From: a virus
Lineage: Duplodnaviria; Caudoviricetes
Direction: 5' to 3' (one strand)
DNA length: 64,000 bases
IMG/VR virus record: IMGVR_UViG_3300025890_003315
Span: 1-64,000 of that record
The notes under the pieces are model-generated. The model ran no database searches. It was not told the DNA's origin and saw only the letters and a list, made by a program, of their open reading frames with translations. A program made the translations under genes and the position numbers. This document shows positions 1-64,000 of this stretch, piece after piece; positions within the stretch are counted from its first letter, which is position 1; every line of letters begins with the position of its first letter.

Positions 1-1
1 T

Positions 2-385
2 AATGGTCTTTATGTTAACGGATATATCACTGGACAAGCGATAAGCGGAGCATCTTTTCACGGACCTCATTTCGTTTCCGCTCCATACAGTATAGGAAAT
101 ACAAGTGGAGCAGTAACAATTGACTTCAACAACGGTTCCGCTCAGTATGCAACACTAAACGGAAACGTCACAAGCTTCGCTGCCTCAAATGTTGCAGCAG
201 GAGAAAGTGCCGCAGTTCAATTTACAACAACTTCTGCAAGAACAATCGCGGGTGGAAGCACTCTAGCTTTTATAGGAGAACATCCGACTGGTTTAAGCGC
301 AAATATGACTGGAATTTTATCTTTAATGAGTTTTGATGGATCAACTGTTGTTGCTGGTTTCGTAGTCCAAACTGGAGTAGCATAA
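2..385 (+). CDS. Partial (5'-truncated) tail fibre/virion structural protein C-terminus
   Basis: Open frame from base 2 (NGLYVNGYITGQ...TIDFNNGSAQYATLNGNVT...VQTGVA*) ends in a TAA that overlaps the next ATG (TAATG). G/T/S/A-rich beta-type sequence typical of phage fibre C-termini. Not in the ORF track. Confidence 0.6.
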   Translation, partial: NGLYVNGYITGQAISGASFHGPHFVSAPYSIGNTSGAVTIDFNNGSAQYATLNGNVTSFAASNVAAGESAAVQFTTTSARTIAGGSTLAFIGEHPTGLSANMTGILSLMSFDGSTVVAGFVVQTGVA

Positions 386-1299
386 TGAGAGCTTTTGATT
401 TTAGAAATCCGATGTTTGTGGCCAGTTTGCAACCTAGAATTGTCACTGCTAGAACTTTGCAGGACGTTGCTGCTGATGCTTCTGTTGTTTTAAGTTTGTA
501 CAAAATGGTTTCTGCTTACGCAGGTAGCGCAATCAGGGTCAGAAGAGATTCAGATAATACGGAGCAAGATATTGGCTTTAGTGGAAATGGTCTTGACATT
601 TCAGCAATAACAACTTTTGGTGGTGGCGCAAATGTCTTTATCAAGACTTGGTATGATCAGAGTGGTAACGGGTACTCGTATACACAGTCTTCTGCGTCAG
701 CGCAAGCTCAAATAGCTACTGGCAACGGATATACTACAACTGTTATCACAGGTTCAGATTCCAATCCGGTAGCAAGCTTTGATGGTGGCGATTATTATGA
801 TCCAACTTCAAGCACTTCCTATGTCGCAAAAAATGGCTCGTTGGTTGTTCATTGCGAAATAGATAACGATACTAAAAGCTCTTTTCCGTACTCAGAAAGA
901 ATTCCATCAGGATCAATTTTTGGATTTGCTTTCAACAATCCAAGTTCATCTGTTTATTCTATTCAACATTGGAATGGTGGGACATGGATATATCCATATG
1001 CTACTAGGGCAGTTTCAAACGGAACAATGGCGTCTTATATTGGCGTAGTTGATAGTGGTGGTAACTCTAGCGGCGCTGCTGGAAGTTCAATTTACGGATA
1101 CGAAAATAACAGTAATACAATTTCTTCAGTAGGAAATGTAGATACGACTTTAGCTGGCAACAGCCAAGTCGCAGCAAGGTTCGGCGGATTAACAAATTCT
1201 ACTGCAAGCAGTATTCAAGCAAATGTTAGAACTTTTATGAGCTTTACTTCTGTAATTAGTGCCGCTGATAGAGTTTTACTAAACACTCTAACCGTATGA
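385..1299 (+). CDS. Virion-associated ConA/LamG-like (arabinofuranosidase-B-like) beta-sandwich protein
   Basis: Motifs SAYAGSAIRVRRDSDNTEQDIGF and WYDQSGNG are characteristic of AbfB-catalytic-like/ConA domains common in phage tail regions. Confidence 0.6.
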   Translation: MRAFDFRNPMFVASLQPRIVTARTLQDVAADASVVLSLYKMVSAYAGSAIRVRRDSDNTEQDIGFSGNGLDISAITTFGGGANVFIKTWYDQSGNGYSYTQSSASAQAQIATGNGYTTTVITGSDSNPVASFDGGDYYDPTSSTSYVAKNGSLVVHCEIDNDTKSSFPYSERIPSGSIFGFAFNNPSSSVYSIQHWNGGTWIYPYATRAVSNGTMASYIGVVDSGGNSSGAAGSSIYGYENNSNTISSVGNVDTTLAGNSQVAARFGGLTNSTASSIQANVRTFMSFTSVISAADRVLLNTLTV

Positions 1300-1778
1300 T
1301 AAGAGGATATTTGGCATATTTAACTGGCTTTGATTCTCAGCAGCAAGCTGAAGACCGTAGTCATGAAATGGGGATCGCCTTTGGATTACCTTGCTCTGGA
1401 GAGCGTGACACGCACATGCTGTTTCCAGTAAGCGAATGTCCTTGGCATAACACTTGGATGCTAACAGTTAAAAAAGGGTATACTCAATATCTCAACGATT
1501 CTGAAAAACAAATTCTTTTGGCATACGAACCTCCTCACGACAATGGAATGCACTTTGAAGTAGAAACTCCTACCTTTTGTAAAATTCCAGCAGCCAATTC
1601 TGGGGGCATAAACTTTGATGAAGTATTAGAAATAAATGAGAATTTGAAGTACATTACAAATGATACGGAGATACTTGTTTCGTATTTTGGTGAACAGCCT
1701 CCTTTTGTTTTTGATATAACACAAGATGCGGTTGGGTTGCCTGAATATTCTTATGAAGAAATTTCTGGATTGATTTAA
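1296..1778 (+). CDS. Hypothetical protein
   Basis: 160-aa ORF coupled to the upstream gene by an ATGA overlap. Confidence 0.6.
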   Translation: MIRGYLAYLTGFDSQQQAEDRSHEMGIAFGLPCSGERDTHMLFPVSECPWHNTWMLTVKKGYTQYLNDSEKQILLAYEPPHDNGMHFEVETPTFCKIPAANSGGINFDEVLEINENLKYITNDTEILVSYFGEQPPFVFDITQDAVGLPEYSYEEISGLI

Positions 1779-1819
1779 AATTAAATATTAATATTTTAAG
1801 TTTTTTTATATAATCCTGT

Positions 1820-3520
1820 ATGCCGACAGATCCGAGTTCTACCTTGTTATTCTACGAGGGTTCCTATATGTCTTTGAAGCCATTGAAGCAAACAGAAACA
1901 TCTAAAATTTTTAGGTTTTCAAATTCAAAAGTTTGTGAAAAAATAATTCGTGGGGAAAAAATACTCCCACCAAAGAAAGAACCTTTAATTTTTAACCTCA
2001 CTCGTTCAGAACAAAAAATAAAAAGTTTCTGCTATACTTGCACTCATGAACTAAAAACAGAACTTGCGGCATCAATTTACAGTCTCAGGCAATTTCACAA
2101 AGAGCCGATTTTTGTTTTAGTGGATCAAGAAACAAAAGATTATTTAAAAAAATACGACTTCTCAAAGTTGAAGATTAAGGTCGGGGCAAATAAGGAGCAT
2201 TTACAAGAAGAATTAGACATTCTCGGGGATACTTATGATGACTTGAACACATTCCATCGAAAAGACTGTATCGCTAAAAAGATGGATGTTATGGATTGGG
2301 CTTTAGAAAGTAATGATAACACTTTTTTCTTAGACTCTGATATAATAGTTTTAAGCAATTTGCAAGAAAATTTTACTTCAGATATTTGCTTGAGTCCGCA
2401 TTTTCATTCTGATGACGATCAAGGAAGAAACCTTAATGAAAGGGTTGGGATATACAACGCAGGGTATATTTTTTGCTCAAACAAAGATTTTCCGAAGTGG
2501 TGGAAAACTAACTTTTATAATTATTCCCGCTTCTATGAGCAAGAATGCATGAACCGTATTCCTGATCATTTTTTTACTCAATGTTTTCCGCAAGAGCATA
2601 ATTTGGGATTTTGGAGAAAAGGGTTTGGTTATATAAATGACGATTTGATGATAAATTTCAAAGTCAAGTCTTTTCACTTACATTTAACAACTATCTTTGA
2701 TGAAAAACAACATGGCTCTCTAAAAGAAAAAACTCTCAACTTGAGAATATTTTTTGAAAAATATCTAAGAAAAAATGGGATGGTTGATTTTTACAATGAA
2801 CTTATGTCCATATCTAAAGATAGTCCATTAGAATTAGTAAAAACAAAGGGGGCGAAAAAGAAACTCGCATTCATTCATTATGGCAAAGCTGGAGGAGTTT
2901 ATTGCGTTCATTATCTGAATCATTTTTTGATGAAAGGCGCGAATAGAATTGATTCTTGGCCGAAAAATGGCGCAAATTTAAAAAGAGACTGGACAAGAGA
3001 GGAGCTTCTGGATTTTTGCGAAAAAGATTACAATAGTGATGTTTGGGTTCACAATCACCACATCAATTGGTACAAGGATGTGATTCAAAAATATCGTGAA
3101 AATGAATGGTTTACTTTTTCATTTATTAGAAAACCAGAAGAAATTTTATGCTCGCTGTGGAACTACCTAAGAGATAAAAAGGGATTAAATTTGTTTGGAG
3201 AACTGGAACAAGAAGTAAAAAAACCTTTAGATCAATTTATAGCTTACATGCTTTCAACAGAAAAGCTTCATAGAAATCTATGGATTTTGCCAGACTATAT
3301 TGATGATTTAGATTATGTCGCAGAAATGAATGATAAAAATTTTGGAGATTTTTGTCAGAAATACTTTGCTCACGAACACATACCTCAGACTAGGAAAAAC
3401 ACTAGCAGCAACAAAGGTTATAAATTTTATAGAGAAAATGGAGATATTTCAGACGCGACTCACGAAAAACTGATAAATCATCCAGAGTATCTTCGTTATC
3501 AGAAATATTTAGATGAATAA
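1820..3520 (+). CDS. Fusion of a GT-A nucleotide-diphospho-sugar transferase and a sulfotransferase-like domain
   Basis: N-half has FFLDSDIIVL (DxD) and YNAGYIF/FYEQECM. C-half has FIHYGKAGG (5'-PSB-like) and FSFIRKPEEILCSLWNY (3'-PB-like). Confidence 0.7.
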   Translation: MPTDPSSTLLFYEGSYMSLKPLKQTETSKIFRFSNSKVCEKIIRGEKILPPKKEPLIFNLTRSEQKIKSFCYTCTHELKTELAASIYSLRQFHKEPIFVLVDQETKDYLKKYDFSKLKIKVGANKEHLQEELDILGDTYDDLNTFHRKDCIAKKMDVMDWALESNDNTFFLDSDIIVLSNLQENFTSDICLSPHFHSDDDQGRNLNERVGIYNAGYIFCSNKDFPKWWKTNFYNYSRFYEQECMNRIPDHFFTQCFPQEHNLGFWRKGFGYINDDLMINFKVKSFHLHLTTIFDEKQHGSLKEKTLNLRIFFEKYLRKNGMVDFYNELMSISKDSPLELVKTKGAKKKLAFIHYGKAGGVYCVHYLNHFLMKGANRIDSWPKNGANLKRDWTREELLDFCEKDYNSDVWVHNHHINWYKDVIQKYRENEWFTFSFIRKPEEILCSLWNYLRDKKGLNLFGELEQEVKKPLDQFIAYMLSTEKLHRNLWILPDYIDDLDYVAEMNDKNFGDFCQKYFAHEHIPQTRKNTSSNKGYKFYRENGDISDATHEKLINHPEYLRYQKYLDE

Positions 3521-4211
3521 AGTAAAAGAAATATTAGATAAAAACAGCCATCTGCATTATTTTAAAACAGGATATGGTCGTATTTTAGCTTCAGCTATTG
3601 AATTTGATAAAATTTCTAAAATTGAAGACAAAGTTTTAGATATAGGTGGGACTTATGAAAAACATAACAAGCAACAATCATTTGAGTTAATTTTTAAAGC
3701 TGTAAAAGATATAGACTATCATTGCGTAAATCGCGGCATGTTAGATATGCGAAAAGATATGTTGAATTATGAAGATGAGACTTTTGATATTGTTATGTCT
3801 CATGAGTCGATTGAACATTTTTGGTTAACGAAAGAGGCTGGAATGGTGGATTGGTCAGGAATGATAAATTTTTGGAAAGAATCTTTTAGAGTTTTGAAAA
3901 AAAATGGTACGTTTTTAGTTTCTACTAGAAACAGAATGTGTCCGGTTGCAATAGAAAAACTACGCAAAGGGAAGCCTTTAATGTGTAGTCACTTGAAAGT
4001 CAATCAATCTTCTCACATCCAAGAAATGGGACCGATAGATTTTATAGAGTTAGTGGACGCAACTAACCTTTTTACAAATTACGATATGTATTCTATTAAA
4101 TCAATAGATAACGACTTTCATCATAGAATCCCGCAAATAGAAGCTTTTATAGGAAGAAAGCTTTTGCAAGAAGAATTGTATGACACAATTTACTTCAAGA
4201 GTAAAAAGTAA
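3513..4211 (+). CDS. Class I SAM-dependent methyltransferase
   Basis: KVLDIGG motif I; YEDETFDIVMSHESIEH; RVLKKNGTFLVST. Confidence 0.85.
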   Translation: MNKVKEILDKNSHLHYFKTGYGRILASAIEFDKISKIEDKVLDIGGTYEKHNKQQSFELIFKAVKDIDYHCVNRGMLDMRKDMLNYEDETFDIVMSHESIEHFWLTKEAGMVDWSGMINFWKESFRVLKKNGTFLVSTRNRMCPVAIEKLRKGKPLMCSHLKVNQSSHIQEMGPIDFIELVDATNLFTNYDMYSIKSIDNDFHHRIPQIEAFIGRKLLQEELYDTIYFKSKK

Positions 4212-4559
4212 TTAATAAGTGACTTCTGGACTTATAGAAACAATGCCCTGCTGAACTCTAACAACGTAATCGCCGCTATATACTTCTACGTCATAAACTT
4301 GATCAGATACAACTAAACCAGAGGTTTGAGTTGATGTAAGAGACAAATCAACCAAACCGCTAACAAAACCCGCTCCAGCCACACCAGAATTTATAGTAGC
4401 TGTAAAGTCGGTGGCTTGTCCAGTGCTATAAGCATATCTCATTTTTGCTCTAGCATTGTATCCAGTTAAATTTATGGTGTTACCAGCAGCGTCCTTGGCA
4501 GTTAAACTAGCAGAAAAATCGGACCCCTGATCGATACTTAAATTTACTTTTGTCGCCAT
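4212..4559 (-). CDS. Small phage structural beta-sandwich protein
   Basis: NLSIDQGSDF...INLTGYNARAKMR...YDVEV pattern common in phage virion modules; GTGTAA element upstream. Confidence 0.6.
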   Translation of the reverse strand: MATKVNLSIDQGSDFSASLTAKDAAGNTINLTGYNARAKMRYAYSTGQATDFTATINSGVAGAGFVSGLVDLSLTSTQTSGLVVSDQVYDVEVYSGDYVVRVQQGIVSISPEVTY

Positions 4560-4607
4560 TTTAATTAAATTACACTTTTAATTCATGGTTAGTGTAAATA
4601 TTGTAAG

Positions 4608-5147
4608 ATGAGTATCCAAGTTATAAAAGTAGTTGACATAGCTGATCAAATTCACAGGGAATTGGGGTCTCCAACCGATTTGGGGATTTCCGCGATAGCT
4701 TTTTGGGTTAGAACGAGCGTCGGCGCACTTAATAACATGATCAATCAGAGCTTTAGAATCAATGATTCTTATGAAGTAGATAGGGTTGATCCAGATAATA
4801 CAGATTTAACTATAGATATAGATATAAATGCTATAGCTGTGTACAAAAAAATGTACATGGTACATTATTATGATAATAAAATACGGTCAACTCTTGCAGC
4901 AGCCTCCACTGATTCTGTCGTTGAGCTTTCAAGTGATGGCTCTAGCATTAGAAAGATTAATAAGAATGAGCAAGGTAAGACCTACGCTTCATTGAAAAAA
5001 ACGGAATATGAGGAATTGAATTACTTGGCAAATGCTTACAAAGCTGGGCAAGCCGTACCTCTCCAAGTTGCTGGAGATGATACAATTGAAGGCGACTATA
5101 ATCCATATAGAGGATTCAATAGAATAAACAAAGTTTATAATACATAA
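4608..5147 (+). CDS. Putative head-tail adaptor/neck protein
   Basis: First gene of a coupled run leading to the tail tube gene. Function from synteny only. Confidence 0.4.
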   Translation: MSIQVIKVVDIADQIHRELGSPTDLGISAIAFWVRTSVGALNNMINQSFRINDSYEVDRVDPDNTDLTIDIDINAIAVYKKMYMVHYYDNKIRSTLAAASTDSVVELSSDGSSIRKINKNEQGKTYASLKKTEYEELNYLANAYKAGQAVPLQVAGDDTIEGDYNPYRGFNRINKVYNT

Positions 5148-5602
5148 TGGCTAGTTTAGTAACTCAAAACGAAATTGATATTTTTACTGGCGATTTTGAA
5201 AATCTTTTTGATACTTTCAAAAGGCCAATAACTGTATTTAAAAAGCCAAAAAAGGTTGTTTCAGCATCTAACGTCAACGATCAAAATATTTACTTTGGTT
5301 ACGATTCTCAAAATGTAGCTCAAGATGTAGTTGAAAGCTACGAGTCTGTTTCTGGTGTTTTTGAAGTAATGATTCGATACAAAGACAATCAGCAATCTGA
5401 TCCTTTAGAAGAGTTAAATACAAATAGTTTTGAGGGAGATGTTAGAATAAAAGTTCAAGAAGATTGCAGGAATTACATAAAAAATGGAAAAACTGAAAAT
5501 ATTCAGTTTGACAATAAAACTTTTAATGTTGTTGGGGATGATGCTGTAAAATACTTTTTTGGTTATAAACTTTACGTTTTCCATTTAAAGGCTACAAAAT
5601 GA
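5147..5602 (+). CDS. Putative head-closure protein
   Basis: Size (151 aa), beta-rich C-terminus and position in the neck gene order. Confidence 0.4.
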   Translation: MASLVTQNEIDIFTGDFENLFDTFKRPITVFKKPKKVVSASNVNDQNIYFGYDSQNVAQDVVESYESVSGVFEVMIRYKDNQQSDPLEELNTNSFEGDVRIKVQEDCRNYIKNGKTENIQFDNKTFNVVGDDAVKYFFGYKLYVFHLKATK

Positions 5603-6195
5603 ATTTTGAAGTAAAAATGGATACAAAAGCTTTTCGCCAAGAGCTTGAAAAAAATGTGGAACCGGAAATAGAAAAGCTTGCTTATCAAGAAGCTGAAAAA
5701 ATTGTTGAAGAGAACAAGCGGGTTATGCTAGCAGAATTTGATGCTCATCCAGTAACAAAAGAAATAAAAACTGGTCCTGATGCTCAAAATTCATCCAAGA
5801 CTCTTGGTGGGTATGGTAATTTATTTTCTTTTATAGGTTTTAATAAAGGGGATGATCCAATCAGTGTTTTGAGAGAGATTCTTAATTTTCCTGTTAAAAT
5901 ATTTAGGAAACCAACATCTAAAACAAGAGGAAGATATTCGTTTAAAGTAGATGTGCCAAATTTAAGAGAAATTGAAGCTGAAACGCCATTACCATATGAA
6001 CCTAGTAGAAGCTGGGTTAGAGGTATAGAAAGAGGCATCTCTGGAATAGGATATTACATATATAGAAAAATATATGGCTCAAGATCTGGATCTGGAGCGC
6101 AATCTAAAAAACAATTGCGTGGAGGAAGATTTGGTAATACGGGTTATTTATCTAAAATATTAAATAAATTTTACAAAAATACTGGAATTAAATAA
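5599..6195 (+). CDS. Putative tail completion/neck protein (HK97 gp10-like position)
   Basis: Basic G/R-rich C-terminus (WVRGIERGISG...YLSKILNKF) and synteny. Confidence 0.4.
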   Translation: MNFEVKMDTKAFRQELEKNVEPEIEKLAYQEAEKIVEENKRVMLAEFDAHPVTKEIKTGPDAQNSSKTLGGYGNLFSFIGFNKGDDPISVLREILNFPVKIFRKPTSKTRGRYSFKVDVPNLREIEAETPLPYEPSRSWVRGIERGISGIGYYIYRKIYGSRSGSGAQSKKQLRGGRFGNTGYLSKILNKFYKNTGIK

Positions 6196-7091
6196 TGAAG
6201 CCGCAGTATGACAATCAAGTAATGAGCAGCTTTTTTCTGTGGTTTGACAACAAACTATTAACAAAAGGAGAGGGCTTTACAAATTACTCAGGTCAGTTTT
6301 ATGATATGACTGACAAATGGAATTTTGGAGAAGGATATAATGTTTACAACGCCCCATTCAAGCAGTTTGTTTATGACACATCTATAACTGGAGCCACAGT
6401 AATAACTGGAGTTACTGTTACGGATTCGGTAGATGGTGCAGTTACTTATAACTTAGATTCGCCAGAAGTATTTGCGATAAATCCGACAGAAGGTCAAGTC
6501 ATTTTAAAAACTGATGAATTTGCTGGAGATATTACTTCTGTAAGTGGTACTTATGCTATAAAAGAAATTTCTGTTAAATTAACAAGTGAACCAGAAGAAA
6601 AGTTGCTTTTTGAAACAAATTTCAAATTAAAACCAAAAACCACCCAAAGTATTACAACTGGGCTTTTCGAAGATCAACAGTCTTATCCTGTGATTTTCTT
6701 GAAACACAATGGATCAGTGAATAATCCGGGTGCATTTGGTGGACAAGACTTTACTTCAATAGATATTAGAGCAATTGTTTTAACAAACAGTCAATTTACT
6801 TTGGACGCAATTTGTTCTATTTTTAGAGATACAGATGATGATAGTTTTTATTTGTATGACGCAGATGAATTTCCATTTAACTATGTAGGTTCTTACAATG
6901 ATGACGTAGTTTTTAATTACGTGAATAGTTTTTCAGGTGTAAACTTGGGTGGAGCGAAGGGCGCATATATTAAAAATGCGGTAGTAGCCAAATATGGAGC
7001 GGGATCTTTGAATGATTATCGTTCTATAAACGCAAATATTTATGCCGCAATAATTGATTTTGAAGTAGAAAATCTCAGATTACCAACTTAA
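6195..7091 (+). CDS. Putative tail terminator protein
   Basis: Lies directly before the tube gene; C-terminal YPVIFLK...IRAIVL...AIIDFEV pattern fits the terminator fold. Confidence 0.45.
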   Translation: MKPQYDNQVMSSFFLWFDNKLLTKGEGFTNYSGQFYDMTDKWNFGEGYNVYNAPFKQFVYDTSITGATVITGVTVTDSVDGAVTYNLDSPEVFAINPTEGQVILKTDEFAGDITSVSGTYAIKEISVKLTSEPEEKLLFETNFKLKPKTTQSITTGLFEDQQSYPVIFLKHNGSVNNPGAFGGQDFTSIDIRAIVLTNSQFTLDAICSIFRDTDDDSFYLYDADEFPFNYVGSYNDDVVFNYVNSFSGVNLGGAKGAYIKNAVVAKYGAGSLNDYRSINANIYAAIIDFEVENLRLPT

Positions 7092-7145
7092 AAAAATAAT
7101 ATAAAAAAATAAAAAATTGTGTAATATAAACAAGAAGGATCAACA

Positions 7146-8378
7146 ATGTCAACACGAAATAGAGTAATTTATCAATCAGAGGCGCTTTATGCTGGCCCAT
7201 CTCCCGCGACTGGATTTCAGTTTATTGATGGAGATAGTGCTAAAATTGAAAACGTCACAGGAACCACTGCTGTAAACCAACTTGAAAGAATTCAAAACAT
7301 TAATTACAGCTTCAACATCAATCGTCAAGATATCAACCAATTTGGTGAGCTTGCTGCAATCGATAGAGTTATTCTCGATTCGCCAACAGTTTCTCTTGAT
7401 TTTAGTTATCTTTTGGCCAATTTTGGCAATGAAAAAGTTCTTGGATTTACCCCTCTTGATGCAAGCAAGTCTTGTTTGAGCGGCCTTTTGACAAAGGTTA
7501 GTGATTCAAGAAGTTATTACGTTAAAACAGTTAGCGAAGGTAAAGACGCCATTGGTGAAGCAAGGAACGCTTCTGATGAAGTCATTGCAATCGGCAACGG
7601 TTATTTGACATCTTATTCTACTGAAGCAAGTGTTGGTGGTCTTCCTAGTGTCAGCGTCAATGTTGAAGCTCTCAATATGGCTTTTGACAGTGGAACTGGT
7701 ACTGATGGCGGATTTGATACTCCTGCTGTTGATCCTGAGAATGGTACTCGTTTGACAAGTAAGTATCGTCTACCTCAAGCTGTTAGCGATTTTGGAACTG
7801 GAGATCTCAATATTAGCACTCTTCGTCCCGGCGACATTACCTTTACTATCAAACAGAGAACAGCAGAAAACGAAGGCAGTGAGACAGATGCTACCGGAAC
7901 TTACGATACAATCGGTGCGCAAATTGGTGTTACAGACGCAAAAATTCAAAGCTATAGCTTCAACTTTGACTTGAGCCGCGAACCAATTCAAAAGCTTGGA
8001 AGTAGATACGCATTCTCAAGAGAAATCAGCTTCCCGGTTACTGTTAGCTGCTCGGTTGATGCTATTGTAAACGATCTCACAACTGGCTCACTTGACGATA
8101 TTATCAACAGCGATGACGCTTATGATATTACCGTTACAATGACTGCTCCTAATGACACAGACGGCGTTTGTTTGTATACATTAAAGAATGCCAAGCTTGA
8201 TACTCAGTCTTATACTTCTTCAATCGGAGACAACAAGAGTGTCACACTTGACTTCTCAAGTCAGATTGGTGGTCCAAACCAAACAACTCTTGGGTTCTTT
8301 ATGAGTGGATCGCAGGGGGCTGGTGGATTGGGTCAAATCACTACTTATGATACCAATGACGGCGGTACTGCTGATTAA
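7146..8378 (+). CDS. Major tail tube protein
   Basis: S/T/G/D-rich 410 aa with two tube-like beta repeats (RIQNINYSFNINRQDINQFG; KIQSYSFNFDLSREPIQKLG). SD present, strong terminator after it, canonical position before chaperones and tape measure. Confidence 0.75.
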   Translation: MSTRNRVIYQSEALYAGPSPATGFQFIDGDSAKIENVTGTTAVNQLERIQNINYSFNINRQDINQFGELAAIDRVILDSPTVSLDFSYLLANFGNEKVLGFTPLDASKSCLSGLLTKVSDSRSYYVKTVSEGKDAIGEARNASDEVIAIGNGYLTSYSTEASVGGLPSVSVNVEALNMAFDSGTGTDGGFDTPAVDPENGTRLTSKYRLPQAVSDFGTGDLNISTLRPGDITFTIKQRTAENEGSETDATGTYDTIGAQIGVTDAKIQSYSFNFDLSREPIQKLGSRYAFSREISFPVTVSCSVDAIVNDLTTGSLDDIINSDDAYDITVTMTAPNDTDGVCLYTLKNAKLDTQSYTSSIGDNKSVTLDFSSQIGGPNQTTLGFFMSGSQGAGGLGQITTYDTNDGGTAD

Positions 8379-8408
8379 AAATTAATCATACATAAAATAA
8401 TCATAACG

Positions 8409-8442
8409 GAGGGCTTCCAATCGGAAGCCCTCTATTTTTTTT
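8409..8442 (+). terminator. Rho-independent terminator
   Basis: GAGGGCTTCC-AATC-GGAAGCCCTC perfect 10-bp stem followed by a T tract. Confidence 0.9.
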
Positions 8443-8494
8443 ATTTTTACTTTTATCGTTTTTTAGGGTAATATATAGTAGGTAAAAGGTTTTT

Positions 8495-8719
8495 ATGGAT
8501 GGCGGGAAAGCCAAAGATTTCTTGAATTTTCAAGTAAACAGAAAAGTAACTTCTTTGTATAAATCTTTCTTATTTATACTAGAAGATTTACAGGATTCTG
8601 GTTATAATATTTCTGATTCAGTATTTCAAAGATACAGAAAAAGAGTGTTGGATCATGGCAACGACACTGTCCGCGAAATAAATGAAATCATAGAAAAATT
8701 AAAAGTTGAATTAGAATGA
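8495..8719 (+). CDS. Hypothetical protein
   Basis: 74-aa ORF with SD-like AGGTAAAAGGT; ATGA-coupled to the next gene. Confidence 0.65.
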   Translation: MDGGKAKDFLNFQVNRKVTSLYKSFLFILEDLQDSGYNISDSVFQRYRKRVLDHGNDTVREINEIIEKLKVELE

Positions 8720-9633
8720 AAACGTTATACGAATTTGTATCCACAAGGAAAGAAAAGGTAAAAGAAGATATTGTCGGAAAAGACGCCGAAGGAAATGAAA
8801 CAAAAACTACCAAAGAGGTAGAAAAGAACGTTCCTTATACATTTGCCATCAAAAAGCCAACTCGCTCATTGTATGACGAAGGAGAGCTTTTTTACGGCAT
8901 CAAGCTTGCTGAAGGAGTCAAGGCAGGAATGCTTACTCGTCAGATGTTGAATAAAAGATATCTTAACGATGGCGGCTCAAAAAGTGAAGTTGAAGAAGAT
9001 TATGAAAATTTGCTTTATAAACTGATCTTGGACAACCAATTGAAATTTCAAGAATTAACAAGCAAAAAAGACAAAACAGACGAAGAAAAACAAGAGCTTG
9101 ATCAACTAAAGTCTAACATTGCTTATGCGCAAAGACAAGCTCAAAAATATGAAGCTGGACAAAGCACTTTGTATGATCAAACAGCCGAAAATCGCGCTAG
9201 AAATAAAACTATCACTTGGTGGGCTTTGAGTCTTTGTTACAGAAAGCTGGAAAAACAAGAAAAAGAAGGCGAGGAGACAAAAACTGAATATGTGCCATTT
9301 TTTGGAGAAGGCTCTTATGATGATAAACTTGAGTATTATGACTCTTTAGAAGAAAAAGATGACGAAGAGTTTGATGTGAAAGTATTAAAGCGTTTTTTGT
9401 ATCTTATTAGTTTTTGGTACGTTGGTAGAGCAACCAAGTTTGAGGACTTCCAGAAGCTTGAAGACTCCTTGAAAGAAGAAGCGAAAAATGATGATGAAAT
9501 GAAGGATTTTATCACGAACGAGCTTCATTTGGCTGAACCTGAACCCAAGAAAGAAGACGCTCCTCCACAGGAAGAGCCTCCACAGGAAGAGCCTCCACAG
9601 GAAGAGCCTCCAAGCAAGGAGGCTGAAGAGTAA
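8716..9633 (+). CDS. Putative tail assembly chaperone (gpG-like)
   Basis: Charged helical protein between the tube and tape measure genes. Function from synteny. Confidence 0.5.
   Translation: MKTLYEFVSTRKEKVKEDIVGKDAEGNETKTTKEVEKNVPYTFAIKKPTRSLYDEGELFYGIKLAEGVKAGMLTRQMLNKRYLNDGGSKSEVEEDYENLLYKLILDNQLKFQELTSKKDKTDEEKQELDQLKSNIAYAQRQAQKYEAGQSTLYDQTAENRARNKTITWWALSLCYRKLEKQEKEGEETKTEYVPFFGEGSYDDKLEYYDSLEEKDDEEFDVKVLKRFLYLISFWYVGRATKFEDFQKLEDSLKEEAKNDDEMKDFITNELHLAEPEPKKEDAPPQEEPPQEEPPQEEPPSKEAEE
9562..9612 (+). repeat. 15-bp coding tandem repeat (PPQEE x3)
   Basis: CCTCCACAGGAAGAG x3 plus a partial CCTCCA. Confidence 0.95.
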
Positions 9634-9653
9634 TTTGGCTACCGATCCTTCAT

Positions 9654-9676
9654 GCCCCCGAAAGGGGGCTTTTTTT
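9654..9676 (+). terminator. Rho-independent terminator between the two chaperone-like ORFs
   Basis: GCCCCC-GAAA-GGGGGC followed by T7. Confidence 0.85.
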
Positions 9677-9678
9677 GT

Positions 9679-10683
9679 ATGGACAAAGAAACAAAGCAAA
9701 AAATATATTCTCTTTTTACTGATGTTCTAAATGGTTTTTCCATCAAGGACACAGAAAAATTTGGGCGTTTTTATATCAAGCATTTTAATCCATTTGATGC
9801 CGCAGAAATGGACTTTGAAAGAGGAAAGTATTACAATCAAGCTATCAAAAAAGGTTTGCCGACAGAAAAGCAAAACTTGGAACTGGCAATGAAAGATGGC
9901 TATTGGAGCAAAGAAAAAAACTCTAGAATTTTAGATTTGGAAAAGTCTATTTCCAACATGCGATCCACCAAGGGAAAACTCAATCTTCGTTCTCAAAAAA
10001 TCTCAATGCAAAAGAAGATAGAAAAGAATGAGAAAGAACTTGAAGAAATTTTAACAGAAAAAATGGACGTTGTTGGATATACCGCTGAAATGTTTTCCAA
10101 TAAAAAAGCAAATGAATATTACATTTACAAAGCTTTAAAAAAAGACTCAGATTTAAAACAGGATTTTTTTACTGATGTTGAATATGATGAATTGAACGAT
10201 TCTGAAATTCACGAATTGATAGGAATTTACGATGAATTTACTCAAGATTTTGATCACAAAAATTTAAAGCGCATTGCTGTTAGTCACAACTTTTTAAATT
10301 TATACCATTTGTGTTCAGATAGCGTCAGAGAACTATTTGGCGTACCAGTTATAAAATTGACATTTTTTCAATCTGAAATTTTTGGCACAGCTAAATATTT
10401 TAAAAATATTCTAAATGACGCAAAACACAAGCCAACTGATGATGTTTATAGTGATCCAGATTTGTTGCTTGATTGGATGAATGCAAATAGCGGAAGCAAA
10501 CCAGAAATTGAAGGTAAAATGGAAGAAGGTGGTGCTACTTCATATGTTGGGGCAACAAAAGAAGACTTGAAAGATCTTGGAATTGATCAAAATGATACAA
10601 TTTCATTTAGTAAAGAAGCAGCTAAAAAAGGTGGTAGTCTTGATATGAAAGATATTATGAGAATGCATGGGTATAAAGTGTAA
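9679..10683 (+). CDS. Putative second tail assembly chaperone (gpT-like)
   Basis: Likely start is MDKETK at 9679; the ORF-track start at 9652 lies in the hairpin. Directly precedes the tape measure. Confidence 0.5.
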   Translation: MDKETKQKIYSLFTDVLNGFSIKDTEKFGRFYIKHFNPFDAAEMDFERGKYYNQAIKKGLPTEKQNLELAMKDGYWSKEKNSRILDLEKSISNMRSTKGKLNLRSQKISMQKKIEKNEKELEEILTEKMDVVGYTAEMFSNKKANEYYIYKALKKDSDLKQDFFTDVEYDELNDSEIHELIGIYDEFTQDFDHKNLKRIAVSHNFLNLYHLCSDSVRELFGVPVIKLTFFQSEIFGTAKYFKNILNDAKHKPTDDVYSDPDLLLDWMNANSGSKPEIEGKMEEGGATSYVGATKEDLKDLGIDQNDTISFSKEAAKKGGSLDMKDIMRMHGYKV

Positions 10684-10703
10684 TATCTTTTAGGAAAAAG
10701 GCT

Positions 10704-13700
10704 ATGGCGTCTGGAAATGTAACTGTAAATACTAACCAAGCTCAACAAGCTCTAAGAAACTTAGAAAGGATTTTTGAAAAGCTTGGTAGAACCAGTTCAA
10801 GAAACTTGCGTCCTCTTGGAGAGGGTCTTAGTGCGGCCACAGCAAACGCAAGTGAGTTTGAGAAGTCTCTTACAGCCGCAAATGCCCGTGTTATAGCCTT
10901 CGGTGCGTCTGCTGGCTTGATTGTTAAGATGCAGCAAGCGTTTGGTGCGCTAGTACAGTCTACAATTGAAGTCGAAAAAAGCCTCAAAGACATCAATGTT
11001 ATTTTAGGGGCTACAGACAAAGGTCTTAGGCAATTTAGTGCAGGAATGTTTAAAATTGCCAAGGACACTGGTCAGGCATTTGAAACTGTAGCTGCTGCCG
11101 CAACAGAGTTGTCAAGACAAGGTCTTAGTGCCGAGAAAACTCTTCAAAGAACAAAAGACGCAATGATACTTGCTAGGTTGGCTGGTATGGATGCTGTTGG
11201 CGCGGTTGAGGCTTTAACTGCAACGCTTAATACCTTCAATCAAAGTGGACTTGATTCTACAAAAGTTGTAAATAAACTTGCAAAGGTTGATGCAGCGTTC
11301 GCTGTTAGCTCTCAAGACTTGGCTCAAGCTTTGCAGCGTGTGGGCGCATCTGCCAAAGGGGCAAATGTTAGTTTTGATGAATTGTTGGCAATTGTGACTG
11401 CTGCACAGCAAAAAACTGCGCGTGGTGGTGCGGTTATTGGTAACAGCTTTAAAACTATTTTCACTAGAATACAACGCCCAGAGGTTCTTAATCAATTGGA
11501 AGCTCTTGGAATCGCAGTAAGAGACGTTCAAGGAAATACTTTGCCAGCAATCAAAGTTCTTAGCGGCTTGGCTAAAACTTACGATAGTCTGAGTTCTGCT
11601 CAAAGATCAGTAGTTTCAGAACAAGTTGCCGGTGTTTTCCAAATCAACATTTTAAAAGCTGCATTGGGAGACCTTAATAGTGAGTATGGAATTTATCAGG
11701 GAGCATTGAGAGCGGCATCTTCGGCTACAAATGAAGCTATTCAGAGAAACGCGGAATTGAATACAACTACAGCCGCGCTTTTAAATCAAACAAAAAATTC
11801 ATTCAAGGAATTTGCTAGTAGCGTTGGAGAAGTGGCTCTTGCTCCAACCATGAAAAAGCTACTTGGGCAGTTAAATAGTGTTTTGGAGGCTGGTACAATC
11901 GACAAAGATGCCGAAGGAATGGGGGCTAAAGTTGGACAAGCTTTTGTTGGTGGACTTGGTAAATTTATTGGTGGCCCCGGATTGATAATGGCTGGAGTTG
12001 TCACGGCAAAACTTTTTGCAAGTTTCGCTAAATTTGCAAAAGAGGCTTATGTTGCATTTACAGGCCAAAATACAGCCGCGCAGCAAAGAGCGTCTATACA
12101 GCAAAATATCCTCAACCTTTTGCAGCAAGAGCCAAGTATATTGCAACAGGTTAAGAGTGGACAAATGACTGTCAATCAAGTAGCTCAAGCTTACTTGAGT
12201 ACATTGAGGCAGCAAAATCAACTTCAAGCTCAAAATGTAAATTTAGCAAGACAAGCTGCGGCAGTTACTTATGGAGCAGGAGCAAGAGTAAGAGGAGGCA
12301 AAACTACAACTCCGAGTTTTGCTTTGGCGACAACTCCTGTTCGCGCTGGTGGCGATGGAATGATTCCAAATTTTGCATTAAAGCCGGAAGTATCAATACA
12401 AAAAGCTGGTATTACTTCGCCTGAAAAAGCAAGAGCCAAGGGATATTCAAATTCTCAGATATCTCAAGCGTTTGGCGCTCAAAGTAAACCAAAACAAAAA
12501 ACAGCTTCAAGAAATTTCACAGCAATAGGATTGACTGGAAGAATAGGGGTCTTGACTGGTATTGGAGCAAACACAGATAGAAGTTTAAAAGTAAATCTTT
12601 CTTCTTTAACGACAAAAAATGCACAAGTGAAGAAGATGATGGAACAAGGTATTACATCAGTGACAGTTCCTGACGTTAAACATAGAACTGCATTTCAGAA
12701 GGGTCAAGAAGATAAGTTTTCCAATTTGATAAACACTCCAACTACGCAATCTGCTATAGGTTCCATAGCAAGCGATTTGTCTTATAAACTTTTTGAGGAT
12801 GAAGCCAAAGATTTACAACCAAAGATAAAACAAAATGTAAAAAAGGTCAAATTGGACCACGGAACAGAAGGCTCCATTTTTGAAGCTGCATCTAGACTGT
12901 TTTTGGGGGGAGAATTTCCAACTAATCAACAAGCAGCGTTTGACTTTGAGGAAAAGGGTCCACCATCAGGACTTTTTAAAAAGTTCTTTAATTTTGGAGA
13001 AGGATTAGTAAAAGCAGATGCAAAAAGAAGTGGAGATAAAATTGCAAGTAATATAGTAAATAAAACTTTCAATGATTCTGCTACGGCTTCTGAGTACCCT
13101 AACTTTTCTGCTTTGGGTACAGCAATTGCAAGAGAAAAAGCGGCGGGTATTCCATCTGGCGCAATAAGAGTTGGCAGAAGTTCGCAACTCGTTAGCTCAT
13201 CAAATCCAAATGGATTGGCGGTTTACAACACAATTGACGAGCCGCGAGGATTGAGTCAAGGAATCAATCGCTATAAAAGCGCGGGATTGAATCCAAAAAT
13301 GGCTGGCACACCAAACTTTGCTACTATGACTCAGTTAGGTTTTTCAAGTGGAAATATAGGAAAAGCGGGAGGAGGAGCTTTGAGCAACGCAGAAAAAAAA
13401 CTTTTTCTAAACGCACAAAGAAATTTGACGCGCCAATACGTCAAGTCGAATATGACTCAGGCTCAACTGGAGACTGAAACAAAAAAATTAGCTGAAAAGC
13501 ACAAACTTTCAAGAAATGCTGAAGGTAAATACGTTTCTGCGATGAAAGCTCATACTAGAAATCTAAGAACAAGAAATACTAGAATGAAAAGTGTTTCTGG
13601 TGGAGCAGGGCGAATGGCTGGTAGAATGGGTGGCATGGGATCATTTGGATCTAGTGGAGTTTTAGGAGCAACAATGGGCCTTAGTATGTTGGCTGGAAGC

Positions 13701-16700
13701 GCAGAGCAATTTATTCCGGGTCAAACAGGCAGGGCAATATCTGGGACTGCTGGCGGGGCTGCAACTGGAGCTTCTTTAGGTATGATGTTTGGTCCAATCG
13801 GAGCGGCTATTGGAGGTGTAGCTGGCGGATTGTATGGACTTGTAAAGGCGATAGACCCAGTTAAAAGTGCAATGGCAGATTTAGCTGAAGCTAGCTCAAA
13901 AGCAGCTAAACAATTAGAGCTACAGCAAAATGCTTCTAATAGGGTTATTGGCTTGGTTGAAGAAATAACATCTGGGAAATTGAGCGAAGAGCAATTGAAA
14001 GCAAAAAGGAAAGATTTGGGATTTGCTATAAGTCAGTTAACTCCAGATCAAAGAGTCTTATTTACTGAAGGAGACATAGTTGACGCGACTCAAGAGCTAC
14101 AAAAAAATCAAGCTCAAAAAAATACAGAAGAACAACAACGAGAGGGCTTAAGAAAAGCGAAGACAATTGAAGAATTCAATAGTCTTTTGGGGGCAGACGC
14201 TGTTTCTAAAATAGCAAGTTTTAAAGACGCCGCTTTGAGGAATATAGTAACCGAAACAACTACGAGCGATATTCCTGATTTCGGAGATTATAGGAGTGTG
14301 CAATTCTCAAAACCTCATTTGGTGACGGAAACTAAAGATGTATATAAATCTAAAGAAATAGAAGACTCTATAAGAAAAAGATTCGCCGCAGAATTAAAGG
14401 AAGCTTCCGGTTTAGAAGAAAATGAAGGAAAAAAAATATTTGATAGACTCGAACTCGGTAACGCAGCTAATTTTAAAAACTTTCTTGAATCTCTAAAAGC
14501 CACCAATGAAATATCTGAAGCAATTGAGGAATTGGGTGAAAGCGCAAAAGAAACTGAAAATTTTACAAAAAAATTTGCTAAGGCACTAAAAACTGTAAAT
14601 TCTGAATTGGCTAAAAGTACAATTAGTTCAGCTAGAATGGCAAACGCAAGTGCTGTTTCTAACGCTGGATTTGCAAATAATATATCTTTAGCTAGAGCAA
14701 GGGGGGCTTCCGGGTTTGATTTGCTTGGTTTATCTGCGCGGCAATCAAGAAATAATTTGTTTTACCAACAGGAAGCTCAAAGAACAGCAAATAAGGATAG
14801 GGGGCTGCAATTAAGAGCGAAAATATTAGGGGACACTGGTCTTACAGAGTATGCGAAAGGTAGTCTCAAAGATGTAATAGAACGAGGAGAAGATTTTGGC
14901 AGCACAGAAGTTCAAAAGGCTTTAGAAGCAATCACAAATCCTAAAAAACGAGAAGAATACGCAAAAGCAATTCAAGATTACATTGACTTTCAAACTATTT
15001 TAAATGAAAAAATAAAAACTGAATCTAATATTCTTGAAGGAAAAACAAAAACTGATAGAGATGTTCTTTCTATCACTCAACAAAGAATAGAAGATGAAAG
15101 ACAATACAATGATTCAATAAGAAAACTTGGACTCACGCAGCAAAAAGCCATATCCGCGCTTGAAGCAAGAATTTCAGCCGATAGAGAAATAGCTGACTTT
15201 ACTAGAAATTTAGCAATCCAAAGAGCCAGTATTGGCAAAGGGCCAGCCGAAAAAGCAAGAATGGAAGCTGCTGGAAAACTTTCAAACATACAAAGTGAGA
15301 TAAGTGGAGCAAGAGAATTATACAATCTAAAAAACCGGCAAATTGGAGGCAGCTTCGCTGAAATAAATACACAGAGTATTTTTGGTGAAGATGTAGGAAG
15401 CACATTAGAAGCTAGAGATAAATTAGCTGTTATCAAAAGAAGTAAAATTAACTTAGATGAGGATAAAAAAAGAGAGCTTCAAAAACTTGATCAACTTTTA
15501 GAAAAAGAAGATGAGTTAAATTCTACCTATAAGCAACAAGAAATGTCTTTAAATAAAAGAAAGAGAATTATAGAAAAAACTTCTGCCTTAGAGATAGAAA
15601 ATATACAAAGACAAATCAGCTTGCGGGGAACATTGCAAGACATCATGTCAGAGTACGCAATGTCAAATGAAGCAATTCAAGCAGAGTTGTCTGATAATAT
15701 GAAGGAAATTGCTCGCGGAATGAAGGCTGACTTCAAAGGCGCGTTCAAGAGCTTTATTGATGGTAGCAAAAGCGCAAAAGAAGCTTTCAGGAACTTCGCT
15801 TTGTCTGTGATGGATCGATTGATGGACATGGCGGCAAGTTATGCAACAAATCAACTTTTTTCAAACATAGGAAAGGGAGTAGGTTTGATGGGATTTAGTG
15901 GCGGCGGTAAAGTTCCAACCAAAAGAGCCAGAGGGGGGATGATTAGTGGGGGATCTGGTGTGCGTGATGACGTTCCAGCGATGTTGATGGGCGGCGAATA
16001 TGTGGTCAAGAAGTCTGCGGTTGATTCATTGGGCGTAGGCTTTATGAATCGAATCAACAGTTACGCTGAAGGTGGCGTGGTTGCTGACAATAAATTCATA
16101 ATGGGAACAGAAGGTGACCCAACAAACTATGGCAAGCGCGGCAAATTTTCTGTTGGAAGCAGATTGTCGGCTATGGCTATAACAAGCGAAGACAATCCGC
16201 AAAATGCAAGAAGAGACGCTATGGCCGCTCAAGACGAGCAGCGAGTGCAAAGATTCAGAGATTATGAAGAAAGAAATCGTCAGGCAATGGCGGAATTCAA
16301 AAGAGCAAACAGGCAAAAACTGATTGGAGCGTATATAAACGCTGCAATGATTATTGGTATGGCTAAATTTCAACAGGCTATGGAACAACGGGCTTTTGAC
16401 AAAGATATGGATAAAAATGCATTGCCAGCAACTGGTGGACCACTTGCACCACCCAGCCCCGGATCAGGAGGATCAGCAAGTATGTATGCAGCACAAGGCG
16501 GATCTGCAATAAGCTCACTTATAAGGCCAATCAAGCCAATCAATAGAGCCTACGGTGGCGGCACAGGCACAAGCATGAGTCCAAGTATGCCAATGGCGAA
16601 CACTTCCACTGGAGTTGGTGGAGGAAGCGGGGCATTTGCGATGCTTGCATCTTCAATTCAGCAACTCAGTGCGTCGATACAGTCTAATGGAGGCTCAACT

Positions 16701-16919
16701 GGTGGCGGCGGCGAAACCACTGTAAATCTGACTTTCAACATCGACAAATCTGGAAAAGCAGAAGCCAAAGATGGAGAAAACAAACAAGGAATGGATTCAA
16801 AGAAAAAATCAACAGAAGACGAAAAGCAAGAAAGAAAGCTTGGTGATATGATGAAGGCTGTTGTATTGCAAACTATTAATGATCAAAAGCGTCCCGGTGG
16901 TATTCTTTATGAACCTTAA
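10704..16919 (+). CDS. Tail tape measure protein (TP901-type core) with internal inserts
   Basis: 2071 aa, A/Q-rich helical. Core AVSSQDLAQALQRVG...GNSFKTIFTRI; C-terminal GGSGVRDDVPAMLMGGEYVVKKSAV motif. Confidence 0.92.
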   Translation: MASGNVTVNTNQAQQALRNLERIFEKLGRTSSRNLRPLGEGLSAATANASEFEKSLTAANARVIAFGASAGLIVKMQQAFGALVQSTIEVEKSLKDINVILGATDKGLRQFSAGMFKIAKDTGQAFETVAAAATELSRQGLSAEKTLQRTKDAMILARLAGMDAVGAVEALTATLNTFNQSGLDSTKVVNKLAKVDAAFAVSSQDLAQALQRVGASAKGANVSFDELLAIVTAAQQKTARGGAVIGNSFKTIFTRIQRPEVLNQLEALGIAVRDVQGNTLPAIKVLSGLAKTYDSLSSAQRSVVSEQVAGVFQINILKAALGDLNSEYGIYQGALRAASSATNEAIQRNAELNTTTAALLNQTKNSFKEFASSVGEVALAPTMKKLLGQLNSVLEAGTIDKDAEGMGAKVGQAFVGGLGKFIGGPGLIMAGVVTAKLFASFAKFAKEAYVAFTGQNTAAQQRASIQQNILNLLQQEPSILQQVKSGQMTVNQVAQAYLSTLRQQNQLQAQNVNLARQAAAVTYGAGARVRGGKTTTPSFALATTPVRAGGDGMIPNFALKPEVSIQKAGITSPEKARAKGYSNSQISQAFGAQSKPKQKTASRNFTAIGLTGRIGVLTGIGANTDRSLKVNLSSLTTKNAQVKKMMEQGITSVTVPDVKHRTAFQKGQEDKFSNLINTPTTQSAIGSIASDLSYKLFEDEAKDLQPKIKQNVKKVKLDHGTEGSIFEAASRLFLGGEFPTNQQAAFDFEEKGPPSGLFKKFFNFGEGLVKADAKRSGDKIASNIVNKTFNDSATASEYPNFSALGTAIAREKAAGIPSGAIRVGRSSQLVSSSNPNGLAVYNTIDEPRGLSQGINRYKSAGLNPKMAGTPNFATMTQLGFSSGNIGKAGGGALSNAEKKLFLNAQRNLTRQYVKSNMTQAQLETETKKLAEKHKLSRNAEGKYVSAMKAHTRNLRTRNTRMKSVSGGAGRMAGRMGGMGSFGSSGVLGATMGLSMLAGSAEQFIPGQTGRAISGTAGGAATGASLGMMFGPIGAAIGGVAGGLYGLVKAIDPVKSAMADLAEASSKAAKQLELQQNASNRVIGLVEEITSGKLSEEQLKAKRKDLGFAISQLTPDQRVLFTEGDIVDATQELQKNQAQKNTEEQQREGLRKAKTIEEFNSLLGADAVSKIASFKDAALRNIVTETTTSDIPDFGDYRSVQFSKPHLVTETKDVYKSKEIEDSIRKRFAAELKEASGLEENEGKKIFDRLELGNAANFKNFLESLKATNEISEAIEELGESAKETENFTKKFAKALKTVNSELAKSTISSARMANASAVSNAGFANNISLARARGASGFDLLGLSARQSRNNLFYQQEAQRTANKDRGLQLRAKILGDTGLTEYAKGSLKDVIERGEDFGSTEVQKALEAITNPKKREEYAKAIQDYIDFQTILNEKIKTESNILEGKTKTDRDVLSITQQRIEDERQYNDSIRKLGLTQQKAISALEARISADREIADFTRNLAIQRASIGKGPAEKARMEAAGKLSNIQSEISGARELYNLKNRQIGGSFAEINTQSIFGEDVGSTLEARDKLAVIKRSKINLDEDKKRELQKLDQLLEKEDELNSTYKQQEMSLNKRKRIIEKTSALEIENIQRQISLRGTLQDIMSEYAMSNEAIQAELSDNMKEIARGMKADFKGAFKSFIDGSKSAKEAFRNFALSVMDRLMDMAASYATNQLFSNIGKGVGLMGFSGGGKVPTKRARGGMISGGSGVRDDVPAMLMGGEYVVKKSAVDSLGVGFMNRINSYAEGGVVADNKFIMGTEGDPTNYGKRGKFSVGSRLSAMAITSEDNPQNARRDAMAAQDEQRVQRFRDYEERNRQAMAEFKRANRQKLIGAYINAAMIIGMAKFQQAMEQRAFDKDMDKNALPATGGPLAPPSPGSGGSASMYAAQGGSAISSLIRPIKPINRAYGGGTGTSMSPSMPMANTSTGVGGGSGAFAMLASSIQQLSASIQSNGGSTGGGGETTVNLTFNIDKSGKAEAKDGENKQGMDSKKKSTEDEKQERKLGDMMKAVVLQTINDQKRPGGILYEP

Positions 16920-17806
16920 ACCAATTTACTTTTAATCCAATCTATTTGCTCTTTCATGTCTTTTATTTGACTATCCAATTGCAATATGATGCTGTTGTAT
17001 ACTGCGGTTGGGTTTTGGATATTTTCATTCATCAATGGAAGCTTCAAATTTGGAGAAAACTTGTTTATCAATGAGTAAGAATACGCGCCATCTTCTTTTG
17101 TAAAATTGGCGGCAAGAGTAACTTGCCATTTTTTAAACTCAAAGCTTGATTTATTCAAAAACCGCGAAATTGATTGATCCAAAACAAAAAATGTAAAACT
17201 GGGGGTTCTTTGAATGTCTACAACTTGTCTTTCTTGTTGTTTCTTTTCACTGCATTCTTCAAAGTCTAAAGTTATAACCGCGTTTTCTCCAGAGCCGCCT
17301 TGCAACTGTAAAAGTTCTTGCTTTGGAACTTCAGAGTATTCTCCTTTTGATTTTAATTTCAACTTTTTAATCCCGCCGACTTCATCAGTTGCTGTGACTT
17401 CAAAACTTGTGCAGTTTGCCAAATTGGTTACTGTGTCAATAGTAGGTTCTCCATCTGATATTTGAACAATATCTCCAACCAAATAGTCTGAGCCTTTTTG
17501 TTCTATACTCGACAATCCAAGTGCTTCATACTTTATCAAATTGATGGTGATAAAATCGCCAATTGACAGTTTGTTTTGTATGTCCTGTCTTATAAGAAGC
17601 TTTTTGTCTTCTGTTTTTTCAAAATTAAATTTGAAATTTTTTAATTGAACATCAGAGACATTTACAAATGAAGACTGGTTATCGATTTGCATCATCGATC
17701 CTTCTCTCATTCCAAGCAAATTGTCTGACCCCACTGAGTAAGCGATATTAGAATCTTTTTTTAAACAAAGAAGTCCTTTGGGGCTTTTTTTTGTTGCGGT
17801 TATCAT
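16916..17806 (-). CDS. Hypothetical tail-associated protein
   Basis: Last gene of the minus-strand tip operon. GSDYLVGD...GGSGENAVITL resembles GSGY-type beta repeats. Confidence 0.5.
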   Translation of the reverse strand: MITATKKSPKGLLCLKKDSNIAYSVGSDNLLGMREGSMMQIDNQSSFVNVSDVQLKNFKFNFEKTEDKKLLIRQDIQNKLSIGDFITINLIKYEALGLSSIEQKGSDYLVGDIVQISDGEPTIDTVTNLANCTSFEVTATDEVGGIKKLKLKSKGEYSEVPKQELLQLQGGSGENAVITLDFEECSEKKQQERQVVDIQRTPSFTFFVLDQSISRFLNKSSFEFKKWQVTLAANFTKEDGAYSYSLINKFSPNLKLPLMNENIQNPTAVYNSIILQLDSQIKDMKEQIDWIKSKLV

Positions 17807-18528
17807 TTTAAGTTTATCAAATTCAATGGAAAGAATTCTACTTCTGGCTTTTTGCCGTTTGGTTCATCTGGTTCAGAAAATGTGATGGTTGCCTGTTCGG
17901 TATAGCCACACCCCCACTCTTCAACAAAGATATTTGACAGTTTTCCATTTTTTTGACTACATGATATTTTAGCTTTTTCACCTCTGTTACCAAAAATAAA
18001 ATCAGGATCTTCCCGTTTTGGTTTTGTGGGTTCTGATATTGTGGCTTGTATATTTTTAGTATATCCAGATCCGGGGTCTTTGATTTCGATGAAACCAATA
18101 TTGAAAAAACGATTGATTTTTCCAGTTTCTGTATAAAAATCTTTGACTGAAAGATTTTGCAAGTACGTTTTGTTTTTTTCAAAAAGAACTTTATGTGCAG
18201 CGTTGTTATTCTGCTTTGCAATTTCGATATTTTGGTCATTCGCCTCAATCAGTCTTTGTATCAAAGGCAATTCATCTTGCGTGAATTTCATTTGCGCGAA
18301 TTTTTCAAAGTCGCTTTGTATTTTTCTATCTTTTACAAAGAAGCTTTGGCAAACGCTTTCTTCTGGACAGCTTTCTTTAAAAAAAATAAAGTCAATTACT
18401 TTTTGTGATATTGAATTTTGTTTGCAAAAGTCATGAAACTGATCAATAGATTTTTTCTCATCAAATTTCTTTTGTGTTAGAAATCTTTGTATGGAGCCGT
18501 CTTCTAATGCTAAAAATAGAGTGTTCAT
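17803..18528 (-). CDS. Hypothetical tail-associated protein
   Basis: Probable start at MNTLFL (18528). DPGSGYT...WGCGYT motifs of tail-associated beta repeats. Confidence 0.5.
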   Translation of the reverse strand: MNTLFLALEDGSIQRFLTQKKFDEKKSIDQFHDFCKQNSISQKVIDFIFFKESCPEESVCQSFFVKDRKIQSDFEKFAQMKFTQDELPLIQRLIEANDQNIEIAKQNNNAAHKVLFEKNKTYLQNLSVKDFYTETGKINRFFNIGFIEIKDPGSGYTKNIQATISEPTKPKREDPDFIFGNRGEKAKISCSQKNGKLSNIFVEEWGCGYTEQATITFSEPDEPNGKKPEVEFFPLNLINLK

Positions 18529-18541
18529 TGAAATTTCGTTA

Positions 18542-21500
18542 CTATAATGTTGGTTCAGGAATAACTTGAGCAGTCGGACCATTTAATCCATTCCAAAGTA
18601 TTCCTACTGTCATAATTTCTGCTGTGACATTTTTCTTTGGCGTTATCGTTACTGAGACGTATTCAACCGAAGCGAAAGTCCATTTCCTTATTACGTAGAA
18701 TTTGTAAGAAAGGTCATTTTTCTGCCAATTTTCCGTTGATGTTACAGTTTGTCTATCCGGCGCTAGCGTTGCAACAGTAGAAAGTTTTATTTTATTATCC
18801 GTGCTTCCAATTGCCTGTTCAACATATCTACCATTTGAAAATAGTATTCTGCTATTTGCAGGTATTGGTTCTAAAAGAGATCCTTCGATACTCACTGTTG
18901 TCTCAAGGTCTTTGTATACGCTAGATGAAAGAGTCTCTGTGGGATCTCCGTTCCACATTATATGTAGAACATCCCCACCATTTATATTTGATGTGATGGT
19001 AAAGTCTTCTGCTAATCCAAAAGAGTAAATGTTAAATTGATTAACCCTTAAATTATATGCGTAATAAGCAAACTGCTGAAAGAGGGATGTATAGCGAATA
19101 CTATTCGCTTTTGTTACGCATTCTAATTTAAGATAAGCTCTGAAAATACTTCTTGCATCTGGCTCGCCATTTCTTTTTATTAAAATTGCTGGGGATACTT
19201 CAAAGTTTTTCGCATTGTCCATTACACTACTTAATGTAGTCAATCCTTTTTGTGCTTTTTCAGCTTCGAAGCTATCAAGCAATGTTATAGCGACATATTT
19301 TTCTTTGGAAAAGATTTGCGCCGGAATAGTGATTTTTTCTTTGGCTTTTGCGTCATTCTTATTTACAAAAGTCGCAACTTTGGTGATAGTACCAGTAAAT
19401 GGCTCTGATCTAGAGGCAAATATAGGAAATTCACTGGGAACTGTTGGTCTGTTTCCTGTATATCCTGTAAGTGTGTAGTCTCCATAAGCATCTTGTGTAA
19501 ATCCAGATTGTTTGACATCGTTTCCATTAAACCAAATGTCAGAGTAATAAACGATAGCTCCTGCTGTGTCGTTTATTCCATTCATGCTAGCATAATTTGT
19601 TTCGCCATCTTCGTCCCTGAAGATTTTTAATTCAATGTCTCCATTAAAGTTTAAAAATTGTTGGGTAACATAATTCGTTGGGTCATCAGTGTTTGCCCCG
19701 AGAATTTTTGAAGTTGCGAAATTAAAGTTGAAGTCATCAAAAACTTCTGGTTGGTCTGGGCTGTATGGATTTGAAAATGAATTCTTCTCTTCAGCAACAA
19801 TTGAGGCTTTTGCATTTGTTAAATGCACATCTGGAGTCATTATAATTTGCGGAATGGCTGGGTTTCTGACTTGCAAAATGTCGTAACCTTTATTTGCGTT
19901 GAGGCTTTGAGAGAAAACTGAATTTTCTCCAGAGTTTTCTGAGTCAGAAACGAAGTTATAGCCAACACTGCTGTTTCCATCAAGATCGTGAGCTTCTATA
20001 ACAACGTCGTAGTTTCTAAAAGGTCCGTTTTTTCCATTTTTAACATTAAAAGTTTGAACGTTGTCTGGTAAATCTGCTCTTGGAAACACATAATTTTCAT
20101 AATCAGGGTAATCTCTACCATTGGTTGCGATTACAGCAATTCCTGATAAATTTTGTTCGTAACTGAAATTCAGAGCATTTTCGTTCAATGACAAACCTGT
20201 TTGCTCAAAGTATATAACTGGACTTGGCAAATTGGAGTCTGGACCAGATGGTTCTCTTACTGTGAATCTATACAAAAGATCTTTAGCTTGTAAATTCAAA
20301 GTTGTTTGAGCTAGCGAGCTATTCCAAGAAAAGCTTGGTCCAAGAATATCTGTAGATTGACCTGTTTTGTGCGCTGGATTGTTTGATCCTGTTTGCGTTT
20401 CCAAAGTCAAATCAGAAATTATAATATTTTGAATGATTGGAGCTTGATCTATAGTCTGGAAGCCTGAAACTGAAGTGTTTGATGGTAAGCTGATTGGGTT
20501 TCTGGAATAAGCCCTGAAAAGATAAGTTCCATCTTCCAGTGGAGCATAACTGCTTGAAATTTGTTCTCCTGTTGCTGGTAAAATGTTAATCAGATACTCT
20601 GAATCTGGAGTTGCATCTACTACCACGCCGCCTCTTTGAGAAAAGTCTGTTCCTATCCATCCGCCATCTCCTATCCCAGATTTTTTAGCATAAATAGCCA
20701 CACTTTTTATTCCGCTCAAACTATTGTCTGGTAATATTACTGTAAAAGGAATTTGAGAAAATTCACTATCTTCACCTTCGGCATTTTGTATAAATTCAAC
20801 ATCTCCAATTATCAATTCGTTTGGAGGATCTGGTATAGCATATATGTTTGTATTTTCTATTTTTGTGGAATTATCTACTTTAGTATATTTCTCTGGCTTG
20901 TAAATAATGCATTGGACATCATATTTTGATGCTGGCTCTGATTCTGCCACAGATATAACTCTGTATAATTCATCTGGATTTTTATCTATTTCCCCATTAG
21001 AATGAATAGTAAATACATTGACGCCGCTTACTTGATAATCAGAAATATCTAAAGTGTCGTTAGTGGTTATTTGTGTTCTTACGATGTTGTCTGCGCCTGT
21101 TACTCCAGAAGCCAACGAGCCAGCAAAAGAAAATGATTGAATTGCACTTCTGTCAATTCCAGAAATATCATCAGATGTCAATCCGGTGACTAGTGCTGGG
21201 TCATATTGATAAGTTGGAGTAAGAAGTGAGAACTCGTAAGTTTCAGCGCCACTTAGTGGTATTTCAGAATCAAGTGTTATTTGAGTTTCTGACGCAGTGG
21301 CAGAAATGTTTTTTATTCTGCCGCCGTGCCTTTTGCTTGTTTTTGTGTTATCGGCTATTCTGACTACATCTCCGGGTTCAAGAAGCGCGGCTTCAATGCC
21401 AGCCCCAAAGCTCATTGTCTCTGTTTCTAAATTGTCAGTGCTAATAACCCATCTTCCAAGTCTTTGAGCTTGAGATTTCCTAGTGATACCAAAAGCTGTA

Positions 21501-23182
21501 ACTTCTTTTCTGATCACTCCGTTTCTTCTTATTCCATCAATATCTTCTATTACTTCTATGGATGGTTCATAATCATTATTTCTATCGTTGTATCTTACTG
21601 CTATAGTATTGAATCTTGATTTTCTGGAGCTTGATTGATACTTAAAATCGCCATCTTCTACATTTGCATTTGTGAATGTATGAATTGGATCAGAAGGTTT
21701 GTCTTGAAAAGCGCGAATGCTACCGCCAGCGTAATAAATCAAACCTCTAAAAATAGATGCGAAATCTTGCAGTGCCGTGTACGCATCCAATCTATCATTA
21801 AAATAAAGATCGCAACTAAATCTTGGTTCGTATCCACCTTTTCCATCTGAAACCATTTCGTCGCAATACTGCGCGATTTCATATAAAGTCCATTTATCCA
21901 CCAAACTTTCTTGGATTTGATCGCCAAGGCCGTATCTTTTGTTTGTCAGTAAGTCGTAAAAACACCAAGCTGGATTGTCGGTCCATTGTTTTTCTGCGTG
22001 GAACGTGCCGTCCCAGCTTCCAGTATATCTCTTTGTAATTGGATCGTAATTTGATGGAACTTTGACTTTCAAAAGATCTACTTCAAACCTTCTGCTAGGA
22101 GTAGAACTGAAGTATTCAGCTTCAAATTTACAGCTTACAATTGCACTATTAGGATATCCATATTGATCTCCATAGTATTCTATCAAACTGTCGATTACGC
22201 TTTGATCTGTTCTATCGGAATTTATCGAGTCGGAAGTAAGCCTTCTTACCTTTATTTCAAAACCCATAAAATTTGGGTTATTTAAATCTTCTTGGGTTAG
22301 ACCTGTGTCAAATGGAATAGCTTGTATGTACCCTTGAGATATTTTACCTTTTATAGTTTTAGCTTCTTTTAAAGTATAATCCTGCGTTCCATTATTTCCT
22401 TCTGCATTTGAAAAAAGTTTTCTTGAAAAAATTTCTATTTCAACTTCAGTTTCTTTTGAATCCCCAAATCCTTTTCCGGCTGGTGCGCCGGGAGGATTTG
22501 TTCTTGGCCCAGTTTTATTTATGGCTCTTAATGTATTGAATCTTATGTTTACTTGCGCTCTCCTGCAAAACTTGTTTAGAATTCTGTAATATTTCGAAAA
22601 TGTGTCTTCTCCAACATCAGGGTCAACTTGTGTTGAGCCATCTTCAAGAACAATGATGTTTGGCCCTCTTAATCTTTCTCCGATTGTTCTTGCAACCGAA
22701 AGTCCGTTTCCATCTGGATTGCTGATTTGCGTTTCTTCAGAAGGAGTTGGGCCACCTTTTGATTCTGTAAAATTGATTTGTTGAAAATTAAACTTGCCAT
22801 CTCCATCTACAAGTGGGACATTATTTAAGTAAACAGACTGAAGGTTGTAGTATGTTCCTTCGCCAAGTGCCACTCCGGGGTTTTTGATAAATTCAGAAGA
22901 ATAATATCCTGTTTGACCCTCAAGGCCGATATGGTTATAATAGCCAGTAACAAGACCTTGGATTTCTCCTTCTGACAAAAGATCGGATGCCCTAACTTTT
23001 GTGAGAGAAACGGCTCTGGTAAATGTTGTAGACTCTGTGTCATTTGGGTCTTCACGCTGATTTAAAACGCCTTCATCTACTTCTTGAGGGTCTCTAGGAT
23101 CTCGGGGTGGAGGTGGGCCACCACCTTGCCCTTGATAAAAGACAATTTGCTCGTTTTCTTTTGATTCGTCTTTTTTCATCAA
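18542..23182 (-). CDS. Tail tip/host-specificity protein (lambda gpJ-like)
   Basis: DLLSEGEIQGLV, YPNSAIV, VKVPSNYDP, WTDNPAWCFYDLLTNKRYGLG, YEPRFSC, QAQRLGRW, LEPGDVVRIAD. Confidence 0.92.
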   Translation of the reverse strand: MMKKDESKENEQIVFYQGQGGGPPPPRDPRDPQEVDEGVLNQREDPNDTESTTFTRAVSLTKVRASDLLSEGEIQGLVTGYYNHIGLEGQTGYYSSEFIKNPGVALGEGTYYNLQSVYLNNVPLVDGDGKFNFQQINFTESKGGPTPSEETQISNPDGNGLSVARTIGERLRGPNIIVLEDGSTQVDPDVGEDTFSKYYRILNKFCRRAQVNIRFNTLRAINKTGPRTNPPGAPAGKGFGDSKETEVEIEIFSRKLFSNAEGNNGTQDYTLKEAKTIKGKISQGYIQAIPFDTGLTQEDLNNPNFMGFEIKVRRLTSDSINSDRTDQSVIDSLIEYYGDQYGYPNSAIVSCKFEAEYFSSTPSRRFEVDLLKVKVPSNYDPITKRYTGSWDGTFHAEKQWTDNPAWCFYDLLTNKRYGLGDQIQESLVDKWTLYEIAQYCDEMVSDGKGGYEPRFSCDLYFNDRLDAYTALQDFASIFRGLIYYAGGSIRAFQDKPSDPIHTFTNANVEDGDFKYQSSSRKSRFNTIAVRYNDRNNDYEPSIEVIEDIDGIRRNGVIRKEVTAFGITRKSQAQRLGRWVISTDNLETETMSFGAGIEAALLEPGDVVRIADNTKTSKRHGGRIKNISATASETQITLDSEIPLSGAETYEFSLLTPTYQYDPALVTGLTSDDISGIDRSAIQSFSFAGSLASGVTGADNIVRTQITTNDTLDISDYQVSGVNVFTIHSNGEIDKNPDELYRVISVAESEPASKYDVQCIIYKPEKYTKVDNSTKIENTNIYAIPDPPNELIIGDVEFIQNAEGEDSEFSQIPFTVILPDNSLSGIKSVAIYAKKSGIGDGGWIGTDFSQRGGVVVDATPDSEYLINILPATGEQISSSYAPLEDGTYLFRAYSRNPISLPSNTSVSGFQTIDQAPIIQNIIISDLTLETQTGSNNPAHKTGQSTDILGPSFSWNSSLAQTTLNLQAKDLLYRFTVREPSGPDSNLPSPVIYFEQTGLSLNENALNFSYEQNLSGIAVIATNGRDYPDYENYVFPRADLPDNVQTFNVKNGKNGPFRNYDVVIEAHDLDGNSSVGYNFVSDSENSGENSVFSQSLNANKGYDILQVRNPAIPQIIMTPDVHLTNAKASIVAEEKNSFSNPYSPDQPEVFDDFNFNFATSKILGANTDDPTNYVTQQFLNFNGDIELKIFRDEDGETNYASMNGINDTAGAIVYYSDIWFNGNDVKQSGFTQDAYGDYTLTGYTGNRPTVPSEFPIFASRSEPFTGTITKVATFVNKNDAKAKEKITIPAQIFSKEKYVAITLLDSFEAEKAQKGLTTLSSVMDNAKNFEVSPAILIKRNGEPDARSIFRAYLKLECVTKANSIRYTSLFQQFAYYAYNLRVNQFNIYSFGLAEDFTITSNINGGDVLHIMWNGDPTETLSSSVYKDLETTVSIEGSLLEPIPANSRILFSNGRYVEQAIGSTDNKIKLSTVATLAPDRQTVTSTENWQKNDLSYKFYVIRKWTFASVEYVSVTITPKKNVTAEIMTVGILWNGLNGPTAQVIPEPTL

Positions 23183-23847
23183 GACGTTAATGGGTTAGTG
23201 TCTGCATCTGCGTAAGTGATTTCGTATGTAGCGTCAATAGATTGACTTCCTATTTTAAGGCGACCATATCCAAAGGGTACTGCTCTGCCTTCGCCTTGCA
23301 CGTTTTCTGGGCCGTTAAACAAATAAGATCTTTTGCCTCCTGCTGTACCGGTATCTTCAAAAGCTGCAAATACCGGCGGCTTGGACAAAAGCACTGATAC
23401 GCCAGCAGCTAAAAGACCGAGTCCAGCCATTATCAAGGGTACGCCAAGTGCCGGGTTCCCACTAGCGGTAAGAACAACGCCAACTACTATCAAAACTACC
23501 GCGACAATAACAGTTATAATTGCAAGAAAGCCATCTCCAGAACCTTGAATTACTGGCACAATGTCTATTGTATCAAGATTTTTTCTTTCTATTACAATTT
23601 CTGAACTGTTTACTTTATCGACACTATCAATTTTTTTATGCTTTGAAGCTACACCTTTTCCATTTACAAGAATTCTATATTCATTATGAAAGTTATTGTC
23701 TTTCATAAAATATTTACTCAGCTTTTTTCCGCTTATTTTATTTACAGCGTGAAGAGCCTCTTTGACAGATCCTACAGACAAATTATATTCTTTGCCCATA
23801 TACTCGCCAAGTTCTCCATGAAATTTTATTTTTGTAAGTTTTTTCAT
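23179..23847 (-). CDS. Tail assembly protein I (lambda gpI-like)
   Basis: IKFHGELG ubiquitin-like N-terminus, hydrophobic segment, SYLFNGPEN...VPFGYG...IGSQ C-terminus. Confidence 0.9.
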   Translation of the reverse strand: MKKLTKIKFHGELGEYMGKEYNLSVGSVKEALHAVNKISGKKLSKYFMKDNNFHNEYRILVNGKGVASKHKKIDSVDKVNSSEIVIERKNLDTIDIVPVIQGSGDGFLAIITVIVAVVLIVVGVVLTASGNPALGVPLIMAGLGLLAAGVSVLLSKPPVFAAFEDTGTAGGKRSYLFNGPENVQGEGRAVPFGYGRLKIGSQSIDATYEITYADADTNPLTS

Positions 23848-24959
23848 AATAAACTTTCGTGTCTTAAAAATTTGATTTCTCCGTTGCTTTTACTTTCAAA
23901 CTCTTGCATTGAACAAATTGCAGAAATACCGTTTCTTGCATAATCTAAAACTTTATCTTCTCCCAAATAAACAGATATGTGACAAAAGCCTTTGGCAAAA
24001 TTGTAAGAATTAGACAGTATTATGTCATGTTTTCTTGGATCGCTCACTTCAATAAAATTTCTATTTAAGTAAAAATCTACTAAAACCATCGCATCTTCAT
24101 TTTGCCAATATTCTTTACACTTTTTGATAAAAGCTTTATTGAATCTATGAAACCTGAATGGGTGGTTCATAGTCGGAAAGTCTATGTTTAATTCTTTTTT
24201 ATAATAATCCTGAGCTAAAGAAGAGCAATCGACAACACCGGGAACCAATGTCCTGCCGATGTAAGCGAGTTCTTTTTGCGGGAGAAAGCACTTGAATTCG
24301 TCAGTCAAAACATTGTATAATATATACTTTGTTTGAGTTTTTGTGGAAACTTGTTCATCTGCATCTGAAAAAGTAGCATATTCGTCTTTACAATGAGAAT
24401 GAAAAACAAATTCGACTTGCTCTTTGTATTTTTCTGACTCTGATTGTTGAATTGCGAAGAAATTTATTTTATCAGAAGATTTATTCTCGCAGAAAACAAC
24501 TTGGCCATTTTTAAGACCAAGACCGCAAGCTTCTTCTGGGTACTTTTCTAAACAATACTTTTTGATAGTTTCTTTCTGACTTTCAGTTAAATTGTCTTTT
24601 GGATTTTTTGAGACATACAAATCAATTGAGTCTTCTGACTCATCTGGTCGAATAATTTTAAATTTTTGATTTTTTCCGCTGAAAATGATGAGCGGCATTT
24701 GGTAGTTTTTTTGATTGAATTTATCATTGAGAGATGCTTCGGAAAAACTATCTGGATGAGAATGATAAACAGCCCAAGCTCCAAGATCTTTGGCTTTCAA
24801 GTAGTCAACTGGCGAAATTGTAAAATTGGAAATTTTATCTTTAGCTTGATTGTTGCATTTGAGTATCGTGTCTGGTAAAACAAAGCCACAACATTCTTCT
24901 GGATAAATTTCTTCAGAATGTTTTTTAATTTCTTCTTTTTGTTTGTTAGATAAAATCAT
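23844..24959 (-). CDS. Tail assembly protein K-like with two JAB/MPN domains plus NlpC/P60
   Basis: EECCG...HSHPDSFSEASLND; EEACG...HSHCKDEYATFSDAD; then DCSSL...HISVYLG. Confidence 0.85.
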   Translation of the reverse strand: MILSNKQKEEIKKHSEEIYPEECCGFVLPDTILKCNNQAKDKISNFTISPVDYLKAKDLGAWAVYHSHPDSFSEASLNDKFNQKNYQMPLIIFSGKNQKFKIIRPDESEDSIDLYVSKNPKDNLTESQKETIKKYCLEKYPEEACGLGLKNGQVVFCENKSSDKINFFAIQQSESEKYKEQVEFVFHSHCKDEYATFSDADEQVSTKTQTKYILYNVLTDEFKCFLPQKELAYIGRTLVPGVVDCSSLAQDYYKKELNIDFPTMNHPFRFHRFNKAFIKKCKEYWQNEDAMVLVDFYLNRNFIEVSDPRKHDIILSNSYNFAKGFCHISVYLGEDKVLDYARNGISAICSMQEFESKSNGEIKFLRHESLL

Positions 24960-26038
24960 GTTTTATTAACTGCTGGAAAACCTCCGTATGGCAAAACTCC
25001 TTGCCATCTAAGTTTGCATCCTTGGATGCTTTTTGAACATTGATCTGCTATCCAATAATCAGTATTTGGTGGAGCAGTATCCAAATTCGGAGCATGTTCC
25101 ACTTTGCATACAAAATGATATTCAACCCCATTTTTTGTTATAAATACCATTTCTCCAGCTGTATAATTTGACCCTTTGCCTTTGTCCCATAAACTTGGTG
25201 CTGGAAGATTTGGATTTAACCTTAAAATTCCATTTTGATTGTTTGGTGATTCATCGAAAATTCTTTCATTTAAATCGGTAGCAACTGGTGTATAATTTGA
25301 ATTTTTAGGGTTTAAAATCCCACGACTTGTAGTTCCGTGTGTACTAGCTGATAAGTTATTAGTATAACAACATCCTTCTCCTCTGTATTGCCACTGACAT
25401 CTATCTTGAATAACCAGTCTTTTTGGAACGCCAAAATTTTCCAAGTCAATGGAACTGGTCATTTCAAAAGAAAGAGTTTGATTTGACTCACTAGTTTTTC
25501 TGTCGATATAATAAATATCGTAATTTAAAATTGCATTTGGATCTGGATCGTGATCTTTTATAAGTGAAGTTAAAAAAGAACTGTTTTTTCCGTCTGGATC
25601 AGAGCCGTCAATAAACTTTGCGAAAGTTCTTATTCGTGTAAATTTTGCTCCGGTTAGATCACCTATTTGAGCCAAAACTGTTTTCAGTTTAGAAAGAGCT
25701 TTTACTCCATCTGATTTTACAGCAATAGACATTGTTGGCCTCGGTAGCGAGCCTTTTGTTGCTAGCTCAAATCCTTCTACTGCTACAGGAGCGGCAATAT
25801 ACTCTTTATCGTTAAAATAAATACTTCTTGTTGTTAATGATATAGAGTTGTGAAATCTGAATATTCTATCGTTTTCATTATCTTCGGTTGAATTTCTAAT
25901 TCCTAAATCAAATTGAATATCAGAAGTATCTATTTCAAAGAAGTCAATTACAGCAGAAGGATCGATAGAATTGGCTTCCTTAGCAGCTTTTTTTATGCTG
26001 CTTCTAGCTTCTGCCGGTGTCATTGAGTAGTCAGCCAT
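24956..26038 (-). CDS. Minor tail protein L (lambda gpL-like)
   Basis: PVAVEGFE...PRPTM, TRIRTFAKFIDG, CQWQYRGEGCCY, DQCSKSIQGCKLRW...YGGFP. Confidence 0.92.
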   Translation of the reverse strand: MADYSMTPAEARSSIKKAAKEANSIDPSAVIDFFEIDTSDIQFDLGIRNSTEDNENDRIFRFHNSISLTTRSIYFNDKEYIAAPVAVEGFELATKGSLPRPTMSIAVKSDGVKALSKLKTVLAQIGDLTGAKFTRIRTFAKFIDGSDPDGKNSSFLTSLIKDHDPDPNAILNYDIYYIDRKTSESNQTLSFEMTSSIDLENFGVPKRLVIQDRCQWQYRGEGCCYTNNLSASTHGTTSRGILNPKNSNYTPVATDLNERIFDESPNNQNGILRLNPNLPAPSLWDKGKGSNYTAGEMVFITKNGVEYHFVCKVEHAPNLDTAPPNTDYWIADQCSKSIQGCKLRWQGVLPYGGFPAVNKT

Positions 26039-26039
26039 T

Positions 26040-26582
26040 TTATACTGGTACTTCCGTAAATTCTGCGTTTATGGAAATATTATTGTAAAATTGAGATTGT
26101 TGCGTCCAGTTCATGCATATGAAAAGCCTCATTGTTGCGTATGGCTCGGGTGGAGTGAACGAAAATGCCTCTGATCCATTTCTGGCATTCAAAAAATGCA
26201 AAATAGCTTTAGCTTCTTTGGCGGATCTATTTTCAAAAGCAAATGTTCCTTGTAAAAGGATATTGTTTACAGATTCTGGAATTCTTTGCTGGTATCCTTC
26301 TCCGAATTGAGTAATTTTTGTTCTTGGTTGGTTTTGTATGCTCGCTCCATAAGATGGTGTAAAGAAAAAATGTGGCCTTGTAGCATCAGTTGTATTAGTG
26401 TTTGTAATTACTGTTCCGAATGGATCAGTGGTGTGTCCACCAAAATTATCTGTGCTGAAAGAAGCTGCTGAACTATCTCTTGTAGCATAGTATATTTTGT
26501 CATTGTATTTGACAATGTCGTACTTTGTATAAGAAGTTGCCGCCGCCCACTCTGATACTGGACTGTATATAGATAATGCCAT
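26040..26582 (-). CDS. Minor tail protein M (lambda gpM-like) with N-terminal carbohydrate-binding-like module
   Basis: QFGEGYQQR...NN...FLNARNGSEAFSFTPP; N-terminal WAAATSYTKYDIVKYNDKIY resembles a chitin-binding type 3 repeat. Confidence 0.85.
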   Translation of the reverse strand: MALSIYSPVSEWAAATSYTKYDIVKYNDKIYYATRDSSAASFSTDNFGGHTTDPFGTVITNTNTTDATRPHFFFTPSYGASIQNQPRTKITQFGEGYQQRIPESVNNILLQGTFAFENRSAKEAKAILHFLNARNGSEAFSFTPPEPYATMRLFICMNWTQQSQFYNNISINAEFTEVPV

Positions 26583-26645
26583 GACCTTTTACCTTATTAT
26601 ATTTTACACGTTTTTTTTATAAAATACAAGTGTAATTTTAAAAGG

Positions 26646-27473
26646 ATGGCTTTATACAAACTAACAAGAGAAGACCAGCATTTTTTTATAAATACTGGAG
26701 AAGTGTTTGGAGTTCAAAGTGTTTCAGCAAGCTTTGAGAATCCAACGCAGACACTAGAATTTATTGGGATGGACAAAGGATCTTTGATTCCTGCTGGACC
26801 AAGAAACGGTAGCGTGAGTGTATCTCAGTTTTTAGTAACTGACGAAAGTTTTCTTCAATACACTGGAGACGTAGCTTTTAGTGGGTATTTGCTTAAATCT
26901 AGAGAGGATTTTTCTCAAAATTTTAGTTTTAAATCTGGGTATATGACCAATTATAGAGTCAGTTGTGGTATTGGCAGTATTCCAGAAATTTCTGTAAATA
27001 TAGAGTCTTTTGACAAAGCTGGAAATATTCCTGCTGGTGAGATACCAATAAATATTCAGAATTCATCCTCTTCTTTCGATTTTAAAGTCGCTGACCCCGG
27101 TTCTGTGGAATTGAGTTTGGATACGTTCAATACAAATAGATGCTCTTCTTTCGAGATTTCCATAGATTGCTCAAGGGAACCTTATTATATATTGGGTCAA
27201 TATCAACCAAAAGAAGTTGTATCTAGATATCCATTTCCAGTAGAAGTGAGTTTTACTTTAGAAGTAGACGACTACTCAGGACAAAATAATTTTGATTACC
27301 CTTGTTCAAAACAAGCAGAAGACTTGACTATAACATTAAAAGATTTGGAGAATCAACAAACTTTGGTGACTTATTCTTTTTCTGATATGACAAAAGTTTC
27401 TGAGTCTGTTTCTAGTGAAACCACCACAAATGTACAGGTCAATTTGTCTTATCGTGGGTATATAGGTAGATAA
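26646..27473 (+). CDS. Tail tube paralog (possible tube initiator/distal tail protein)
   Basis: Aligns by eye with 7146..8378 (GYMTNYRVSCGIGSIPEISVNIESFD vs GYLTSYSTEASVGGLPSVSVNVEALN; DCSREP vs DLSREP). Confidence 0.65.
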   Translation: MALYKLTREDQHFFINTGEVFGVQSVSASFENPTQTLEFIGMDKGSLIPAGPRNGSVSVSQFLVTDESFLQYTGDVAFSGYLLKSREDFSQNFSFKSGYMTNYRVSCGIGSIPEISVNIESFDKAGNIPAGEIPINIQNSSSSFDFKVADPGSVELSLDTFNTNRCSSFEISIDCSREPYYILGQYQPKEVVSRYPFPVEVSFTLEVDDYSGQNNFDYPCSKQAEDLTITLKDLENQQTLVTYSFSDMTKVSESVSSETTTNVQVNLSYRGYIGR

Positions 27474-28181
27474 TTATTTTTTAGCTTTGAGTTTTTTGAT
27501 AATTTCTACCTGCCAAACAGGAGAGATCTCTTCAACGCAAGTAATTTTGTCAGCGTTTTTGAATTTAGCTTTAATCAGCTTGTCTTTGACTTGCTCAAAA
27601 GACACATTCTTTTGTTCCATGAGCTTTTTTAGTGTTTCGGTTTTGTCAACCTCAATACAGCTTTGAGATTCTTCTGTGTAGGTTTCTTGACTTTTTACTT
27701 CTCCAAGCTCAATATCAGAAACAATATTGATTCTCAAAAAGCTTCTCACAGCCCTAGAGAAAGCTCTATTTTCTGCTATAGCAGCAAGAAAGTTTTTTGC
27801 AAAGCTTTTCGTATTGCCGATGTGAGCATCTGCGACAGAAGAAAAGGCTACATTTTTATTGTCAGATGTTTCAAAATTGGGAATCCAATCAATTTGGCAA
27901 CTGATTGCAACATAATCTAGATTGGCATTAACAACTGTATAAAAAACATTTGCAAAACCTCTCCATTGCGCGAGTTCTTTTAGTCCACCAAGCATTATGC
28001 ACAAGTCTTTGTCTTGTAACTCTGATACAGGAGTATTTCTTTTACAAATGCCTCTCTCGACGCTAGATGGATTAGGATAAAGCCATTTGTCGTCTAACAT
28101 GGCTCGCCAATCAATAAGACCTTGGTCGTCATATTTGTATTCTAGTCCATCAACCAATCCATTCGCATCTCTTTTAAACAT
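27474..28181 (-). CDS. Hypothetical protein, possible ssDNA-annealing recombinase (Rad52/ERF/Sak-like)
   Basis: AIAENRAFSRAVRSFLRINI resembles the AEtRAxxRA helix of annealing proteins. Family assignment is tentative. Confidence 0.4.
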   Translation of the reverse strand: MFKRDANGLVDGLEYKYDDQGLIDWRAMLDDKWLYPNPSSVERGICKRNTPVSELQDKDLCIMLGGLKELAQWRGFANVFYTVVNANLDYVAISCQIDWIPNFETSDNKNVAFSSVADAHIGNTKSFAKNFLAAIAENRAFSRAVRSFLRINIVSDIELGEVKSQETYTEESQSCIEVDKTETLKKLMEQKNVSFEQVKDKLIKAKFKNADKITCVEEISPVWQVEIIKKLKAKK

Positions 28182-28216
28182 ATCTTATATTCACTTATAA
28201 TTTACCTTTTGTCAAG

Positions 28217-28248
28217 AAAAAAAATGGCCCCAGCCGAAGCTGGGACCA
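28217..28248 (-). terminator. Rho-independent terminator (cUUCGg loop) after the outer-membrane protein gene
   Basis: Minus strand TGGTCCCAGC-TTCG-GCTGGGGCCA followed by T8. Confidence 0.9.
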
Positions 28249-28277
28249 AGGGTCCCCCACACAACTATGACGTATGA

Positions 28278-28973
28278 TCAGAAGGTAAAATTAATACCAA
28301 ATGTAGTAGCAATTTCTTGGTCGAGAGCATTGGCTGGGTTAGTCAAGTTGTTATCAAGAACAGCAACGCTTACAAATGGAGTAAGATTGGATGTGATCTT
28401 GTAGCCAAGCTTTGCAGAAGCTGCCAAAAATTCGCTTCCAAAAGTAGGAATACCATACTCAAACTTTGGAGTAAAAACAAACTTCTTGTATGACAAGTCT
28501 GTAGTAAGGCCAACTGCTGCGCCTTTATTATCATAAGACAATGTATTAAAATAGCGCACATATGGAGTAATATATTTATTGTTCAAACTGACTCCAGCAG
28601 AAAATTCGCTATTGTCAACGATTGTGGTGGAGTCAAACTCTCTACGAGTATAAGACGCACTTACAGTAGGGCTAACAATCTTATCCTTGAGAAAAGACTT
28701 TTCGAGACCTACGCCAAATACTGCTTGTGATTCTGAGCCTTTTGGAAGGTATGTAGCCGAAAGAGTTGGCGTGATAAAATCGTTTTTAGCTGAAATTCCT
28801 GCGCTGAAATATGCAGAGTTACCTATGTAACCGAGACCGTTAGCTTGGTTAAGGGTTGTATAGCCAGCTTCCAAACTAACTTCAGATTCAATCGCTCTCT
28901 TATTAACGTCTTCTGCCGCGCTAGCGAAGGTAGCGGCAAGACCCAACATTGTAATTACAATCAATTTTCGCAT
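28278..28973 (-). CDS. Outer-membrane beta-barrel protein with signal peptide
   Basis: MRKLIVITMLGLAATFASA/AED signal peptide, alternating amphipathic strands, C-terminal FGINFTF beta-signal. Confidence 0.85.
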   Translation of the reverse strand: MRKLIVITMLGLAATFASAAEDVNKRAIESEVSLEAGYTTLNQANGLGYIGNSAYFSAGISAKNDFITPTLSATYLPKGSESQAVFGVGLEKSFLKDKIVSPTVSASYTRREFDSTTIVDNSEFSAGVSLNNKYITPYVRYFNTLSYDNKGAAVGLTTDLSYKKFVFTPKFEYGIPTFGSEFLAASAKLGYKITSNLTPFVSVAVLDNNLTNPANALDQEIATTFGINFTF

Positions 28974-29008
28974 TGATATATAGTAAATGAAATTTCTAAA
29001 AAGTCAAA

Positions 29009-29170
29009 TTATTTTTCTGAAATGTAAAATTCTTCTTTTTTTGTTTTTTTTAGTTTTTTCATATACTTTTCAGCTTTTTCAAAGCCTTCTTCTGTATGAT
29101 CAAAGACTCCGTATTGATAATTTTTCTCTTTTGATCGAATATAATAAAATTTTTGTTTTTTTCTAGGCAT
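29009..29170 (-). CDS. Small basic hypothetical protein (53 aa)
   Basis: MPRKKQKFYYIRSKEKNYQYGVFDHTEEGFEKAEKYMKKLKKTKKEEFYISEK*; overlaps the upstream stop. Below the ORF-track cutoff. Confidence 0.6.
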   Translation of the reverse strand: MPRKKQKFYYIRSKEKNYQYGVFDHTEEGFEKAEKYMKKLKKTKKEEFYISEK

Positions 29171-29414
29171 CTTTTTCTAGCCTTTCTATTTCTTCTAGTT
29201 CTTGTTGAATAAGACGTAGTATCTCTACTCCTTCTTTTTCAAGAGCCTCCACTTCTTCTATTGTGCGAGCATTTTCTTTTTTTTTATTAAAAAGAGTTAT
29301 TTTCTCTTCGATCCAAGAAGTTTGAAGACTGCTTAAATCAAGTTTTTCTTGAAGTTCACTGTTCACTTTGAATTTCTTGTAGAAGTTTTTGAAGTGAACG
29401 CAAGTGGAAAACAA
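29163..29414 (-). CDS. Hypothetical coiled-coil protein (start uncertain)
   Basis: E/K-rich helical ORF in a minus-strand run. Confidence 0.5.
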   Translation of the reverse strand: MFSTCVHFKNFYKKFKVNSELQEKLDLSSLQTSWIEEKITLFNKKKENARTIEEVEALEKEGVEILRLIQQELEEIERLEKDA

Positions 29415-29547
29415 AAAAGCTTTCTCCGACAGCTTGTTTAGCCTTCCCTCTAGCTATCATTTCTCTTTTCCATTCTTCGTCTTTTTCAATTGCAGATTGA
29501 AGAATATCATCAGTAAGAGTGATAGCATTTTCTAATTTAGTTCTCAT
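29356..29547 (-). CDS. Hypothetical protein
   Basis: 63-aa ORF starting 3 nt after the HNH stop. Confidence 0.5.
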   Translation of the reverse strand: MRTKLENAITLTDDILQSAIEKDEEWKREMIARGKAKQAVGESFFVFHLRSLQKLLQEIQSEQ

Positions 29548-29550
29548 TTA

Positions 29551-30162
29551 TTATATAATATCGACAAGAGTCTTTTTTATCAAAAAAATACTCCAATCTT
29601 TATGTTTTATTGGTATTTCGGTAGCAAGTGGCATTAAAGGCGGTTCTTCTGGTTTTTTTATCAACTTTAAACCAGCCTCTTCGTTTGTTCTGTTTCCTTT
29701 TCGTGAATTGATTCTTTTGTCGCAAAAGACTAGATTATCCCAAGAGTTTTTCCCGCCTCTTGATTTTGGTAAAACGTGATCAATAGATCCTTCTTCTGGT
29801 TTTAATTTTTTGCCAGAATATTGGCAGATATTTCTATCTCGTTCCCTTATGCTTTTTAAAGTTAGGGGTATTTTTTTGTATAATATTTTAGAAAAATTAA
29901 CAGTTATCAAAACAGTTGGTATTCTGATTTCCTTTTTGACTCCGTTTACAAAATAGTCTGTAGGTCTAATCTCTAGTTTTTCCCATTGCACCCATGTCAT
30001 TGGTTGTATATTTGAAACTTCGTTCTCTATGTGTTCTATATTTAAAGCTTTGAACTTGTTCGAATACAATCCAGATAGTGCGTCAATAGTATTTTTATAA
30101 CCTATTGGTTGCCAAGCTGAGTTCAAAACAAGCGAGAAACATCTATTGGCTAAATCTGACAT
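29551..30162 (-). CDS. HNH endonuclease
   Basis: LVLNSAWQPI N-terminus; RDRNICQYSG...SIDHVLPKSRGGKNSWDNLVFCDKRINSRKGN. Confidence 0.9.
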   Translation of the reverse strand: MSDLANRCFSLVLNSAWQPIGYKNTIDALSGLYSNKFKALNIEHIENEVSNIQPMTWVQWEKLEIRPTDYFVNGVKKEIRIPTVLITVNFSKILYKKIPLTLKSIRERDRNICQYSGKKLKPEEGSIDHVLPKSRGGKNSWDNLVFCDKRINSRKGNRTNEEAGLKLIKKPEEPPLMPLATEIPIKHKDWSIFLIKKTLVDII

Positions 30163-30192
30163 AGCAATTTTACGATAAAGTAGATATAATCA

Positions 30193-30200
30193 GTGTAAAT
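30193..30200 (+). promoter_or_regulatory. Representative of the recurrent GTGTAA(W)(W) putative late-promoter element
   Basis: Copies at 4570(-), 4592, 7119, 10678, 26604(-), 26630, 30193, 31040, 39050, 39156 and 53837, with a GGGTAA variant at 8466. Except 39050, each lies 8-23 nt before a start codon. Confidence 0.65.
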
Positions 30201-30207
30201 AGTATAA

Positions 30208-31035
30208 ATGTCAAGAAGAGATTTAAGATTAAACAACGTTCCAACGATGCGGACGGCCACGCTTCTTGGTACAGGTGAACTTATTCCGAGAAACGGAGAT
30301 GATAGAATAGCTATCACAGATATTTCTCATAATGGGTATAGGCCAGTTTTTCTAAGGCAAAGCCCATTAGCTGGCAATGTCCCATCTGGTATTATTGGAG
30401 AGCATTTTCTTGGAATTCCTGTTAGCGGAAGTTCGGATTTTAAATCTCCTGTTATTTCTGACGCTGGGGTATCGATATACAATGCGACAGATAGTTCTAT
30501 TGAGGGATCACAAAATCCAGTTACAGAAAAAGTCTTGGTATCTGCTAATTATTACTATTTTAGACAAAATGGATCTTACTTTGACAATGCTCTTAGATTA
30601 AGAATTAAATTCTCTGTGACATCTTCCGTGTTTACTAAACAGGAAATGGAAAGTAAGTGGGTTAGATTCATTCTTGCTGCTGGAGTACAGGTCGATGAAG
30701 TAATACTTACTCAAACTGGCTTTGGCGTAACAGAAAGGACTGTTTACGAAATAGACGGAAGCAGCTTGTTTGATAGTCAAAATGTAGCTTTCACTATAAC
30801 GAGTAATACGGCTATGACATCTGCAATTTTTAAAGGCAGTAGTCAGCCTTGGACTCAAACTTCTGCTTATCCAAATGGGGATGTGAACGGATCTTTGCGG
30901 TATTGGTTGGAAAATTATAGTCAGCCAGCCGATACAGAAATATATGGAGGCATATCTTTTTACAAAGACGATTTAGAATACGGAATTCAATATGGAGTTG
31001 GAGAAATTTTACTTGATGTAACTGTAGTTATTTAA
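30208..31035 (+). CDS. Hypothetical protein, paralog family RLNxVP (long member)
   Basis: N-terminal ~95 aa are similar to the next two ORFs, plus an extra beta-rich C-terminal domain; GTGTAA upstream. Confidence 0.65.
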   Translation: MSRRDLRLNNVPTMRTATLLGTGELIPRNGDDRIAITDISHNGYRPVFLRQSPLAGNVPSGIIGEHFLGIPVSGSSDFKSPVISDAGVSIYNATDSSIEGSQNPVTEKVLVSANYYYFRQNGSYFDNALRLRIKFSVTSSVFTKQEMESKWVRFILAAGVQVDEVILTQTGFGVTERTVYEIDGSSLFDSQNVAFTITSNTAMTSAIFKGSSQPWTQTSAYPNGDVNGSLRYWLENYSQPADTEIYGGISFYKDDLEYGIQYGVGEILLDVTVVI

Positions 31036-31053
31036 TATAGTGTAATAAATATT

Positions 31054-31350
31054 ATGGCTTCAAATAGAGATTTAAGATTAAATAGCGTTCCGGGTTTTAC
31101 GGCTTATAAAGCCGGGGTTGGTGTTTTGGCTTCAGCAAGTGATAGTGAGTCGATAGTAATTTCCGATATAATCGCAAATACAACTGGTGAACTGAGAGCA
31201 AACGATGGATCTGGAGACGTTATTATGACAATTGCTGCTGCTGGTCATTGTAATTTGGTAACCCCCATTATAGTAGGGAAAGGAATTGATGTCTACAATG
31301 CTAATAGCGCGATGAATATCACTATAAATTATTGGAAGAATAGAGCTTAA
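31054..31350 (+). CDS. Hypothetical protein, paralog family RLNxVP
   Basis: DLRLNSVP...IVISDII...GHCNLVTPIIV...INYWK; GTGTAA upstream. Confidence 0.7.
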   Translation: MASNRDLRLNSVPGFTAYKAGVGVLASASDSESIVISDIIANTTGELRANDGSGDVIMTIAAAGHCNLVTPIIVGKGIDVYNANSAMNITINYWKNRA

Positions 31351-31351
31351 A

Positions 31352-31669
31352 ATGTCTGATGCAAGATTAAATAGCGTACCTGTAGATGGGGGTACGAGAA
31401 ACGCATTTATTCAAGGGTATGGGATAATTTTGAACGCAGAAGAAGGCGAGAGTATTGTCATAACTGATATTATCGCAAGAAGCTCAGGTCAATTGACAGA
31501 GGATACCGCTTTAGGAGATGTAATAATAACTATCCCAGTCTTTGGCCATTCAAACTTGACAACTCCTATTAAAGTTTCCAAAGGAGCATCTGTTTTTAAC
31601 AATACGCTCGATGGAGCGATTAACAATGAAAATCAAATTTCTATAAATTATTATAAAGTCAGACATTAA
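31352..31669 (+). CDS. Hypothetical protein, paralog family RLNxVP
   Basis: DARLNSVP...IVITDII...GHSNLTTPIKV...INYYK. Confidence 0.7.
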   Translation: MSDARLNSVPVDGGTRNAFIQGYGIILNAEEGESIVITDIIARSSGQLTEDTALGDVIITIPVFGHSNLTTPIKVSKGASVFNNTLDGAINNENQISINYYKVRH

Positions 31670-32088
31670 ACGCCAGTGCTTCCGAAACCGCCAGTTCCTC
31701 TTTCTGACTGATCGAGAAACTCTTCTACCTCTCCAAATTCTGCATCGAAACATTGCTCAATAATGATTTGAGCGATTCTATCTTCGTTCTTTACATCGAA
31801 CGCTTCTTGTCCAAAGTTGATCAAAATTACACCAATTTCGTTTCTATAGCCACTATCGATCACGCCAGCAAGAACATCGATACCGTGCTTGTATGCAAGT
31901 CCGCTTCTTGGGGCTATTCTGCCATAATATCCATCTGGAATAGCCAAACCGATTCCTGTCTTGATTAACTTCCTTTCGCCGGGAAAAATAGTATGAAAGC
32001 CAATTGAATGCAAATCGTATCCAGCGTCAGTGTTATGCGCTCTAGATGGAATAATGGCTTGTGGGTTAAACTTTTTTAATTGAATCAT
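31666..32088 (-). CDS. dut: dUTPase (trimeric)
   Basis: AGYDL, IAPRSGLA, GVIDSGYRNEI, DRIAQII and RGTGGFGSTG motifs. Confidence 0.97.
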   Translation of the reverse strand: MIQLKKFNPQAIIPSRAHNTDAGYDLHSIGFHTIFPGERKLIKTGIGLAIPDGYYGRIAPRSGLAYKHGIDVLAGVIDSGYRNEIGVILINFGQEAFDVKNEDRIAQIIIEQCFDAEFGEVEEFLDQSERGTGGFGSTGV

Positions 32089-32124
32089 ACATTATGATTC
32101 AGGTATTTTCTAAAAAAGTCAAAT

Positions 32125-32151
32125 AAAAAAGTGACCCCGAATGGTCACTTT
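32125..32151 (-). terminator. Rho-independent terminator after hsp20
   Basis: AAAGTGACC-CCGAAT-GGTCACTTT inverted repeat with an A6 tract on plus (T tract on minus). Confidence 0.8.
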
Positions 32152-32187
32152 AGTTTCGTGTGTCACATGTGGATCATTTTGGCACAG

Positions 32188-32562
32188 TCACTCAATGTCA
32201 ATTTGTCTCGGTTTTTGTTGTTCAAGTTTTGGCGCAGTGACAATAGCTACGCCGTTTTTTAGTGATACTCTGACCTTTGAGATATCTGAGCCTTCTGGAA
32301 GCAAATACTGTTTATTTACTTCTTTTTTATAAAACTCATTTTCAATTGAGCCTTTTACAAATAAAATGTCGTCTTTTACTGAGATTTTGGCATCTTTTTT
32401 ATCTAATCCGGGGATAGTTAAAACTAAAACGCTATCTCCATTTTTTGATTCTGTCCAATAAGCTGAACTTAAATCAAAAGATTTGACGTTGTCTTCAAAA
32501 AATTCATCCATCATTTGTGGAAATGGAAACCGACTTGAGTTTAGAGTTAATGTCTTAAGCAT
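32188..32562 (-). CDS. Small heat shock protein (Hsp20/alpha-crystallin)
   Basis: IPGLDKKDAKISVKDDILFVKG...LPEGSDISKVRVSLKNGVAIVTAPK...IDIE. Confidence 0.92.
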   Translation of the reverse strand: MLKTLTLNSSRFPFPQMMDEFFEDNVKSFDLSSAYWTESKNGDSVLVLTIPGLDKKDAKISVKDDILFVKGSIENEFYKKEVNKQYLLPEGSDISKVRVSLKNGVAIVTAPKLEQQKPRQIDIE

Positions 32563-32571
32563 ATAAATACC

Positions 32572-33387
32572 TTATAGCAAGTTTCGTGCCAAAATTTCAT
32601 TCAAGTTTAGAAAATATGCAGAAAATATCTTTTTAATTTTTTGATATTGTATTTCTGGGGTGTTAGCTGACCCACTTAAAAAAAGATGATCTTCTTTTTT
32701 GATCAACTTCATGATTTTTTTTATATCTTGAGTCCAGTCTTCTTCACTTGAAAAGTTGTCGTCTACTTTGAAAACGTCATTTATTTTATTGTTACTAATA
32801 AGCCACTTAGAAACGTCGGAAGAGAATTCTGTCAGGACAAACTTTTCTAACTGCGTTGTGTTCAGATGGGATTTTGCTTTTATTTTATCGAAAATCTCAG
32901 CACCGAATTTCTGTTTGAATTCTATCACATCAAAATTATCACAGAAAAAGAAATCAGAGTTTATTGATAAAAATATGTTTTCTTTATTTCTTTTTAAGTC
33001 GTTTATTCCGCATATATCGAACTCCGCATCGAACGAATGATACATGTTGGATACTTCGCTTTTATTTTTATTTAAAAAGTCAACACATGAATCACAAGAA
33101 AATTGGTCTGCTGATAAATGGACCGACCCAAACGACAGTTTATTTTTTGAAAAATTTCCATATCTACAGTTTTCTGGCTTAACCCAAATAATTTTCTTAA
33201 ATTTAAAAAAATAATAGAGTAAAAAATTTAAACTGTCTTGACATGATATATTCGTTTTTAAATTTGTCAAGCAAGAATTTGAGCCAAACCTGATGAGTGT
33301 TGCCCCTTCTGTTGGTGTTTCGTCAGTTTTTAAGTGTGATAGGATAGACAATTCTTTGTTAAAAATTTTCATTTTTTTACTTGACAA
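32572..33387 (-). CDS. Hypothetical protein
   Basis: 271-aa ORF with no recognised motif. Confidence 0.55.
   Translation of the reverse strand: MSSKKMKIFNKELSILSHLKTDETPTEGATLIRFGSNSCLTNLKTNISCQDSLNFLLYYFFKFKKIIWVKPENCRYGNFSKNKLSFGSVHLSADQFSCDSCVDFLNKNKSEVSNMYHSFDAEFDICGINDLKRNKENIFLSINSDFFFCDNFDVIEFKQKFGAEIFDKIKAKSHLNTTQLEKFVLTEFSSDVSKWLISNNKINDVFKVDDNFSSEEDWTQDIKKIMKLIKKEDHLFLSGSANTPEIQYQKIKKIFSAYFLNLNEILARNLL
32576..32592 (-). promoter_or_regulatory. Sigma54 (-24/-12) promoter upstream of hsp20
   Basis: Minus strand TTGGCACGAAACTTGCT matches the consensus YTGGCACGRNNNTTGCW, 13 nt before the hsp20 ATG. Confidence 0.75.
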
Positions 33388-33410
33388 CTTCTAAAAACAG
33401 CTTATATATA

Positions 33411-33462
33411 ATTTGTACATATTATTTGTACATATTATTTGTACATATTATTTGTACAAATA
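33411..33462. repeat. 13-bp tandem repeat x4 with palindromic core
   Basis: ATTTGTACATATT x3 plus ATTTGTACAAATA, followed by a very AT-rich tract. Confidence 0.95.
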
Positions 33463-33519
33463 AGACATTCATATTATATATTCTATATATTAATATTTTA
33501 TGTTCTATTCATAATATTT

Positions 33520-34179
33520 ATGGAAACATGTTTTATTGGAATTGGTGGAGTAGCTAGGTCTGGGAAAGACACTCTTTCTAGATTGTTGGCAAGAGAACTT
33601 GAGTCTCTTGGCAACTCTTGTTCCATATTGTCGCTAGCGGACCCTCTGAAACAAGAATTGGATGATTTTTGTTATGAGAACTTTGGCATCACAGCAACCA
33701 CAGATAAAACAGAAGAAAAGCTTATCATCAGAGATCTTTTAGTCGGCTATGGCGCTGCTAAAAGAAAGTTGACAGAAGGTAGATATTTCACAGAAGAAGC
33801 TGATAGAAGGATGCTACACTCAAAAAGAGACGTAGTTATCATTCCAGACATGAGATACGATGAATATGAAAAAGATGAAGTTCATTGGTTGAAGCAAGAA
33901 CATGGCGGCGTATTGATTCATCTTTCTAGATTTGAATTTGATGTTATTGAAGAGCTAGAAGACGGGAATTGGACTGGGCTAAATGGAAGAAGTTTCGTCA
34001 AGCCAGCCAACGCTCACGAAGAAGCCAACGACCCTAGATTATCAGAAAAATCTGATTACAAGTTAAGTTGGCCTACGTTTAAAAAAAAATCTGACGAGAT
34101 GTGTTTACCTTATGTTGAAAAAATTGCTCAATGGTTGATTGATACAGGAAAGGTTTCTGCAAATGTGCTTGTATGGTAA
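33520..34179 (+). CDS. Deoxynucleoside monophosphate kinase (T4 gp1-like)
   Basis: IGIGGVARSGKDT P-loop, SLADPLKQ, RDLLVGYG, VVIIPDMRYDE. Start set at METCF; the longer track ORF translates the repeat. Confidence 0.8.
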   Translation: METCFIGIGGVARSGKDTLSRLLARELESLGNSCSILSLADPLKQELDDFCYENFGITATTDKTEEKLIIRDLLVGYGAAKRKLTEGRYFTEEADRRMLHSKRDVVIIPDMRYDEYEKDEVHWLKQEHGGVLIHLSRFEFDVIEELEDGNWTGLNGRSFVKPANAHEEANDPRLSEKSDYKLSWPTFKKKSDEMCLPYVEKIAQWLIDTGKVSANVLVW

Positions 34180-34613
34180 CTTCGAATACAACTATCGAAG
34201 ATTTTATCACTTATGAAATCAAGGACGCAGAAGGTAGATTATTCATCCCTCATGCTTTTAGGACTAATACAAAAAGCCTTAAAGAAACGGACTTCTCAAA
34301 TGTCGATGTGCCAGTCGGAGCATTTGACAAATACGTTTCTTTAAGTTTTTCGGTCTCTGATGAAAATCAATGGGTATCATTTTGTTTGACTGAGTTTTTG
34401 TTTGATGATCAAAAAACAGTTTTAGATTTTGAAACTTTTTTTCAAGGGGAAACTATATTGGGCTGCATTTACAAATCCTTGAAGTACATGGAGAATGGAA
34501 TAAAATCAGTAACGCCACATGGCCACGAAATAAATCTAACGACATACAAAGAAGTTAGTTGCGTTTTTGAAGATTTTTTAAATTTAATAATAAAATGGAA
34601 GATGGAAAATTAG
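34173..34613 (+). CDS. Hypothetical protein
   Basis: 146-aa ORF overlapping both neighbours. Confidence 0.6.
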   Translation: MVTSNTTIEDFITYEIKDAEGRLFIPHAFRTNTKSLKETDFSNVDVPVGAFDKYVSLSFSVSDENQWVSFCLTEFLFDDQKTVLDFETFFQGETILGCIYKSLKYMENGIKSVTPHGHEINLTTYKEVSCVFEDFLNLIIKWKMEN

Positions 34614-35155
34614 TTGAGAATATAAAAAATAATGCTTGTTCTGATTCTTTTAACGAATTAAAAGAGCGTCATTCTGGTATCTGTTATAATACTTTCGCTA
34701 AATATTCAAAAGTCATGTCTGATGTTGGATACGAAAAGTCTGACATTAACACTGACAAAGATATTGTGATTTTCAAAGCCGCGAAATCTTTTGAGCCAAA
34801 TAAAGGAGTCAAATTTGGTACATGGCTGTGCAATCAAATGAGATATTTCTGTTTGAATTACATAAATAAAAACAAAAAATTTCGATCCATTGAACTAACA
34901 AAAGAGCAGCAATACCCAAGTTTTTTAGGAAGCTTTCAAGCTGAAGAAAGAGCAAGTAAAGCCATGTCCAAAATAAAGCAAATGGAAGACCCAAGAGTTT
35001 TTAAAGTTTTCCAAATGAGATATTTTAATTCAAAACCCTCCGAAAAAAAGTGGAAGAATATAGCCAACTCATTGGGAGTCAGCAACCAGACAGCATTGAA
35101 CATACACAAGCGCGGAATAGATTTTTTGAAAAAAAACTTGACAGAAATAGAATAG
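34595..35155 (+). CDS. Phage sigma70-family RNA polymerase sigma factor
   Basis: Region 2 (IFKAAKSFEPNKGVKFGTWLCNQMRY) and region 4 HTH (WKNIANSLGVSNQTALNIHKRGIDFLK). Confidence 0.85.
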   Translation: MEDGKLVENIKNNACSDSFNELKERHSGICYNTFAKYSKVMSDVGYEKSDINTDKDIVIFKAAKSFEPNKGVKFGTWLCNQMRYFCLNYINKNKKFRSIELTKEQQYPSFLGSFQAEERASKAMSKIKQMEDPRVFKVFQMRYFNSKPSEKKWKNIANSLGVSNQTALNIHKRGIDFLKKNLTEIE

Positions 35156-35165
35156 ACATCATAAT
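35138..35165 (+). promoter_or_regulatory. Sigma70-type promoter
   Basis: TTGACA-N16-CATAAT, 7 nt before the ATG at 35173. Confidence 0.65.
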
Positions 35166-35172
35166 ACAAAAA

Positions 35173-35493
35173 ATGAGCGTAGAAAATAAAACACCACAAA
35201 ACGAATGGCAAAAGAGAGAGATCGGCGCACTTTGGAAGCGTAAGTCTGCAAGTCAATCTTATCTTTCTGGTCATATTGACGTATCTAAAGCCGATGCTTT
35301 TCTCGGAGATTCAAAGCTTAAGTTTGTTGTTTTTAGCAACAGATACAAGGAAAAGGATTCTCATCCAGACTATAGGGTCTACTTGTCTAGAGACGATTCA
35401 GCGCAAAGCAATGAAGCTCCTACTAAAAAGGAAAACGTCTCTGCTCCAGAGACAAAAGAGATCGACAATCCTGACGAAGAAATCTTGGTATAA
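35173..35493 (+). CDS. DUF736-like small protein (possible ssDNA-binding fold)
   Basis: IGALWKR...YLSGHID...VVFSNRYKEKDSHPDYRVY with an acidic tail; start at MSVENK. Confidence 0.55.
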   Translation: MSVENKTPQNEWQKREIGALWKRKSASQSYLSGHIDVSKADAFLGDSKLKFVVFSNRYKEKDSHPDYRVYLSRDDSAQSNEAPTKKENVSAPETKEIDNPDEEILV

Positions 35494-35496
35494 GAT

Positions 35497-36582
35497 ATGT
35501 TTAAGTCCCTCAACTTACCAATAAATTCGGTCAGTTTTGGTCAAGTGTCAACTGCCCTGCTTCGTAAATTCTACGAGGCAGGGCTTTCGCCTAATCTTTT
35601 TACAATCGGACAAGTAGACTTATCTTCTCAAAAGCAGGATAAAGACTTTGTTGCTTGGATTCAAGATTGTGTGAATAAAGCTGGCAAAAAGCACTCTAGA
35701 GATGTTCCAATTTTTAAATTGTGGCATATCATGCAGTCTCTTGAGTCTTTCAGCAAAGAACAAGTTCTTTTTACATTCTATGAATTGGATCAACCAACAG
35801 AGTTGGAACTTAATATCTTAACTAACAATAAAAAAGTTTGCGTATCTTCAAACTACACAAAACAAGTTTTTGAAACTTTCGGATTATCAAATGTTCAATA
35901 TATCCCACTTTTCTTTGATAAAAGTAACTTTAATAAAACAAGCAAAGAATATCACCCAGAAAGAATAGTTTTCAATATTGCTGGAAAATTCGAACATAGA
36001 AAACATCACACCAAAGCTATTAGAACGTGGTTAAACAGGTATGGTAATAACAATGAGTATTTTCTTCAGTGTGCTATTTATAATCCTCATTTAAAACCAG
36101 AAGATAATCAAAAGATCATCAATGAAATAACTCAAGGAAAACAATTTTTTAATATTAATTTCCTTAGCAGAATGGAGCAAAATCAAGCTTATAACGATTT
36201 TCTTAATTCAGGAGATATCATCATAGGGGCTTCTGGAGCAGAGGGATGGGGCTTACCTGAATTTCAGAGTGTATGTTTAGGTAAACACGCTGTTATTATG
36301 AACGCACATTCTTACAAAGATTGGGCGAATAAAGACAACGCTTGTTTGTTTGAGCCAAATAGCAAGGTTCCAGCTTATGACAACATGTTCTTCAAACAAG
36401 GCCAAGAAATCAATCAAGGCAATATTTTTGATTTCAGTCCTGATAACCTTATTGACGCTTGCGAAAGAGCAGTACAAAGAGTTAAAGACCAAAAAGAAAA
36501 TACGAAAGGTCTAGAACTTCAAGAAAAATTCTCTTTAGACTTTTTCTATGAGAATATAAAATCTTTGTATGCCTCTTTATAG
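35497..36582 (+). CDS. Glycosyltransferase, GT-B (GT4-like)
   Basis: SFGQVS N-terminus, IAGKFEHRKH, and AEGWGLPEFQS donor-binding motif. Confidence 0.85.
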   Translation: MFKSLNLPINSVSFGQVSTALLRKFYEAGLSPNLFTIGQVDLSSQKQDKDFVAWIQDCVNKAGKKHSRDVPIFKLWHIMQSLESFSKEQVLFTFYELDQPTELELNILTNNKKVCVSSNYTKQVFETFGLSNVQYIPLFFDKSNFNKTSKEYHPERIVFNIAGKFEHRKHHTKAIRTWLNRYGNNNEYFLQCAIYNPHLKPEDNQKIINEITQGKQFFNINFLSRMEQNQAYNDFLNSGDIIIGASGAEGWGLPEFQSVCLGKHAVIMNAHSYKDWANKDNACLFEPNSKVPAYDNMFFKQGQEINQGNIFDFSPDNLIDACERAVQRVKDQKENTKGLELQEKFSLDFFYENIKSLYASL

Positions 36583-36931
36583 TTACAAGCATCCAGAAAA
36601 AGAAGAGTATATTGAAATCGTTCAAACAATGAACGAAGAGCATGTTTATGTAGATGAACAAGGCGTTCAATGGCAAAGAATTTTCCTGATTCCAAACGCT
36701 GCTATTAGCTCAAAAATAGACGGATCACAAGAAAACTTCAATTCCTATTTCGACAATAAAAAAGGTACATTGGGAGATGCTTTCGACGCTTCAAAAGAAG
36801 CAGCAGAAAAAAGAACAAAAATATACGGACACGATCCAGTTCAAAAAGAGTTTTTTAAAGATTATTCTGCAAAAAGAAAAGACCTTAAACACATCAAAGA
36901 CACACCTGATACACAAAACATAGTCCTTTAA
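36569..36931 (+). CDS. FmdB-like hypothetical protein lacking Zn cysteines
   Basis: MPLYSYKHPE...IEIVQTM start resembles FmdB-type ribbons (MPxYxYxC). Confidence 0.5.
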   Translation: MPLYSYKHPEKEEYIEIVQTMNEEHVYVDEQGVQWQRIFLIPNAAISSKIDGSQENFNSYFDNKKGTLGDAFDASKEAAEKRTKIYGHDPVQKEFFKDYSAKRKDLKHIKDTPDTQNIVL

Positions 36932-36996
36932 TCTTTTCTTTTTTTGGCCAAGATAAAAATTGACTTATCCCAAAAGTCGTTGTAAATACTATTCAT

Positions 36997-38961
36997 ATGT
37001 CAGAAGTCAATATCATTTCAGATCAGTTTTCTCAAACTTACGCAAACAAGCAACCAAATTGGGGGTTCAATGGATTGGGCTATATTGTTTACAAAAGAAC
37101 GTACGCTCGCCTCAAAGACGATGGAAAAACAGAAGAGTGGCATGAAACAATTCAAAGGTGTATTAATGGAGCGCAAAAGCTTGGAGCAGGGTATACTAAA
37201 GAAGAGGCAGAAAAGTTATTTGATCTAATTTTTAATCTGAAGTGCAACTTCGCCGGAAGAATGCTCTGGCAACTTGGTACTCCAACTGTTGATCGCTTCG
37301 GAGCAAATTCATTGCTCAACTGCTGGTTCACAACAATGAACCATCCAAAGTCTTTTAAATTTCTTTTTGAAAATTTGATGTTAGGTGGCGGCGTTGGATT
37401 TTCCGTTAGAAGAGAAGATATTCACGAGCTACCAAGAGTTAGAAAAAGTGTAAAAATTTATCATGATGAAATAGCAGGAAAGGCCACTAAAGATGCAGAT
37501 TTTATTGTTCCAGACTCTAGAGAAGGTTGGATCGAGCTTCTTGGAAAAGTTCTCGATTCTTATTTTTATACTGGCAAAAGCTTTTCTTATTCTACTGTGT
37601 TGGTTCGCGGTGCTGGTGAGCTTATTCGTGGATTCGGTGGCTCGGCTTCTGGGCCTTCGATTTTGATTGATGGAATCACTAAAATTTGCAATGTATTCAA
37701 AACTAGAGAAGGTAAGAAACTTCGGTCTATCGATGTACTAGACATTAATAATATCATTGGGAGTATTGTTGTTGCTGGGAATGTGCGCCGTTCTGCTGAA
37801 ATTGCTATTGGAGACCCTGATGACTTTCTTTTCTTGAGGGCAAAACGCTGGGATTTGGGTGGCATTCCTAATTATCGCGCCATGTCCAACAACACGATTT
37901 ACTGCGATGACTACGATCATACTTCAGAAGCTCTCTGGGAGGGTTATAACGGCAATGGAGAGCCATATGGATTGTTCAATCTACCTCTTTCTGAAAAGTA
38001 CGGCAGACTCTCTGACGGTTTGATGAAAAAGTCAGATCTCTATCCAGAGAATAGGGATAATGTAGTTGGAACAAATCCTTGCGGCGAAATTTCACTTGGT
38101 AATTTTGAGTGCTGCAATCTCAGTGAATTGTATCTCAATAATATCGAGACGAAAGAAGAAGCTCTTGAATGCGCTATCCTTCTCAATAAAACCCAGAAGG
38201 CTATTTGCGCTATGCCATTTATTCACGATGAGACAAACGAGATCGTGCATAAGAACATGCGTATTGGTCTAGGTGTAACTGGAGTTTGTCAAAGTATGGA
38301 CAAGCTTTCTTGGTTAGACTTTATCTACAAGGGTCTTCGTAAATTCGACAAGAAGAACAGCAAAGAAAGAGGATGGAGTCCGTCAATCAAATTAACAACC
38401 GTTAAACCTAGTGGAACACTCAGTATTCTTGCTGGCTCTACCCCCGGTGTTCATCCAGCTTTTTCTAGTTTCTTTATTCGGAGAATTAGAATGGCTGCAA
38501 ATGACTCTCTTGTTGAAACTTGCAGAGATCTTGGATACCATACAGAATTTGCTAAAAATTTTGATGGAACAGAAAATCACGATACAGTTGTGATTGAGTT
38601 TCCTTGTAAATTTGAAAATGCATTGCTAGCAAAAGACACTACTGCCGTCAAACAGCTTGATCTTGTGAAAGAACTTCAAGCTAATTGGTCAGACAACGCT
38701 GTTTCTTGCACTGTATACTACAAGAAAGAAGAGCTTTCTGAAATCAAAGAGTGGCTTAAATCTAATTACAAAGATAATATCAAAAGCGTGAGTTTTCTAC
38801 TTCATAGCGATCATGGTTTTGTTCAAGCTCCATATGAAGAGATCGATCAAGAGCATTACGACAGAATCGTGAAACGAGTAAAACCGATTGTAGCAATCCA
38901 GACTTCAAATGAAATGATTGAAGGTATCGAATGCGAAGGAGGAGCTTGCCCTATTAGGTAG
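36997..38961 (+). CDS. nrdJ: Class II (adenosylcobalamin-dependent) ribonucleotide reductase
   Basis: YKRTYAR, AGRMLWQLG, GNVRRSAEI, TNPCGEI, TTVKPSGT, WSDNAVS, C-terminal CEGGACPIR; no tyrosyl radical-transfer tail. Confidence 0.95.
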   Translation: MSEVNIISDQFSQTYANKQPNWGFNGLGYIVYKRTYARLKDDGKTEEWHETIQRCINGAQKLGAGYTKEEAEKLFDLIFNLKCNFAGRMLWQLGTPTVDRFGANSLLNCWFTTMNHPKSFKFLFENLMLGGGVGFSVRREDIHELPRVRKSVKIYHDEIAGKATKDADFIVPDSREGWIELLGKVLDSYFYTGKSFSYSTVLVRGAGELIRGFGGSASGPSILIDGITKICNVFKTREGKKLRSIDVLDINNIIGSIVVAGNVRRSAEIAIGDPDDFLFLRAKRWDLGGIPNYRAMSNNTIYCDDYDHTSEALWEGYNGNGEPYGLFNLPLSEKYGRLSDGLMKKSDLYPENRDNVVGTNPCGEISLGNFECCNLSELYLNNIETKEEALECAILLNKTQKAICAMPFIHDETNEIVHKNMRIGLGVTGVCQSMDKLSWLDFIYKGLRKFDKKNSKERGWSPSIKLTTVKPSGTLSILAGSTPGVHPAFSSFFIRRIRMAANDSLVETCRDLGYHTEFAKNFDGTENHDTVVIEFPCKFENALLAKDTTAVKQLDLVKELQANWSDNAVSCTVYYKKEELSEIKEWLKSNYKDNIKSVSFLLHSDHGFVQAPYEEIDQEHYDRIVKRVKPIVAIQTSNEMIEGIECEGGACPIR

Positions 38962-38977
38962 GGCGATTAAAACCCCA

Positions 38978-39012
38978 AAGCCTCTCGTTACACAAAACGG
39001 GAGGCTTTTTTA
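38978..39012 (+). terminator. Rho-independent terminator after nrdJ
   Basis: AAGCCTCTCGTT-ACACAA-AACGGGAGGCTT followed by a T tract. Confidence 0.85.
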
Positions 39013-39060
39013 TTTTTATTATCTGTTGCATATTTTATACAATATAACAGTGTAATTATA

Positions 39061-39148
39061 CGTAGCTGAAAGCAATATTGGAGTATCACTGCACTGCGCA
39101 GGTAACACTCAACTTTTATCCGAGTAGGGTTTGCAAGTAAGTTTTTTT
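39061..39148 (+). ncRNA. Candidate small structured non-coding RNA
   Basis: GC-richer, ATG-less island between a GTGTAA element (39050) and a T7 tract; possible stems GAGT/ACTC and CTGC/GCAG. No known family recognised. Confidence 0.3.
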
Positions 39149-39169
39149 ATTTTACGTGTAATAAGTTAT

Positions 39170-39589
39170 ATGCGGTTTGTAGAAGTAGAGATAAATATAA
39201 ACGATGAAGCGGGATTCGAAGAAGAAGAAGTTTCCGCTAGCGAGATTTTTGCGCCAGAAGACTCCGAGTATTTGGACTTTGGAGAAATTTCAGAAGACTA
39301 TGAAATAGTAGCCGCAGAAACAAAAAAGAAGGTCAAACTAAACAAGCCTTTTAGAACGCCAAATGGACCAAAAAAATTCTCTGTTTATGTTAAAAACGAG
39401 AAAGGCAACATTGTTAAAATAAATTTTGGCGACCCAAATATGGATATCAAAAGAGACGATCCAGCCAGAAGACGAAATTTTCGCGCCAGACATCAATGCG
39501 ATACAAACCCCGGCCCTAAATGGAAAGCTCGTTATTGGGCGTGTAAAACTTGGGAAGCTGGTAAATCTGTAACCGATATAGTAAAATAA
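39170..39589 (+). CDS. Conserved large-phage protein (KPFR...NFGDPNM...RARHxC...ARYWxC family)
   Basis: KKFSVYVKNEKGNIVKINFGDPNMDIKRDDPARRRNFRARHQC...KARYWAC; start at MRFVEV, 8 nt after GTGTAA. Confidence 0.7.
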   Translation: MRFVEVEININDEAGFEEEEVSASEIFAPEDSEYLDFGEISEDYEIVAAETKKKVKLNKPFRTPNGPKKFSVYVKNEKGNIVKINFGDPNMDIKRDDPARRRNFRARHQCDTNPGPKWKARYWACKTWEAGKSVTDIVK

Positions 39590-39591
39590 TT

Positions 39592-39732
39592 ATGAATGAT
39601 CAAAATGACAATACGGTTTTTCTAAAAAAAGAAAAAGTAATTTCCAAACCTGTGGAACAGAAGCCACAAGTGACAAAAGAAAAAACTCAAGAGCAAAAAA
39701 ACCTTGACAAAAGGAAAAGTTTAGACAGATAA
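39592..39732 (+). CDS. Small hypothetical protein (46 aa)
   Basis: MNDQNDNTVFLKKEKV...LDR*, starting 2 nt after the upstream stop. Confidence 0.4.
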   Translation: MNDQNDNTVFLKKEKVISKPVEQKPQVTKEKTQEQKNLDKRKSLDR

Positions 39733-39735
39733 AAC

Positions 39736-39763
39736 TTGACATTTTCATAGTACCACGTATAAT
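39736..39763 (+). promoter_or_regulatory. Sigma70 promoter heading the glycan island
   Basis: TTGACA-N16-TATAAT, 5 nt before the GTG at 39769. Confidence 0.8.
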
Positions 39764-39768
39764 AAAAC

Positions 39769-40659
39769 GTGAAAGTTTTTGTATGTGGTATCACTCAAAA
39801 TCAGCTTAATAACATTACTGGTTTAGTAAAGTCGTCACAAGACTATGTTGACGGCTTTATTTTTGTTGATGGTTTATCAACTGATGGCACGTTTGAATTT
39901 CTAGAAGCCAATAAAAAAGAAGGTAAAATCATCCAAAGAGAATGGTCTAACGATCATGATCTTCAAATGAATCTTTTTCTCAGATCGAACGTCATGAAAA
40001 ATGGCGACTGGTTCTTTGTAAGAGATAGTACGGAAAGAGTTTCTGAAAATTTCTTAAAAAACATAAAGCTTTCAATCAAAGATTTTGAGCTTCAAGGCGT
40101 CACTTCGCTTTATATTCATAATAAAATTTTCCTTTGCAAGTATTCCGACTACCTTTATTTTAACGGAAGTCCGCATTGGGGTCTTCACGGCATTCAAGGT
40201 AAATCTGTTTCTCTTGATGCAGAGGATTCATTATATAAGAACAAGCTTGATCTTTTTGAATCAGATGTAAGACAAGATAGAGGAGAGGGTTGGCAAATCA
40301 ATCAAAATATAAAATATTATTTTTGCTACGGTCGATCAAATAATCAGTTGATGCACTATTACGACAATGGCAAAACTCCAGAACTATACAAACAAAAAGA
40401 AGGTGATAGAATAAATTTTAGAAATATTTGTTTCAATTTAGGCATCGAATTTTCACTTTCTAGCTTAAAGCAGTTTATCGAACAAAACGGAATATTAAAT
40501 AATGATCTTCTGCCATTTTTTAAAAATGAAATTCTATTGAAAAATTGGTATAGATTTAACATTTTAGATCATTCAGAGGCGGAAATAAATGACTCCAATT
40601 TTTTTAACACAGAGAAAGCTAAATGGGAAACTAATTGGGAGTTCCAAGCTATAAAATGA
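39769..40659 (+). CDS. Glycosyltransferase, GT-A (GT2-like)
   Basis: FIFVDGLSTDGTFE and WFFVRDSTE (degenerate DxD); GTG start. Confidence 0.75.
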   Translation: MKVFVCGITQNQLNNITGLVKSSQDYVDGFIFVDGLSTDGTFEFLEANKKEGKIIQREWSNDHDLQMNLFLRSNVMKNGDWFFVRDSTERVSENFLKNIKLSIKDFELQGVTSLYIHNKIFLCKYSDYLYFNGSPHWGLHGIQGKSVSLDAEDSLYKNKLDLFESDVRQDRGEGWQINQNIKYYFCYGRSNNQLMHYYDNGKTPELYKQKEGDRINFRNICFNLGIEFSLSSLKQFIEQNGILNNDLLPFFKNEILLKNWYRFNILDHSEAEINDSNFFNTEKAKWETNWEFQAIK

Positions 40660-41387
40660 ATCAGGATTTTTATTTAAATTATAGAGAAGCAAAGTCTTTC
40701 TATTGCGCTGTAGATATGGGGGACTTGGTATATTCTTTGCTTTTCGCTAAATATAAAAATGTTGACACAATTTATCTGGACGATACTAAAAAAGGAATTA
40801 GCAATAGAAATTTTAATGAAGCGTCTAGAAAATTTATCGAACCACTTTTATTGTCTCAACCTTATATAAGAAAAATAGAGAAATATACAAATCAAGTTTT
40901 TGATATAAACTACGGAGAGCATCAAAAAGCGGATGTTGTAGTCGGAACAAACCTAACAGCATTTCATGCCAGCAAATTTAATTTAGAGTGTGATTCAAAA
41001 GAAGTTAATGAAAGTTGGCTTGAATGTCCATCAACTGATACTGGTAAAAATATAGTGATAAATAGATCTCTCAGGTACAGAGGAGATGCTAATTTTTATT
41101 TAGATTTCTTTAAACATATAAATCCGCAGAAATGTGTTTTTGTTGGATTGGAAGAAGAATACGAAGATTTCATTAAAACATTTAGGTATCCAGTAGATTA
41201 CAAGGCGAGCGAAAACGCCTATGAATTAATGATGGCAATAAATTCTTGCGATGTGTTTTTTGGCAATGAATCTATTTCGTGTGCCATCGCTAAAGGGCTT
41301 GGGAAAACTTGTTTTGTTGAGTTGTGTAGACAAGCAGCGAACTACATTTTTACGGGCAACAAAAAAATAAATTATTTTGGAATATGA
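40656..41387 (+). CDS. Putative glycosyltransferase (GT9/heptosyltransferase-like)
   Basis: DMGDLVYSL N-terminus; AINSCDVFFGNESISCAIAKGLGK; ATGA-coupled. Confidence 0.6.
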   Translation: MNQDFYLNYREAKSFYCAVDMGDLVYSLLFAKYKNVDTIYLDDTKKGISNRNFNEASRKFIEPLLLSQPYIRKIEKYTNQVFDINYGEHQKADVVVGTNLTAFHASKFNLECDSKEVNESWLECPSTDTGKNIVINRSLRYRGDANFYLDFFKHINPQKCVFVGLEEEYEDFIKTFRYPVDYKASENAYELMMAINSCDVFFGNESISCAIAKGLGKTCFVELCRQAANYIFTGNKKINYFGI

Positions 41388-42091
41388 AAATCGCTTTACT
41401 AAACATTTATACTGAAAACATAAAACAATTAGCTGTTATAACAACTGAATACAATAAAAGGAAATATTGCGAAAAGCATGGATATGATTTACTTGTTAAA
41501 ACAAAAGATTTTTCATATAAAGATTTCGGATTTGAAAAAATTAAATTTGTCCTAGACACAGTTAAGTCTAACAAGTACGACTGGATTTTGTGGGTTGGTT
41601 CAGATACTATGATCACTAACTACAACATCAAAGTAGAACATTTAATTGATGAAGAGAAAAGTTTTATTATCGCTAACGATGTTTGGGATTTCAATTCAGA
41701 TGTTTTCTTAATTAAAAATCATCCACGTTCTATAGAGTATTTTGAAGAAATTTTATCACTACATGATAAATATATAGACGAAAATGGTAAACCAAGAGAT
41801 CTTGGGGTTAGGCTCCCAGATGGAGGAGCTAGATGTTGGGCAGAACAAGAAGCAATGATAGACTTAAAAGAAAAATATAAAGATGCTATTAAAATAGTTC
41901 CACAAAAAATATTAAACTCTTATTTATATCATTTGTATCCTTCTCAGTGGCATCAAAAAGGTTTAGACTGCGAAGGCTATGATGGAAGGTGGAGTGAGGG
42001 CGATTTTATTGTGCATTGGCCGGGAATGAACAATGAACTAAGATTAAATCTAGCAGTAAATTTTATACCAAAGGTTAAAGGAGATGAGTAA
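41384..42091 (+). CDS. Glycosyltransferase, GT34 (MNN10/GMA12-like)
   Basis: KRKYCEKHGYDL, YDWILWVGSDTMITN, FNSDVFLIKN, WAEQEAM, GDFIVHWPG. Confidence 0.8.
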   Translation: MKIALLNIYTENIKQLAVITTEYNKRKYCEKHGYDLLVKTKDFSYKDFGFEKIKFVLDTVKSNKYDWILWVGSDTMITNYNIKVEHLIDEEKSFIIANDVWDFNSDVFLIKNHPRSIEYFEEILSLHDKYIDENGKPRDLGVRLPDGGARCWAEQEAMIDLKEKYKDAIKIVPQKILNSYLYHLYPSQWHQKGLDCEGYDGRWSEGDFIVHWPGMNNELRLNLAVNFIPKVKGDE

Positions 42092-43391
42092 TGATACTTC
42101 TATTTCGCAGCTTGTAAGTGAAAGTCTGCAAAATAAAAAAAAGTGGATAAAAGGCGAAGATTGGGTCCAGTATGCTGGCCCATTCTTTTCTAACGAAGAA
42201 TACGAAGCTGCTATTAATTCTATTTTAAACGGCTGGCTCGTTATGGGCAATGATTGTTTAAAATTCGAAAGCAAGTTTAGTAAATATTTGGGAAAAAATC
42301 ATGGAGTTTTAACTAACAGCGGATCAAGCAGTAACTTACTTATGGTTAGCGCACTTTCTTCAAAAAGAGCCTATGCGCTTCCTAAAGGATCAAAAGTTAT
42401 TACTCCAATTGCTGGATTTCCCACAACCTTAAATCCCATCTTACAAAATGGTTTTGATCCAGTTTTTGTAGACATTGAACTTGAAACATTGAATCTTGAT
42501 TTAGATCAAGTTGAAGAAGCCGCTAAAGCCGGGGCTAAAGCTATTGTTTTTGCTCACGTACTTGGGAACACGACTGATATCGATAGACTTCTTAGCATAG
42601 TAAAAGAATATGGGCTAATTTTCCTAGAAGACTGCTGTGACGCCTTGGGATCTACATACGATGGAAAGCCGCTTGGCTCTTTCGGAGACATGTCTAGCTG
42701 TAGCTTCTACCCAGCGCACCATATAACGATGGGAGAAGGGGGATACGTAGCCTGTAAAGATAAAAATCTTGAAATCATAGTTAGGAGTTTTAGAGAATGG
42801 GGCAGAGGATGCTTTTGTGTAGGCAAAAAAGCTAATTTGCTCAAAAATGGCTCTTGTGGAAAAAGATTCTCTAATTGGCTGGAAGCTTTTCCAGACAAAG
42901 TATTCGATCATAAATATATTTATGATGAAATAGGATATAACTTGAAACCAATTGAACTTCAAGGTAGCATTGGATTAAAACAGCTTGATAAACTAGATCA
43001 GATTCATTCTTTAAGAAAGAAGAACTACTCAAAGCTATTTTCCATATTCAAGCCGTATGAAGAACATTTTATTCTTCCAGTAGCCAGAAAAAAAGCTGAT
43101 CCGAGTTGGTTCGCATTTCCCATTACCATCAAAGACGATGCTCCATTCCAAAGGTTTGATTTATGCAATCACCTTGAGTCAAACAAAATACAAACAAGAA
43201 CTTATTTTGGTGGGAATCTTGGTTTACAGCCAGCTTATAAAGATGTGATTTCAACAGAAAAAGCTTTGACATTTAAAAATGCTACGAAAGCAACTACAGA
43301 TACATTTTTTCTTGGAACTAGTCCAGTAATAACAGATGAGCAACTCGACTATATAGAAGAAATCGTAAATTCTTTTTTTAGTAAATTATGA
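42084..43391 (+). CDS. rfbH: NDP-4-keto-6-deoxyglucose 3-dehydrase (E1, PMP/[2Fe-2S])
   Basis: NSGSSSNL, GFPTTLNP, EDCCDALG, SFYPAHHITMGEGG (His in place of the aminotransferase Lys), GRGCFC...C, GYNLKP. Confidence 0.92.
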   Translation: MSNDTSISQLVSESLQNKKKWIKGEDWVQYAGPFFSNEEYEAAINSILNGWLVMGNDCLKFESKFSKYLGKNHGVLTNSGSSSNLLMVSALSSKRAYALPKGSKVITPIAGFPTTLNPILQNGFDPVFVDIELETLNLDLDQVEEAAKAGAKAIVFAHVLGNTTDIDRLLSIVKEYGLIFLEDCCDALGSTYDGKPLGSFGDMSSCSFYPAHHITMGEGGYVACKDKNLEIIVRSFREWGRGCFCVGKKANLLKNGSCGKRFSNWLEAFPDKVFDHKYIYDEIGYNLKPIELQGSIGLKQLDKLDQIHSLRKKNYSKLFSIFKPYEEHFILPVARKKADPSWFAFPITIKDDAPFQRFDLCNHLESNKIQTRTYFGGNLGLQPAYKDVISTEKALTFKNATKATTDTFFLGTSPVITDEQLDYIEEIVNSFFSKL

Positions 43392-44359
43392 AAGTCGTAT
43401 ACGTAACAGGATGTCTTGGATTTATAGGTTCTTATGTTACAAGGCTGTGCCTCCAAAAAGGTTGGTATGTAAAGGGTGTAGATAAAATCACCTATGCAGC
43501 CAATAAAAACCTTTTAAATGAATTCAATAAATACTCTAATTTTTCATTTGTCAATTGCGACATAAACGATTTAAAGTTTTTGTACGACTGTGATTACTTT
43601 ATCAACACAGCAGCGGAAACTCATGTTGGCAATTCAATTGTAGATAGTACTGACTTTGTTAAATCAAACATTGATGGCGTTCATAATATTTTAAATCTTT
43701 TCAGAAGCTATAGACAAGAGAATAACCATAAACCAGTATTCCTGCATTTTAGCACTGACGAAGTTTATGGGGACATAGACGAAGGCGAACATACTGAGAC
43801 AGATCTTTTGAAACCAAGCAATCCATATTCTGCCACAAAAGCTGCTGCTGATATGTTGATCTTGGCTTGGGCAAGAACATACAACATAAACTACGTTATC
43901 GTAAGACCAACAAATAATTATGGAATAGGTCAATATGTAGAAAAATTGATCCCAAAGTCAGTAAAATTTCTTTCTTTGGATAGAAAAATTCCACTTCATA
44001 ACAATGGTTCACCAGTTAGGAATTGGCTTCATGCTGAAGATACCGCAAATGGAGCGATCAAAATAATAGAGTCTGAAGTTATAAATGAAGTATTCAATAT
44101 ATGTGGAGGATACGAGCAAACTAATTACCAAACAGTAGAAAAAATAATCAAACATTTTTACGCTATAGATGGAAAACAAGCGTTATCTCAAGATCAAATT
44201 GACAAAAATTTAGATTTTACTTACAGTAGGGTTGGACAAGATGTTAGGTACGCTCTAAATGATAATAAACTAAGATCTATTGGATGGAGTCCCAAACATA
44301 ATTTTGACAATGATATCCACGATATAGCAAAATATTATAAAAATACATTTATATGGTAA
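43388..44359 (+). CDS. rfbB: NDP-glucose 4,6-dehydratase (RmlB/RfbB-like)
   Basis: GCLGFIG, AAETHV, STDEVYG, YSATKAA, RNWLHAED. Confidence 0.85.
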   Translation: MKVVYVTGCLGFIGSYVTRLCLQKGWYVKGVDKITYAANKNLLNEFNKYSNFSFVNCDINDLKFLYDCDYFINTAAETHVGNSIVDSTDFVKSNIDGVHNILNLFRSYRQENNHKPVFLHFSTDEVYGDIDEGEHTETDLLKPSNPYSATKAAADMLILAWARTYNINYVIVRPTNNYGIGQYVEKLIPKSVKFLSLDRKIPLHNNGSPVRNWLHAEDTANGAIKIIESEVINEVFNICGGYEQTNYQTVEKIIKHFYAIDGKQALSQDQIDKNLDFTYSRVGQDVRYALNDNKLRSIGWSPKHNFDNDIHDIAKYYKNTFIW

Positions 44360-46104
44360 AAATTAGTGATACAATAGCGGACTTTTTAGTTAAGCAAGGC
44401 ATCGAAGTTGTTTTTGGAATTATAGGTTCGGCTAATTCATATATCTATGACTCAATAGATAAGAGGACTGGTATTAAAATTGTTCCTACCCATCATGAGC
44501 AAGCTGCCGTAATGGCAATGGGAGCTTATTATAGGTCCACTGGAAAAATGTCAGCAGCCTTAGTTACTGCTGGTGGAGGGTCATCAAATGCATTTACGGG
44601 CATACTTTCTAATTGGGCGGATTCAATACCCGGAATAATCATAGCAGGACAAGAGCAGACGCACTACATCGATGAATATAAAGACATGAGGATGTATGGC
44701 ATTCAAGGGTATGATTCAGTTGAAACTTATAAAAAATGCACTAAATTATCTATACGTCTAACTAAAGATAATGTAATCAAAACTTTAGCATTAGCTTATA
44801 AAATCACAAATAGCCAGCGCCCCGGCCCAGTATATCTAGAAGTACCATTTGATACACAAAGTCAAATGGTAGAAGAAGTCAAATTATCTGAGTCAAGCGA
44901 TGCTATAGAAATTCCAAATAAAGAAGCAGAATATATTATTAGTAAATTAAACATGTCAAAACGGCCATTAATTCTAGGTGGTCATGGAGTAAAATTGTCA
45001 CATGCGGAAGATTTATTTAAAAAATTGGTTGACAAACACAGTATCCCTACAGTATTGACTTGGTCCGCTGTTGACTTATTAGCTACAGATAATCCTAATA
45101 ATTTTGGTAGACCGGGGGTACAAGGGCAGAGAGCGGCTAACTTTATTGTTCAAAATAGCGATTTATTAATAGTCTTAGGCAGCAGACTCTCTCTGTTGCA
45201 AACAGGGTACTCCAGAAAAGATTTTGCGCCAAAAGCAGAAATAATTCATGTTGATATCGACCCAACCGAAACTAAAAAATTTAATGGAAAAAATTTTAAT
45301 ATAGATGTCAATTTATTACTAAAAGAATTTGACAAGCTTGATTCTAGAATTGAAACTAACATAGACGACTGGAGACGTTACTGCGAGAATATAAAAAATG
45401 AATACCCACTAGTTATGCCAGAGCATCTCTCTGATCCAACTAATTCATATACATTCATTGATAAATTATCTAAGCTGCTGCCTGACAATTATACTGTTGT
45501 AACAGATATGGGGACCGCTTTACTTAGTGGATTCTATGGTTTTAATATAAAATCGAATCAAAAAATGTTCACTTCGCTGGGACTAGGAGAAATGGGATAT
45601 GGGCTAGCGGCGGCAGTAGGTGCTGGATTTGGAGATAAACCAGTTCTATGCTTAAACTGTGATGGTGGAATGATGATGAATCTGCAAGAGCTTCAGACGA
45701 TAAAAACGCATAATCTACCAGTCAAAATAGTCATATTTAACAATGATGGATACTTAATGATCAAGCATACACAAAAAATGCTTTTTGAAGGTCACAAGAC
45801 ATGCGTAGACAAGGAGACTGGAGTTGAACTACCCGATTACAAGAAGGTGGCGGAAGCATTTGGTTATTCATATTATAAAGAATCTCAAATCAGTGATTTT
45901 TTGAGCAGCCCAAACCAAGCAATTATGGAGGTATTTATGAGTCCAAATCAAGAATTTATACCTAAAGTGAAAGGTATGAAGCAGGAAGACAACACTATTA
46001 AAGCTGGTTTACTGGAAGAGATGTCCCCACTACTTCCACTAAAAAAAATAGAACAAGCAATGATAGCAGGAATCAATGAACGAAGTAGGCTAGCAAAAAG
46101 ATGA
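44353..46104 (+). CDS. ThDP-dependent acetolactate-synthase-like carboligase (YerE-like)
   Basis: HHEQAAVMA, GPVYLEVP, LGSRL, TDMGT, GEMGYG, CDGGMMMNLQEL...NNDGY (GDG-like ThDP motif); sugar-locus context. Confidence 0.85.
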   Translation: MVKISDTIADFLVKQGIEVVFGIIGSANSYIYDSIDKRTGIKIVPTHHEQAAVMAMGAYYRSTGKMSAALVTAGGGSSNAFTGILSNWADSIPGIIIAGQEQTHYIDEYKDMRMYGIQGYDSVETYKKCTKLSIRLTKDNVIKTLALAYKITNSQRPGPVYLEVPFDTQSQMVEEVKLSESSDAIEIPNKEAEYIISKLNMSKRPLILGGHGVKLSHAEDLFKKLVDKHSIPTVLTWSAVDLLATDNPNNFGRPGVQGQRAANFIVQNSDLLIVLGSRLSLLQTGYSRKDFAPKAEIIHVDIDPTETKKFNGKNFNIDVNLLLKEFDKLDSRIETNIDDWRRYCENIKNEYPLVMPEHLSDPTNSYTFIDKLSKLLPDNYTVVTDMGTALLSGFYGFNIKSNQKMFTSLGLGEMGYGLAAAVGAGFGDKPVLCLNCDGGMMMNLQELQTIKTHNLPVKIVIFNNDGYLMIKHTQKMLFEGHKTCVDKETGVELPDYKKVAEAFGYSYYKESQISDFLSSPNQAIMEVFMSPNQEFIPKVKGMKQEDNTIKAGLLEEMSPLLPLKKIEQAMIAGINERSRLAKR

Positions 46105-46964
46105 AAATAAAAGCTGCAATACTAGGTACAGGTAATATAGGTACAGACTTACTCATTAAAGCTTTAAAAACAGACTTTATTGAATTAGTAGCATTCGTAG
46201 GAAGAAGATTAGATTCTAGTGGAATAAGTATAGCTAGAAACAAAAACGTAAATACTTCTGATCAAGGGATAAAATACTTTATCGATAATCCTAAGTGTTG
46301 CGACATTGTTTACGACTGCACAAACGCGATAGACGCTAGAACTCATTCCGAGATATTTAAACAACAAGGAATAAAAGTCATTGATTTGACGCCAGCAAAA
46401 GTTGGAGATATGTGTGTCCCAGATATAAATAGCGAAATCATATTAACAGATATGAATATAAATATGATTACCTGCGGAGGACAAGCGTCTATACCAATGC
46501 TTCACTTGCTAGCAAAACACTGTAAAGGATTAGAGTATATTGAAATTGTATCTCAAATAGCTTCTAAAAGTGCTGGCATGGCCACCAGAATAAATGTTGA
46601 TAACTATATTAACACTACAAAAAAAGCTATTTCAAAATTCACTGGTTGCAATAATATGAAAGTTATTCTAAACTTAAATCCAGCAGAGCCTTGCGTAGAC
46701 ATGCAAACTACCATGTTTATCAAATCAAAATATGTTGAATATGAAAATTTAACAGAAAAGCTGCTAAACAAAATTGAAGAGTTGAAAGCTTATATACCGC
46801 ATTACGAATTAATTGTTCCCCCAACACCAGATGATAGCGGAATTCTAACCTTAAGCATAAAGGTTAAAGGCGCTGGAGATTATTTGCCTGAATATGCTGG
46901 CAATTTAGATATCATAAATTGTTCTGCAATTAAAGTAACAGAAAAATTAAAAGAAATTTTATGA
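46101..46964 (+). CDS. mhpF: Acetaldehyde dehydrogenase (acylating), DmpF/MhpF family
   Basis: GTGNIGTDL, IDLTPA, NMITCGGQAS, SAGMATRINVD, YLPEYAGNLDII. Confidence 0.95.
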   Translation: MKIKAAILGTGNIGTDLLIKALKTDFIELVAFVGRRLDSSGISIARNKNVNTSDQGIKYFIDNPKCCDIVYDCTNAIDARTHSEIFKQQGIKVIDLTPAKVGDMCVPDINSEIILTDMNINMITCGGQASIPMLHLLAKHCKGLEYIEIVSQIASKSAGMATRINVDNYINTTKKAISKFTGCNNMKVILNLNPAEPCVDMQTTMFIKSKYVEYENLTEKLLNKIEELKAYIPHYELIVPPTPDDSGILTLSIKVKGAGDYLPEYAGNLDIINCSAIKVTEKLKEIL

Positions 46965-47959
46965 AAAAAGTTACAATAACAGACTCAAGCTTGAGAGACG
47001 GGAATCATAGCGTCAAACACACTATAAGCTTAGACAGTATAGAAAAATATTGTAAATTTGCTGATAACGCAGGAATACCAATCGTTGAAGTTGGACACGG
47101 CAATGGCCTAGCAGCGTCTTCCCTATTGATAGGGAAATCTCCTAACACAGACGAAGAAATGTTGACTGTAGCAAGAAAAAATTTAAAAAATTCTAAATTA
47201 GGAATACATACGATACCGGGGTTATCTACAATTGACGATATTAAGCTTGCGATTAACTGCGGGGTAGATGTTTTTAGAGTCGCTACGCATTGTACTGAAG
47301 CAACACTATCGAAGACCCATATAGAGTACCTTAAAAAAAATGAAAGGACTGTCTATGGAGTTTTAATGATGACCCCTTTAGCAAGCTCAGACGAATTAGT
47401 TGAACAAGCTAAAATTATGGAAAGCTATGGAGCAGAAGCGGTAATCATAATGGATTCAACTGGAACATATTTGCCAAATAACGTAAAAGAAAGGATTGAG
47501 AAGCTCAAAGCATCTACCAATATCAGAATAGGGTTCCATGCTCACAACAACTTAGGCTGCGCAATTAGTAACTCTTTAATAGCAGCAGAATGTGGAGCAG
47601 ATTTAATTGACGCATGTATTCGCGGGTTTGGAGCGGGGGCAGGAAACGCCGCTTTAGAAGTGTTACTGCCAGTATTGGAAAAAAGTGGTTTTGAAACTGG
47701 AATTTGCTTTAAGCAGACAATAAAAGAAGCGGATAGCGCAATGGATTATTTGGTTACCAAAGTCCCATTAGTAAGTCCGATTAATATACTGACAGGGTTA
47801 GCTAAATTATTTTCTGGATTCGAAAAGCCAATCATTAAAGCGTCAAAACTATATGGCATAGAATACTCTTCTTTGATATTTGAGCTAGGCAATAGAAAAC
47901 TAGTCGCAGGACAAGAAGACTTAATTTTAGAGATAGCTCAAAAACTAAAAACAAAATGA
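46961..47959 (+). CDS. mhpE: 4-hydroxy-2-oxovalerate aldolase, DmpG/MhpE family
   Basis: DSSLRDGNH, EVGHGNGL, ATHCTEA, GFHAHNNLG, GAGAGN, VAGQED. Confidence 0.95.
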   Translation: MKKVTITDSSLRDGNHSVKHTISLDSIEKYCKFADNAGIPIVEVGHGNGLAASSLLIGKSPNTDEEMLTVARKNLKNSKLGIHTIPGLSTIDDIKLAINCGVDVFRVATHCTEATLSKTHIEYLKKNERTVYGVLMMTPLASSDELVEQAKIMESYGAEAVIIMDSTGTYLPNNVKERIEKLKASTNIRIGFHAHNNLGCAISNSLIAAECGADLIDACIRGFGAGAGNAALEVLLPVLEKSGFETGICFKQTIKEADSAMDYLVTKVPLVSPINILTGLAKLFSGFEKPIIKASKLYGIEYSSLIFELGNRKLVAGQEDLILEIAQKLKTK

Positions 47960-48732
47960 GAGTATTAATAACAGGCGGCGGCGGATATATCGCTAAATCT
48001 ATTCACGCAGCACTGAAGGATAATTATGTTATAGTTAACCCAAACAGACAAGAACTTGATTTAACCTGCAACCACTCGATTAAAAGTTTTTTTGATAAAC
48101 ATGGATATTTTGACGCTGTTATTCATACTGCAATAAAAGGAGGAAGCAGACTAAATGTGGATGATTGGTCTGTTTTAGACACTAATCTTTCGATGTATTA
48201 CAACCTATGTTCCAAAGAAAGGCATTTTAACAAGTTTATTAACATAGGATCAGGCGCAGAAATTTACTCCCCAGACACTCCTTATGGACTCAGTAAAAAA
48301 GCGATAGCTAAATCCATAGAATCGAAAAGCAATAAATATATAAATCTTAGGATATTTGCGGTTTTTGATGAAAATGAGCTTGACACAAGATTCATAAAGG
48401 CTAATATTAAACGAGCAATAAACGGCGAACCATTAGAAGTATACGAAGATAAGTATATGGATTTCTTTTACATGGAAGATTTTATAAAAGTGATCAAAGC
48501 TATTCTAAATTATAAAAATCATCAAAAAGAAATAAACTGCGTCTATGAAAAAAAATATAAACTTTCCGAAATAGCAAGCACAATAAATAACTTAAGTACT
48601 CATAAAGTGCCGATTTCTATTGCTCAACGTCAATCAGAAAATTATACCGGAGACTTTAATTTATCAATTCCTTATGTCGGTATGGAAAAAGGGATTGAGA
48701 TAGTTTACAAAAAAATGATTACTCAACAATGA
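47956..48732 (+). CDS. NAD-dependent epimerase/reductase (extended SDR)
   Basis: ITGGGGYIA, GSGAE, YGLSK. Confidence 0.85.
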   Translation: MRVLITGGGGYIAKSIHAALKDNYVIVNPNRQELDLTCNHSIKSFFDKHGYFDAVIHTAIKGGSRLNVDDWSVLDTNLSMYYNLCSKERHFNKFINIGSGAEIYSPDTPYGLSKKAIAKSIESKSNKYINLRIFAVFDENELDTRFIKANIKRAINGEPLEVYEDKYMDFFYMEDFIKVIKAILNYKNHQKEINCVYEKKYKLSEIASTINNLSTHKVPISIAQRQSENYTGDFNLSIPYVGMEKGIEIVYKKMITQQ

Positions 48733-48881
48733 AAATTTCCGTTTGTTATTTTTTGCATGACGAAGCTGACCTTATTGAAGAATCTTTGGCCAGTATATTC
48801 AATTTAACTAAATATGATATTCATTTATCTATTTATCTAACCTCTGGAATATTCAATACAAAAATAAAACTTAACCTATAA
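48729..48881 (+). pseudogene. Truncated GT2-like glycosyltransferase N-terminus
   Basis: ATGA-coupled 50-aa ORF, MKISVCYFLHDEADLIEESLASI..., matches the start of GT2 enzymes and then stops. Confidence 0.5.
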
Positions 48882-48891
48882 TACAAATGAC

Positions 48892-49797
48892 ATGATATAC
48901 GACTGTTTTTTATTTTTTAACGAAAATGATTTACTTGAAGTAAGACTAAATCAGCATAATAAATTTGTAGATAAATTTATTATCGTAGAAGCAGCAGAGA
49001 CGCATACTGGAATCAAGAAAGATTTGTGTTTCGATCATAAAAGATTTGAGAGGTTCTCTGATAAAATTATTTATAGATCTATTCATTCATTTGAAGATGA
49101 AATCAAAAAAAATCCAAATTTAATATCACAAAATATATCAAATTTCATAACCCCGCAAAAACAATTGAATCATCAAGATTGGATCAGGGATAATTTTCAA
49201 GCGGAATATATAACAAAAACGCTACTTGAACAAAATCCAAATCAAGAAGATATAGTATTATTTAGCTGTTTAGATGAAATTTTAAACGAAGAAGCTTTTA
49301 TAGAGTGCCTATCAGTATTTAGCACTAATCAAAAGTTTTTTTTAAAATCAAAAATATTCAATAAATACGTTTTAGAAAAAAAGGTCGATCCTGTATTTTC
49401 ATTTGTTTTAGATACTTATGCTTATAAACTTAATTTGTTCCATAAACAAGTTCCAGTTGGAACCATGACAAAAGTTTCTAATCTAGCTTTTATGAAATGG
49501 ACTGAATTGAGATATTTCGCTTGCACAACGCATGAATTCATAGAAAACGCTGGATGGCACTTTACATTTTTAGACAACACAGATGGCGAAAAAGCGTTGA
49601 TGAAATATAAAAGCTGGGCGCATTCAAAAGACATTTCTTCAAATAGAAAAAGATATTTTGATATACAAACAAAGGAAGAAGCAGTAAACACTGTATTTAA
49701 AGATTATAATTTAAAAAAAGTAAACATCACAAAACAAAGCTACCCTAAATTTATAATTGAAAATTTAGAATTTTTCTCAGATTACATATACAAATAA
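48892..49797 (+). CDS. Glycosyltransferase GT17-like
   Basis: IYDCFLFFNENDLLEVRL...VDKFIIVEA, WIRDNFQ, SCLDEI, AGWHFTF. Confidence 0.85.
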   Translation: MIYDCFLFFNENDLLEVRLNQHNKFVDKFIIVEAAETHTGIKKDLCFDHKRFERFSDKIIYRSIHSFEDEIKKNPNLISQNISNFITPQKQLNHQDWIRDNFQAEYITKTLLEQNPNQEDIVLFSCLDEILNEEAFIECLSVFSTNQKFFLKSKIFNKYVLEKKVDPVFSFVLDTYAYKLNLFHKQVPVGTMTKVSNLAFMKWTELRYFACTTHEFIENAGWHFTFLDNTDGEKALMKYKSWAHSKDISSNRKRYFDIQTKEEAVNTVFKDYNLKKVNITKQSYPKFIIENLEFFSDYIYK

Positions 49798-49798
49798 A

Positions 49799-50182
49799 AT
49801 GATAAACGTATTTACAAATGGGTGTTTCGATGTAATACACGTTGCTCTCATCAGACTTCTTGAATTTGCAAAGAAACAGGGAGATCATTTAATAGTCGGA
49901 CTCAATAGTGACCGAAGCGTAAAGTCCCTAAAAGGAAACGGGCGACCGTTTTTTCATGAACAAGACAGGAAAGAGTTCTTAGAATCTATTCGTTTTGTTG
50001 ATGAGGTCATTATTTTCAATGAAGAAACTCCATACGAGTTGATAAAAAAGCTTAGGCCAGATATAATTATCAAAGGTGGTGATTATAAAGACGAAGATGT
50101 AGTCGGATCTGACATCGCTAAAGTAGTAATTTTTCCATTTGAAAATGGCTATTCTACTTCAAATATATTAAAAGATAAATGA
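49799..50182 (+). CDS. RfaE/HldC-type nucleotidyltransferase with degenerate HxGH motif
   Basis: FTNGCFDVIHVAL, LIVGLNSDRSV...KG..RP, KGGDY, GYSTS. Confidence 0.85.
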   Translation: MINVFTNGCFDVIHVALIRLLEFAKKQGDHLIVGLNSDRSVKSLKGNGRPFFHEQDRKEFLESIRFVDEVIIFNEETPYELIKKLRPDIIIKGGDYKDEDVVGSDIAKVVIFPFENGYSTSNILKDK

Positions 50183-50757
50183 AAAATATTATTCACATTG
50201 GATGCAATGATGGAAATGACCATGTTTTTAAATTTGTTTGCGAAAATAAAAAAGACATTGGCGAAATAATTTTGATCGACGCTAACTTTAATGTAATTTC
50301 AAAAGCTAGAGAAACATACAAGGAAATTAAGAACACAACATTTTTAAATTTAGCGATTACCCCAATTGATATAAACGGTTGCGAAATCGAAATATTTACT
50401 CCAATCACAGATGACTCATCAAATTTTGTTTCTGTAAATAGGGATTTTGTTAGAGCGCACGTTCACCATAATAATATACTTTCGACAAAAGTAAGAACCA
50501 TGAGTCTGCAAAATTTAATCGACCAATACAAAGATACAACCCATTTGTTCTTAGATACAGAAGGTCTTGACGTACTCAACGTATTTAGCGTGGACTTCGA
50601 TAAAAATAAGATCGAGGAATTAACTTTTGAATACATACACTCTGATGGAATCGTAAGACACGGCAAAAGGCTAAATTCATTGCTAGGGTATCTTGAACAA
50701 TTTGGGTTTTCGTTTGAAGTTGTACAATACAATGTAATAGCTAAAAGAAAAACGTGA
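50179..50757 (+). CDS. FkbM-family methyltransferase
   Basis: IHIGCNDG, IDAN, NLAIT, LFLDTEGLD. Confidence 0.75.
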   Translation: MKNIIHIGCNDGNDHVFKFVCENKKDIGEIILIDANFNVISKARETYKEIKNTTFLNLAITPIDINGCEIEIFTPITDDSSNFVSVNRDFVRAHVHHNNILSTKVRTMSLQNLIDQYKDTTHLFLDTEGLDVLNVFSVDFDKNKIEELTFEYIHSDGIVRHGKRLNSLLGYLEQFGFSFEVVQYNVIAKRKT

Positions 50758-51821
50758 AAAAAATAATCATCACAGGAATTTTAGGTCAAGACGGCGCGAA
50801 CATGGCAGAATACCTTCTGTCTTTGTATGATGAACTCGGTCTTGAAGAACATGATTATGAGATTTATGGCATGATGCGTAGATCTGCAAACCCAAATTTT
50901 AAAAACATCGAAAAAATTAAAAATCATCCAAGATTCAATTTACAGTTCCTTGATCTTGGTGATAGCGCAAGTATTGATACAGCAGTAAAAGAGATTCAGT
51001 CAGATTATTTTATTAATTTTGCCGCAAATAGTTTTGTTGGTATCAGTTGGAAAATGCCAGAGCAAGTTATGAATGTAAACGCTCTTGGTGTTTTGCGCTG
51101 CCTTGAAGCCATTCGCAAATTCAAACCAGATTGCCGATTTTACAGCGCAGGTTCAAGTGAAGAATGGGGCAATGTCGATTATAGCCCACAAGACATCGCT
51201 CATCCAATCAAGCCTCGTAGCCCTTATGGCGCGTCAAAAGCGGCAGCAAGACATCTTGTAAAGGTTTACAGAGAGTCCTACGGTCTCTATGCTGTTCACG
51301 GTATCCTCTTTAACCACGAAGGAACAAAGCGTGGAGAAGAATTTGTAACAAGAAAAATTTCAAAAGGAGTAGCTAGAATCAAAAACTCTATTGATAGAGC
51401 TATTGGGCTTGGAGATGAAATTTATATTGAACCAATCGAACTTGGAAATCTTGACGCAAAAAGAGACTGGTCAGATTCCAGAGACTTCGTAGAAGGTGTT
51501 TGGTTAATGCTCAATCAAGATACCCCAAAAGATCACATTCTAGCAAGTGGAGAAACACATAGCATCAGAGAATTTGTCGAAAAAGCTTTTGCTGTTGCTG
51601 GAATCAATGGATCTTGGCACGGACAAGGTCTCGATGAGGTATTTGTGACTGGTCAACAAACTTTAGTACGAATCAATTCAGATTTTTACAGACCGGCAGA
51701 AGTTGATCTTCTTTTGGGTGATTCAACCCCAATACGCGAAGAACTTGAATGGGAGCCGAAAATTTCATTTGACAAATTGGTAGAATCGATGGTACTATAT
51801 GACATCGAGAACCATGCCTGA
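50754..51821 (+). CDS. gmd: GDP-mannose 4,6-dehydratase
   Basis: ITGILGQDG, PRSPYGASK, GILFNHEG..RGEEFVTRKI, LGNLDAKRDW, RPAEVDLLLGD. Confidence 0.96.
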   Translation: MKKIIITGILGQDGANMAEYLLSLYDELGLEEHDYEIYGMMRRSANPNFKNIEKIKNHPRFNLQFLDLGDSASIDTAVKEIQSDYFINFAANSFVGISWKMPEQVMNVNALGVLRCLEAIRKFKPDCRFYSAGSSEEWGNVDYSPQDIAHPIKPRSPYGASKAAARHLVKVYRESYGLYAVHGILFNHEGTKRGEEFVTRKISKGVARIKNSIDRAIGLGDEIYIEPIELGNLDAKRDWSDSRDFVEGVWLMLNQDTPKDHILASGETHSIREFVEKAFAVAGINGSWHGQGLDEVFVTGQQTLVRINSDFYRPAEVDLLLGDSTPIREELEWEPKISFDKLVESMVLYDIENHA

Positions 51822-52335
51822 TTACGAGATAGTAACACGACAACAAGCCAATAAATTTCTGGCGTACGTAAAAGGCGACTCTACCGTACAAACAAACCAT
51901 CTACTTTTCTCCGTAGAAAGCTCTCTTTCTGTCCAGAAAGACAAGCTGCTGCAAACTGAACTTTATTACGATAAAGAGTCTGGTTTGATGGATGAGCCAG
52001 TCGCCAAATCTTTTTTTGAAATAGAAAAGAATATTGCGATGTGCCAGATTTTAAAACTGGGACTGAATAGTCTTCCTGTGCAGAAAAGTAGGCCAAAGCT
52101 TTTTGTAAAAGCGTTTCCAGATGCATGTAGGCAATTAGTGAAACTCTTTGATCTCAAAGAAACAGAATCCGAATTACTCTACGCTAAAAAGCTTCTTTCA
52201 GAATATAAGAAACCAAAGCTTTGGAGCCAAATGGTAGCGGACAATCCAGAGTTAAAAATAAGAACATTGAGTTTCTTTTTTGACGGGGCAGGTAAAAAGT
52301 TTTTAGAAAAGCAGATTAAGAAATACGAATTATGA
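51799..52335 (+). CDS. Hypothetical protein
   Basis: 178-aa ORF overlapping gmd and recA. Confidence 0.55.
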   Translation: MTSRTMPDYEIVTRQQANKFLAYVKGDSTVQTNHLLFSVESSLSVQKDKLLQTELYYDKESGLMDEPVAKSFFEIEKNIAMCQILKLGLNSLPVQKSRPKLFVKAFPDACRQLVKLFDLKETESELLYAKKLLSEYKKPKLWSQMVADNPELKIRTLSFFFDGAGKKFLEKQIKKYEL

Positions 52336-53420
52336 ATAATGTAAAAGAAAAACTAGATAGCATTCTCAAGCAAAAAGATAAAAAAGACCACGTTTATAAC
52401 TTTGTAAAAGAAGTTGATTACAGAGTTTCTAGTGGCAGCTTGAAGTTAGATATTGAAATGGAAGGTGGTCTTGGCCCCGGCTTGGCTAGGTTTTCCGGTG
52501 GCACGGAATCAGGAAAGACTTCTTGTGCGCTTACTTTCGCAAAGTATCATCAAGAAACAGTCGAAAACGGTTTTGTTGTATATTTTAAAGCCGAAGGGCG
52601 ACTGAGCAAAAAGATGCTTGAAAGGCACGGTTTGAACCCAGAAAAGCTGTACGTTGTTGAAACCAATGTTTACGAAGTTGTTATCGACACAATGCGTGAA
52701 CTTGTAAACAACAATCCAGAAGAAACCAAGTATTTTTTTATTATTGACAGTGTAGATGGATGCATAAGAAAAGAGGATCTCGACAAAGGTACTCAAGAAG
52801 CTGTAAAAGTAGCTGGTGGAGCATTGCTTACTTCTGAATTTTTGAAACGCATGACCCTAAAACTCGGAAAGCTCGGTCATGTGTGCATTTTGATTCATCA
52901 AAACAGAAGCAAGATTCAACTCAATCAATACGAAAAGAAAGACCCGAATAACATCACTCAAAGTTCTGGCGGCAATGCTGGTTTGCATTATTCAGATTGG
53001 ATTTTTGAGTTTATGGACAAAAACACCGAAAGCTGTAGAATTAGAGGCCCAAAATCAGAATCTGCTGATGCAGATCCAAAGGGTGAAATCATTGGTCATT
53101 TTTGCAGAATCATTTTCAAGAAAAGTCCAAATGAAAAAACCAACAAGACTGTAAGCTATCCAGTAAGATATGGCACCAAAGGCGGTAACACTGTTTGGGT
53201 GGAATATGAAATTTTACAGGTTTTACAGCAATTTGGATTCTTGAATAAAAGTGGTGCTTGGTTTAAGTTTGATGAAGACGCCCTTGAGCAACTTGAAAAA
53301 GCTGGAATCAAAGATGTCAAAAATCAGTTTCAAGGTGAAGCCAACGCTTTGGCATACTTGTCAGAAAGAAAGGACTTAGTGGATTATTATTATGAGCATT
53401 TTAAGACTACATTTTCATGA
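52332..53420 (+). CDS. recA: RecA/UvsX-like recombinase
   Basis: SSGSLKLD, GGTESGKT Walker A, IIDSVD Walker B, SGGNAGLHYS, KSGAWF. Confidence 0.9.
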   Translation: MNNVKEKLDSILKQKDKKDHVYNFVKEVDYRVSSGSLKLDIEMEGGLGPGLARFSGGTESGKTSCALTFAKYHQETVENGFVVYFKAEGRLSKKMLERHGLNPEKLYVVETNVYEVVIDTMRELVNNNPEETKYFFIIDSVDGCIRKEDLDKGTQEAVKVAGGALLTSEFLKRMTLKLGKLGHVCILIHQNRSKIQLNQYEKKDPNNITQSSGGNAGLHYSDWIFEFMDKNTESCRIRGPKSESADADPKGEIIGHFCRIIFKKSPNEKTNKTVSYPVRYGTKGGNTVWVEYEILQVLQQFGFLNKSGAWFKFDEDALEQLEKAGIKDVKNQFQGEANALAYLSERKDLVDYYYEHFKTTFS

Positions 53421-53833
53421 GACTGTATAATGTAAGAGGTAGGTTAACAAATAAAAATGTTAGTCCATACATCATAAATTGGAACGCAGATTCACGATCA
53501 AAAATGCAAAAACAAGTCAAAGATTTTTTGCGTGAATTTTGGTCTGGCTGCGTGGTTTATGAAGAGTTCCCGGTTTACGGTACTCGACTCAAGGTTGATA
53601 TCCTAAATGCCTCTAGAATGCAAGCTGTAGAAGTTCATGGGGACCAACACATCAAGTTCAACAAATTCTTTCATAGTAACTCAAGAGAAAATTATTTAAA
53701 TTCTATTTCTAGAGACACGCAAAAATATGAGTGGCTAGAAGCTAACAGCTTTAAGGTGATTGAAATATATCAAAAAGATATAAAAAAATTATCAAAAGAT
53801 TGGTTCGAACATAAGTTTGGCGTTTTACTTTAA
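53417..53833 (+). CDS. DUF559/Vsr-like endonuclease
   Basis: YEEFPV...LKVDIL...AVEVHGDQH...DTQKYEWLEAN. Confidence 0.65.
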   Translation: MRLYNVRGRLTNKNVSPYIINWNADSRSKMQKQVKDFLREFWSGCVVYEEFPVYGTRLKVDILNASRMQAVEVHGDQHIKFNKFFHSNSRENYLNSISRDTQKYEWLEANSFKVIEIYQKDIKKLSKDWFEHKFGVLL

Positions 53834-53850
53834 CTTGTGTAAAATATTTT

Positions 53851-54123
53851 GTGGAGAAATTTATATTTCCAAAAGCAGTTTTAGAACAAGTGAACGAATG
53901 TTCAAACGGTGGTTTTGTCTTGTTCAATTTTGATATAGATAAAAACCCTCAAATTTTTTCTAACTTTGATGACTCAATGTCCGCTTTAGCTTTGCAAAGC
54001 TATATCGATATTTGTAGCAAGACTTTTCAAAAGATGAATTATCAAATAGCCATGAGCGAAGCTTCTTCTCCACCTTCTAGCGAAGATTGTGACGACGATG
54101 ACAAGGACGACGAAGTTTCTTGA
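53851..54123 (+). CDS. Hypothetical protein with acidic tail
   Basis: GTG start 8 nt after GTGTAA. Confidence 0.6.
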   Translation: MEKFIFPKAVLEQVNECSNGGFVLFNFDIDKNPQIFSNFDDSMSALALQSYIDICSKTFQKMNYQIAMSEASSPPSSEDCDDDDKDDEVS

Positions 54124-54156
54124 CTTTTTCCCAAAAGTCGCTCATACTACATCTTC

Positions 54157-55668
54157 ATGACTAGTTTGTACTCCCAAAAGCTTGAGAGACACGTTTTATC
54201 TGGAGCTATCAAAAATCCAGAGACATTCGCTGAGATCGACAGCTTGATTTCTGAAAAAGACTTCTATTTCAAGATTCATGAAGTTATTTTCAAGCTTGTA
54301 CGAGAAAAACTGATCAAAGGTGAGACCGTTGATCAAGTAATTTTATCTCAAAAAATTCAAAATCTTGGAGTGTCATTCAATGACATTTCGGATATTCCTG
54401 CTTATGTAGAAAACGTCTGCTTCATCAAGCCGTCTAAAAAGGCTGCTGTAGAAGCCGCAAGCGAGCTTAAAAAGCTTTCTGTCAAGAGAGAGTTATGTAC
54501 CACCTTAGAGAAAGCCAAAGCAACTGTATCTAAATCTGGAAACAAAGATTTGGACAAGATTGTTGCCGAAGCAGATGCTTTATACAATTCTACTGCTCTT
54601 AAGTTTGATTTAAATGATGCCCCCAAAAACATCTTTGCGAATCTAAAAGACCAAATTATAGATAGAGCAAATAATCCAGTTGACGACACTGGATTAAAAA
54701 CTCCTTTTCCTGAATTTAATAGAATGTACGGAGGACTTAGATCTGGAAATCTTTATGCAATTGCATCAAGACCGGGACAAGGAAAGTCGAGTTTCTTGAT
54801 GAGCCTTGGGGTTAATGTATCTAGAATTAATAATTGCCATGTTTTATATCTTGATACCGAGATGAGCAATGCAGAGCAGCAATTTAGGCTCGCTGCATCG
54901 TTGTCTGGTGTTCCTCTTTGGTATCTTGAAACTGGAAAATGGAAAACGAATGATGAATACAGAGAAAAGGTAGAAGAAAGTTTTTCTAAATTCAATGATT
55001 CTAAATTTTATCATTTTGAAGCTGGCAACAAAGATGTTGATGAAATTATTTCTGTTATCAGAAGATGGCATCTCCAAAGAATCAAAAAAAACGAAAAGTG
55101 CATGATTATTTATGATTATGTAAAAATGACAGGAGAAAGAGTTGGTCAAAACTGGGCAGAACATCAAGCTATTGGAGACAAAATTGATAAGTTGAAAAAG
55201 ATCTCTGAAGAAATCAATGCCCCACTTTTCACGGCGATTCAGTTGAACCGTAGTGGTGAAAACCAAAACAGGAGAGGCTCTGATATTGTTGATGATAGCT
55301 CTGCTATTTCACTGTCAGACAGACTACAGTGGTTTGCTAGCTTTGTTGCTATTTTTAGGCGCAAAACGCTTGACGAGATTGCTTCAGATGGAGAGCAGTT
55401 TGGTACTCACAAATTAGTTCCCACAAAAACTAGATTTCAAGGACAAGATGCTGCTGGGCATCAAGATTTAGTTAGAAGACGAGTAGAAGAAATAGTAAGA
55501 GGTGAACCCACTACAGTTGAAAGATGGTGTCTTAACTTTTTGAATTTCAACATCGACAATTTTAATGTGGTCGAACAAGGATCACTTCGTGATATAGTAG
55601 AATTTGAAGACGGTAGAGTAAATATAAGTCAACCACTCAACGATATGGAGGAAACACTTGGAGACTAA
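54157..55668 (+). CDS. dnaB: Replicative DNA helicase (DnaB family)
   Basis: GLRSGNLYAIASRPGQGKS, DTEM, IIYDYVK, AIQLNR, KTRFQG. Confidence 0.93.
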   Translation: MTSLYSQKLERHVLSGAIKNPETFAEIDSLISEKDFYFKIHEVIFKLVREKLIKGETVDQVILSQKIQNLGVSFNDISDIPAYVENVCFIKPSKKAAVEAASELKKLSVKRELCTTLEKAKATVSKSGNKDLDKIVAEADALYNSTALKFDLNDAPKNIFANLKDQIIDRANNPVDDTGLKTPFPEFNRMYGGLRSGNLYAIASRPGQGKSSFLMSLGVNVSRINNCHVLYLDTEMSNAEQQFRLAASLSGVPLWYLETGKWKTNDEYREKVEESFSKFNDSKFYHFEAGNKDVDEIISVIRRWHLQRIKKNEKCMIIYDYVKMTGERVGQNWAEHQAIGDKIDKLKKISEEINAPLFTAIQLNRSGENQNRRGSDIVDDSSAISLSDRLQWFASFVAIFRRKTLDEIASDGEQFGTHKLVPTKTRFQGQDAAGHQDLVRRRVEEIVRGEPTTVERWCLNFLNFNIDNFNVVEQGSLRDIVEFEDGRVNISQPLNDMEETLGD

Positions 55669-56569
55669 TGTTAAAGAAATTTTAACATCTATTGGTTATA
55701 GACTCAGAGATGTCGGTAGAGAATTCAGAACCAAGCCTCTTTACAGGGATTCTGATAGCGACAATGTTCTTAGTATCAAAAAGGATACTGGTTATTGGTA
55801 TGATTTTAAAACAAATCAGCACGGCTCTTTTGACAAGTTAATCAAGATAACCCTCAATCTCGATGATGCAAAAGCTGAAGAGTATCTAAAGAATAGAAAT
55901 TGGCAATATGAGTCTTCTGGTATCGAGAAAGAGAAACTGGAAGAATTAAAGATCTTCCCTTCAGAACTTTTAGACAAGCTTGAAAAAGATCATTCTTACT
56001 GGTTGACTAGAAATATCAACGAAGAGACTGTCAGCGTATTTGAAGGCGGTGTAGCCAAAGAAGGAAGAATGAAAGACCGATATGTGCTTCCTATTTTCAA
56101 TTCTAAAAAGCAGATAGTAGGTTTTACTGGTAGGGATCTCACCGGAACAAAAAAAGCCAAATGGAAGCATCTGGGAGACAAATCTAAGTGGGTTTACCCT
56201 CTTTACTTTAATAAAAAAGAAGTCTTAAACGCAAAAAGCGTCATATTGGTAGAAAGTGTTGGTGACATGCTATCCCTTTGGCAATCTGGAGTCAAAAATT
56301 CCGCTGTTACTTTTGGTCTAGATATAAACAACTCTCTTTTAAATCTGTTCATTAGAATGGATTTGGATACTATTTATATATCTTTTAACAATGATGAAAA
56401 CCAAGCTGGAAATCAAGCGGCTAAAAAACTTTATTTTAAACTTTTAAAATTCTTTGATAAAAATCAAATCAAAGTAGCTTTACCTACCAAAAATGATTTT
56501 GGTGAAATGAATAAGGACGAAATAGGACAATGGCTGAAAGCAAAAAATATCTATCTGCCTCAAGGATAA
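55658..56569 (+). CDS. dnaG: DNA primase (TOPRIM)
   Basis: TTG start; RYVLPIFNSKKQIVGFTGRDL, ILVESVGDMLSL, SFNNDENQAG. Confidence 0.85.
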   Translation: METNVKEILTSIGYRLRDVGREFRTKPLYRDSDSDNVLSIKKDTGYWYDFKTNQHGSFDKLIKITLNLDDAKAEEYLKNRNWQYESSGIEKEKLEELKIFPSELLDKLEKDHSYWLTRNINEETVSVFEGGVAKEGRMKDRYVLPIFNSKKQIVGFTGRDLTGTKKAKWKHLGDKSKWVYPLYFNKKEVLNAKSVILVESVGDMLSLWQSGVKNSAVTFGLDINNSLLNLFIRMDLDTIYISFNNDENQAGNQAAKKLYFKLLKFFDKNQIKVALPTKNDFGEMNKDEIGQWLKAKNIYLPQG

Positions 56570-57579
56570 AAACTCTCAAAGGTTGTAGCTGGCAGTATTA
56601 CTGTAAATATGTTTTGAAGTTGCCAGAAGAAGGCAACTCTGGAGCAGACAGAGGTACAACGTGCCATGCTGTGCTGGAATGCCTGACAAATAAAAGGCAC
56701 TCTAGGCATTTCAATAAAATTGTAAAAGCTCAAACTATCACTGCTTCAAAAGCTGTGACAAGAATGGTCAATATTTATTTGAAAAAATTCAAATTGATAG
56801 ACGACGAAAATGAAGATCATTTTGAAATGTGCGATCAAATGATCGTTGTTGGACTCAATGAGGACTTCCTAGGAAAAGGCGGCTCTCATCCAATTGCAGA
56901 AACTGATTTCAAATTAGAGAAAGACGATTATAGCATACTAGGTTTTATTGACAAAACAGTGTTCTACAAAAAAGGAACAGAAGCAATAATTACAGACTAT
57001 AAAACTAGCAAAAGAAAATTTGAAGGAGAAGATTTAAACAATAATGTTCAAGCCAAATCTTATGTTCTAGCGGCCAAACAAATGTGGCCTAAGTTAAAAA
57101 GCGTTAAAGTTAAATTTTTGTTTTTAAAATTCCCAGATGACCCAGAAATAGTAATGGAGTTTTCTGAGGACGAATTAAATAACTTTCAGGATATCCTTCC
57201 AAAGTATTATAAGCAAATAAACAACTTTGATTATGAACAAGCTATTTCTAATTTTGCTGTTGACCAAGGCTACCCAGCAAAAAACGAAGGCTTCTGCAAA
57301 AATTTGAAGTGTGGTAGAGCAGAATACCCCGGCCATCTTAAAAAAGATGGCTCGATTATGTGGCATTGTTCATTCAAATTTCCTTTCGAATATTTTGTTG
57401 TCAAAGACCAAAAAGGTGGTATAGTAAGAACAGAACTTCACTCTGAGGCAGTAATGGACATTCCAGATGACCATTCTGTTTCTATTATGAAGTATCTCGG
57501 TTGCCCAAGATTCAAAAAAGATGAATTCTTGAAAGACGACGGTGACGACGAAAAAAAACTTGACGAATTCCTAGATTGA
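56530..57579 (+). CDS. PD-(D/E)XK exonuclease (RecB/Cas4-like)
   Basis: LSASRIKTLKGCSWQYY, GTTCHAVLE, GFIDK, ITDYKTSK. Confidence 0.85.
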   Translation: MAESKKYLSASRIKTLKGCSWQYYCKYVLKLPEEGNSGADRGTTCHAVLECLTNKRHSRHFNKIVKAQTITASKAVTRMVNIYLKKFKLIDDENEDHFEMCDQMIVVGLNEDFLGKGGSHPIAETDFKLEKDDYSILGFIDKTVFYKKGTEAIITDYKTSKRKFEGEDLNNNVQAKSYVLAAKQMWPKLKSVKVKFLFLKFPDDPEIVMEFSEDELNNFQDILPKYYKQINNFDYEQAISNFAVDQGYPAKNEGFCKNLKCGRAEYPGHLKKDGSIMWHCSFKFPFEYFVVKDQKGGIVRTELHSEAVMDIPDDHSVSIMKYLGCPRFKKDEFLKDDGDDEKKLDEFLD

Positions 57580-57595
57580 AATAATAATACAAAAT

Positions 57596-58342
57596 ATGCT
57601 TTGCCTCCCATTATTCAAGAGTCACTTTTCTTTTGGAAGAAGCATCTTGACATTAGAAAATAAAGAAGAGAATACAGATAATTTTCCAGATTCCATTTTT
57701 CCGCTTCTAAATCAAGCGCAATTAAAGGAACTCTTTTTGGTGGAGGATCATTTCTCTGGATTTCTACAAGCTAATAAAAACTGCGCAGACTTGGATATCA
57801 AGCTTAATTATGGCCTAAGATTTACTGTTTGCGACGATTTCAAAAATAAAAACGAAGACAGCTTAAACTCAAACAGCAAGGTTATAGTTTTTGCTAAAAA
57901 CCTTAAAGGCTACAAAAGACTTGTCAAGCTTTATACTCACGCAAGCACAGAGGGTTTCTATTATGAACCTAGAACAGACTGGAGGGTCTTGCAAAAAATT
58001 TGGAGTGACAAAGACTTGTTGATGGCATTTCCATTTTACGACTCTTACGTATTCAATAATCTTCTCACCAATAAAATTTGTCAGCCAGATTTGTTTACAG
58101 ATCATTTTTATTTCCACGAAGATAATGACTTGCCATTTGACGATATCGTGTCAAACAAACTCAACTCTATGGACGTAAATTTGATTAACGCGAAATCTAT
58201 TTATTATGCTAAAAAAAATGACTTTCCAGCATATCTAACATTTAGATGCATGAGCAAGCGGACGACACTGAGTAAACCAAACTTTGAACATATGAGCAGC
58301 GACGAATTCTGCTTTGAAAGCTGGAGGCAAGCAAATGGATGA
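57596..58342 (+). CDS. DNA polymerase III alpha, stand-alone N-terminal PHP part
   Basis: LFKSHFSFGRS, LFLVEDH, LNYGLRF, FAKNLKGYKRLVKLYT. Confidence 0.85.
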   Translation: MLCLPLFKSHFSFGRSILTLENKEENTDNFPDSIFPLLNQAQLKELFLVEDHFSGFLQANKNCADLDIKLNYGLRFTVCDDFKNKNEDSLNSNSKVIVFAKNLKGYKRLVKLYTHASTEGFYYEPRTDWRVLQKIWSDKDLLMAFPFYDSYVFNNLLTNKICQPDLFTDHFYFHEDNDLPFDDIVSNKLNSMDVNLINAKSIYYAKKNDFPAYLTFRCMSKRTTLSKPNFEHMSSDEFCFESWRQANG

Positions 58343-58976
58343 TCATCTTTTAAGATTTGCTAAAGATAAAAAGTTCACATTCATTGATTGTGAGACTTTT
58401 AACTTGTGCTTAAACGAATGCAACAATCTTCCTTGGCAGGTTGCCGTAATCGAGACTCTTGGCGCAGAAAAAATTGAAGAGAAACATGATTTTTATCTTG
58501 ATTGGGACACAGACTTAACGATTTCTGAAGAAGCTAAAAAAATCACAAGATTCAGTCAAACAAAGTTTGACGAGAGAAAAATCTCTGCTGAAATTTGCGC
58601 TAAAAAAATTTATTCAATTTTAAATAACTCTGATTATATTTTAGGGCATAACCTTCTTGGTTTTGATGTTTACTTGCTCCGAATTGTTTTTTCTAAATTT
58701 GGCTTGGATTGGAAATTTATGATGCCAAAGATTTTAGATACACTTGCCTTAATGAAGGGTATTCGTTTGGAGTCTAAATACAGCAAGGATGTTGACCTAT
58801 TGACTTTTCAATACAAACAGATTCATACAATCAAAAAGAATTTAAAGTGTTCTTTGGGAGTGTTAGGAAAAGAGTTTGATATAAAGCACAATTATGATAG
58901 TTTGCATGATGCGTTAGTAGATTTGGAGCTAAATTTGAAAGTGTGGAATAAAATCAAGTATTTAATTGAAATATGA
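58335..58976 (+). CDS. dnaQ: DEDDh 3'-5' exonuclease (DnaQ/epsilon-like)
   Basis: IDCET, GHNLLGFD, ILDTL, HDALVD; start at MDDHLL. Confidence 0.88.
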   Translation: MDDHLLRFAKDKKFTFIDCETFNLCLNECNNLPWQVAVIETLGAEKIEEKHDFYLDWDTDLTISEEAKKITRFSQTKFDERKISAEICAKKIYSILNNSDYILGHNLLGFDVYLLRIVFSKFGLDWKFMMPKILDTLALMKGIRLESKYSKDVDLLTFQYKQIHTIKKNLKCSLGVLGKEFDIKHNYDSLHDALVDLELNLKVWNKIKYLIEI

Positions 58977-61525
58977 TAAAGCAATTTAGAAAAAGTTTTA
59001 GTGGAGTAAAACTCCCAATCAATGGAGTTAGGCTTCCTGCATTCGAAGTCGAGCAAAAATATCTTGATAAAATTAGCACAGAAGATAAAGTCTCTAACTT
59101 TGTTTTTCTACAAAGACTTTGCTTGAAAGGTTTAAAAGAAAAAGGGCTAGAAAAAAACGAAAAGTATCTTGAAAGACTAAGGCATGAGCTTAAAACTCTT
59201 CATGAGCTAAGTTTTACGGATTATATTCTTTTAGTCTGGGACGTAATTAATTTTTGCAAAGACAATGACATTCCTGTAGGTCTTGGTCGCGGAAGTGCCG
59301 CTGGCAGTCTGACGCTATATTGCATTGGGGTCACTGGTATCGATCCTGTAAAATACGACTTGTTTTTTGAGAGATTCGTCTCAAAAACTAGAGCTAAAAA
59401 ACAGGTGATTGATGGAGTTGCTTATCTTGATGGATCTTTGATGGTTGACGTTGACCTCGACATCTGTTATTACAACAGACCAAGAGTTCTTGAGTATATC
59501 AAGACAAAGTTTAAAGGTAATACAAGTAAAATTCTTACTCTAAATACTTTGTCAGGAAAACTTCTGATGAAGGAGTGCGGAAAAATTGTTGATGAAAAAG
59601 AAGAATCAGAGATGAACCATGTAACATCTTTGATCCCAAAGGTATTTGGAAAAGTTAAAGATATTGAAGAAGCGTGTGAAGAAGTAGAAGAGTTTTCTGA
59701 ATGGTGCCAAAACAACCCGCGCACTTTTAGGATAGCCAAAAAATTAAAAGGGTTAAATAAAAATCGAGGAGTACACGCATCAGGAATGCTTGTGTCTTAT
59801 GATAAGCTCGTAAACCAATGCCCTACGGAATTAGATTCGTCTAAAGCAGTTGTATCATCTTATGATATGAATTGGGTTTCTCTCATCAACGTGAAACTCG
59901 ATCTACTTGGACTCAGGAGCGTCTCTGTCGTCAATGAAGCTTGTAAGTTGATCGGGATTACTCCTGCTGATATTGATTTTAATTGTCCAGAAATTTACTC
60001 TAATCTTCAGGAGCTTTTGGCTCCACACGGTCTATTCCAGATTGAAGCCGATACAAACTACAAGGTTTGTAAAACTGTCAAGCCTCGTAACATTGAGCAG
60101 TTGAGCGCGGTTCTTGCTCTCGCTCGCCCCGGCGCACTTGATTACGTAGATAAGTACGCTTCCTATGTAAATACAGGAACTTATGACTCTATTCATCCAT
60201 TTTTCGACGACATTTTGGAGTATACTGGAGGAGTATGCTTGTATCAAGAACAGATGATGAAGATGGCTCATAAAATTGGGTTTACTCTTGATGAAGCAGA
60301 AATTTTAAGGCGTATTGTTGGCAAAAAGAAGGTTGATCAGGTTGCAGAATGGAAAGAGAAAATCTCAGACAAAGTAAAAGACAATAAGTTGCCTACAGAA
60401 GTTGGAGATGTGTTGTGGAAAGTACTTGAAGACTCGGCTAACTACTCTTTCAATAAATCTCACTCTCTAGGATACGCCGCTCTTGCTGCATCTACAATTT
60501 ATTTAAAATTCAAGCATCCAAAAGAATTTTTCTTGGCTTTGTTAAAAATGACTCGCCATGAACCAGATCCAATTGAAGAAATCAACAAGATTAACAGAGA
60601 TTTATCGTTTTTTAACATTGAGTTACTGAAGCCCCATATGGTAAAATCTGATTTGGATTTTAAAATTGAAGGAGATGATATTAGATTCGGTCTTTTGTCT
60701 ATCAAAGGTGTTTCTGATAAGTCAATGGAAAAAATCAATGACTTCAAGTCTGAAAAAAACAACAAGTTTGAAGTATTTGAAGCAGCAAAAGAATGCGGCA
60801 TTAATATTGGCGTTCTGTCTAGCCTTATTCAAGCTGGCGCACTAGACGGATATCCTGTTTCAAGAAGCTACTTGTGTTACGAAGCCCAATTGTGGAATAT
60901 TCTTACCAACAGAGAAAAGGTATTAATGATGGAGGCTGGAGAGCAAGAAGACTACCACGTAGTAAGGACTCTCAAGAAAGTCAAAGAGTTGAAAAACGAA
61001 AAAGGAAAACCTTTCATTAAACCAAGCAGAATCGAAACTATCACCACTAAAGCAAATGGCTACAAAGAAATTTTCGATCAGAATAGAAAGAGCGAAGATT
61101 TTGCAAATTGGTACTATGAAAATATGTTGCTTGGATACTGCTATGGAAAAACTCTTAAAGATATTTTCTCAGAAAAGCACCCAGAACTTCTTACAATCAG
61201 AGAGCTTCAGCAACAACCCAACCGCAGCACGGTTTATACTGTAGTTAGAGTAAAAGAAAGCAAGAGCAGAAAGTCCAAAAAGGGAAACAAATATATTTGG
61301 ATGGATGTCTACGATGAAACTGGCGACCAAGTAGTCATGTTATTCAATGGTAAAAAAGGTCAATTGATGGATATGTGTATTGAGCAAAACAATGGACTAC
61401 CAAAAAAAGACTCTATTTGTATTATCAAGGGAGAAAAGCAAGAAGATACTATGTTCGCAGAGTTGGTAGCCATGCAAAGCAACAAAATTTACACAAAATT
61501 GTCTCAGTTGCAAAATTCTGTTTGA
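58973..61525 (+). CDS. dnaE: DNA polymerase III alpha catalytic subunit lacking the N-terminal PHP
   Basis: GRGSAAGS, LFFERF, DVDLD, GVHASG, KLDLLGL, LYQEQMM, YSFNKSH, C-terminal OB fold. Confidence 0.95.
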   Translation: MIKQFRKSFSGVKLPINGVRLPAFEVEQKYLDKISTEDKVSNFVFLQRLCLKGLKEKGLEKNEKYLERLRHELKTLHELSFTDYILLVWDVINFCKDNDIPVGLGRGSAAGSLTLYCIGVTGIDPVKYDLFFERFVSKTRAKKQVIDGVAYLDGSLMVDVDLDICYYNRPRVLEYIKTKFKGNTSKILTLNTLSGKLLMKECGKIVDEKEESEMNHVTSLIPKVFGKVKDIEEACEEVEEFSEWCQNNPRTFRIAKKLKGLNKNRGVHASGMLVSYDKLVNQCPTELDSSKAVVSSYDMNWVSLINVKLDLLGLRSVSVVNEACKLIGITPADIDFNCPEIYSNLQELLAPHGLFQIEADTNYKVCKTVKPRNIEQLSAVLALARPGALDYVDKYASYVNTGTYDSIHPFFDDILEYTGGVCLYQEQMMKMAHKIGFTLDEAEILRRIVGKKKVDQVAEWKEKISDKVKDNKLPTEVGDVLWKVLEDSANYSFNKSHSLGYAALAASTIYLKFKHPKEFFLALLKMTRHEPDPIEEINKINRDLSFFNIELLKPHMVKSDLDFKIEGDDIRFGLLSIKGVSDKSMEKINDFKSEKNNKFEVFEAAKECGINIGVLSSLIQAGALDGYPVSRSYLCYEAQLWNILTNREKVLMMEAGEQEDYHVVRTLKKVKELKNEKGKPFIKPSRIETITTKANGYKEIFDQNRKSEDFANWYYENMLLGYCYGKTLKDIFSEKHPELLTIRELQQQPNRSTVYTVVRVKESKSRKSKKGNKYIWMDVYDETGDQVVMLFNGKKGQLMDMCIEQNNGLPKKDSICIIKGEKQEDTMFAELVAMQSNKIYTKLSQLQNSV

Positions 61526-61549
61526 CAAAATTGATTAATAATATATAAT
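61522..61549 (+). promoter_or_regulatory. Sigma70 promoter
   Basis: TTGACA-N16-TATAAT, 5 nt before the ATG at 61555. Confidence 0.8.
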
Positions 61550-61554
61550 AAAAT

Positions 61555-62103
61555 ATGATTAATTTTTATAAGCCGAACGCGAAAAAGACGGGTCATGCTT
61601 GCTCATTCCAGTATGCCAAAGATGGAAATTTTTATTTCAGCTTTGCAAAGCAAACAGGGTGGAATGACGCTAATAAAACTGGCTCTTTTAAGTCAAGTGA
61701 CAAGTCTAACTCTGTTAATGGCAAATTGAGTACAACAGAAGTTTGCTCGATAATTGATTCAATTGATTCCAACAGAGAGTTTTCCGCTTTTCATAAATCC
61801 GCAAAGCAAACTCTATCTATCAAATTCGGCCCATACGTCAGAAATGATGAGCAAGTAGGATATACGTTCGCAGTAAACAAAAAGAATGAATCAGGTGAAG
61901 GTAAAGGTTTTTTGATCGGGCTAAATTTTGGAGAAGCAGTTCAAACAAGAGAATATTTAAAAACAGCACTGCAAACTGTTTTCAATGGACAAATTGAAAA
62001 GTCTCAAAACCTTAACTTGAACAATAGAAAACAAGAAATAAAAACGGAGAGTCAAGAAGTCCAAGAAGATCAGGGTCCACAAGAAGATCAATTGGATTTT
62101 TGA
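61555..62103 (+). CDS. Putative single-stranded DNA-binding protein (PC4/Whirly-like)
   Basis: Aromatic beta-rich core (FYKPN...W...FSAFH) and an SSB-like acidic C-terminus EDQLDF, next to the polymerase. Confidence 0.5.
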   Translation: MINFYKPNAKKTGHACSFQYAKDGNFYFSFAKQTGWNDANKTGSFKSSDKSNSVNGKLSTTEVCSIIDSIDSNREFSAFHKSAKQTLSIKFGPYVRNDEQVGYTFAVNKKNESGEGKGFLIGLNFGEAVQTREYLKTALQTVFNGQIEKSQNLNLNNRKQEIKTESQEVQEDQGPQEDQLDF

Positions 62104-62104
62104 T

Positions 62105-64000
62105 ATGTCCAAATTAAAGGTTCTTTATCATAGCGATAACTCTTTAGCTAAGACGGGCTTTGGTCGAGTATCCAAAGCTCTTCTTAGTTATTTGTACAAG
62201 ACTGACAAATATGAGATTCATCAGTATTGCTGCGGAACGCATGAAGCGCATCCAGATTTGGTGAGAACTCCTTGGAAAAGCCGCGGCTGTTTACCTGCTG
62301 ATCAAAATCAAATAAATGAACTGAACAAAGATCCTCAAGTCGCTCGCCAAGCCAGTTATGGAGCGAACCTTCTTGATAAAGCTATAGAAGAAATAAAACC
62401 AGATGTATATATTGCGACACAAGACATTTGGGGTGTTGATTATGCTATTGATCGTCCTTGGTTTAAAAAAATTAATAGCGTAATTTGGACTACGTTAGAC
62501 TCTCTTCCAATTCTTCCTTCTGCTGTTGAAGCCTCTAAAAAAGTTGACAATTTTTGGGTGTGGAGTAATTTTGCAGAAAAAGAACTGCATAAAATGGGTC
62601 GTACAAATGTTAAAACAATACACGGATGTATTGACTCAAGCCCATTCTTTAAATATGAACAACAAAGAAAACTTGAGTTAAGAAAAAAATTTAATATAGA
62701 CCCAAATGATTTTGTTATTGGATTTGTATTCAGGAATCAATTAAGAAAATCTGTGCCAAATCTTTTGGAAGGTTTTTCTAAATTTAAAAAAAGAACAACT
62801 TCAAAAACAAAACTTTTACTTCATACACATTTTTCCGAAGGTTGGGATATCCCACGCCTTATGGAACAATATGGAGTAGATCAATCTGACGTTCTTACTA
62901 CTTATATTTGTAAGAATTGCAAGAACTATTTTGTTCACACATTTGTTGGGCAAGAGAAACAATGCCCGATGTGCAAGTCTGAAAAAGCTTTATCCACAAC
63001 AAGTACAGGGCTTGGCGTTACTGAAGATCAACTCGCAGATATTTATAATTTAATGGACGTTTACTGCCACCCATTCACTAGTGGGGGTCAAGAAATTCCT
63101 ATTCAAGAAGCAAAACTTTGTGAGCTTATTACTCTTGTCACAAATTATTCGTGCGGAGAAGAAATGTGCGAAGATAAAGACGGTAGCCTTGAGTTGGATT
63201 GGTCTAAATATACCGAACATGGAACGCAGTTTATCAAAGCTTCAACACGCCCAGAGTCTATCTGCAAACAGCTAACAAAAATTTTTAAGTTAGACGAAAA
63301 GAAAAAAACACAAAGAGGAGCGAAAGCGAGGCAATGGGCGTTGGACAACTTTTCTGCACAAAATGTTGGAGCAAAATTTGAGCAGTTTTTAGATAATTGC
63401 CAAAAAATCAATTATGATTTTTCTATTAAAAAAGAAAATAATCAAAACCCAGATGCAGAAGTAAAAGATATTGCTGACAATGGAGAGTGGCTGATTCATT
63501 TGTACAATGATATTTTAGCAATGAAAGTCGATCAAAATGATGATGGACATAAACATTGGATGACGCAGCTAGAAAGAGGAATGGATAGGGCCACAATTGT
63601 GGATTACTTCAGAAAGGTTGCTCAAAATGATATCAATAAAAACAAGCAGATAGATTTTGCGGAACTTTTAGACAAAGATGATGAAGGGAAAAGGATTTTA
63701 TATGTGATGCCAGAAAGCATTGGGGACGTTTATATGTCCACTGCTCTTTTTAAAAATATCAAAAATCTTTATCCAGATTATAATTTGTACGTTGCTACAA
63801 AACCAGAGTATCACCAAATACTAGAGGGAAACCCTTATATTCATAAAACCATTCCTTTTGTAGAACAAATGAACAATATTTTATGGCTAGAAGGTCAAGG
63901 CGAACACAATGGATATTTTGAAGTAGCTTATTTGCCACACGTAGGCACCCAAAAGATCTTCGACTATCAGCATAACGGTAAAGATAAAATCGAATTTGAC
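62105..64000 (+). CDS. Partial multidomain glycosyltransferase (GT4-like + Zn ribbon + helical linker + GT9-like)
   Basis: Open to the window end: KTGFGRVS, GFVFRNQLRKS, CKNC...CPMC, PFTSGGQEIPIQEA, then RILYVMPESIGDVYMSTALFKNIKNLYPD. Confidence 0.85.
   Translation, partial: MSKLKVLYHSDNSLAKTGFGRVSKALLSYLYKTDKYEIHQYCCGTHEAHPDLVRTPWKSRGCLPADQNQINELNKDPQVARQASYGANLLDKAIEEIKPDVYIATQDIWGVDYAIDRPWFKKINSVIWTTLDSLPILPSAVEASKKVDNFWVWSNFAEKELHKMGRTNVKTIHGCIDSSPFFKYEQQRKLELRKKFNIDPNDFVIGFVFRNQLRKSVPNLLEGFSKFKKRTTSKTKLLLHTHFSEGWDIPRLMEQYGVDQSDVLTTYICKNCKNYFVHTFVGQEKQCPMCKSEKALSTTSTGLGVTEDQLADIYNLMDVYCHPFTSGGQEIPIQEAKLCELITLVTNYSCGEEMCEDKDGSLELDWSKYTEHGTQFIKASTRPESICKQLTKIFKLDEKKKTQRGAKARQWALDNFSAQNVGAKFEQFLDNCQKINYDFSIKKENNQNPDAEVKDIADNGEWLIHLYNDILAMKVDQNDDGHKHWMTQLERGMDRATIVDYFRKVAQNDINKNKQIDFAELLDKDDEGKRILYVMPESIGDVYMSTALFKNIKNLYPDYNLYVATKPEYHQILEGNPYIHKTIPFVEQMNNILWLEGQGEHNGYFEVAYLPHVGTQKIFDYQHNGKDKIEFD

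Follow-up and report, generated by a model that had tools for sequence, protein, structure and literature searches.

A viral gene cassette that probably encodes an erwiniose-type pathway for acyl-branched deoxysugars

A 64,000-nucleotide stretch of DNA from a virus of the Caudoviricetes (IMG/VR record IMGVR_UViG_3300025890_003315, positions 1 to 64,000; hereafter the window) carries, on its plus strand, six overlapping genes (42084-48732) that join a pyruvate aldolase and an acetaldehyde dehydrogenase to a ThDP carboligase and three enzymes of sugar-nucleotide type. The locus raises the question of what a phage would make with this combination. We consider it likely that these genes encode a phage variant of the erwiniose-type route to acyl-branched deoxysugars. 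That route was put forward, and in part demonstrated in vitro, for the plant pathogen Pectobacterium atrosepticum (ErwJ, ErwI, ErwE, and ErwF; Steitz 2022, PMC9306805). The pathway concept is thus already published, and only the viral setting is new: the preliminary description of this DNA knew of no such pathway in a phage, and our search of the literature and of GenBank phage records found no paper and no record of an erwiniose-type cassette or pathway in a virus.

In the proposed pathway, the host would supply NDP-glucose, which the RmlB-like dehydratase would convert to an NDP-4-keto-6-deoxyhexose, and E1 would remove the 3-hydroxyl group. In parallel, DmpF would reduce acetyl-CoA to acetaldehyde, and DmpG would condense acetaldehyde with pyruvate to form 4-hydroxy-2-oxopentanoate, most likely the 4R enantiomer. 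The YerE-like ThDP enzyme would then decarboxylate 4-hydroxy-2-oxopentanoate and couple the resulting 3-hydroxybutanoyl group to the sugar at its C4 carbonyl. Reduction of the side-chain ketone by the short SDR would give NDP-3,6-dideoxy-4-C-(1,3-dihydroxybutyl)hexose, whose sugar moiety matches erwiniose in constitution. Adjacent glycosyltransferases (GT34-like, GT17-like, and others) could then pass the sugar on to proteins of the virion or to a glycan on the host surface.

A six-gene cassette within a phage glycan island

The six genes are all intact ORFs at the positions described previously, each start overlapping the preceding stop by 4-8 nt, and their families were assigned by profile search (Table 1). 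Within the window the cassette is flanked by phage tail genes (tape measure, J-like tail protein, and minor tail proteins) on one side and by replication genes on the other; RNR, RecA, DnaB, primase, and Pol III alpha are also encoded. The GC content of the cassette (0.35) equals that of the remaining window, and over 40 independent viral contigs share the same layout. T4-like genomes with a Gp23 capsid gene hold the same cassette, and one of them is complete, with terminal repeats. The equal GC content and the T4-like genomes both count for a viral origin of the cassette.

Table 1. Features in and around the glycan island, with the evidence for each assignment
Feature	Position	Strand	Evidence
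Terminator-like hairpin, 3' of RNR gene; upstream boundary of island	38977..39008	+	13-bp stem then T-run
Sigma-70-like promoter site TTGACA-16-TATAAT	39736..39763	+	12/12 positions; consensus match alone
Possible glycosyltransferase, first gene of co-directional island	39769..40659	+	weak PHROG match, beta-1,4-glycosyltransferase, E 3.5e-5; no Pfam match
250-aa protein overlapping both neighbours	40635..41387	+	no Pfam or PHROG match
GT34-like glycosyltransferase	41384..42091	+	PF05637, E 8.6e-15
E1/RfbH-type PMP- and [2Fe-2S]-dependent NDP-4-keto-6-deoxyhexose 3-dehydratase	42084..43391	+	NF011936, 3bcx
RmlB-like NDP-glucose 4,6-dehydratase	43388..44359	+	TIGR01181
YerE-like ThDP carboligase, CDG ThDP-binding motif (JanthE type)	44353..46104	+	8rph, NCDGG motif
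Acylating acetaldehyde dehydrogenase (DmpF/BphJ/ErwJ type)	46101..46964	+	TIGR03215
Class II pyruvate aldolase (DmpG/BphI/ErwI type)	46961..47959	+	TIGR03217, DmpG_comm
Short extended SDR, NDP-sugar reductase fold	47956..48732	+	Epimerase/RmlD Pfam, AlphaFold model
GT17-like glycosyltransferase, 3' of cassette	48892..49797	+	PF04724, E 1.1e-15
GDP-mannose 4,6-dehydratase (GMD)	50754-51821		ORF scan

The cassette is part of a longer co-directional island, and the perfect sigma-70 consensus-like site, a putative promoter, sits 6 nt upstream of the island's first gene. In 16 viral loci a homolog of the GT34-like protein (23-35% identity) is encoded no more than 10 kb away from the ThDP gene, and in L069-L071 it stands immediately next to the ThDP module, making this protein a candidate transferase for the branched sugar. 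GT17-like homologs are found near the cassette in seven viral loci.

Nearly all ORFs of at least 200 aa in the window were scanned, one of them (24956-26038) with PHROGs alone. Among these ORFs there are no aromatic-catabolism genes, and none encoding a hydratase, decarboxylase, or dioxygenase; there is likewise no sugar-1-phosphate nucleotidyltransferase of the NTP_transferase family and no E3-type reductase. The scan agrees with the preliminary description on the lack of aromatic catabolism, of a nucleotidyltransferase, and of E3. Since no E3 is encoded, the electrons for E1 would come from the general host ferredoxin/flavodoxin system.

The sugar acceptor and its nucleotide

The 4,6-dehydratase scores 280 bits against the dTDP-glucose 4,6-dehydratase model TIGR01181 (below the cut-off of 365) and only 78 bits against the CDP-glucose model, its ten best PDB matches are all dTDP-glucose 4,6-dehydratases, and the TDE and YxxxK motifs are retained. 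The earlier view of this enzyme as RmlB-like is therefore borne out, and because it is RmlB-like, its substrate is probably dTDP- or UDP-glucose. The E1 protein exceeds the cut-off of the RfbH model NF011936 (463 bits against 423), and its top PDB match is the Yersinia E1 3bcx (350 bits). Both diagnostic features claimed for it are present: in SFYPAHHITMGEGG, His occupies the position of the aminotransferase Lys, and all four cluster cysteines are conserved. Cys185, 243, 245, and 258 align with the Yersinia E1 positions, which we take to be Cys193, 251, 253, and 261, with a five-residue insertion before the last. We know of no precedent for E1 activity on a non-CDP 4-keto-6-deoxyglucose. The E1 homolog SpnQ acts on a dTDP-sugar, and general ferredoxin/flavodoxin reductases can replace E3 in its reaction (PMC8987622).

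It is unlikely, although it has to be weighed, that the same branching uses as its acceptor the NDP-4-keto-6-deoxyhexose formed by the RmlB-like enzyme, so that the branched sugar keeps its 3-hydroxyl, and that E1 serves a separate route, such as one through the GMD of this window to a colitose-like 3,6-dideoxyhexose. In two phage relatives, G001 and G002, the dehydratase-ThDP-DmpF-DmpG-SDR series is retained without a true E1, the nearest counterpart being a 36%-identical aminotransferase. In other relatives (L007-L010, L019, and L025/26) a GMD (395 bits to TIGR01472) comes immediately after E1, and 6-7 kb separate E1 from the ThDP gene. Moreover, the invariant 5' neighbor of the ThDP gene is the RmlB-like gene, not E1, and a dehydratase homolog occupies that position in 44 viral loci. 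E1 may thus not always feed the ThDP enzyme. Against a separate route, E1 here overlaps both the GT34-like gene (by 8 nt) and the RmlB-like gene within one coupled gene string, and it accompanies the ThDP gene in 57/80 bacterial and 31/78 viral loci. A 3,6-dideoxy-4-keto sugar is also the acceptor proposed in published schemes for yersiniose, erwiniose, and caryophyllose (PMC9306805). An erwiniose-like route had been claimed for this locus; its mechanism is well supported, whereas there is more doubt about the 3-deoxy acceptor and its nucleotide than was stated, E1 being missing from some relatives and GMD-adjacent in others.

The SDR, of 258 aa, matches the Epimerase/RmlD Pfam families, contains the motifs GGGGYIA and YGLSK, and is conserved in 52 viral loci. 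Its AlphaFold model (pLDDT 96) most resembles GDP-fucose synthase, heptose C4 reductases, and RmlD (TMq at most 0.82), a fold that would suit a ketoreductase for the C1' carbonyl of the branch.

The acyl donor

DmpF scores 313 bits against TIGR03215 (cut-off 282), with PDB matches to 7z3s (237 bits) and 1nvm_B (196 bits), and conserves the catalytic Cys in ITCGGQA. DmpG scores 338 bits against TIGR03217 (cut-off 286), possesses the DmpG_comm domain, and keeps the metal and catalytic residues. Both genes map at most 6 kb from the ThDP gene in 69/78 viral loci and in 76/80 bacterial loci that span many phyla. In all 145 of these ThDP-linked aldolases the position of BphI Leu87 is His, and that of BphI Tyr290 is Phe in 129 and His in 16 (all viral); the DmpG of this window has His and Phe, as against the Leu/Tyr pair of three catabolic references and of PDB 8ih7. 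In BphI, the Y290F replacement abolishes 4S control and the L87N/Y290F double replacement is 4R-specific (PMC3962088). A His87/Phe290 signature at positions whose engineering gives 4R agrees with the R donor of ErwE, and DmpG most likely makes (4R)-4-hydroxy-2-oxopentanoate.

The ThDP enzyme consists of three TPP_enzyme domains. Its best PDB matches are JanthE (8rph, 475 bits) and, at 251 bits, PpYerE (5ahk), with acetohydroxyacid synthases (AHAS) at no more than 230 bits. The NCDGG motif is common to 155/159 homologs. The phage enzyme falls into a clade of almost wholly viral sequences and is 41-46% identical to sampled enzymes of bacterial clusters. Because JanthE, the closest solved relative, is promiscuous, homology does not reveal the donor specificity of the phage enzyme. 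One review terms the CDG motif of JanthE "unique", which hints that ErwE has GDG and sits in another subclade.

A yersiniose-type reaction, in which the ThDP enzyme adds a two-carbon unit from pyruvate and DmpF and DmpG serve an unrelated purpose, such as the acetaldehyde, pyruvate, and acetyl-CoA balance of the infected cell, appears quite improbable. Pyruvate is the substrate of YerE and is also accepted by JanthE, and some viral relatives (L043 and L044) have only a dehydratase-ThDP-SDR series without any aldolase. However, ErwE, which shares the gene context of the phage enzyme, rejects pyruvate (PMC9306805), the ThDP-DmpF-DmpG linkage is nearly invariant across viruses and bacteria, and the aldolase signature is non-catabolic. 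Among the viral sister clades without DmpFG, which include L043, the pair is not simply lost in L061, where two HpaI-type aldolases replace it. The linkage, the aldolase signature, and the intact E1 fit the reaction series put forward in the preliminary description, with DmpFG reversal, acyl transfer by the ThDP enzyme, and reduction by the SDR.

Ordinary metabolism, with an acetolactate synthase and an aromatic meta-cleavage DmpFG acquired from a host or mis-assembled into phage DNA, would match the public names of the ThDP homologs and the catabolic NCBIfam labels of DmpF and DmpG, but is scarcely credible given scores of at most 314 bits against AHAS models with cut-offs of 538-1084, no adjacent AHAS regulatory subunit gene, the lack of meta-cleavage genes in the scanned ORFs, the overlap with sugar-nucleotide genes, the phage-like GC content, the recurrence of the layout in viruses, and the largely viral ThDP clade.

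Comparison with known systems

DmpFG, BphIJ, and MhpEF of aromatic meta-cleavage share with the phage pair their folds, the Arg, Asp, and His of RDG-x-H, two metal-binding His, the DmpF Cys, the DmpG communication domain, and gene adjacency. The phage pair differs in its residues at BphI positions 87 and 290 and in its gene context, and it is expected to operate biosynthetically. Yersiniose A biosynthesis in Yersinia pseudotuberculosis (DdhA-D, YerE, and YerF) likewise combines E1-type 3-deoxygenation, C4 branching of an NDP-4-keto-3,6-dideoxyhexose by a ThDP enzyme, and subsequent ketoreduction, but it is CDP-linked, includes E3, and forms a C2 branch that needs neither aldolase nor dehydrogenase; the solved YerE homolog PpYerE matches the phage enzyme at only 251 bits. 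JanthE of Janthinobacterium sp. HH01 (8rph/8rpi/8rpj) aligns over residues 2-579 and has an identical ThDP motif, LNCDGGMMMN. It is a bacterial enzyme that shows promiscuity in vitro and is described as having unknown physiological substrates, whereas the phage gene context points to 4-hydroxy-2-oxopentanoate as donor.

The erwiniose cluster of P. atrosepticum SCRI1043 comprises ErwE, ErwF, ErwI, ErwJ, and the genes for CDP-4-keto-3,6-dideoxyglucose (PMC9306805). There, ErwE adjoins the BphI-like aldolase ErwI and the BphJ-like dehydrogenase ErwJ, and it accepts (R)-4-hydroxy-2-oxopentanoate, which it couples to a ketone analog of the sugar (PMC9306805). The phage cassette differs in being carried by a virus, in its RmlB-like rather than CDP-glucose-type dehydratase, and in its lack of a glucose-1-phosphate nucleotidyltransferase and of E3 in the window. 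Its short SDR has no detectable similarity to the ~350-aa SDRs of L127, the sole bacterial cluster compared. In both systems, a ThDP carboligase stands beside a DmpG-like aldolase and a DmpF-like dehydrogenase, together with a reductase and E1; the likeness to ErwE is one of role and gene context, and the two share the same retro-biosynthetic logic.

Gene content and phage setting of the cassette

The six open reading frames of the cassette lie exactly where the preliminary description had placed them, all on the same strand and with neighbours overlapping by 4–8 nt; the DmpF and DmpG genes overlap each other and are joined in the same way to the ThDP gene.

Positions of the cassette genes and of neighbouring features in the window, with the evidence for each
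Feature	Position	Strand	Evidence
E1/RfbH	42084-43391	+	NF011936, 463 bits (cut-off 423)
RmlB-like 4,6-dehydratase	43388-44359	+	TIGR01181, 280 bits (below cut-off of 365); CDP-glucose model, 78 bits
Three-domain ThDP enzyme	44353-46104	+	far under all acetolactate-synthase cut-offs
Acylating acetaldehyde dehydrogenase (DmpF)	46101-46964	+	TIGR03215, 313 bits (cut-off 282)
4-hydroxy-2-oxovalerate aldolase (DmpG)	46961-47959	+	TIGR03217, 338 bits (cut-off 286); DmpG communication domain PF07836, 60 bits
258-aa extended SDR	47956-48732	+	profile searches
Terminator-like hairpin, strong	38977-39008		follows the RNR gene
Sigma-70 consensus TTGACA-16-TATAAT	39736-39763		perfect match, consensus match only
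GDP-mannose 4,6-dehydratase	50754-51821		TIGR01472, 337 bits (below cut-off)

The diagnostic His of E1, which replaces the PLP-binding aminotransferase Lys, was confirmed in the window within SFYPAHHITMGEGG, a stretch identical in the Yersinia E1. The Cys cluster was also confirmed: Cys185, Cys243, Cys245 and Cys258 align with the four E1 cluster cysteines, with a five-residue insertion before the last. A His in place of the PLP-binding Lys and four [2Fe-2S]-binding Cys are the defining features of E1/RfbH (PMC8987622). The dehydratase contains TDE and YxxxK motifs, and its 10 best PDB matches are all dTDP-glucose 4,6-dehydratases (RmlB); its score with TIGR01181, below cut-off, against that with the CDP-glucose model agrees with its earlier designation as RmlB-like. 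DmpF retains the catalytic Cys, and DmpG retains the Arg, Asp and His of the RDG-x-H motif and both metal-binding His. Judged by these residues, the catalytic equipment of the cassette enzymes is intact.

The SDR contains the motifs GGGGYIA and YGLSK. A model built from a 28-sequence viral alignment (pLDDT 96) reaches TMq values as high as 0.82 in its matches to GDP-fucose synthase, Campylobacter heptose C4 reductases and RmlD. Compared with one bacterial cluster, L127, the protein has no significant similarity to the SDRs adjoining the ThDP gene. Position and fold point to a putative side-chain ketoreductase.

The element carrying the cassette is a phage. Genes for a 2071-aa tape measure, a J-like central tail protein and minor tail proteins lie upstream; the cassette has a class II ribonucleotide reductase (RNR) at one flank and RecA, DnaB, primase, a PD-(D/E)XK nuclease and Pol III alpha at the opposite flank, and its GC content (0.35) equals that of the rest of the window. 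A co-directional glycan island starts at 39769, 6 nt after the sigma-70 consensus site, and continues into the cassette. This perfect site, placed just after the terminator, suggests that the island may be transcribed by host RNA polymerase. The island encodes GT34-like and GT17-like glycosyltransferases and a possible third at 39769, and others are found at 35497 and 62105. The window scans detected no Wzx/Wzy-type families, a slight pointer to soluble acceptors, for example virion proteins, being glycosylated directly. There are no tRNA genes in the window, and hence no host hint from tRNAs. Downstream of the cassette, 49799-51821 encodes a 127-aa heptose-1-phosphate adenylyltransferase-like protein (TIGR02199, 152 bits, below cut-off), a 192-aa unknown protein and the GDP-mannose 4,6-dehydratase; these genes look like parts of further sugar pathways within the island.

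Distribution and linkage of the carboligase loci

Relatives of the ThDP enzyme number more than 100 in IMG/VR, from which 78 loci were kept (42–83% identity), and 213 in species-representative genomes, from which 80 were kept (41–58% identity, many phyla). Both DmpF and DmpG lie within 6 kb of the ThDP gene in 69 of the 78 viral and 76 of the 80 bacterial loci, and the ThDP-DmpF-DmpG order of the window recurs in 43 and 37 of them, respectively, with more than 40 independent viral contigs sharing it. An RmlB-like dehydratase is directly upstream of the ThDP gene in 44/78 viral loci and 1/80 bacterial loci; a phage-type SDR is nearby in 52/78 and 0/80, and a true E1 in 31/78 (at least 50% identity) and 57/80 (36–50% identity). 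All six cassette genes occur together in 20 viral loci of the 78 and in none of the 80 bacterial loci. The sole bacterial locus with an RmlB-like dehydratase (L079; 68% identity) is a 6.6-kb contig in an Ignavibacteria MAG with a ThDP enzyme inside the viral clade, and is probably a viral contig mis-binned with a bacterial genome. The two bacterial clusters that were annotated, L140 and L127, encode an NTP_transferase, 350-aa SDRs and a non-RmlB dehydratase 21–26% identical to the phage enzyme.

The preliminary description had put forward a phylogeny of the ThDP enzyme as a check. In a FastTree tree rooted on Salmonella IlvB, whose supports are no more than local SH-like values, one group holds nearly all of the viral enzymes (60 rows, support 90) and another the bacterial enzymes (83 rows, support 98); four viral sequences are nested inside the bacterial group.

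Of the five large related contigs that were tested, four carry a Gp23 capsid gene and count as T4-like; among these is a complete genome of 162 kb that has terminal repeats. The T4-like contigs contain no homologues of the window Pol III or tail J, and counterparts of the window RNR, RecA, DnaB, primase, Pol III and tail J were found neither beside the cassette in related loci nor anywhere in the five related genomes. Since the cassette occurs in T4-like phages that do not share Pol III or tail J with the window, we regard it as a mobile module that phages of unrelated lineages exchange. Its recurrence in such lineages, including the complete T4-like genome, rules out an assembly chimera. Among 50,697 GenBank phage records, there were only distant matches (≤36% identity) to the ThDP enzyme or aldolase and, where annotated, these are host-type genes, e.g., ilvB, leuA and a Salmonella aldolase contig. 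Searches of full texts turned up no paper connecting YerE-like enzymes or DmpFG with phages.

The ThDP enzyme and its aldolase partner

The Pectobacterium atrosepticum erwiniose cluster encodes ErwE (a YerE-like ThDP enzyme; WP_011093010), ErwF (a reductase), ErwI (an aldolase resembling BphI; WP_011093013) and ErwJ (an acetaldehyde dehydrogenase resembling BphJ; WP_011093012), and the erw genes adjoin those for CDP-4-keto-3,6-dideoxyglucose (PMC9306805). ErwE refuses pyruvate but accepts 4-hydroxy-2-oxopentanoate, R-selectively, and a ketone analogue of the sugar served as acceptor in the coupling (PMC9306805). The preliminary description had proposed that DmpFG runs in reverse to feed the ThDP enzyme; this mechanism is supported by its match to the published erwiniose route (PMC9306805), and we consider it probable that the cassette employs an erwiniose-type mechanism. 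The Steitz 2022 results establish the reverse-DmpFG logic in bacteria, so that novelty could lie in the viral setting alone.

The best solved relative of the window ThDP enzyme is JanthE (8rph, 475 bits), with PpYerE (5ahk) at 251 bits and acetohydroxyacid synthase (AHAS) structures at 230 bits or less. JanthE is a YerE-like enzyme with a CDG rather than GDG ThDP motif, which a review terms unique. The stretch LNCDGGMMMN is identical in JanthE and the window enzyme, and CDGG is present in 155 of 159 ThDP homologues from viral and bacterial loci. Almost all of the homologues with this JanthE-type motif adjoin DmpFG, which suggests that the physiological donor of JanthE may be 4-hydroxy-2-oxopentanoate. 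Identity as AHAS (IlvB/IlvI/IlvG) was rejected: such models do match the enzyme, the best at 314 bits (cut-off 738) and 310 bits (cut-off 538), but all fall far below their cut-offs, and there is no AHAS regulatory subunit beside the ThDP gene, which has the dehydratase and DmpF as neighbours.

BphI is strictly 4S-specific; its Y290F variant loses 4S control, and the L87N/Y290F variant is 4R-specific (PMC3962088). We aligned 145 ThDP-linked aldolases (69 viral, 76 bacterial) with three catabolic DmpG/MhpE proteins. The equivalent of BphI position 87 is His in all 145 ThDP-linked aldolases, and position 290 is Phe in 129, including the window protein, and His in 16, all of them viral. In the catabolic references, i.e., the three DmpG/MhpE proteins and PDB 8ih7, these positions are Leu and Tyr. 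The natural His87/Phe290 pattern parallels the engineered 4R BphI and agrees with the R donor favoured by ErwE, and it marks the ThDP-linked aldolases as a putative distinct biosynthetic subfamily. Together with the BphI engineering results, the signature gives indirect support to the idea that the window ThDP enzyme may turn away pyruvate and use (R)-4-hydroxy-2-oxopentanoate. The His/Phe signature also served as a simple sequence test: it told the ThDP-linked biosynthetic aldolases apart from the four catabolic references of DmpG type that were compared.

The window pair resembles the catabolic DmpFG and BphIJ in its catalytic residues, its metal-binding residues and its communication domain. 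However, the Leu87/Tyr290 pair that enforces 4S specificity in the catabolic enzymes is His/Phe in the window, and the hydratase and decarboxylase genes of a meta-cleavage context, found near the plasmid pLIB119 pair, are absent near the window pair; the catabolic reading was rejected. The absence of aromatic-catabolism genes noted in the preliminary description also held among the window ORFs scanned (nearly all those of at least 200 aa). On the pSym plasmid of Paraburkholderia phenoliruptrix (L163:8108-13321), DmpF, a His87/Phe290 DmpG, an SDR, a carboxymuconolactone-decarboxylase-family protein and a ThDP-binding protein are encoded together with no sugar-nucleotide genes nearby, and this aldolase/ThDP pairing may serve a non-sugar product.

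Acceptor sugar, module variants and known systems

The scan of the window ORFs (nearly all those of at least 200 aa) found no NTP_transferase-family (sugar-1-phosphate nucleotidyltransferase) gene and no E3-type reductase, the two parts that had been described as missing from the window. An NAD_binding_1 protein (E3 type) was likewise absent from the scanned window ORFs and from five related large viral genomes, near-complete ones included. The lack of E3 is not fatal, because the E1 homologue SpnQ, which acts on a dTDP-sugar, is served by general ferredoxin/flavodoxin reductases (PMC8987622). One complete relative, the 162-kb T4-like genome, has an NTP_transferase-HAD fusion directly upstream of its RmlB-like dehydratase. 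This 601-aa ORF (L014:7182-8987) has its sugar-1-phosphate nucleotidyltransferase domain at the N terminus and also gives a weak HAD-like match. Some phages therefore do encode the activation step.

The role of E1 admits a second, less likely explanation, in which it would serve a separate route with GDP-mannose 4,6-dehydratase and the acceptor of the ThDP enzyme would keep its 3-hydroxyl. A true E1 is followed directly by GDP-mannose 4,6-dehydratase (TIGR01472, 395 bits) in L008:1994-4356, and likewise in the viral loci L007, L009, L010, L019, L025 and L026; the substrate of phage E1 enzymes may accordingly be a GDP-sugar. The window itself encodes a GDP-mannose 4,6-dehydratase, and E1 is absent from the related phages G001 and G002. 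Against a separate route, the window E1 is translationally coupled to the RmlB-like dehydratase.

Three viral loci, L061, L043 and L044, belong to long-branched sub-clades without DmpFG inside the viral ThDP clade. In L061:10001-15662, a GDG-type ThDP enzyme is followed by two HpcH/HpaI aldolases, an LdpA-like 4Fe-4S protein and an SDR, in what looks like an alternative keto-acid supply module on the same carboligase scaffold. In L043:9045-12564, and also in L044, an RmlB-like dehydratase, a CDGG-type ThDP enzyme and a phage-type SDR stand in a row with neither aldolase nor dehydrogenase, a yersiniose-like layout inside the viral clade. These swaps are as predicted by a unifying scheme of one carboligase scaffold with varied keto-acid suppliers. 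The L035-L068 group (e.g., L035:5190-13700), is a 21-row viral clade that includes contigs binned into giant-virus MAGs. Its genes run SDR-DmpF-ThDP, and DmpG is encoded on the other strand; a DegT aminotransferase (29–33% identical) replaces E1, and a GT34-like gene is often present. This group may represent an amino-sugar variant.

Erwiniose, yersiniose and caryophyllose are acyl-branched sugars of bacterial and mycobacterial surface glycans, and this locus and its relatives show that several lineages of tailed phages have an acyl-branched-sugar pathway of their own. Virome genes annotated in such a context as acetolactate synthase, acetaldehyde dehydrogenase or 4-hydroxy-2-oxovalerate aldolase are probably glycan genes rather than auxiliary genes of central metabolism. 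Phages may display, or force on their hosts, exotic sugars that alter adsorption, superinfection exclusion or recognition. A more speculative proposal, which we think rather unlikely, is that unrelated phages share a virus-adapted branched-sugar module on a non-CDP carrier, including E1 without E3 on a dTDP-, UDP- or GDP-sugar, with the product placed on virion proteins instead of lipopolysaccharide. The lineages concerned would, just as tentatively, be the siphovirus-like window phage, T4-like myophages and giant-virus-binned contigs. If true, phages would have a widespread type of surface glycan that has so far escaped notice. As candidate catalysts for making tertiary alcohols and (4R)-4-hydroxy-2-oxoacids, the viral ThDP enzymes and His87/Phe290 aldolases make up a large natural collection.

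The biochemistry is already known from bacteria, and the cassette can be regarded as a viral version of it. Its variant parts are the type of dehydratase, the reductase, a ThDP clade of almost entirely viral enzymes and the lack of a nucleotidyltransferase and of E3. The erwiniose cluster of Steitz et al. has the architecture of the bacterial L140 and L127 clusters, and of its cytidylyltransferase, CDP-glucose 4,6-dehydratase, E1 and E3, the window has E1 only. The window shares with it a YerE-like ThDP carboligase, as seen by comparison with JanthE and PpYerE, and a BphI/DmpG-like aldolase and BphJ/DmpF-like dehydrogenase adjoining the ThDP gene.
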